DNA from: an uncultured virus (IMG/VR IMGVR_UViG_3300024999_000085)
Taxonomy: Duplodnaviria > Heunggongvirae > Uroviricota > Caudoviricetes
DNA: 20,000 nt
IMG/VR virus record: IMGVR_UViG_3300024999_000085
Reading direction: 5' to 3' (one strand)
Shown: in pieces, positions 1-20,000 of the stretch
Position numbering within the stretch: the first letter of the stretch is position 1
Layout: the number at the start of each line of letters is the position of its first letter
The notes under the pieces: model-generated
What the model was told of the DNA's origin: nothing
Database searches by the model: none
Seen by the model: the letters and a program-made list of their open reading frames with translations, nothing else
Made by a program: the position numbers and the translations under genes

Positions 1-258
1 AACCTTCCCAACCTCAATTAATTTCCACATACTACCAATTATCTAGCAAAATAAATAATTACTATATCCAATTATTTTATAATTTTGATGATTTTTTATC
101 TAATTATTGCTGTAGGAGGCTTTTTGGTAGTGTAGGAAATTGAGAGGTAGTAAGGGGAAGGGAATTAGGTTTTTTGTTGGTGTATGGGGATTGTGTGGAG
201 TTGTGGAGGGATTGAGGAAGGGAATAAATTTTGTTGGAGGAATAGAAGGGAAAAGGAC

Positions 259-286
259 AAAAAATAAACCCTCTTGTTAGAAGGTT
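259..286 (-). terminator. Intrinsic terminator after ORF 287-721
   Basis: Minus strand reads AAACCTTCT-AACA-AGAGGGTTT followed by ATTTTTT, immediately after the stop codon. Confidence 0.7.
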
Positions 287-721
287 TTAAGCGGTTATTT
301 TATCATCCTTATTAACAAAATCCCATAATCCCTTTTCTACTACGATCCAAGCTGGGATATACTTTTTATCATCCTGTCTAATTATTAGGCTGTCTGCAAT
401 CCATTCTACATATTCTCTGTAGCCAGATCCATGTAAATGATTAGTTCCGGTAATAAAACCTATTGCCTTTTCGGTTACTCTATCACATTTAGCAACTAAA
501 GCATAATAGGCTTTTTTAGTAGCTTTTCTGGTCTTAGTAGTTTTTTTAATTTTATACCCTTCAACAAGTGCTCTAGCTTCTCCCTGACTGATTTTATCAA
601 ATTCTTCTACTGGTATTAATTCGCATTTATCGGCCATACGGTTATAATATTCTCTGTCTTCTCCGTCAGATTCATCAGCAAATTTTAAAAACTTTTGCTT
701 GATTAATTCCTTAGATGCCAT
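287..721 (-). CDS. Hypothetical phage protein, 144 aa
   Basis: Open frame with AAGGAGG RBS, its own promoter and a terminator. No family recognised. Confidence 0.8.
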   Translation of the reverse strand: MASKELIKQKFLKFADESDGEDREYYNRMADKCELIPVEEFDKISQGEARALVEGYKIKKTTKTRKATKKAYYALVAKCDRVTEKAIGFITGTNHLHGSGYREYVEWIADSLIIRQDDKKYIPAWIVVEKGLWDFVNKDDKITA

Positions 722-767
722 TTGTAAAACCTCCTTATTAACTTAAAAATATGTATACCTTCTATAT

Positions 768-796
768 ATAATAGCAAAATTAAGGCTGAATAGCAA
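768..796 (-). promoter_or_regulatory. Sigma-A-type promoter for ORF 287-721
   Basis: Minus strand TTGCTA-17 bp-TATTAT with an extended -10 TG. Confidence 0.6.
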
Positions 797-855
797 TAGT
801 ATTTTGATAGATTATTATATTTATTTTTCTTGGTGTTTAAGGTATTTGAGCAAAG

Positions 856-880
856 AAAAAACACCTTTTAACAGGTGTTT
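856..880 (-). terminator. Intrinsic terminator after ORF 879-1040
   Basis: Minus strand AAACACCT-GTTAAA-AGGTGTTT followed by a T-rich tail. Confidence 0.65.
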
Positions 881-1040
881 AATATTCACTAATTTTTATT
901 TCTACATTGTGTAAGTCTGCACATGGCCTATAAGATTGAATTCTTTTTAATACGTTGTCAATATTGTTCGCTCTTCTTTTGCTCATAAAAAATGTCAATT
1001 CACATTTCGGCACTTGGATTTTAACTTTTTCAATTTTCAT
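879..1040 (-). CDS. Small hypothetical protein, 53 aa (not in the ORF track)
   Basis: Hand translation MKIEKVKIQVPKCELTFFMSKRRANNIDNVLKRIQSYRPCADLHNVEIKISEY*. AAAGGTGG RBS upstream and a terminator overlapping the stop. Confidence 0.65.
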   Translation of the reverse strand: MKIEKVKIQVPKCELTFFMSKRRANNIDNVLKRIQSYRPCADLHNVEIKISEY

Positions 1041-1253
1041 TTGAGCAACCACCTTTTTAATTAATTTAGTTTTTATTATTTTACTACTTTATAGTATTCT
1101 ACATGGAAAAGAAAAATCCTTTTTTATTTAGAAATTATTTTTAAATTTTATGAATAATTTTAAAGGATTATTTGTTCGGATACATTCAAAGCAACAAAGT
1201 AAAATAAAAAGTTAACATTTGTTTACTATATATCGTGTTTTCTCGATATTGTA

Positions 1254-1297
1254 ATATTGAATTATTGTAATATATCAATATTACAATAATTCAATAT
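1254..1297. repeat. Perfect 20-bp inverted repeat with 4-nt loop
   Basis: ATATTGAATTATTGTAATAT-ATCA-ATATTACAATAATTCAATAT. Confidence 0.9.
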
Positions 1298-1410
1298 ACA
1301 TTTATTACCTACTATTAATTCATCAATTCCCTACATAATTTCATAACTATAATTTATGATTATTTCCGGTAATATCCATATTGATATGATGTTGAAATGA
1401 AAAGTATAAT

Positions 1411-1989
1411 GGTAACATGATACTAAATAACGCTGAGACAGAGTATAAATATAATAATTTTAGGGTCAATGTAGGCTAAAATTGATGTGAATTATACATT
1501 TATGCATGTATAATAGAGTGAATATGTATAATTATACTGAATATTGGTAGGAATTGGAATGAGTGTGACTTGTACCTATGATTATATAAGGGTTTTTTAT
1601 GTGTCGTCAGAATGCCCATGAATGGCTGTATAAAATATTCAGTGTGTATTTGTACCTTGAGGAAATAGAGGAAGGATTGAGGTAAATTGATGATTAGAGA
1701 AGGAGAAATTGAGGAATGAATGGATTGGTGATATTTGGATGATACCAAGATGATGTTAAATTTTTAGTGGTGGATGGTAGCATGATAAGTAATAGGTTGG
1801 TAGCATAAACGGTATCATGATGTTAATATTAATGGTAACAAGATATTTTGTTGCTACTATTATTTATGGTAATATAATAGGTAACATACTGGTAATAGAA
1901 AAATATATTAATATTAATATAGACATTTTTACTGCGGTAGCAAGTAAAAATTCAAAGGTTGTCGACTAGACTATATTTAATGGTAACAA
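1411..1989 (+). repeat. Cluster 1 of same-orientation GGTARCAW-like octamers
   Basis: Copies at 1411, 1776, 1799, 1811, 1834, 1868, 1880, 1891, 1936 and 1982 (GGTAACAT, GGTAGCAT, GGTATCAT, GGTAACAA variants). Confidence 0.65.
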
Positions 1990-2135
1990 TGAGAAAAGAA
2001 AAATAAAAAAGTTGAACATTTAAACGGCATATAAAGTCGGATATTTTACTAGTAGAAATTTATCATAGTGTGATAGCATGAGCCGTATTATATATTTATA
2101 TATCCTTATAAATGTTCAATTTTTATTTTACTAAT

Positions 2136-3173
2136 TTATATTTTTAACAATGTTCCTGATAGTTCAAATTGTGCATCTAAATAGGTATCATCTAACTTAA
2201 AAAACTTTTTCAATGCTAAACTATTTGCTACTCCTAATATACTTTTTAAATACTCTTCAACTTGCTCATTATAATTATTTATACTCTTATCTAAATTATA
2301 TCTTGCTTGCTCATTTACAGCAGTTATTATTTTATCATTTAGTAAATACTTTTGCATGGTTAACTCAGCTTGCTCTAGTGCTTCAATGATATATTTATGA
2401 GTGAATAATATTTTTATATCAGTGTAAACATAGTTAATATTATAATACTCTTTTAATAGATCATTTACCCTATTATAAAAGTCTTCATGCTTAAATTTTA
2501 GGTGTACTAATGTAATACTATCTATATTCATTTCATTAAGAACAATCTTTTTAATATTATCTATGTTTTTCTTTTCTTCAATGGTAGCAATCCTGGTAAC
2601 AGTATATAATATTTTACTATCTATTGCTACTTCTGAAATGTTAATTATGGTTAGTTCTTCATAGTCAATCATACACCTATTTTTTAGATTCCTAAGAGTA
2701 TCAAATATTATTTTTCTTAGCTTTTGATAGGTGCGTTGGTAGAAATGATTAATCTGGTAATCTGTGATATATTCATTACTCTTTTTTAGTTTTTCTTTAT
2801 CCTCTTTTATATATTCATTATTTATCATACCCATTAATAGATATAACTTTTTTAATGTTAATGTAGCTTTATATCCTGGTTGTTTTAACAAATAATCTAG
2901 TAATAATAATTCAATATGTTGAACATAGATAGAATTATTACCAAGTGATCTTTTATCATCATTTTTCATTGGTTCATCGTACACTTCTATTATAATATAT
3001 TTCTGTTTATCCTTTTCAAAATTAAAGTATCTGAGCCAGTTCTTTTCCTGTGCTTTTTTACTATTACCTGTTTTTACTTCTTCATTAAGTAAAATACACA
3101 TTAATTTATAATTTTTTACTGTTAAGCCTACATATAAACTATTTTTAACTATATTATATAATTTATCATTCAA
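2136..3173 (-). CDS. Conserved-looking phage hypothetical protein, possibly DNA-binding or replication-related, 345 aa
   Basis: Long ORF coupled to the upstream gene by an ATGA overlap. The N-terminal KNYKxMCxLLxEExKTGNSKKAQ motif resembles proteins I recall from Bacillota phages. Function is inferred only. Confidence 0.75.
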   Translation of the reverse strand: MNDKLYNIVKNSLYVGLTVKNYKLMCILLNEEVKTGNSKKAQEKNWLRYFNFEKDKQKYIIIEVYDEPMKNDDKRSLGNNSIYVQHIELLLLDYLLKQPGYKATLTLKKLYLLMGMINNEYIKEDKEKLKKSNEYITDYQINHFYQRTYQKLRKIIFDTLRNLKNRCMIDYEELTIINISEVAIDSKILYTVTRIATIEEKKNIDNIKKIVLNEMNIDSITLVHLKFKHEDFYNRVNDLLKEYYNINYVYTDIKILFTHKYIIEALEQAELTMQKYLLNDKIITAVNEQARYNLDKSINNYNEQVEEYLKSILGVANSLALKKFFKLDDTYLDAQFELSGTLLKI

Positions 3174-3475
3174 TAATTATTTTCTCCTTTTCTTATTTTT
3201 ACATTTCTTTTTTTTGCTTGTTCTTCTTGTCTCTGTCTATCGAATGCATCAATCATATTACAGATACCTTGATAATAAATTTCTAAAACTAATTTATCTT
3301 TTGTGGTCTCTATAACTGTCATAGGTTCATTATCTCCCATATATTGCAATAAATGGAAAAATACTTCGTCAACTGGCTTACCATTTTTCATTTTATAGGG
3401 TATTTGTAAACTTTCTCCTTTTTCATCTCTTACAGTTTTTAATATCTCGATAAATTGTTTTGGTGCATTTTTCAT
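3170..3475 (-). CDS. Hypothetical protein, 101 aa
   Basis: AAAGGAG RBS and a 4-bp overlap with the next gene. Confidence 0.8.
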   Translation of the reverse strand: MKNAPKQFIEILKTVRDEKGESLQIPYKMKNGKPVDEVFFHLLQYMGDNEPMTVIETTKDKLVLEIYYQGICNMIDAFDRQRQEEQAKKRNVKIRKGENNY

Positions 3476-3699
3476 AATAAGTTATCTCCTTTTAATTTTA
3501 AATTTAGTTTAATTGATTAGATTATTATTTTCTTTCTCCTACATATTATTTATACAATTCTTACATTAAAACTATTGACATTTAGCAAAATATTTATATC
3601 TATTTTTCTGCCCTCCTTTCTGATTTAATTTTTTGATTTGTTGTTGATGAATTGATAGATTTTTGATAGATTGTATATATAATAGTGTCGGTAAACTTT

Positions 3700-3728
3700 A
3701 TTATAACATTTATGAGGTGGAATGTAAA
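3700..3728 (-). promoter_or_regulatory. Sigma-A promoter for the 3475/3173 gene pair
   Basis: Minus strand TTTACA-17 bp-TATAAT with an extended -10 TG. Confidence 0.7.
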
Positions 3729-3852
3729 GAGTTATTTTGTGGGAATTTATGGTAGTTTGGATTATGGGTTGCTGTTATGGGATTATATGGAAGGTGGTTT
3801 TTGGTGATCTGTTATAGAGGATTTGGATATATTTAGGGATTTAAAAATGGAC

Positions 3853-3885
3853 AAAAAATAAAGAGTAGCTTTTACACTACTCTTA
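3853..3885 (-). terminator. Intrinsic terminator overlapping the end of ORF 3872-4342
   Basis: Minus strand AAGAGTAG-TGTAAAAG-CTACTCTT followed by TATTTTTT. The tail TTTATTTTTTGTCC is the same as at the 259-286 terminator. Confidence 0.7.
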
Positions 3886-4342
3886 TTAATTCCCATTGTT
3901 TGGCTATCTCAGGATTAAGTATAATATCTGTTATTACCATATTACCGTTATCAGTATAAATATGGATATTTTTAGTATTAATTTGTATATGCCTTTTATT
4001 GGTGGAATAGTAAAGTTCTGGATATGTTTTCCCTGGTATAGTTTTAATCAATGTACCATTTTCCATTGCTTCACATGAGGCTATAAGCTCATAACCAGCA
4101 ATTATTGGAGATATACCAGATAATTTAATTTGGTGGTAAGTTGTTGTTATGTCATGGTAAAAATAGTAATCATTCATGTCCTGGGAATTTGATACTGGGG
4201 TTTTTTCAAAAGTACTAATAGTTTCTAGTGTTATTGGAGCACAATTTAATTTTAAGGCTTTACGGTTAAGTTTTTTGATTTTTTGCTCTAAGGTTTCAAG
4301 GTTACAAGCTGGTATTTCAAAAGTATTGGTTATTTGTTCCAT
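3872..4342 (-). CDS. Hypothetical phage protein, 156 aa, possibly C-terminally truncated
   Basis: AAGGAGG RBS. The N-terminus FEIPxxNLExLExKIKKLNRKAxKL resembles a longer phage protein family as I recall it. Confidence 0.75.
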   Translation of the reverse strand: MEQITNTFEIPACNLETLEQKIKKLNRKALKLNCAPITLETISTFEKTPVSNSQDMNDYYFYHDITTTYHQIKLSGISPIIAGYELIASCEAMENGTLIKTIPGKTYPELYYSTNKRHIQINTKNIHIYTDNGNMVITDIILNPEIAKQWELIRVV

Positions 4343-4496
4343 TTGGTTAACCTCCTTATATTTGGTTGATATTGTTATATTATGTAAAAATACCTTTAGA
4401 TTACATATTGCCGGGTGATTGGTGGTGAGTTGTTATAGGGATTTTTGGCAATATGCAAATTAAAGATATCTCTGTAAAAGTGAGAATTAATTATAT

Positions 4497-5657
4497 TTAA
4501 TCTGTTATAATTTTTCTTATTTTGGAATACTCAATAAATTCAGTATAACCTTTTTCTGAGGCTATTTCAACTAAGTTATTCCAAGTTAATTTTAATGTAT
4601 CTTGTAAACTAATGGTAGGTATCAACTCAGTAAGTAAATGTGTAAATTGTAAAGATGCTTTGAAAGTTTCAATTTTTAACGTACCGCGAAAAATTCTAAT
4701 TTCTACAGTATCATCATTTTTTAAGTTAACGGCAAAATATCGGCCCTCAGCCTTAGCCTTTTTACAGATCTCAGCAGGTTCTTCCTCTGTTGATAAATTG
4801 TTATAACGGTTACAATATTCTACAATTTGACTATTTTTTCTTCTGGAAAACTTTTTAATGTTATCCCAATTAGTCTCAAAAAATAATAATAGTTTAGCAA
4901 TATTTAAATCCTGCTCATGTTCTGATTTGCCAAAAGCTAACTTGCTAATGTGTATATGCATCCCACAAGTGCCTAAGTCATGGCTAGAATAGCCTTTTGT
5001 ATCGCATTCATCCAATATATATTGCCATCCCATATTTTTCATATGGTAAGAATATGTACAAGGATGACTAACTAATTCCATACCGCGCTTAATTGAACCA
5101 TCTTTTTTAATGTAAAGGTATTTTTCATACTCGGTAAGGTCAGTCCCGTTGGCTTGATCATGAATTTCTAAAGCATGATCTTCCTTAGATTCATAACAAT
5201 CACGTTCCTGTTCTTCTGTTCTGTCAATTTCTAACTCTATTCCATAATATGTATTTGTTACTTCATTAGTCATAGAATGGAAATTTAAGGTTTCTGGTGT
5301 ATATTTATAGTCGTGAATAAAGGTTAGATTATTTTTAATGTCATTTTGACAACTACAACAAACTGGTTCATTCTGCCATATTTCAGTGTTATCACGTTCT
5401 ACAATATTTTCGCATTCGGAACAAATTATTAAATCTAATTCCTCAATGCAGTTATGACAAGCATAATTATTATGTCCTTCTGTTATATTACTTTCGTGAT
5501 ACTCAGTATTACAAAAACTACAAGTTTTAATTTCCTGTGCGCACTCATCGCAATAATATTCATCCTCTGTAAAATTTCCATCTCGTTGGTACATATTGTC
5601 AGATATATCAGTAAAACCACAATGGAAACAACTTACTAATTCTTCCTGTTCTGGCAT
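4497..5657 (-). CDS. Putative amidoligase (COOH-NH2 ligase, Amidoligase_2-like) with N-terminal multi-CxxC zinc-binding region
   Basis: Motifs YGIELEID, KKDGSI..GMELVSHP, TCGMHIHIS, RYFAVN and TVEIRIFRGTL. Six CxxC pairs in the first ~105 aa. AAGGAGG RBS. Confidence 0.88.
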   Translation of the reverse strand: MPEQEELVSCFHCGFTDISDNMYQRDGNFTEDEYYCDECAQEIKTCSFCNTEYHESNITEGHNNYACHNCIEELDLIICSECENIVERDNTEIWQNEPVCCSCQNDIKNNLTFIHDYKYTPETLNFHSMTNEVTNTYYGIELEIDRTEEQERDCYESKEDHALEIHDQANGTDLTEYEKYLYIKKDGSIKRGMELVSHPCTYSYHMKNMGWQYILDECDTKGYSSHDLGTCGMHIHISKLAFGKSEHEQDLNIAKLLLFFETNWDNIKKFSRRKNSQIVEYCNRYNNLSTEEEPAEICKKAKAEGRYFAVNLKNDDTVEIRIFRGTLKIETFKASLQFTHLLTELIPTISLQDTLKLTWNNLVEIASEKGYTEFIEYSKIRKIITD

Positions 5658-5720
5658 TGTAAAACCTCCTTCTTGTTATATTTATAATTTGTAGTATGTT
5701 TAAAAATTATGCAAAAAATT

Positions 5721-5805
5721 AAAACTTCTTATAAAATCCTTCTTTTGTTATATGTTGTTTGTTGGGAGTGTTAAGAAGGACTTTATAAGAGGTTTTTAGC
5801 CTCTT
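5721..5805 (-). promoter_or_regulatory. Intergenic long hairpin 1 (RNase III-like processing stem)
   Basis: 24-bp arms at 5721-5744 and 5773-5796. On the minus-strand RNA they pair with one C-A mismatch and one G-U pair. Confidence 0.7.
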
Positions 5806-5810
5806 AATAG

Positions 5811-5999
5811 TTATAAGCTAGTTTTGCAATATTTACAATTAATATCTTTTTCAGTATGCCACATTCCACAATTTGGGCAAAATACTACTTTTTTGTAGCA
5901 ATCTCCACAAATGATATTATTTGTATAAGGTGACTCTGCAATCAAACTGTCAATATCGCGCTCATTATTGCATTTAGGACAGATAAAAAATTTTTCCAT
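5811..5999 (-). CDS. Small zinc-ribbon protein, 62 aa
   Basis: Four CxxC motifs (CPKC, CGDC, CPNC, CKYC) and AAAGGAG RBS. Confidence 0.8.
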   Translation of the reverse strand: MEKFFICPKCNNERDIDSLIAESPYTNNIICGDCYKKVVFCPNCGMWHTEKDINCKYCKTSL

Positions 6000-6039
6000 T
6001 TATATGCATCTCCTTTTTATAGTTTTATTATATTATAGG

Positions 6040-6107
6040 TTAAACCTCTTGTAAAACACCTGTTATTCTTATAGATGCTTTACAAGGGATTTAATTTAAT
6101 ACCCTTG
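6040..6107 (-). promoter_or_regulatory. Intergenic long hairpin 2 (RNase III-like processing stem)
   Basis: Arms at 6042-6061 and 6073-6092. The minus-strand RNA pairs with one C-A mismatch and three G-U pairs. Confidence 0.7.
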
Positions 6108-6124
6108 TTTTGGTTGGTGTTATG

Positions 6125-6451
6125 CTATTTATAATATTTTGTAGGCTCAGTACTATAATAATATATATGCCATTTTTTATACATTTCATTGCTCATGTCC
6201 TTAAGTTTAAAATTGTTAGGATAAGAGTAAGGAACAAATAAACCAAATTTAATATAATCTTCATTTGTTAAATAATACTGTCTTTTCTTATACTTAATAT
6301 AGCGTGAATCAGCTACGCCACCAGTATCACTTTTTTCTTCAGTCCATATTTTGCACTTTTGACCTTTTATTGTTGCGTGAGTGTCTGTTAGGTTATCAAG
6401 TTCAATGCTTGCATCTTCCTTGTGATATATGCTTTTGTGTGAGAATGCCAT
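6125..6451 (-). CDS. Hypothetical protein, 108 aa
   Basis: AGGAGGT RBS and co-orientation with its neighbours. Confidence 0.8.
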   Translation of the reverse strand: MAFSHKSIYHKEDASIELDNLTDTHATIKGQKCKIWTEEKSDTGGVADSRYIKYKKRQYYLTNEDYIKFGLFVPYSYPNNFKLKDMSNEMYKKWHIYYYSTEPTKYYK

Positions 6452-6484
6452 AATGTTACCTCCTGTTATGTAATTGTTATATGG

Positions 6485-6566
6485 TTAAATCCTTTATAAA
6501 ATCCCTGTTATCAAGTGTTATACTGTTATTACTATTCAGGGACTTTATAAGGGATTTGATACCCTT
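6485..6566 (-). promoter_or_regulatory. Intergenic long hairpin 3 (RNase III-like processing stem)
   Basis: Arms at 6487-6507 and 6537-6557. The minus-strand RNA pairs with one C-A mismatch and one G-U pair. Confidence 0.7.
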
Positions 6567-6568
6567 AT

Positions 6569-6892
6569 TTACTGCCATATTCCTTCTACTGCTTCTTGAA
6601 TCAACTCTTTAGCTGCTTTTAAGGTTTTTACTTCACCCATGATTACTTTATAACTACTATAAATACAATCTAGTGAAATTATACCGTATTCCTGTACATA
6701 ATCGTTAGCTCTTTTATACATCATGGGAATGTATTTATTATTTTGTTTTAAAATGATATACTCAGGTACTTCTATGTTAAAAACTTCATCCCCTATTACG
6801 CATACTTCACGAACAATTATTTTAGTGTTACTAGTATATGTTATTCCAAAGGTTAAAGGTTGTTTAGTCATTGTTACTGTCGTTTTGGTCAT
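6569..6892 (-). CDS. Hypothetical protein, 107 aa; first gene of the leftward block
   Basis: AGGAGGT RBS with a promoter directly upstream. Confidence 0.8.
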   Translation of the reverse strand: MTKTTVTMTKQPLTFGITYTSNTKIIVREVCVIGDEVFNIEVPEYIILKQNNKYIPMMYKRANDYVQEYGIISLDCIYSSYKVIMGEVKTLKAAKELIQEAVEGIWQ

Positions 6893-6937
6893 TGTGTTGA
6901 CCTCCTATTAAAATTATATAGATCTTCCCTTCCCTAA

Positions 6938-6966
6938 AGTATAACAGAATGTAGATTGATTGTATA
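6938..6966 (-). promoter_or_regulatory. Sigma-A-type promoter heading the 6892-3872 operon
   Basis: Minus strand TATACA-17 bp-TATACT with an extended -10 TG. Confidence 0.55.
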
Positions 6967-7389
6967 TAGATTTTAGGTAAATATTTTAAGAAAATTATAT
7001 TTATTTTCTATTAGTTGTATCGTGTTAATTAGTGCTGAATAGGTTTATATATTGTTAGGATTGGATTTAAGGGTAGTTTGTTTGATTTAGGTATTAGATT
7101 ACCTATTTTATTTTTAAAGTGTTTATGTGGGGTTTATATGAAGGTGTACTAGTTTATTAATACAGTGTGTCAGTGATGGTGTAAATAAGTATATGATAGT
7201 TTAATAATATTGTTTTAATTGGATTGGTGTATAAATTGCAGGAATAGGCTTTATTCGTGTTAGGATTAGATATAAGATGTTTTATTATGATTTAGGTATA
7301 ATATGAAGTGTTAGAGATGAATTAAGATTGTTTGGTATTTGATTATGTGTTTATGTATTGGGTATCTAGTAGCAAGGAATAAATATAGT

Positions 7390-7594
7390 GGTAATAGGTT
7401 GGTATTGTGTATTGATAATATAGATAGTATATCAGATAGCATATAGGTATTATATATTTAGTAGTATGATATGTTAAAAGTGGTAACAAGGTTAGTAATA
7501 TTGTTAGTAGTATTGTGGTAATATGATACTGATATAAACGGTAGCATAGTATGGTAGCATAGAAGTAATATTATATAGTGTGATATGGTAGCAT
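7390..7594 (+). repeat. Cluster 2 of GGTARCAW-like octamers
   Basis: GGTAGCAT at 7540, 7553 and 7587, GGTAACAA at 7482, GGTAATAT at 7517. Shares ATAAACGGTA(G/T)CAT with cluster 1. Confidence 0.65.
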
Positions 7595-7717
7595 TGTATA
7601 GTATATAGTATATGTATATAGATAGTATAGCTTTGTTTGGAGTGTTGTATAGTTGTTAGTGTATTTATATGTGTTAGTGATGCTTAGTGTTAGCTGTAGC
7701 TGTGGTGGTATGTATAG

Positions 7718-7765
7718 ATAGATTGTATAGAGGTTATAGAGGTTATAGATTGTATAGAGGTTATA
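7718..7765 (+). repeat. 21-bp direct repeat
   Basis: ATAGATTGTATAGAGGTTATA at 7718-7738 and 7745-7765. Confidence 0.85.
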
Positions 7766-8169
7766 TTATAGGTGTATTAGGTAGATAGTACACTTATAAA
7801 TATGTGGTGTATAGTGTTAGATAGTATAGATATAGATATTATAGATATATTGCTAGTATGTTTATGTATTTTATAGATAGTATTATAATTTGTTTATGGT
7901 ATTGGTATTATTTTATATGTGGTTTGTAATCCCAATTTTGATGTATAATTTATATGTAAAGTGGGGAGTTGATGGTTAAATTGTGAGGAATTTAGGGTTA
8001 AAGTGGGGAAAATATCTATATCGTAATATTGAGATATATGGATATATAGATATATAGATAAGAAATGTTCTTTGTTAGGAAATTTTACTAGATAGGAATG
8101 ATTCTTATTTAGGATTTATTCTTAGGTGTGATTTATTATTATTTAATATGGCTGGTTGATGGTTGGTTA

Positions 8170-8350
8170 GATAGTTAATATGATTAATAGTTAAGCAGGT
8201 TAATAGTTAACTATGTAAAGTATTTTTTTAAAGTAGATAGTTTGATTATACAATATAGTTAAGTATGTTAATTGTTTAAATAGTTAATTATTAAGTAGGT
8301 AAATAGTTAAGGTAATAAATAGTTAAGTAGGTTAAGTATATTAATAGTTC
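8170..8350 (+). repeat. Array of ATAGTTAA motifs (operator-like)
   Basis: About seven ATAGTTAA copies, several forming imperfect palindromes such as ATAGTTAAGTAGGTTAAGTAT and ATAGTTAACTATGTAAAGTAT. Confidence 0.7.
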
Positions 8351-8398
8351 AACAAAAAATTTCTTGTTATAACTTTCGATGGACTGACAAGGCAAAAT

Positions 8399-8413
8399 AC
8401 TTGACAGTCAAGT
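8399..8413. promoter_or_regulatory. Perfect 7-1-7 palindrome abutting parS
   Basis: ACTTGAC-A-GTCAAGT. Cognate protein unknown. Confidence 0.6.
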
Positions 8414-8428
8414 GTTCCACGTGGAACA
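8413..8428. promoter_or_regulatory. parS: parS site (ParB/Spo0J binding)
   Basis: Perfect palindrome TGTTCCACGTGGAACA matching the bacterial chromosomal parS consensus. Two tandem half-site-like TGTTCCACA copies follow at 8449-8466. Confidence 0.9.
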
Positions 8429-8801
8429 TAAAAATTATAATTATAGTTTGTTCCACATGTTCCACAGGTTTTATATTTTTCTATAGGTACGATAAATTTT
8501 ATTAATCCGGTGGTCATAGCTTCACCTGTGGCGATACATCTATAGTTTATAGTTTACCTATACTATCTATTCATCTATCAAAATAATCCGATATATAACC
8601 TCTATTCTATTTCTTAGGTTATATTATACCTAATTAAATTTTACTCTTCAAATAGAGGCTATATTTCAATCAAAATTTAGCGTTCTAATTGAGCTTTAAT
8701 ATGTTTAATTAATTAACACCAGTCAAACAGACTATTCACCTACACATCATACACAACAAACAACCTAACAATTCCCTATAATACCACAATTTACCATAAT
8801 A

Positions 8802-8829
8802 ACTTCGCATAAGGTTTATTATGTGGAGA
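8802..8829 (+). other. dif/Xer-like recombination site
   Basis: ACTTCGCATAA-GGTTTA-TTATGTGGAGA. The 11-6-11 layout has the CGCATAA and TTATGT inner arms of dif, but the outer right arm diverges. Confidence 0.6.
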
Positions 8830-8874
8830 GATTCAAAGGAGATGGGGGCAGGACGGGGCATGGTTTACAAAAAT

Positions 8875-8893
8875 GATAGTGATTATCATTATC
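8875..8893. promoter_or_regulatory. Fur box
   Basis: GATAGTGATTATCATTATC matches the classical GATAATGATAATCATTATC at 17 of 19 positions. Confidence 0.75.
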
Positions 8894-9359
8894 ATATGCC
8901 ACCACATCTATTATCCACTTAGACCTTAGTAGTAAAACGATGCGACTCTCGCATATTAATCGTATAACCATACAAATAATAAATATTTCTATAATATATA
9001 ATCCTTATTCCAATCTCACTCCATTCTTATACAATACTATCCCAATTATAATTAAATCTACCGTATTCATTCTTCTTACTCTCTTCTATCTCCTTCCATG
9101 AATATCTTCTAAACACACTAATATCAATACGTTTATATCTTATCACATCCTATCACAAATAACCAATATTATTAATAATACATCAATTAAATCATACTCA
9201 AATCTTAATCAAATAACAACAAAATTATAAATATCGAATACTAATTTAATAATAAATTTTAAATTAATTTATAGTTATAAATTTGCTTAAAAAACATTAT
9301 ATAATGTACCTTATTATTAATTTTAAACCTTTCAAATAATATAACTAAATAAAATTACA

Positions 9360-9608
9360 TTAGTTAAATTTTTTAAAATTAACATTCTTATTCACATTTT
9401 CACCAAATAACATCCAACCTCTAACCCATATCCTTTCTATCTCATATATCCTCTCAATTTCTTCTCTAACAATAAATTCACTTAAAAAATCAAATAAGTC
9501 ATCTTTATCTTTTAATAATTCTTCATACTTAGTATCAATCACACAACTAAATTCTTTCAACAATATATTACAAAAATGTTCTCCTATATAAACTGTATAT
9601 ATTTTCAT
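9360..9608 (-). CDS. Hypothetical protein, 82 aa
   Basis: Open frame co-oriented with its neighbours; weak RBS. Confidence 0.55.
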   Translation of the reverse strand: MKIYTVYIGEHFCNILLKEFSCVIDTKYEELLKDKDDLFDFLSEFIVREEIERIYEIERIWVRGWMLFGENVNKNVNFKKFN

Positions 9609-9663
9609 TTTTTATATTTCTCATTTAATTTTATTATATTTTACTTTAGTTTTATATATTAAT

Positions 9664-9972
9664 CTACATATTCAATATCTCATCTATACTTTTATATTCA
9701 TAATCAAAATAAATCAATACAATTTCTATTCCCTTCTCCAAAACAAAATTATAATTAATCCATACTTCCAATATTTCATTATTAATAACAATCTCTAATG
9801 ATGCACCTTCTTTTATAAACTTATTACCTTCCCTCACATCATTTATATACTCTGCAAAATCAACAATATATTCTATACAATTATTAAAATCAATTTCACT
9901 TATCTCATAACCAACTCTACTGCTCAAATAATTTTTCATTTTTGATTTATTTAATAGTCTATAATTTATCAT
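9664..9972 (-). CDS. Hypothetical acidic protein, 102 aa
   Basis: AAGGAGTG RBS at normal spacing. Confidence 0.75.
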   Translation of the reverse strand: MINYRLLNKSKMKNYLSSRVGYEISEIDFNNCIEYIVDFAEYINDVREGNKFIKEGASLEIVINNEILEVWINYNFVLEKGIEIVLIYFDYEYKSIDEILNM

Positions 9973-10175
9973 ATTAATTTCACTCCTTATACTTTATTAT
10001 ATTTTTAATTTGTTGATATTAATCTACCCATAATATTAAACTTTATTCTTTAATTTATTCTTTGAATTTATTTACATTATAAAAACCAACCAACTTATCA
10101 AAATACAGTTTATCTACCTTAAATGCCTATTATACCTATTTTTATTAACATTAACATTCTAATTTAAACTTTAAC

Positions 10176-10204
10176 AAAAAATAATCTCCCATTTAGAGAG
10201 ATTA
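10176..10204 (-). terminator. Intrinsic terminator after ORF 10215-10535
   Basis: Minus strand TAATCTCTC-TAAAT-GGGAGATTA followed by TTTTTT. Confidence 0.7.
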
Positions 10205-10214
10205 AATAATTCAT

Positions 10215-10535
10215 CTATTTACAATGTATTCTTATAGAGGAGGTTGAATCCATTCTTCCATTACTATTCCTATCTCTATTTCCATTATCCCTATACACAT
10301 ATCCAAAATACCACAATAAACTTCCACTAAATACACCTAACCCATAACAAATAAAACTTATATATCTAAATAAATCACTTAATCCTAATATCCCAATTCC
10401 ATTCCTACTTCCCATATCTCCTATCATTAATCCACTTATAGAGAATAAAATTAAACATATTATCGCTGATCCATACATTATATTTTTCACATTAACATCA
10501 ATACTTGTCTTACTTACACTTTCTATATTCTCCAT
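10215..10535 (-). CDS. Small membrane protein with two predicted TM helices, 106 aa
   Basis: Two hydrophobic stretches and AAAGGA RBS. Confidence 0.7.
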   Translation of the reverse strand: MENIESVSKTSIDVNVKNIMYGSAIICLILFSISGLMIGDMGSRNGIGILGLSDLFRYISFICYGLGVFSGSLLWYFGYVYRDNGNRDRNSNGRMDSTSSIRIHCK

Positions 10536-11073
10536 TTAAATTTATCCTTTCTATTACTATTCTATTTATTGTTTTATCTTGTATTTATCTTGTCCATTAA
10601 ATTTTAATCTATGCACATAATAATAAATATTTTTATTATTTCAATCAACTATCTAATTAATATTTTAATAACTTAATAATATAATTATTTGCCTAATTAT
10701 TTATCTTTCTATTTAATCATATATTTATCTAATTAACTATTCACGCAATAAATAATCTAATCAATCAACTAGCCATATGGGGCATATTAAACAATTTAAC
10801 AATCTACCCATCCCACCTATTACTTCACTCCCATCAAATCCAACCTAAAAAACTATACCACAGAAGTTTTCATACTTCTAACTTCTTACTCCTGAATCAC
10901 CTGATAAGTAATTAATAGTATTGGACAAACTAATTTATATCTTCTACAATATATATCCTTATATATATCCTAACTCATATTTTCTATCATATTGTATGAC
11001 ATATTGTACTATTTCATAATATATCTATACAACAATATTATAATGTACAACCAATAAATTTACAAAAAAAATA

Positions 11074-11814
11074 TCACAATCCTAAATATAATTTTATCTC
11101 ATCAACAGTTTTAACTATAAATTTAATTCCTAATTTCTTCTTTACACCATTATCAATATAATCATATTTGATATTATCTATCTCTACACTTCTTAAAACC
11201 TTCAACTTCTTATTCTCACTATTGCACACAATCAATATATTAGGGAATCTCTTAACTCTATCACACCAATATTCATTTAAATACAATTTATTTTTAAATA
11301 TATCATTATAATTAATAACTTTCATAAATTTATTATTGCTCTCAACTTTATCACTCTCAATAATATAATACTTATATTCATTTGTTACATAGTTAATAAA
11401 TCCTATAATACCGTCTGGTCTTTTACCACATTCCATAACATACTCTATCTCGATATCATTAAACTTATAATACTTATAGTTAATACTCACATATCTCAAC
11501 AAATAAATAAATCCCCAATTTCTATTTATATCATGTGAAATAAACCTATTATTCTTATACTTTTTATTTGTAAAATAAATATTACACTCATTTATATCTA
11601 ATCTAATATTATTAATTTTCCCTTTACCTTTCAATATCCTCAATCTCTCCCTACACTTAACTATTCCATATTTTATTGAAGAAAAAAACAACAAATAAAT
11701 TTGTAATGTTGTCAATACTCCAAACTCCTCTATTATATCAATTATACACTTATCTCGGTAATAACCTTTTTGTCTCGTTGTCATTGATCTGAAATTGAAT
11801 AAATGGGTCAACAT
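11074..11814 (-). CDS. Replication-relaxation (Replic_Relax-like) protein: winged HTH plus PD-(D/E)xK-like nuclease
   Basis: Motifs GVLTTLQIYLLFF...RERLRIL, ISHDI, RPDGII and YIIESD. Overlaps the 3' end of an FtsK gene, the usual pairing for this family. Confidence 0.8.
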   Translation of the reverse strand: MLTHLFNFRSMTTRQKGYYRDKCIIDIIEEFGVLTTLQIYLLFFSSIKYGIVKCRERLRILKGKGKINNIRLDINECNIYFTNKKYKNNRFISHDINRNWGFIYLLRYVSINYKYYKFNDIEIEYVMECGKRPDGIIGFINYVTNEYKYYIIESDKVESNNKFMKVINYNDIFKNKLYLNEYWCDRVKRFPNILIVCNSENKKLKVLRSVEIDNIKYDYIDNGVKKKLGIKFIVKTVDEIKLYLGL

Positions 11815-13108
11815 TTAGATCATCACCTTTATTGTAAAAATAACTTGCTTTATTTACATTATCACATCTATCTAATTTCTTATCAAACATTACTAATCTT
11901 CTAATTGCCTCTTTTTGTTCTAATAACATTGCTTGCAATTCCATTTGATTAGAACCATATTGAAATATCATTCTACCTTTAATATTCGGCAAATAATAAG
12001 CATCTGTATTCCCTAATACAGTCATACTAGTACCATAATTTACAGTTTTAAAACTAATTGCACATGGGAAATTTGATTTTATTTCCATAGGAATTAATTT
12101 ATCAGAAGGTCTTTGCATTGCTATAATTAAATGTATTCCAGTCTTAGCACTTATCATACCTAAATCTGCACATATATTTTGTAATCTTTGTCTTCTACTT
12201 TTTGTTACTTTGTCATCACTTTTTCTAGGTGAAGTAAAAGCAAATTCATCAATGACTAATACAATATAATTCATTTTATTATTAGGATTTTTTTCATTAT
12301 ATTCAATAAGATTTACACAATTATTTTGAACAAGAAAATATCTTCTTCTTTCAACTTCTTGCATCAAGCACTCTAAAATAATTTCTGCGGTATCTAAATT
12401 ATATCCAAATACAATATGGTCTTTTAAGTGTACAAAATCAGTCATTGCTAAATCTGTTACAAATAATTTAACATTATTATTTTGCATTATGGCATCACAG
12501 ATTCCAGTTAATAAAATACTCTTGCCCGATCTAGTCACGCCTCCAATAATAATATGTGGTACTATTGCCAAATCAACAATTATAGGCATACCAGCAACAC
12601 TAACACCTATAGGAATCGGTATGCTTTTATCCATATATTCAGCATAATTAAAATTATATCTATATAATTCAGGTACAACACCTTTAATAACTTCAACCAT
12701 TAATAATCCTCTTCTTTTTTCTATATTAACATGTGCTATTATAGAATCTGCAAAATAGTTTTTTCTATCAATAATATATTTAAAATTTAAACCATAAGGC
12801 AATTTAAACATTACTTGATAATGAATATCACTTTTCTTAGTTGTTGCTATATGATAAGGATATTCACCTCTATTATTATGACAATTAGTTTGTATAAACA
12901 CATTCTCTATTTCTGCTGGTATATTTCTTGACTTACGTGTTCTAATTAATTTCTTAATTGAAGTTTTTAAATCCTCTGGTTTTTGAACTTTAAGTGGATT
13001 GTAACCTAATTTTAAATCCCATAAATAACTTTTAAAACTTTCTTTTAAATCAGATTTATACTTATTCCAATTTTCTTTAATATCTACTTTATCTTTTTTG
13101 CCTTCCAT
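11750..13108 (-). CDS. FtsK/SpoIIIE-family ATPase (DNA translocase or coupling protein); likely start MEGKK at 13108
   Basis: PHIIIGGVTRSGKS (Walker A), IVLVIDEFA (Walker B), GIHLIIAMQRP, LGNTDAYYLPNIKGR. AAGGAG RBS before the ATG at 13108. Confidence 0.92.
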   Translation of the reverse strand: MEGKKDKVDIKENWNKYKSDLKESFKSYLWDLKLGYNPLKVQKPEDLKTSIKKLIRTRKSRNIPAEIENVFIQTNCHNNRGEYPYHIATTKKSDIHYQVMFKLPYGLNFKYIIDRKNYFADSIIAHVNIEKRRGLLMVEVIKGVVPELYRYNFNYAEYMDKSIPIPIGVSVAGMPIIVDLAIVPHIIIGGVTRSGKSILLTGICDAIMQNNNVKLFVTDLAMTDFVHLKDHIVFGYNLDTAEIILECLMQEVERRRYFLVQNNCVNLIEYNEKNPNNKMNYIVLVIDEFAFTSPRKSDDKVTKSRRQRLQNICADLGMISAKTGIHLIIAMQRPSDKLIPMEIKSNFPCAISFKTVNYGTSMTVLGNTDAYYLPNIKGRMIFQYGSNQMELQAMLLEQKEAIRRLVMFDKKLDRCDNVNKASYFYNKGDDLNVDPFIQFQINDNETKRLLPR

Positions 13109-13152
13109 AATAAACTCCTTTCTAAATTTTATAGAATATAAATATAATTGTG

Positions 13153-13181
13153 TTGACTTTGGTAAACAAATATGATATAAT
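13153..13181 (+). promoter_or_regulatory. Sigma-A promoter of HNH cassette 1
   Basis: TTGACT-17 bp-TATAAT with an extended -10 TG. Confidence 0.8.
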
Positions 13182-13215
13182 ACAAATAAAAACAATATTA
13201 AGGAGGAAAATTTTA

Positions 13216-14301
13216 TTGAAAAAGAATAAAATAGAATTTGAAGGAGATTTAATGTATTTATATCCTACTAATAAACCAGATGTTAAATTTACATTAGACA
13301 GAGAAGATTATGATAAGATTAAAGATTATTGTTGGAGTATGGCAAAAGGTGAATTCTTAAAATCATATTATAATAAAAAGTATATTAAATTAACTGATTT
13401 ATTATTAGGTGATTTTATTGATAATAATTATATTGTGTATAATGATGATAATAATTTTAATCTTTGTAAGAATAATATAATCATTAATAATAAAATTGAA
13501 ATTTATAATGATTATATTATTCTATATTCAGCAAATACTAAAGATAAGTATATTATTGATATTGATGATTATGAAAAAATAAAAAAATATAGATGGAATG
13601 TAGGAACTTTAGGAATAATTAATAGTTGTATAAATAATAAAAATATTTCTTTAAAACAATTTATTAAACCATATGATAATAAATATAACATAATTAATTT
13701 TATAGATAATAATATTTATAATTATAGAAAAAATAATTTAATAATATGTCAAAAAAATAATTTTAACAAACCTAAATCCGGTAAAATTATTATCTTCCCT
13801 AGTTTTCTAATTGCTATTCCAGATAATACTAACAATAAATTTATTTTTCCTTTGGAAATGTTAGAAATATTTAAAAAATATAGTTTTTTTGAAAGTGATA
13901 AAAATTATTTAAAATTATCTATTGATAGTAAAAAATATTTCGCACATCATTTTGTAATTGGAAATCCATTAAATAAAAAATATTTTGTAGTAGACCATAT
14001 AAATAGAAATACATATTTTAATTTAAAATATAATTTAAGAATAGTACCTAAAGGTTTTAATAATCAGAATAAAAATATACTTTCTAATAATAAAACTGGA
14101 TTTATTGGAGTCAAAAAATTTAAAACAAAATGGAATTCATGCATTGGTTATAAAAACAAAGAAATTACCATTGGTTGTTATAAAAATATTATAGATGCAG
14201 CAAAAGCATATGATAAAAAAGCATTAGAACTATATGGAGAAAATGCCATTACAAATGAAAAATTAGGAAGATATGAAATTTATTATAATAAAAATTTATA
14301 A
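13216..14301 (+). CDS. HNH homing endonuclease with C-terminal AP2 domain and repeated degenerate HNH-like units; likely TTG start at 13216
   Basis: VDHINRNTYFNLKYNLR (HNH) and NKTGFIGV..W...IG....IGCY....DAAKAYDKKALELYGENA (AP2). Two earlier repeats of DxEDYxKIKxYxW. AAGGAGG lies before the TTG; the track start at 13150 overlaps the promoter. Confidence 0.85.
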   Translation: MKKNKIEFEGDLMYLYPTNKPDVKFTLDREDYDKIKDYCWSMAKGEFLKSYYNKKYIKLTDLLLGDFIDNNYIVYNDDNNFNLCKNNIIINNKIEIYNDYIILYSANTKDKYIIDIDDYEKIKKYRWNVGTLGIINSCINNKNISLKQFIKPYDNKYNIINFIDNNIYNYRKNNLIICQKNNFNKPKSGKIIIFPSFLIAIPDNTNNKFIFPLEMLEIFKKYSFFESDKNYLKLSIDSKKYFAHHFVIGNPLNKKYFVVDHINRNTYFNLKYNLRIVPKGFNNQNKNILSNNKTGFIGVKKFKTKWNSCIGYKNKEITIGCYKNIIDAAKAYDKKALELYGENAITNEKLGRYEIYYNKNL

Positions 14302-14311
14302 ATTATAAATA

Positions 14312-14349
14312 TAATTCTATAGTGTTGTAAAAATAACACTATAGAATTA
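14312..14349. terminator. Strong hairpin between convergent genes (likely bidirectional terminator)
   Basis: TAATTCTATAGTGTT-GTAAAAAT-AACACTATAGAATTA, a 15-bp perfect stem. Confidence 0.7.
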
Positions 14350-14353
14350 ATTA

Positions 14354-15073
14354 TTACCACTTAAATAATCTTCCATTCTTTGGTTTAGTAATATAATTCT
14401 TAAATCCTTTAACTAAATCAATAACTTTACTACTAATTTTTTTACTAGTATCATTTTCAATATATTTAATAACTCCATCAATAATTTTCTCATAGCATTT
14501 TTCATCGATGTCACTCATTCTACTTGAACCTATATCACGTTTGATAACTACTTTACTACCATTATTTTCAATAAAAATATCAATACTTCCTGGTGTATAA
14601 TCATCAGTTATTTTAATATTTTCATTAAATTTTTCTTCTTTTTTATTAATATTCTCCCTCTTATTTATGTCGTCTTTATTAATTATTTCCTCTTTTTTAT
14701 TGATATTATTACTAATATTATGATTTTTTTGCTCATTATACTGTTTATTTTCTCCATACTGTTTATTATCATTTATTTCCTTTTTATCAATATTCTCTTT
14801 ATACTCAGTATATTCCTTATTCTCATTATAATTTTTATTCTCATTATAAGTTTTTTCACTACTATTATTACCATTTTCAGCATTAGCATCAACACTAACA
14901 ATTAAAGGTAATTTTCTATCCTTGATCATTAATTCACCATAAAATTTTCCATTATTATAATTATAAATTTTTGCATCAATGTTATCACTTTTGAACCATA
15001 AACTATTCATACCTAACATAACAAATAATGCCATTGCACCTATAATAACTTTATTGACTATGATAGTTTGCAT
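14354..15073 (-). CDS. Membrane-anchored or secreted protein with low-complexity N/E/K linker, 239 aa
   Basis: N-terminal hydrophobic helix, central YNENK/NKKEE repeats and GAGGTG RBS. Confidence 0.75.
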   Translation of the reverse strand: MQTIIVNKVIIGAMALFVMLGMNSLWFKSDNIDAKIYNYNNGKFYGELMIKDRKLPLIVSVDANAENGNNSSEKTYNENKNYNENKEYTEYKENIDKKEINDNKQYGENKQYNEQKNHNISNNINKKEEIINKDDINKRENINKKEEKFNENIKITDDYTPGSIDIFIENNGSKVVIKRDIGSSRMSDIDEKCYEKIIDGVIKYIENDTSKKISSKVIDLVKGFKNYITKPKNGRLFKW

Positions 15074-15077
15074 ATTC

Positions 15078-15461
15078 TCACCTCGTCCTTGGATACTCAG
15101 TCAATTTTCTTAAAAATGAATTATCAGGTAGATTATCATCAATAATTTTATCAATTGGTTTTTGCACATTTTCTTTATCATATAATTTACTAGTAGGATC
15201 AACATATTTCTTAACATCATTGATTTTATCTTCTACATATTGTTGTTTCTTTTGTTCTTCTTCAACTAAAGGCAATACTTTCTCCATAACTGTACTTAAA
15301 CAAGAAAATACAACTATGACTATAATCATTTTTGACATATTTCTTTTACTTAATGCTCTGCAAATAAAATATACAAATGCACCAATTATAGTCATAATCA
15401 TCAATTGAGGTAGACATAAACATAAAATAGCAAATAATAATATTGGTATTATAAATAACAT
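15078..15461 (-). CDS. Small membrane protein, SpoIIIAC/AD-like helical hairpin plus soluble tail, 127 aa
   Basis: Pattern IIGAFVYFICRALSKRNMSKMIIVIVVFSCL (helix, basic turn, helix). AGGAGG RBS. Family call by eye. Confidence 0.6.
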   Translation of the reverse strand: MLFIIPILLFAILCLCLPQLMIMTIIGAFVYFICRALSKRNMSKMIIVIVVFSCLSTVMEKVLPLVEEEQKKQQYVEDKINDVKKYVDPTSKLYDKENVQKPIDKIIDDNLPDNSFLRKLTEYPRTR

Positions 15462-15473
15462 CTATATATCCTC

Positions 15474-15764
15474 CTAGAAATATGCTAATAATTTATTTAC
15501 TATTGTTAAACCTGAATCTATCATAATTGCAGTAGCAACAAATGTAGCAACTATACCTATTAATACAGCAAAATTTTGCTTACCTATTATTTTACATATT
15601 TGTTCTAATATAAAAGCAGCAATAGCACAACCACCAATTAGAAGTATAGCAAATCCAGGTTTACCTATACCAACAGTTTCTTTCATTAATCCATAAACAG
15701 TTATAGCATAACAAGGCATGGGGGTTAGGATAACAAGTAATAAAGTGTAGATTAATTTACTCAT
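15474..15764 (-). CDS. Membrane protein with signal peptide and SpoIIIAC-like C-terminal half, 96 aa
   Basis: IAAFILEQICKIIGKQNFAVLIGIVATFVA resembles the SpoIIIAC pattern (hydrophobic-QxLKxxGKEExA-hydrophobic). Signal-peptide-like N-terminus ending PCYA. Confidence 0.65.
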   Translation of the reverse strand: MSKLIYTLLLVILTPMPCYAITVYGLMKETVGIGKPGFAILLIGGCAIAAFILEQICKIIGKQNFAVLIGIVATFVATAIMIDSGLTIVNKLLAYF

Positions 15765-15977
15765 TTAAAAACCTCCTATTGGGAACATTTTAAATGTGTT
15801 TATTAATAATTCAGATAACATATATGATAAAACTATTAATCCAATTATTATTGTAGATATTTGAGTAATATATTTTTGTTTTTCTTCTATAGGAATTCTG
15901 TTTATTATTAAATTTGTAAATACCAATGCTAATATAAATGCTATAATTTGTAAAATATTAATACTAATACTATTCAT
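15765..15977 (-). CDS. SpoIIIAC-like two-TM protein, 70 aa
   Basis: Size and pattern (ILQIIAF...NLIINRIPIEEKQKYITQISTIIIGLIVL..MLSELL.NTFKMF) resemble SpoIIIAC. AGGAGGT RBS. Confidence 0.6.
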   Translation of the reverse strand: MNSISINILQIIAFILALVFTNLIINRIPIEEKQKYITQISTIIIGLIVLSYMLSELLINTFKMFPIGGF

Positions 15978-16000
15978 ATAAGTACCTCCTATAATAATTA

Positions 16001-16249
16001 TTAATTAGTAATAATTGATGCACAAAAAATTATAAATAATAAATATACTAATGTTAATATAAATTTTTCTTTTATTGTTGCACGGAATATCATTTGAATA
16101 ACTATTATTGCTGATGATATAAATACAAGATACTTATAAATCAATAAATAATAAATATTATTACTAGTTAAAATAGCTATAATAAAACCAATAAACAATG
16201 TTGCTAATAATATAATAGTGTATTTATATTTTCTAATAAAATTTAACAT
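16001..16249 (-). CDS. Small membrane protein with about three TM helices, 82 aa
   Basis: Three hydrophobic segments and AGGAGGT RBS. Confidence 0.7.
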   Translation of the reverse strand: MLNFIRKYKYTIILLATLFIGFIIAILTSNNIYYLLIYKYLVFISSAIIVIQMIFRATIKEKFILTLVYLLFIIFCASIITN

Positions 16250-16346
16250 ATTATACCTCCTATTTTTATTTTAATAAAAATGGAATTCAATCTAATTTAA
16301 CATTATCCGTAAAATGGATGCAAGGTAATTTATATTTACTAATTAA

Positions 16347-16577
16347 CTAATCTTCGTCTTCATCATAAAAACCATTTTCATGCAACCAATCATCTTCTAC
16401 ACCTAATACTTCCATAACTATTTCAATAGGTATACCTGTTTTTCTACATATAAAACTAGCAACATTATCTGTATTCATTATTAAATCATTTGATGGATCT
16501 ATGTCTATATTATTTGTATATTTTATACTTTTAATGAGATTTATTGTATTAGTGATTACGTTAGTTAATAGTTTCAT
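16347..16577 (-). CDS. Hypothetical protein with acidic C-terminus, 76 aa
   Basis: Starts 9 bp after the upstream stop with an AGGATGG RBS. Confidence 0.7.
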   Translation of the reverse strand: MKLLTNVITNTINLIKSIKYTNNIDIDPSNDLIMNTDNVASFICRKTGIPIEIVMEVLGVEDDWLHENGFYDEDED

Positions 16578-16586
16578 ATAACCATC

Positions 16587-16919
16587 CTATAATGGAAAAT
16601 TCCATTTAATAGTTTCTTTTTTATTGCAATTGTTGTTACTATTATTAATATCAGTTTTTCTATTAATCTGTCTAACTTCAACATTAATATTATCATTATC
16701 CGTATTGGATGCAATGGTAAATTTATTATTATTAGTATCATTAATAGTATCATTAGCAAACACATCTTCAACAACATCATTACTTATACTCTTACTAATT
16801 AATAAACTTCCTCTCAACACACCTCTAATAAATTCTGACATATTATTATTTTTATACTTGTTGAGTAATGAAATTAGTTCGTTATCATTTTTCTTGTTAA
16901 GTCTAAAATTAATCATCAT
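16587..16919 (-). CDS. Putative ribbon-helix-helix DNA-binding protein (ParR/CopG-like N-terminus), 110 aa
   Basis: MMINFRLNKKNDNELISLL...NMSEFIRGVLR fits a strand-helix-helix pattern, followed by a disordered tail. AAGGAGTG RBS. First gene of the operon. Confidence 0.65.
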   Translation of the reverse strand: MMINFRLNKKNDNELISLLNKYKNNNMSEFIRGVLRGSLLISKSISNDVVEDVFANDTINDTNNNKFTIASNTDNDNINVEVRQINRKTDINNSNNNCNKKETIKWNFPL

Positions 16920-16971
16920 TTTAAAATCACTCCTTTTTAATTTTTGATAGTTTGGTTTGTATATGTTAGTT

Positions 16972-17063
16972 TGTATGACGGTTATATTTAATTATATTTG
17001 ACTGTATGACATATTATACATGGTAATTTTTAGTGTATGACATATGTATTGTGAATGTATGAC
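16972..17063. repeat. Four TGTATGAC direct repeats upstream of the RHH gene
   Basis: Copies start at 16972, 17003, 17034 and 17056 (spacing 31, 31, 22 bp). A fifth copy is at 10993. Confidence 0.85.
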
Positions 17064-17122
17064 AAGATATAAAATGAATAATAAAACAATAAATAAATTT
17101 AATAATTATTTTTATATTCCTA

Positions 17123-17152
17123 TTGACATTAATAATTGTATTATGGTAGAAT
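17123..17152 (+). promoter_or_regulatory. Sigma-A promoter of the recombinase gene
   Basis: TTGACA-18 bp-TAGAAT with an extended -10 TG. Confidence 0.75.
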
Positions 17153-17213
17153 TAATCTACAAATAAATTACATTACATAATAATAAATTATTAAATAAAA
17201 AGGAGAAATTAAT

Positions 17214-18062
17214 ATGAAAAATAAAATTGAACAATATAAGAATTATTTAATTAACCAAGCAAAATCTAGTAATACAATATCATCTTATATATCAGACTTG
17301 AATCACTTCTTTACTTTGCATGATGAGATTAGTAGGGATTCTATTATTAGATATAAGGAAGAGATCAATGGTTTATCTTCTTCATCTATTAATAGGAAAT
17401 TGTCAAGTTTAAAATCGTTTAATGAATTTTTATTGATGTTGGGATTGGTTGATAGTGTAAAAATTATCAAAAGAGATTTTATTAAGGTGCAAAGTAAAGG
17501 AAATCCAACAGATGTAACTGAATCACAAGTATCTGAATTCTTAGATAAAGTGAATAATAAATATAGTTTGCATAGGGTAAGGAATATTGCTATTGTTTTT
17601 CTGATTGCTAATACAGGAATAAGAAGAGAAGAAATTACAAATTTAAAATTGAGGAACTTAGATTTAGTAAATGGTGAATTGAAGTTAATTGGTAAAGGTG
17701 ATAAGGAAAGAACTGTATTATTGAATGATATTGCAATAAAAGTTATTAAGGATTATTTGAAGATTAGAGAGAAACATAAATTTGCTAGTAGTCAATATAT
17801 ATTTTTAACAGAGAGAAGTGAGAAATTAAATAAGGATACAGTTAATTATATATTTAATAGTTATTGTGACGGTGATTGTAAGGTTGGAGTGCATAGTTTG
17901 AGACATTCATTTGCGAGTAGTGTAATAGAACAAGATGTTTTAACTTTACCTGAATTGCAGAATCAATTAGGCCACGCATCGCTCCAAGTCACTTCCATGT
18001 ATTGTCATGCAAGAAAAGAAAATATTAAGAAGAAAATTAATAATTTAAGGATTGGATTGTAG
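17214..18062 (+). CDS. Tyrosine recombinase, XerC/XerD-like, 282 aa
   Basis: Catalytic motifs TGIRREE (R), GKGDKER (K), HSLRH (HxxR) and QLGH...TSMY (H, Y). SAM-like N-terminus SSNTISSYISDL...SSINRKLSSLKSF. Confidence 0.95.
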   Translation: MKNKIEQYKNYLINQAKSSNTISSYISDLNHFFTLHDEISRDSIIRYKEEINGLSSSSINRKLSSLKSFNEFLLMLGLVDSVKIIKRDFIKVQSKGNPTDVTESQVSEFLDKVNNKYSLHRVRNIAIVFLIANTGIRREEITNLKLRNLDLVNGELKLIGKGDKERTVLLNDIAIKVIKDYLKIREKHKFASSQYIFLTERSEKLNKDTVNYIFNSYCDGDCKVGVHSLRHSFASSVIEQDVLTLPELQNQLGHASLQVTSMYCHARKENIKKKINNLRIGL

Positions 18063-18087
18063 GTTAATAATAATTTTATAAACAATT

Positions 18088-18121
18088 AATACATCATTAT
18101 TTGTTAATGGTGTATTTTTTT
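18088..18121 (+). terminator. Intrinsic terminator after the recombinase
   Basis: AATACATCATTA-TTTGT-TAATGGTGTATT followed by TTTTT. Confidence 0.75.
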
Positions 18122-18160
18122 ATTTCCATAAAAATTTTACAAAATATAAATATAATTGTG

Positions 18161-18189
18161 TTGACATTTGTTTTACGATAATGTATAAT
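18161..18189 (+). promoter_or_regulatory. Sigma-A promoter of HNH cassette 2
   Basis: Perfect TTGACA-17 bp-TATAAT. Confidence 0.85.
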
Positions 18190-18276
18190 AACAATTAAGG
18201 AGGAAAATAATGAATTTTAAATAATAATTCAAAAGTATTACAAATTACAAATATAATTTAAAGTAGGATATTTTTA

Positions 18277-19098
18277 TTGAGTGAAAAGAAATTTCAAGTA
18301 TGTGAAGTATGTGGTATTACAAGTGATGAAACAAGAGTCAATTTTAGAGAAAAATATAATATGATTTTATGTGCTAAACATAATGAACAATTAAAAAAAA
18401 ACATGGTACATTAAAACCAAATCTTGAAAGAAATAGAAGATTACATAATGAAATAAAAATTAGGTATTGTGAAGTTTGTGGTGTTTCTAATAAAGATACA
18501 GAAGTATATCATTATAAAAAATATAATATGACATTATGTAATAAACATATAAATCAAATGAATTTTTATGGTAAAATACAAAATAAAACAAGAAAGGAAT
18601 TAAATGATTATATTTTATATGATACACATGCAGAAATTATTTTATATGATGATAATAATTTAGAAAAAGCAAGAGCAATAATTGATTTAGAAGATGTTGA
18701 AAAATGCAAACCTTATAGATGGGGTATTAGTAATGGTTATATTAAAACAAATAAAAATAAATTACAAAATTTTATTTTAGATTATAAAGGTAAAATTGAT
18801 CACAAAAATAGAAATCCATTAGATAATAGAAAAAACAATTTAAGATATGCAACACATCAAGAAAATACTAGAAATATATCAAGGAGAAAAGATAATATGA
18901 GTGGTTTTACATATTACATGGGCAAATGATAAAAATAAATGGAGAGCAAGAATAAATATTGGTGATAATAATGTATTACATTTAGGTTATCATGAAAACA
19001 TAGATGATGCTATTATTGAAAGACTTAAAGCAGAAAAACAATACTTTGGTGAGTTTGCTCCACAACAACATTTATATGAACAATATGGAATTGTTTAA
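18277..19098 (+). pseudogene. Frameshifted zinc-finger/HNH/AP2 endonuclease
   Basis: One protein in three frames. From the TTG at 18277: CEVCG...LCAKH. After a shift in the A9 run (18393-18401): a second CEVCG...LCNKH, then IDHKNRNPLDNRKNNLR (HNH). After a second shift near 18912: ITW...NKWRARI...HLG...AEKQYFGEFAP (AP2). Confidence 0.8.
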
Positions 19099-19299
19099 TT
19101 AATTGAATACATAAGATTATAAATATAATTTTACATATATTATAATACATATTTATTAATTTTATTTATAGATTACTAATACATTGCATATTATAATTTA
19201 TTATGTATCTATAAATAAAATAATTTTTATTTTTCTTCTATCTTATCTCTACACTCTAATGAAAACCGTCTTGGCAGACAGCCTTTTTTGTCTGTATTA

Positions 19300-19329
19300 A
19301 ATTATTTGCGTTTATAAACGCAAATAATT
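19300..19329. repeat. Perfect 30-bp palindrome with no loop
   Basis: AATTATTTGCGTTTA|TAAACGCAAATAATT. Confidence 0.9.
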
Positions 19330-19374
19330 ATAATCCATCCAAATATTTAATTTTTATTTATTTTAATTATAGAG

Positions 19375-19404
19375 TTGACAATTATATTTATATTGTGTTA
19401 TAAT
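19375..19404 (+). promoter_or_regulatory. Sigma-A promoter
   Basis: TTGACA-18 bp-TATAAT with an extended -10 TG. Confidence 0.75.
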
Positions 19405-19463
19405 ACGGATAGGAGAGGAATATAATTTTATGGATTGATTATTTATTTTATGGAGGTGAAAAT

Positions 19464-19514
19464 TTGATTGGTGCAATAGTTGCTTTATTCTTTTTATGGT
19501 TGATTAGAGGATAA
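19464..19514 (+). CDS. Candidate 16-aa hydrophobic micropeptide
   Basis: GGAGGTG RBS, TTG start, MIGAIVALFFLWLIRG*. Confidence 0.4.
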   Translation: MIGAIVALFFLWLIRG

Positions 19515-19717
19515 AAATGGTGAAATGAAATTTATTTTTAAAAAGGTATAAAGTATTATTATAATTGTACGATAATATTAATAGGATTATTATTATTTAT
19601 TTTATTTTTATTTTATCAGATTAATATTATAATTTATGTGGTGCAATATTAGATTTTTCTATAATCGAATATCCAATTTTTGCACCCTTAGTATTAAAAA
19701 TTAAAGGAGGAATTTTT

Positions 19718-20000
19718 ATAAAATTTATATCAGATGAAATTGACAATATGGATGTAGATAAAAAGAATTTTAATCTTATATCTTCAGGCACAGGTACGGG
19801 AAAAACTTATTTTGTAGCTAATGAATTAAATAAATATTTTCCTAACATTAAATATTCAGAAATATTATTTGTAACATCTAGATCATTAATAGTAGATCAA
19901 CAGTCTAAATCAGAACGAATTTCTAAGTATGATATGCATAATCTTATTTATATAAATCATTGGAATGGATTATATGATAATGCTAAATTATTAGAGAAAA
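19718..20000 (+). CDS. 5' part of an SF2 (DEAD/DEAH-like) helicase, truncated by the window edge (not in the ORF track)
   Basis: NLISSGTGTGKTYFV (Walker A) and ILFVTSRSLIVDQQ (motif Ia). AAAGGAGG lies 7 nt before an in-frame ATA at 19718; the first ATG is at 19748. Confidence 0.8.
   Translation, partial: MKFISDEIDNMDVDKKNFNLISSGTGTGKTYFVANELNKYFPNIKYSEILFVTSRSLIVDQQSKSERISKYDMHNLIYINHWNGLYDNAKLLEK

Follow-up and report, generated by a model that had tools for sequence, protein, structure and literature searches.

Introduction

Short direct terminal repeats are already known from phages of the SPbeta/c-st/Tsamsa group, as the available text of several papers documents (PMC3903500; PMC9703825; PMC13245101; PMC7685451; PMC8026635), and that of PMC4909266 is silent on what such a repeat contains. 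The repeats of c-st (404 bp), of Tsamsa and the Tyrovirus phages (284-285 bp), of Sundance (323 bp) and of Perkons (264 bp) are gene-poor and flanked by skewed composition, and each of them carries an end motif, described below, 38-39 nt inside the cut as well as an 11-6-11 site. For SPbeta itself, the genome opening has been mapped to the interval between yonP and yonR, at a block of ~250 bp, and was read as pac-type cutting with headful packaging; in the accessible part of that preprint, the presence of a pac pattern in this block is offered only as a speculation (Kohm et al., bioRxiv 10.1101/2021.11.22.469490). Likewise, a review of SPbeta describes its packaging as unresolved and, in the part available, sees no likeness to the pac of SPP1 (PMC8270828). 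The definition of SPbeta-like ends and their recircularization are stated to be open in both the review and the preprint.

Here, we describe a locus that resembles these systems, found in a 20-kb stretch of DNA from an uncultured virus, referred to as the window in the following. In a preliminary description, its gene-free region around positions 8020-8960 was taken for a platform of binding sites that recruits unrelated host proteins. As an organizing idea, this missed what is likely a genome-end repeat: we estimate a probability of roughly 80% that positions 8347-8908 represent a short direct terminal repeat, collapsed at the junction of both genome ends, of a large temperate siphovirus of the SPbeta/c-st/Tsamsa type. 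The terminal-repeat strategy and the presence of parS sites in phages are each already known. In the literature searched, which was mainly open-access and in part accessible as partial text, we found no description of the end motif, of a dif-like site within the repeat or of repressor boxes at the end, and the layout seems to be common to SPbeta and so far undescribed. For SPbeta, it provides an end motif, a predicted repeat of 251 bp and a candidate site of recombination, each of which can be put to the test in B. subtilis 168; moreover, the end motif can orient fragmentary metagenomic contigs of the SPbeta/c-st/Tsamsa group. The features of the locus are collected in Table 1.

Table 1. Features of the predicted genome-end region and associated genes in the window; a dot denotes features to which no strand is assigned.
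Feature	Position	Strand	Remarks
Predicted short direct terminal repeat	8347..8908 (~562 bp)	.	Collapsed to a single assembly copy; based on synteny with the c-st terminal repeat, end-motif spacing, far-end alignment and skew change
Far-end signal AATAGTT...TGTTATA...TCGA	8343..8379	+	Spans the predicted left edge; in the window and 13/18 relatives
Second variable operator-like slot	8380..8413	.	TGACAAG-type repeats including the 7-1-7 palindrome 8399-8413; other palindromes in relatives
Perfect 16-bp parS palindrome, predicted site for host ParB/Spo0J	8413..8428	.	Consensus as we take it to be; 17/18 relatives
parS-like half sites	8449..8466	.	At least one half site in 12/18 relatives
Candidate 11-6-11 Xer/lox-type recombination site	8802..8829	.	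Left arm resembles that of the B. subtilis dif; phage-type right arm
End motif CGGGG-N-TTTACA, candidate terminase recognition signal	8854..8869	+	38-39 nt inside the predicted cut; takes in the G-run 8844-8859
End slot between motif and predicted cut	8870..8908	.	Fur box in the window; swapped in relatives
G-rich, C-poor non-coding flank, genome start side	6900..8346	+	GC skew +0.75; harbors TAGGAAT repeats and, at 8125-8340, the ATAGTTAA array
C-rich flank at the opposite genome end; carries small ORFs on the minus strand	8909..11070	+	Contains, at 8940-8954 on the minus strand, a hairpin resembling a terminator, and the chance-level DnaA-like 9-mer (8911-8919)
FtsK/SpoIIIE-like ATPase (11750-13195) and downstream 246-aa gene	11074..13195	-	Order as CST193-CST194 of c-st, ahead of the terminal repeat
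XerA/XerD-like tyrosine recombinase	17214..18062	+	R, K, H-x-x-R, H and Y intact; candidate enzyme for the 8802 site

Virus group, relatives and host

The window encodes an amidoligase, an FtsK/SpoIIIE protein, HNH/AP2 nucleases and a tyrosine recombinase. Searches with its FtsK protein returned six viral loci at first and subsequently 37 metagenome and 11 viral loci. After leaving out seven that are cut within FtsK and five duplicates, 36 of these 48 loci were examined for the end motif, and 18 distinct relatives form the set to which the conservation counts refer; L267 and L277 were dropped from this set as copies of L255, and L237 may come from the same population as the window. Five related contigs (G001-G005; 52-143 kb, estimated as 40-71% complete) place the virus within a known group: their portal is closest to those of Sundance, SPbeta-like and Tsamsa-group phages, their YonO-type polymerase is 50-53% identical to those of SPbeta and D-1873, and they also carry a tape measure preceded by a recombinase and a SpoIIID-like gene. 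The portal, the polymerase and the recombinase ahead of the tape measure were seen in G002 and G003, which share FtsK (55-76%) and the window-encoded recombinase (83%) with the window; these three genes fall outside its 20 kb. CheckV estimates for the relatives suggest a virus of about 150-200 kb, and we infer a spore-forming member of the Bacillota as its host; an FtsK search of genome contigs found no relative among 263 candidates, and hence no host genome. A blastn comparison of positions 8000-9100 with named phages yielded nothing beyond short chance matches, in 13 records. The sequencing runs in which the sequence is best represented carry the label groundwater metagenome.

Some observations on these genes stand by themselves. 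A 95% FtsK relative (L239) lies on a 541-kb contig, which is either an integrated prophage or a much larger phage. Upstream of FtsK (14354-16249), there are small ORFs for membrane proteins with no family match above the cut-off, which may be part of a module with a role in transfer or linked to sporulation, along with the 246-aa gene and FtsK. Further along, at 18528-19098, an HNH-AP2 nuclease is split across two overlapping frames.

Conserved and chance motifs

Every motif of the preliminary description, including TAGGAAT-G-ATTCTTA (8093-8107) and the ATAGTTAA array, was recovered in place, and its statement that the window lacks parB, fur and dnaA was borne out: the 24 ORFs scanned against Pfam and PHROGs include none of these, nor parA. 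Rfam gave no matches in 6500-11500. Which motifs exceed chance was judged by dinucleotide shuffles of 8020-8960, with motifs that had been chosen after the fact and with Fur, parS, DnaA, LexA and Zur consensuses as we take them to be. No parS and no Fur box with at most one mismatch arose in 2000 shuffles, and a Fur box with at most two mismatches arose once; for CATAA-N6-TTATG, the core of the dif-like site, the count was 23 in 2000. By contrast, DnaA boxes with at most one mismatch appeared in 679 of the 2000 shuffles, and palindromes with 7-bp and 6-bp arms in 89 and 169 of 400, respectively.

The comparison with the 18 relatives follows the same line. The parS site, the Fur box and the dif-like site are retained while the spacers between them diverge, and in this respect the earlier notion of a gene-free, cis-acting module stands. 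Not so the DnaA box and the operator palindromes it included: the DnaA-like 9-mer TTATCCACT recurs in two relatives and the exact 8399 palindrome in one, and both kinds of motif are at chance level in the shuffles. Similarly, TAGGAATGATTCTTA is found in two relatives, and the core of the 8940-8954 palindrome, which like the 9-mer lies outside the predicted repeat, in seven. The parS, Fur and Xer-type sites are genuine features; the others are due to chance or specific to individual lineages.

Genome ends

The gene order provides a first link to a phage with an annotated repeat. In c-st, the 404-bp repeat follows FtsK and a partner gene at a distance of 3.9 kb, and the succession of FtsK, partner gene, small ORFs and repeat is common to c-st and the window, where the distance is 2.8 kb; the 246-aa partner of the window matches CST194 weakly (28% identity over 121 aa, E 7e-4).

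The right edge rests on the end motif, of which the 'G-run' noted earlier is a part. The pattern SGGGG-N2-5-KTTWCA was matched in 11 of 14 records, and in c-st, Tsamsa and Sundance it is confined to the two repeat copies, at 39, 38 and 38 nt from the mapped end, respectively. In an end-anchored alignment, TG(T/A)AA...CCCC falls at the same offset in the named phages and in the family of the window. An end model trained on six record ends gave its first rank to the end motif in SPbeta (64531), PMBT24, KKP_3916, E3 and G005, its second in G002-G004 and its third in G001 and the 20-kb window; when training records were left out in turn, Tsamsa and Sundance ranked first and Perkons was missed. The SPbeta hit is not independent, because the training records include BUCT083, a phage closely similar to SPbeta, and the KKP_3916 record stops 27 nt, not 38, past the motif. 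A stricter pattern found a single locus and another variant missed most of the named ends, whereas a loose one was unspecific, matching 10 of 10 records, and assigned no ends in LIBA6276, Lactococcus 949/WRP3, the staphylococcal phages, CB473P1 and TR-TP1.

Among the 36 loci examined, 22 possess the end motif, and the 14 without it had at most 3012 bases downstream. In 20 of the 22, the sequence starts with GAT at -38/-39; the remaining two have a second motif match, with GAT in L238 and, as in SPbeta, GCTAGG in the distant L282. The conservation of GAT led us to place the cut after 8908, which fixes the right edge of the predicted repeat to within 1 nt. Two other readings of this segment were set aside: as a KOPS/SRS element, the G-run has matches with one mismatch only, which are frequent elsewhere in the window, so that the end motif is preferred; and TTTACA as a -35 promoter element shows no excess and is not kept in relatives.

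The left edge is less certain. Perkons, Sundance and SPbeta have similar distances between TCG, TATAA and the end, and an alignment of the far-end signal with the far ends of these phages locates the left edge at 8347; the spacing in c-st, Tsamsa and Thrax1 does not conform. A skew change-point at offset 561 agrees with 8347; the method behind it recovered known repeat lengths to within 40 nt in just three of seven benchmarks. The skew itself flips sharply, from +0.78 on the left of the region to -0.8 on the right, and in the 11 genomes compared, the window included, it is positive before the cut in all and negative past the far edge in 10. One guess is that this skew comes from ends exposed as single strands. 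By the far-end signal, the repeats of the relatives measure about 490-890 bp. In runs X1 and X3, contig pieces covering 8342-8567 have depths of 60.3 and 16.1, as compared to 36.3 and 9.8 for 7187-7643, which at ~1.65-fold in both runs fits a doubled block; we do not count this as support, because the runs contain numerous strains and the depth of a contig does not measure copy number.

While the positions, order and conservation of these motifs are seen directly in the sequence, the process they suggest is a prediction. A terminase would cut after 8908, 38-39 nt from the GGGG-N-TTT(A/T)CA motif, and the TCG-TATAA signal would mark the other edge at 8347; we propose that the region is free of genes because it serves end processing. 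Compared to the named repeats, the one predicted here is longer, contains a parS, which is absent from the named repeats shown, and has GAT rather than GCTA at the cut. The counterpart in SPbeta lies at the opening between yonP and yonR, where 64531 marks the end motif and 64601 a palindrome of the 11-6-11 type, and the far-end signal gives a length of 251 bp.

Within the left flank, the ATAGTTAA array is a strain insert, absent from other strains in source-like runs, in which 8124 is joined to 8341. Three gaps further to the left (100-250, 1500-2000 and 3600-3850) are G-rich on the plus strand although the genes are on the minus strand, and the end-linked skew would therefore extend about 8-10 kb into the early region. 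The segment 8077-8099 (AGGAAAT-N12-GAAT) resembles a sigma-H promoter, going by what we take to be its consensus, and the TAGGAAT motif occurs in only two of the 18 relatives.

A candidate circularization site

Phage P1 circularizes its DNA by the action of Cre on loxP, a site that is doubled by terminal redundancy. With the predicted repeat at either end of the virion DNA, its 11-6-11 site would occur twice as well, in direct orientation. Such a site is found in the repeat of 17 of the 18 relatives, in two forms. The phage type (nine relatives) lies near the end motif and is fully palindromic in G003-G005. The host type (eight relatives) sits further in and has the right arm of the B. subtilis dif, as given in the accessible text of PMC3025954, with L280 one base off; its pattern occurs once in each of 44 prokaryote genome loci, mostly from Bacillota. 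The right arm of the window site differs from the B. subtilis arm at five of 11 bases. Beyond the relatives, the core of the site is present in both repeat copies of c-st and Tsamsa, as CATAA-N6-TTATG, and occurs close to the genome ends in Sundance, Perkons, BUCT083, SPbeta and PMBT24.

How far the site stands out depends on the measure. A palindrome score, devised after the sites had been seen, ranks the repeat site first in the window, G001-G005, PMBT24 and Sundance, among the top three in Perkons and SPbeta and tenth in Tsamsa; KKP_3916 and E3 have no passing site. With a matrix from three chromosomal dif sites, the window, G001 and PMBT24 have it in first place, Sundance in third and Tsamsa in twelfth, and it does not rank high in SPbeta, Perkons, KKP_3916, E3 and G002-G005; by this measure, it stands out in three of seven named phages (PMBT24, Sundance and Tsamsa) and one of five related contigs.

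We give even odds to the idea, suggested by this arrangement, that a tyrosine recombinase closes the injected DNA into a monomeric circle via the doubled 11-6-11 site and later resolves dimers. The palindromic type might be served by the phage's own recombinase and the host-dif type by host XerCD. For the dif-like site, the preliminary description was right in that the site is kept in relatives, but it may serve the Xer-like recombinase of the phage rather than the host. The likeness to P1 loxP-Cre and to XerCD-dif consists of a putative tyrosine-recombinase site that would be doubled, the 11-6-11 layout and an intact Xer-like enzyme nearby. Unlike loxP, the window site has the 28-bp geometry of dif instead of 13-8-13, and would be doubled by a predicted fixed short repeat and not by headful redundancy; among the relatives, the site type switches between phage palindrome and host dif. 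In the same phage group, the 11-6-11 'attP' reported after gp50 of the Tyrovirus phages has the same geometry, but, according to the available text, follows a recombinase gene in the tail cluster, whereas the window site lies inside the predicted terminal repeat (PMC9703825).

Two enzymes come into question. The window recombinase is 82-91% identical in G001-G005 and has no close homolog in the named phages; the other candidate, encoded ahead of the tape measure, has counterparts with 50-59% identity in SPbeta, E3 and Perkons. For the former, we compared the site arms with a segment that presumably reads DNA. Across 11 loci, a CGAAGT arm goes with K-D-T (four loci) and other arms with K-S-T (six), the exception being L251 with K-D-T but no CGAAGT. 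This covariation is a hint only, because three of the four CGAAGT loci are near-copies.

In the window recombinase, the residues between H-x-x-R and the catalytic tyrosine (about 230-266) are hypervariable, with mosaic blocks among the relatives. Additional sites were also seen: Sundance has a canonical host-type dif mid-genome (66811-66838) besides its repeat site, SPbeta has a strong 11-6-11 palindrome (10/11) far from its end (116449-116476), and L249, L252, L260, L266, L278 and L280 have a second, palindromic 11-6-11 site of CCCTT type, 33 bp ahead of the host-type dif.

Exchangeable slots as possible seats of host repressors

The last positions before the predicted cut differ among relatives in a modular manner. 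In the window, they hold the Fur box at 8875-8893, which matches 17 of 19 positions on the plus strand and 18 of 19 on the minus strand. Eight of the 18 relatives likewise have a Fur box (one to two mismatches), three a LexA-like box (one exact to the consensus as we take it to be, two with three mismatches) and seven an ATTACG...CGTAAT repeat, which as a Zur box would have six to eight mismatches and was rejected as such. The same slot holds a Fur box with one mismatch in Sundance, whose mapped end shows nearly the same cassette of G-run, TTTACA and Fur box, and an exact LexA-type box in Thrax1; seven of the nine named phages have neither. On an FtsK tree of 20 rows, the slot types are scattered as expected for exchange, with eight changes against a mean of 8.5 in shuffles.

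A Fur gene was found in none of 13 phage records, and the box would thus need the host protein. A Fur-regulated promoter is not apparent in the region either, with 14 promoter-like sites versus 14.5 in shuffles, and the 9/12 promoter match over the Fur box is lost in relatives with other slot types. Tentatively, a host stress repressor, here Fur, may occupy the terminal 38 bp, where it would protect the end or control its cutting, although we regard this as improbable on balance. Also doubtful is a wider generalization, namely a modular end cap across the SPbeta/c-st/Tsamsa group: here, the shared motif would set the cut, the Xer-type site would make circularization of the injected genome independent of homologous recombination, and the final 38 bp would accommodate, in exchangeable fashion, a host stress repressor, be it Fur, LexA or a third protein, whose binding shields the end or blocks the terminase. 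If true, genome maturation or establishment would be tied to the iron or DNA-damage state of the host with no promoter involved. A host repressor box fixed at the genome tip, swapped among relatives and also seen in the distantly related Sundance and Thrax1, would connect host stress with phage DNA ends in a way not reported so far. In L282 (on G007), about 1390-1720 past FtsK, the repeat combines Fur boxes with an array of ATTACG-type repeats.

Alternative explanations

The early proposal of an injection stop or a decoy, in which unrelated host proteins are titrated by the region or grip it, can draw on the Fur, LexA-like and parS sites, which are genuine and have no phage-encoded partner in most records, and on L282 and Sundance, which carry several boxes in the repeat. 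The injection-stop signal of phage T5 lies in a long terminal repeat and comprises DnaA boxes as well as repeats. Here, the DnaA boxes are not conserved (two of 18 relatives, at chance level), the contigs G002-G005 have a single strong Fur box each and G001 has two, which is little for titration, and the single sites at fixed offsets from the cut, which are not arrays of one site, point to end processing. The proposal thus fits poorly, and we consider it highly improbable. A maintenance locus of a plasmid prophage or a replication terminus, with parS and dif at a skew switch and no relation to virion ends, would account for the terminus-like flip from G-rich to C-rich and for the nature of parS and dif as maintenance sites; furthermore, c-st has been listed among circular plasmid prophages and has a Xer recombinase. 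Yet the skew is reversed only locally, over about 10 kb in G001, and neither the fixed 38-nt offset of the end motif nor its match to mapped ends would be explained, which renders this reading very unlikely as an alternative. A maintenance role can, however, hold alongside the terminal repeat.

The closest competitor concerns the mode of packaging. With a pac-type start and headful filling, the right edge would be a fixed first cut and the other end variable; the block would be no exact repeat, and the Xer site would act like loxP in P1 or only resolve dimers. The SPbeta coverage, with its precise ~250-bp block, has been read in this way (Kohm et al., bioRxiv 10.1101/2021.11.22.469490), and the far edge is the weaker of our two edge predictions. 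On the other hand, exact terminal repeats exist in Tsamsa (284 bp), Sundance (323 bp), Perkons (264 bp) and KKP_3916 (308 bp), repeats are annotated in c-st (404 bp) and Thrax1 (285 bp), and the far-end signal is conserved. We consider headful packaging unlikely.

parS sites and a possible role in segregation

A terminal repeat with a parS site may also offer a route to inheritance. In phi29, the host protein Spo0J acts on parS sites of the phage (PMC2731898), and the resemblance to the window lies in host-type parS sites in a spore-former phage without its own parB. As far as the available text goes, phi29 has five dispersed parS sites and 0A boxes, whereas in the family of the window, one parS is fixed in the end repeat and up to two more lie in the early region. 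By analogy, host ParB would load on the parS, and the circle would be segregated or caught in the forespore; we lean towards this view, which the presence of parS in 17 of the 18 relatives fits, and the hitch-hiking on host segregation raised at the outset is plausible. Among the 13 records, which include incomplete contigs, a single one has a ParB-like gene, and it is the one without a parS (G001/L239).

This gene (L134:1527-2684, on G001) could reflect a swap from host ParB to an own system. Between genes of the early region, at distances of 1-12 kb from the end, extra parS sites were observed at G002:73101, G004:48883 and 56803, G005:30203 and, in Perkons, at 5194.

Follow-up and report, generated by a model that had tools for sequence, protein, structure and literature searches.

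We have found that the window, the whole 20-kb stretch of DNA analysed here, carries a clostridial-type, very AT-rich and divergent version of the DNA translocation operon of Bacillus phages and plasmids. The host element is large, very AT-rich and phage-like, and belongs to an uncultured Bacillota host. The assignment is carried by family memberships, by paralogy among small membrane hairpins and by a conserved linkage of these hairpins with an FtsK-family ATPase and a Replic_Relax nuclease. We are highly confident that the cassette is of the same kind as the "DNA translocation operon" of Bacillus phages. A SpoIIIAC-like partner of this known pump-plus-relaxase cassette appears to be new.

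Organization and conservation of the locus

All ORFs named in the earlier note were found on the minus strand (Table 1). Gene set and order are the same in all six related viral contigs, three of which are identical in the cassette genes, and FtsK identity ranges from 54 to 95%. Because set and order recur in this way, the run goes beyond chance. The closest (sister) contig is 142.8 kb long and was judged 71% complete. The earlier note had described a tightly packed leftward run with four small membrane proteins. Its genes are all present on the minus strand, but the run is split by a plus-strand HNH-AP2 homing endonuclease gene and a terminator-like palindrome, and co-transcription of the two halves is therefore doubtful here. 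This gene, which lies between the 239-aa and FtsK genes, occurs in the window and one relative (L004) only; the same spot holds an Xre-type regulator in L003 and nothing in L005 to L008. The run also reaches past position 11,074 to a 106-aa membrane gene. As for the four membrane proteins, all four ORFs exist, but only the 96- and 127-aa genes form the core found in every relative. The 70-aa gene occurs in two of the six and the 82-aa ORF in none, its matches there being antisense chance only. Nothing in the closest contig (G001) aligns with the segment from ~16,002 to ~16,300, and comparison of the 82-aa ORF with SpoIIIAC by hhalign gave a probability of 0.1%.

Table 1 Features of the proposed translocation cassette and its surroundings in the window
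Feature	Position	Strand	Basis or occurrence
Terminator-like stem and T run closing the FtsK / Replic_Relax / 106-aa unit	10182..10204	-	computed
Membrane protein with two helices, 106 aa, last gene of the run	10215..10535	-	6/6 relatives
Divergent Replic_Relax protein, 246 aa, overlapping the FtsK gene end	11074..11814	-	likely start 11784
FtsK-family hexameric-motor ATPase, 452 aa from likely start	11750..13108	-	PF01580 E 2.1e-14; phrog_1358 E 4.6e-54
HNH-AP2 homing endonuclease, 383 aa, optional insert	13150..14301	+	phrog_99, E 3e-26
Terminator-like palindrome, 15 pairs, bordering the HNH insert, immediately past the 239-aa gene	14312..14349	-	computed
239-aa protein, no family assigned	14354..15073	-	6/6 relatives, 32-63% identity
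127-aa core membrane protein, paralogous hairpin with charged C-terminal tail	15078..15461	-	6/6 relatives
96-aa core membrane protein	15474..15764	-	6/6 relatives
70-aa two-helix membrane hairpin, SpoIIIAC-like, accessory	15765..15977	-	2/6 relatives
82-aa hydrophobic ORF, window-specific insert, putative gene	16001..16249	-	no counterpart in relatives
Acidic 76-aa protein, accessory	16347..16577	-	92% identical in closest relative
110-aa protein with RHH-like N-terminus, first gene of the run	16587..16919	-	6/6 relatives
Three direct repeats, core GTGTATGACA, between the RHH and recombinase genes	16997..17071	.	repeat search, families D2 and D3
XerC/XerD-like tyrosine recombinase, 282 aa, divergently transcribed	17214..18062	+	PF00589 E 1.3e-29; PF02899 E 8.5e-12

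The 110-aa protein that opens the run matched no Pfam family at E ≤ 0.01. Each of the four relatives scanned gave RHH-type matches, all of them sub-threshold (RHH_9, 0.0035; RHH_1, 0.012; RHH_3, 0.035; DUF6290, 0.0066-0.067; MobC_2, 0.049). According to a 2025 review, relaxase helper proteins usually have the RHH fold (PMC12857230). The GTGTATGACA repeats upstream are a candidate operator or protein-binding site. The acidic 76-aa protein found no family match; a copy 42-43% identical lies downstream of the Replic_Relax gene in two other relatives, and three relatives lack the gene. In NCBIfam the recombinase matched both XerC (E 1.2e-45) and XerD (E 5.1e-44), each far below the equivalog cut-off. 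Comparison with the pCW3 relaxase TcpM gave no specific likeness (20% identity, E 0.16).

The FtsK-family ATPase and the Replic_Relax nuclease

The ATPase ORF spans 11750-13195, with a likely start judged from relatives, and Walker A (GGVTRSGKS), Walker B (VLVIDEF) and QRPS motifs can be read in its sequence. On the same reading it seems to have neither a membrane segment, as the earlier note had said, nor an obvious C-terminal DNA-reading domain. Among solved structures it is closest to 6o1z, 6o1w and 6o1x, annotated as "DNA translocase coupling protein" (E 1.1e-36, 129.6 bits), whereas FtsK (2ius) scored 82.1 bits. TcpA of pCW3 is 31% identical over 257 aa (E 2e-33), and this conjugative coupling protein is, judging by these comparisons, the nearest kin of the window ATPase, nearer than FtsK.

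The 246-aa protein whose gene overlaps that of the ATPase combines a winged-helix N-terminus with a PD-(D/E)XK-type C-terminus. Membership in Replic_Relax had to be established by profile comparison because the Pfam match fell below the cut-off (E 0.013, 16.1 bits; cut-off 25.3). By hhalign, the 24-sequence family matched five above-threshold Replic_Relax proteins with a probability of 97% (E 8e-11, 166 columns), which upholds the earlier description as Replic_Relax-like; a precomputed PF13814 assignment exists for one of 21 relatives. H94, D134, E153 and D155 are invariant in the family, and most members start with MxTRQKGYYRD. The structure predicted for this protein was poor (mean pLDDT 61.3) and a fold search with it gave no significant match (best E 0.021), many of the weak matches being PD-(D/E)XK nucleases. 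One study places the Replic_Relax family in the PD-(D/E)XK fold (PMC3424549). The earlier statement that no canonical relaxase is visible does not hold, as Replic_Relax (PF13814) is itself assigned to the MOBC relaxase superfamily (PMC5357655; PMC12857230).

Membrane hairpins and the 239- and 106-aa proteins

The 96-aa protein has a signal-peptide-like N-terminus, up to CYA, followed by a hairpin of two helices joined by a basic loop (KIIGKQN). A search of 1.84 billion representatives returned 40 relatives at E ≤ 1e-3. The Pfam SpoIIIAC model matched it below threshold (E 0.2; two relatives, 0.025 and 0.27). When the 41-sequence family was aligned with SpoIIIAC by hhalign, the probability was 43-60% and the score 25.6-27.6, which none of 100 column shuffles reached. 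The family HMM in turn matched a PF06686 protein (E 2.7e-6). The 127-aa protein aligned with the 96-aa family at a probability of 93.7% (E 2e-7), and the 70-aa family aligned with SpoIIIAC over 51 columns (probability 40.9%, score 24.6); the SpoIIIAC HMM matched a member of the latter family (E 0.0019) and the 70-aa HMM matched a plasmid SpoIIIAC-family protein (E 0.0025). The 96-, 127- and 70-aa proteins are related, paralogous hairpins. In profile comparisons they resemble SpoIIIAC as strongly as SpoIIIAC and SpoIIIAD resemble each other, but all three score below the Pfam cut-off, and no member of the hairpin families reaches the curated SpoIIIAC cut-off. The likeness of three membrane proteins to SpoIIIAC/AD, proposed in the earlier note, survives as remote homology by hhalign but not at the level of Pfam. 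NCBIfam TcpD_dom matched the 127-aa protein below its cut-off (E 0.0028), and hhalign against pCW3 TcpD gave this match no support. Comparison of the window membrane proteins with pCW3 TcpB, TcpC, TcpD and TcpE gave hhalign probabilities of at most 1%, a weak test with single-sequence templates.

The 239-aa protein consists of an N-terminal hydrophobic helix, an Asn/Lys-rich low-complexity linker and a conserved C-terminal part of ~95 aa. It had no match in Pfam or PHROG, its predicted structure was unusable (mean pLDDT 46.2), and the 29 relatives of the C-terminal part are all metagenomic, none with a Pfam family. The 106-aa gene occupies the position of the "TrbC/VirB2-like" gene of the Bacillus phages; its product found no family match, and its profile resembled neither SpoIIIAC nor the hairpin family (probability 0.2%).

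The cassette in other lineages

A search with the hairpin alone led to six viral loci of 40% GC, in three variants, and all six link it with FtsK and Replic_Relax. Among nine metagenome loci, Replic_Relax lies directly upstream of the hairpin in eight, and FtsK is also present in seven; in the two outside the full trio, the contig ends within the locus. The 40% GC lineage accounts for three of these nine, two of them apparently repeats of viral loci already counted, and the fresh loci are a ~50% GC lineage and one 1.1-kb fragment. The earlier note had named the absence of a conserved linkage between the membrane genes and FtsK/Replic_Relax as refuting; such a linkage is kept in several lineages that have diverged from one another. 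With its CI/Cro-type regulators, holin and amidase, the 40% GC lineage resembles an ordinary temperate phage; in it the homologous 127-aa-type hairpin is fused to a Peptidase_M23 wall hydrolase (E 1.8e-33). The linkage extends to Thermoanaerobacterium plasmid pMU3262, where a gene that clearly belongs to the SpoIIIAC family (TIGR02848, E 8.3e-14) takes the place of the hairpin.

Bacillus phages BtCS33, DZ1 and Novomoskovsk have the same gene pair as the window, overlapping as it does here; in plasmid pBC210 the pair is adjacent but does not overlap. For the Bacillus phages, Pathria et al. 2012 describe a relaxase, membrane anchors that are proteins of their own, and a coupling ATPase devoid of a membrane domain, and report the cassette in lytic phages too (PMC3357382). 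The sole published deletion of such a cassette is reported to have left laboratory growth unaffected and to have given no phenotype (PMC3357382).

Proposed mechanism and alternative explanations

Our preferred reading is a DNA translocation cassette. The RHH protein, together with the winged helix of Replic_Relax, would attach to a site in the DNA of the element itself, where the nuclease part would nick or cut. The signal-peptide-bearing 96- and 127-aa hairpins, with the 70-aa protein as an extra copy, would hold the ATPase hexamer at the membrane, and the 239- and 106-aa proteins, joined in the sister lineage by the M23 wall hydrolase, may handle the envelope. The motor would then drive element DNA through the membrane or septum. 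We infer binding, nicking, docking and the destination of the DNA, which could be a neighbouring cell, a daughter cell or the forespore. Phages already have means of moving DNA between cells, which speaks against a pump, and we regard the chances of this mechanism as evenly balanced. The nick-and-pump idea of the earlier note fits the families found, but it is not new, having been published for Bacillus phages in 2012 (PMC3357382). The 2025 review names a VirB4-type ATPase as the hallmark of all type IV systems (PMC12857230). The earlier note had seen none in the window; we likewise found neither VirB4 nor a VirB6-like protein there or among the 104 ORFs at least 110 aa long, out of 188 called, in the 71% complete sister contig, and this counts against the mechanism.

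The locus could instead be a maintenance module of a plasmid-prophage, a reading that we consider rather unlikely. Replic_Relax would then be a replication initiator or origin-binding protein, and the motor, placed at the septum by the membrane proteins, would resolve dimers with Xer and clear the closing septum of DNA, on the model of FtsK with XerCD at dif. No gene of the locus is better conserved than that of the recombinase (82-91% identity in all six relatives), and a ~2.3-kb noncoding block with iteron-like AATAGTTAA repeats lies ~0.9 kb past the end of the run. A ParB-like nuclease is encoded near the cassette of the sister contig (phrog_12047, E 1.4e-50), ParM and a tyrosine recombinase lie a few kb from that of pMU3262, and RefSeq names the BtCS33 homologue "replication initiation protein". 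Two phage papers class FtsK, Replic_Relax, RHH and Xer as plasmid replication and segregation functions (PMC9658697; PMC7685451), and activation of XerD by FtsK is described as established (PMC9226527). However, the motor is apparently closer to TcpA than to FtsK and seems to be without the FtsK C-terminal domain for DNA reading and XerD activation. The temperate-phage-like 40% GC lineage retains the trio with a wall hydrolase; replication and dimer resolution need neither secreted hairpins nor an M23 peptidase, and the occurrence in lytic phages also argues against maintenance.

The sporulation-linked pump favoured in the earlier note, in which the hairpins would seat the motor at the sporulation septum or the SpoIIIA-SpoIIQ channel for it to carry the unintegrated genome of a phage or plasmid into the forespore, is improbable, and the case for a sporulation role is circumstantial. 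The hairpin family is as SpoIIIAC-like as SpoIIIAD is, but falls short of the curated cut-off; no other spoIIIA-like gene lies nearby and there is no tie to the spoIIIA operon. Moorella, Desulfosporosinus and Desulfotomaculum are endospore formers. They are the source of all three organism-named hairpin relatives (30 cluster representatives looked up), a very small sample among relatives that are mostly metagenome sequences. A Spo0E-family gene lies just downstream of the pMU3262 cassette with its SpoIIIAC-family gene, and the sister contig encodes a SpoIIID-like protein (phrog_11726, E 1e-16), but the window contains no Spo0A box (0.53 expected). The M23 domain has the SpoIIQ fold, SpoIIQ being one of many M23 matches (E 5.8e-20); these are generic, with MepM, ShyA and Pgp3 scoring level with it. 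Phage genomes do become trapped in spores, by a mechanism that is only partly understood (PMC12991052), but non-sporulating streptococci also carry Replic_Relax and TcpA-type proteins (PMC5357655).

Defence systems often pair an ATPase with a PD-(D/E)XK nuclease. A device for superinfection exclusion, in which a membrane-placed ATPase and nuclease would sense or expel foreign DNA, accords with the variable spot beside the cassette, the dispensability of the Bacillus phage cassette in the laboratory (PMC3357382) and weak top fold matches to Hachiman HamA and Shedu nucleases (E 0.021-0.19), but these matches are not significant and come from a poor model, and with the nuclease in a relaxase family by profile and the motor closest to a coupling protein we consider it very improbable.

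Conservation of the gene cassette

Few unexplained cassettes are as common in Bacillus phages and plasmids, and in those of related bacteria, as the pairing of an FtsK-type pump with a Replic_Relax protein, which was already noticed in the Gamma-phage genomes. The cassette itself is thus already known; its SpoIIIAC-like partner, the fusion of that partner to an M23 peptidase and the clostridial lineages appear to be new. We find the same cassette in Clostridia-type elements, where the partner most faithfully kept beside these two genes is a secreted hairpin of two helices, apparently related to SpoIIIAC/AD and sometimes fused to a wall hydrolase, so that the cassette gains a defined membrane component. 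This component raises a testable question, namely whether DNA is moved across the septum into spores or between cells; if the role were plasmid upkeep only, the gain would be a modest one of annotation.

The window has a GC content of ~23% and no tRNA or Rfam matches. Its cassette was described in an earlier note as a tightly packed run, which is not borne out throughout, as a plus-strand HNH-AP2 gene overlooked there and a terminator-like site interrupt it.

Features of the window, with lengths and family matches where available
Feature	Position	Strand	Size	Remarks
XerC/D-like tyrosine recombinase	17214-18062			divergent from the run
Gene run	16919-10215	minus		genes listed below in order
RHH-like protein		minus	110 aa
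Acidic protein		minus	76 aa
Segment without aligned counterpart in closest contig	16002-16300		~300 nt	contains the 82-aa ORF
Hydrophobic membrane ORF		minus	82 aa
Membrane protein, hairpin paralogue	15765-15977	minus	70 aa
Membrane protein, hairpin	15474-15764	minus	96 aa
Membrane protein, hairpin paralogue	15078-15461	minus	127 aa
239-aa protein		minus	239 aa	hydrophobic N-terminal helix, Asn/Lys-rich linker
Terminator-like site	14349-14312			after 239-aa gene
HNH-AP2 homing endonuclease	13150-14301	plus	383 aa	phrog_99, E 3e-26; between 239-aa and FtsK genes
FtsK-family ATPase		minus
C-terminal tail of ATPase	11750-11800
Replic_Relax-type protein		minus	246 aa	overlaps ATPase gene
Two-helix membrane protein		minus	106 aa
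Terminator-like site	10204-10182			after 106-aa gene
Second HNH-AP2 endonuclease	18528-19098		133 and 65 aa	overlapping ORFs
Noncoding block	7000-9340		~2.3 kb	extreme strand asymmetry
C-poor part of block	7000-8340	plus	1341 nt	41 C against 302 G
Short repeat families	7500-7770			ATAGAGGTTATAG, GGTAGCATAG
Iteron-like cluster	8163-8342			at least 8 copies of AATAGTTAA
Reversed strand bias	9000-9400			100-nt windows with 1-3 G against 8-30 C
Genes within reversed bias	9360-11000	minus
Amidoligase-family protein	4497-5657		386 aa	Amidoligase_2, E 1.6e-7

Relatives of the ATPase (54-95% identity) occur on six IMG/VR contigs of 39-143 kb, three of which are identical in these genes. The recombinase (82-91%), RHH, 96-aa, 127-aa, 239-aa, ATPase, 246-aa and 106-aa genes follow the same order in all six, and the core of the cassette is therefore real and conserved. 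The 70-aa gene is present in two relatives, the 76-aa gene in three (downstream of the 246-aa gene in two of these) and the 82-aa ORF in none. Four small membrane proteins had been proposed; those of 96 and 127 aa stand and that of 70 aa does so in part, but the 82-aa ORF is doubtful. It is the sole content of the unaligned segment between the 76-aa and 70-aa genes. The HNH gene is found in one of the six, an Xre-type regulator lies at that spot in another and the remainder are empty there; the family match together with this presence/absence polymorphism among close relatives identifies a homing endonuclease. RHH-type matches of the 110-aa protein stay below threshold in each of the four relatives examined (best E 0.0035); the window protein has none. 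For the 239-aa protein, an ESM Atlas search was empty and the structure model was unusable (mean pLDDT 46.2). One relative of this protein (P0073) comes from a contig recorded as 540,969 bases long, and the cassette may also reside in a chromosome or very large element.

The closest relative (G001), a contig of 142.8 kb judged 71% complete, is collinear with the window. A total of 188 ORFs of at least 75 aa were called in it, and the 104 of at least 110 aa were compared with PHROGs. Among the proteins matched were a ParB-like nuclease, helicases, an RNA ligase, an NAD-dependent DNA ligase, a tRNA nucleotidyltransferase, a Sak4-like protein, TnpB-type transposases, several HNH endonucleases and a SpoIIID-like protein. 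These 104 ORFs of a 71% complete contig showed no gene for a capsid, a portal or a large terminase. From this gene content we therefore call the sequence a putative large phage-like or phage-plasmid element, its phage nature resting on the IMG/VR relatives and the PHROG matches. Species-representative genomes, scanned with the FtsK alignment and with the Replic_Relax alignment, gave no relative; at the DNA level the region showed no similarity to phages and, among plasmids, only a 76-nt chance match. The SpoIIID-like protein of G001 (phrog_11726, E 1e-16) is accompanied by three TnpB-type transposases and a MazF-like protein (L013:18772-19374 and pieces L014, L011 and L013 of the contig), and the contig also encodes an RNA repair gene set (RNA ligase, nucleotidyltransferases).

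The motor ATPase

The ATPase exceeds the PF01580 gathering cut-off (53.9 bits against 24, E 2.1e-14) and matches phrog_1358 (E 4.6e-54). Its translation contains Walker A (GGVTRSGKS) and Walker B (VLVIDEF) motifs and an arginine-finger region (AMQRPS), all invariant in a five-sequence alignment. Inspection of the sequence found no hydrophobic stretch ahead of the motor, in agreement with the initial description of an FtsK lacking a transmembrane domain, and only ~50 residues after it, ending in a conserved K-R-L-L-P-R. Cellular FtsK/SpoIIIE has a membrane domain at its N terminus and a DNA-reading (gamma) domain at its C terminus, both of which accordingly appear to be missing.

The best solved relatives are three entries for a "DNA translocase coupling protein" (6o1z, 6o1w and 6o1x; E 1.1e-36, 129.6 bits), behind which rank FtsK (82.1 bits) and EssC/YukB. 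From the TcpA structure mentioned in a 2025 review (PMC12857230), we infer that these entries are TcpA of pCW3. In BLASTP, the ATPase and pCW3 TcpA share 31% identity over 257 residues (E 2e-33), above the Bacillus phage proteins (~25%). Judged by sequence, the motor appears closer to a TcpA-type coupling protein than to FtsK or VirD4; inspection did not reveal the N-terminal membrane segments of the TcpA type, and its companion VirB4-type ATPase and type IV channel were not found in the window or among the 104 ORFs of G001 (71% complete). The TcpA hexamer is stated to be more like FtsK than TrwB, a likeness from which the idea of double-stranded transfer arose (PMC12857230).

In three diverged lineages, the FtsK-type proteins have a similar end (TKRLLPR, PKMLSPR and VKRLPPR), located at the FtsK/Replic_Relax junction or overlap in the window, near 6386 in locus L026 and near 4247 in locus L032. 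This shared tail might be a docking motif.

The 246-aa Replic_Relax-type protein

The 246-aa protein taken singly falls below the Pfam Replic_Relax cut-off and matches over its first 45 residues only (E 0.013, 16.1 bits against 25.3); two of its relatives reach 15.3 and 18.2 bits. All 21 of its homologues are metagenomic, and one has a precomputed PF13814 assignment. The homologue in a lineage of 40% GC, described below, lies above the PF13814 cut-off (36.6 bits). When the 24-sequence family was aligned by hhalign with five above-threshold Replic_Relax proteins (BtCS33, DZ1, Novomoskovsk, pMU3262 and pBC210), a probability of 97.05% (E 8e-11) was obtained over 166 columns, which cover both the winged-helix and the nuclease parts. 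An HMM of the window family matched above-threshold Replic_Relax homologues at E 1e-27 to 1e-32. PF13814 corresponds to the MOBC relaxase superfamily (PMC5357655; PMC12857230), and so by profile similarity the 246-aa gene is the "missing relaxase" of the earlier note, in which no canonical relaxase was seen. The Replic_Relax family has been assigned to the PD-(D/E)XK fold (PMC3424549).

Residues H94, D134, E153 and D155 are invariant in the family and are candidates for the active site. An AlphaFold model (mean pLDDT 61.3) was too poor to place them, and a fold search with this model gave nothing significant, many of the weak rows being PD-(D/E)XK nucleases. No match was obtained in a PDB sequence search with the Replic_Relax family. 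To our knowledge, nicking by phage Replic_Relax proteins has never been demonstrated.

The hairpin proteins and SpoIIIAC/AD

Three of the membrane proteins had been likened to SpoIIIAC/AD. The likeness is upheld by profile comparison, at a score equal to that between SpoIIIAC and SpoIIIAD, but none of the proteins reaches the Pfam cut-off. Against Pfam SpoIIIAC (cut-off 24 bits), the 96-aa protein scores 12.3 bits (E 0.2) and two relatives score 15.2 (E 0.025) and 11.9 bits (E 0.27), giving sub-threshold matches in three of the five family members; the fifth and most distant member matches Spore_III_AE (E 0.00066). When 1.84 billion representatives were searched by profile, 40 hairpin relatives were retrieved at E<=1e-3, four with sub-threshold SpoIIIAC matches (14.8-21.9 bits, best E 2e-4) and none above 24 bits.

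Reference sequences for SpoIIIAC and SpoIIIAD were taken from true spoIIIA operons of four mislabelled "Bacteriophage sp." records, yielding small alignments of 5 and 4 sequences. By hhalign, the 41-sequence hairpin family aligned with SpoIIIAC over its full length (58 columns) with a score of 25.6-27.6 and a probability of 43-60%; as a control, SpoIIIAC against SpoIIIAD scored 25.2-29.5 with the same small alignments. Reversed SpoIIIAC scored 9.9, and none of 100 column shuffles reached the real score (maximum 15.2). The 70-aa family scored 24.6 against SpoIIIAC (probability 41%), and the 96-aa and 127-aa families matched each other with a probability of 93.7% (E 2e-7). Five other small membrane families scored at most 12.6 against SpoIIIAC, and the 106-, 82- and 239-aa families and two Bacillus "TrbC-like" proteins gave probabilities of at most 1.7% against the hairpin family or SpoIIIAC. 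A hairpin HMM built without SpoIIIAC sequences matched the SpoIIIAC-family protein of pMU3262 (E 2.7e-6 among 1385 ORFs). In the ESM Atlas, SpoIIIAC is the nearest named cluster to the hairpin (score 0.76, a lead only), and tblastn of a consensus-like hairpin (P0045) on plasmids and phages gave nothing. We conclude from these profiles that the 96-, 127- and 70-aa proteins and SpoIIIAC/AD probably constitute one hairpin superfamily, without membership by the curated cut-off. Because the reference alignments are small, the relation is read as a superfamily-level link rather than membership, and it is the weakest link on which the remaining argument depends.

Like SpoIIIAC and SpoIIIAD (PF06686), the hairpins consist of two helices with a short polar or basic loop. 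Unlike them, all remain below the Pfam cut-off, most have a signal peptide and none has been found within a spoIIIA operon. Their genes are carried by phages or plasmids next to those of a DNA motor and a nuclease, and have phage and plasmid genes as neighbours, in contrast to the true spoIIIAA-AH of the reference records. No SpoIIIAC-like protein linked to phages, plasmids or the FtsK/Replic_Relax cassette was found in the literature, represented in part by titles and the openings of abstracts.

The four reference records (L020-L023; MT835785, MT835798, MT835955 and MT835629), labelled "UNVERIFIED Bacteriophage sp.", contain complete spoIIIAA-AH operons with housekeeping-type flanks and look like bacterial chromosome fragments rather than phages. 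The flanking genes, recognised by eye from translations, are presumably argS, prfC, ligA and radA. Seven "Bacteriophage sp." records matching SpoIIIAC were not counted as phage cassettes, since the four examined appear to be pieces of bacterial chromosomes that contain full spoIIIA operons.

Other identities for these proteins were rejected. The NCBIfam TcpD_dom matches of the 127-aa family (17.5 and 15.1 bits in two of five members) fall below the cut-off of 24, and hhalign against pCW3 TcpD and TcpE gave probabilities of at most 1%, the layout alone (signal peptide plus hairpin) being alike. A TrbC/VirB2 or T4SS_pilin identity, a lead from the Novomoskovsk paper, may still apply to the 106-aa protein but was dropped for the hairpins, with no match for the 96-aa family (E<=5) or the 40 wider relatives (E<=0.1); the sole T4SS_pilin match was to one member of the 127-aa family (E 0.87).

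Linkage in other lineages

The linkage of hairpins with FtsK and Replic_Relax implied by the earlier note proved to be conserved, not only in the six relatives. Viral contigs searched with hairpin sequences alone gave six loci in three variants, with 40% GC. In every one, the hairpin overlaps the end of the Replic_Relax gene, which in turn overlaps the FtsK gene; neighbouring genes include CI/Cro-type regulators, a holin and an amidase. The hairpin of this temperate-phage lineage is followed by a 194-aa protein in which a second hairpin is fused to a complete Peptidase_M23 (E 1.8e-33). This fusion lies at L026:7239-7823 and also in loci L024 and L029, and its hairpin part is homologous to the 127-aa protein.

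The same query gave nine loci on metagenome contigs. Replic_Relax is directly upstream of the hairpin in eight, with FtsK too in seven of these and the eighth on a 1.1-kb contig; in the ninth, only 247 nt of contig precede the hairpin. Three of the nine belong to the 40% GC lineage, two of them on contigs equal in length to those of viral loci already counted, and the fresh evidence therefore consists of a lineage of ~50% GC and one fragment.

The clearest SpoIIIAC-type version is found in a cultured host, Thermoanaerobacterium, on its plasmid pMU3262 (NC_017998), which encodes, in this order, a 63-aa SpoIIIAC-family protein (TIGR02848, E 8.3e-14; PF06686 precomputed), a 120-aa signal-peptide protein, FtsK and an overlapping Replic_Relax. 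A tyrosine recombinase and ParM are upstream of this cassette and a Spo0E-family gene is downstream. In Bacillus phages, the ATPase-nuclease pair is retained, but the small membrane protein beside it is a different one.

Comparison with known systems

A "DNA translocation operon" was named in phage 0305phi8-36, with homologues in SPO1, GBSV1, BV1 and Gamma/Cherry/Fah/WBeta (Pathria et al. 2012, PMC3357382). It combines a MOBC-like relaxase with a coupling ATPase that has no membrane domain and with separately encoded membrane anchors; its deletion left growth unaffected, and particle-free cell-to-cell spread was proposed (PMC3357382). The window cassette fits this definition, since it likewise has a MOBC-like relaxase gene beside a membrane-domain-free ATPase and separate membrane proteins in Bacillota phages. 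However, the proteins are only ~24-25% identical, the published partners are VirB6-like and MreB/ParM-like whereas SpoIIIAC-like hairpins occur here, the present motor is more similar to clostridial TcpA, and the element, from an uncultured host, has ~23% GC.

The Bacillus pumilus phages Novomoskovsk and Bolokhovo (PMC9658697) share the motor, overlapping Replic_Relax, a small membrane protein and an RHH protein. Their small membrane protein, with a signal peptide and two hydrophobic helices, is labelled TrbC-VirB2 (PMC9658697), but it has no profile likeness to the hairpin family or SpoIIIAC (<=1.7%) and matches T4SS_pilin below the threshold (E 0.015). In these phages, the small membrane protein and RHH genes come after the nuclease, and the motor has a hydrophobic N-terminal helix. 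The cassette of pMU3262 is alike in its hairpin, second small signal-peptide protein, FtsK and overlapping Replic_Relax, as well as in a tyrosine recombinase a few kb upstream; it differs in that its hairpin is clearly of the SpoIIIAC family and lacks a signal peptide, and its motor has a hydrophobic N-terminal segment.

With the Tcp locus of pCW3 from Clostridium perfringens (TcpM, TcpA, TcpD/E, TcpF, TcpG and TcpH), the cassette shares its TcpA-like motor, adjoining small membrane proteins of TcpD layout (signal-peptide-like start, two helices, basic loop), an adjacent tyrosine-recombinase-fold gene and, in the sister lineage, a wall hydrolase. In contrast to the Tcp locus, counterparts of VirB4-like TcpF and VirB6-like TcpH were not seen here, the motor lacks the N-terminal membrane segments of TcpA, the relaxase candidate is of MOBC rather than TcpM type, and homology to TcpB, TcpC, TcpD and TcpE is without sequence support. 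Treating the recombinase as a TcpM-type relaxase was dropped, the likeness being at fold level only (E 0.16).

Through the PF13814 family profile, the 246-aa protein resembles TraX of pAD1 and MobC of CloDF13 in combining a winged helix with a restriction-endonuclease-like domain. MOBC of streptococcal elements pairs with VirD4-type rather than TcpA-type coupling proteins (PMC5357655). In line with the initial reading as regards VirB4, no VirB4-like or VirB6-like protein was found in the window or among the 104 ORFs of the 142.8-kb G001 (71% complete). A type IV apparatus of VirB4, VirB6-like protein and wall hydrolase was thus not seen, the M23 hydrolase being present in the 40% GC lineage only.

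Possible functions

Because of the protein families found, we favour, at about even chances, a nick-and-pump device acting on the element's own DNA. The RHH and Replic_Relax proteins would bind and nick this DNA, the TcpA-like hexamer would pump it, and the secreted hairpins would hold the hexamer at the membrane together with envelope helpers. A full conjugation machine is disfavoured because VirB4 and VirB6 were not seen.

Upkeep of a plasmid prophage is a distinctly less probable role, though one of some weight, favoured by the conserved Xer-like gene, the nearby ParB and the iteron-rich noncoding block. Genes of the FtsK/Replic_Relax type have been filed under plasmid replication and segregation (PMC9658697, PMC7685451), and a sporulation role has also been suggested for them (PMC4113786).

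Pumping into the forespore, the reading of the earlier note, seems to us improbable. The hairpins would here be phage- or plasmid-borne SpoIIIAC/AD offshoots that dock a membrane-less, TcpA-like motor loaded by the Replic_Relax nuclease at the sporulation septum or the SpoIIIA-SpoIIQ channel, actively pumping unintegrated phage or plasmid genomes into the forespore of spore-forming Bacillota. Such a "virospore" machine, if real, would be dedicated to this task and differ from both conjugation and host SpoIIIE. The SpoIIIAC likeness and nearby sporulation-regulator genes are in keeping with it, as are the three named hosts of hairpin relatives (Moorella, Desulfosporosinus and Desulfotomaculum), all of them spore-forming genera, but no Spo0A boxes are present in the window. 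A defence or exclusion role for the cassette is the least credible of these readings and very unlikely.

Noncoding block and other observations

In its 7000-8340 part, the noncoding block has a plus strand strikingly poor in C. The bias reverses beyond ~8540 and continues into the minus-strand genes that follow. The iteron-like copies are located at the inner edge of the C-poor part, which contains other short repeat families as well; the cluster could be an origin or partition site.

The two ORFs of the second HNH-AP2 endonuclease match consecutive parts of phrog_99 and look like a frameshifted copy, 42% identical to part of the HNH-AP2 gene within the run. The N-terminal part of the amidoligase-family protein is Cys-rich and zinc-ribbon-like, and an amidoligase-family gene is present on pCW3 as well.
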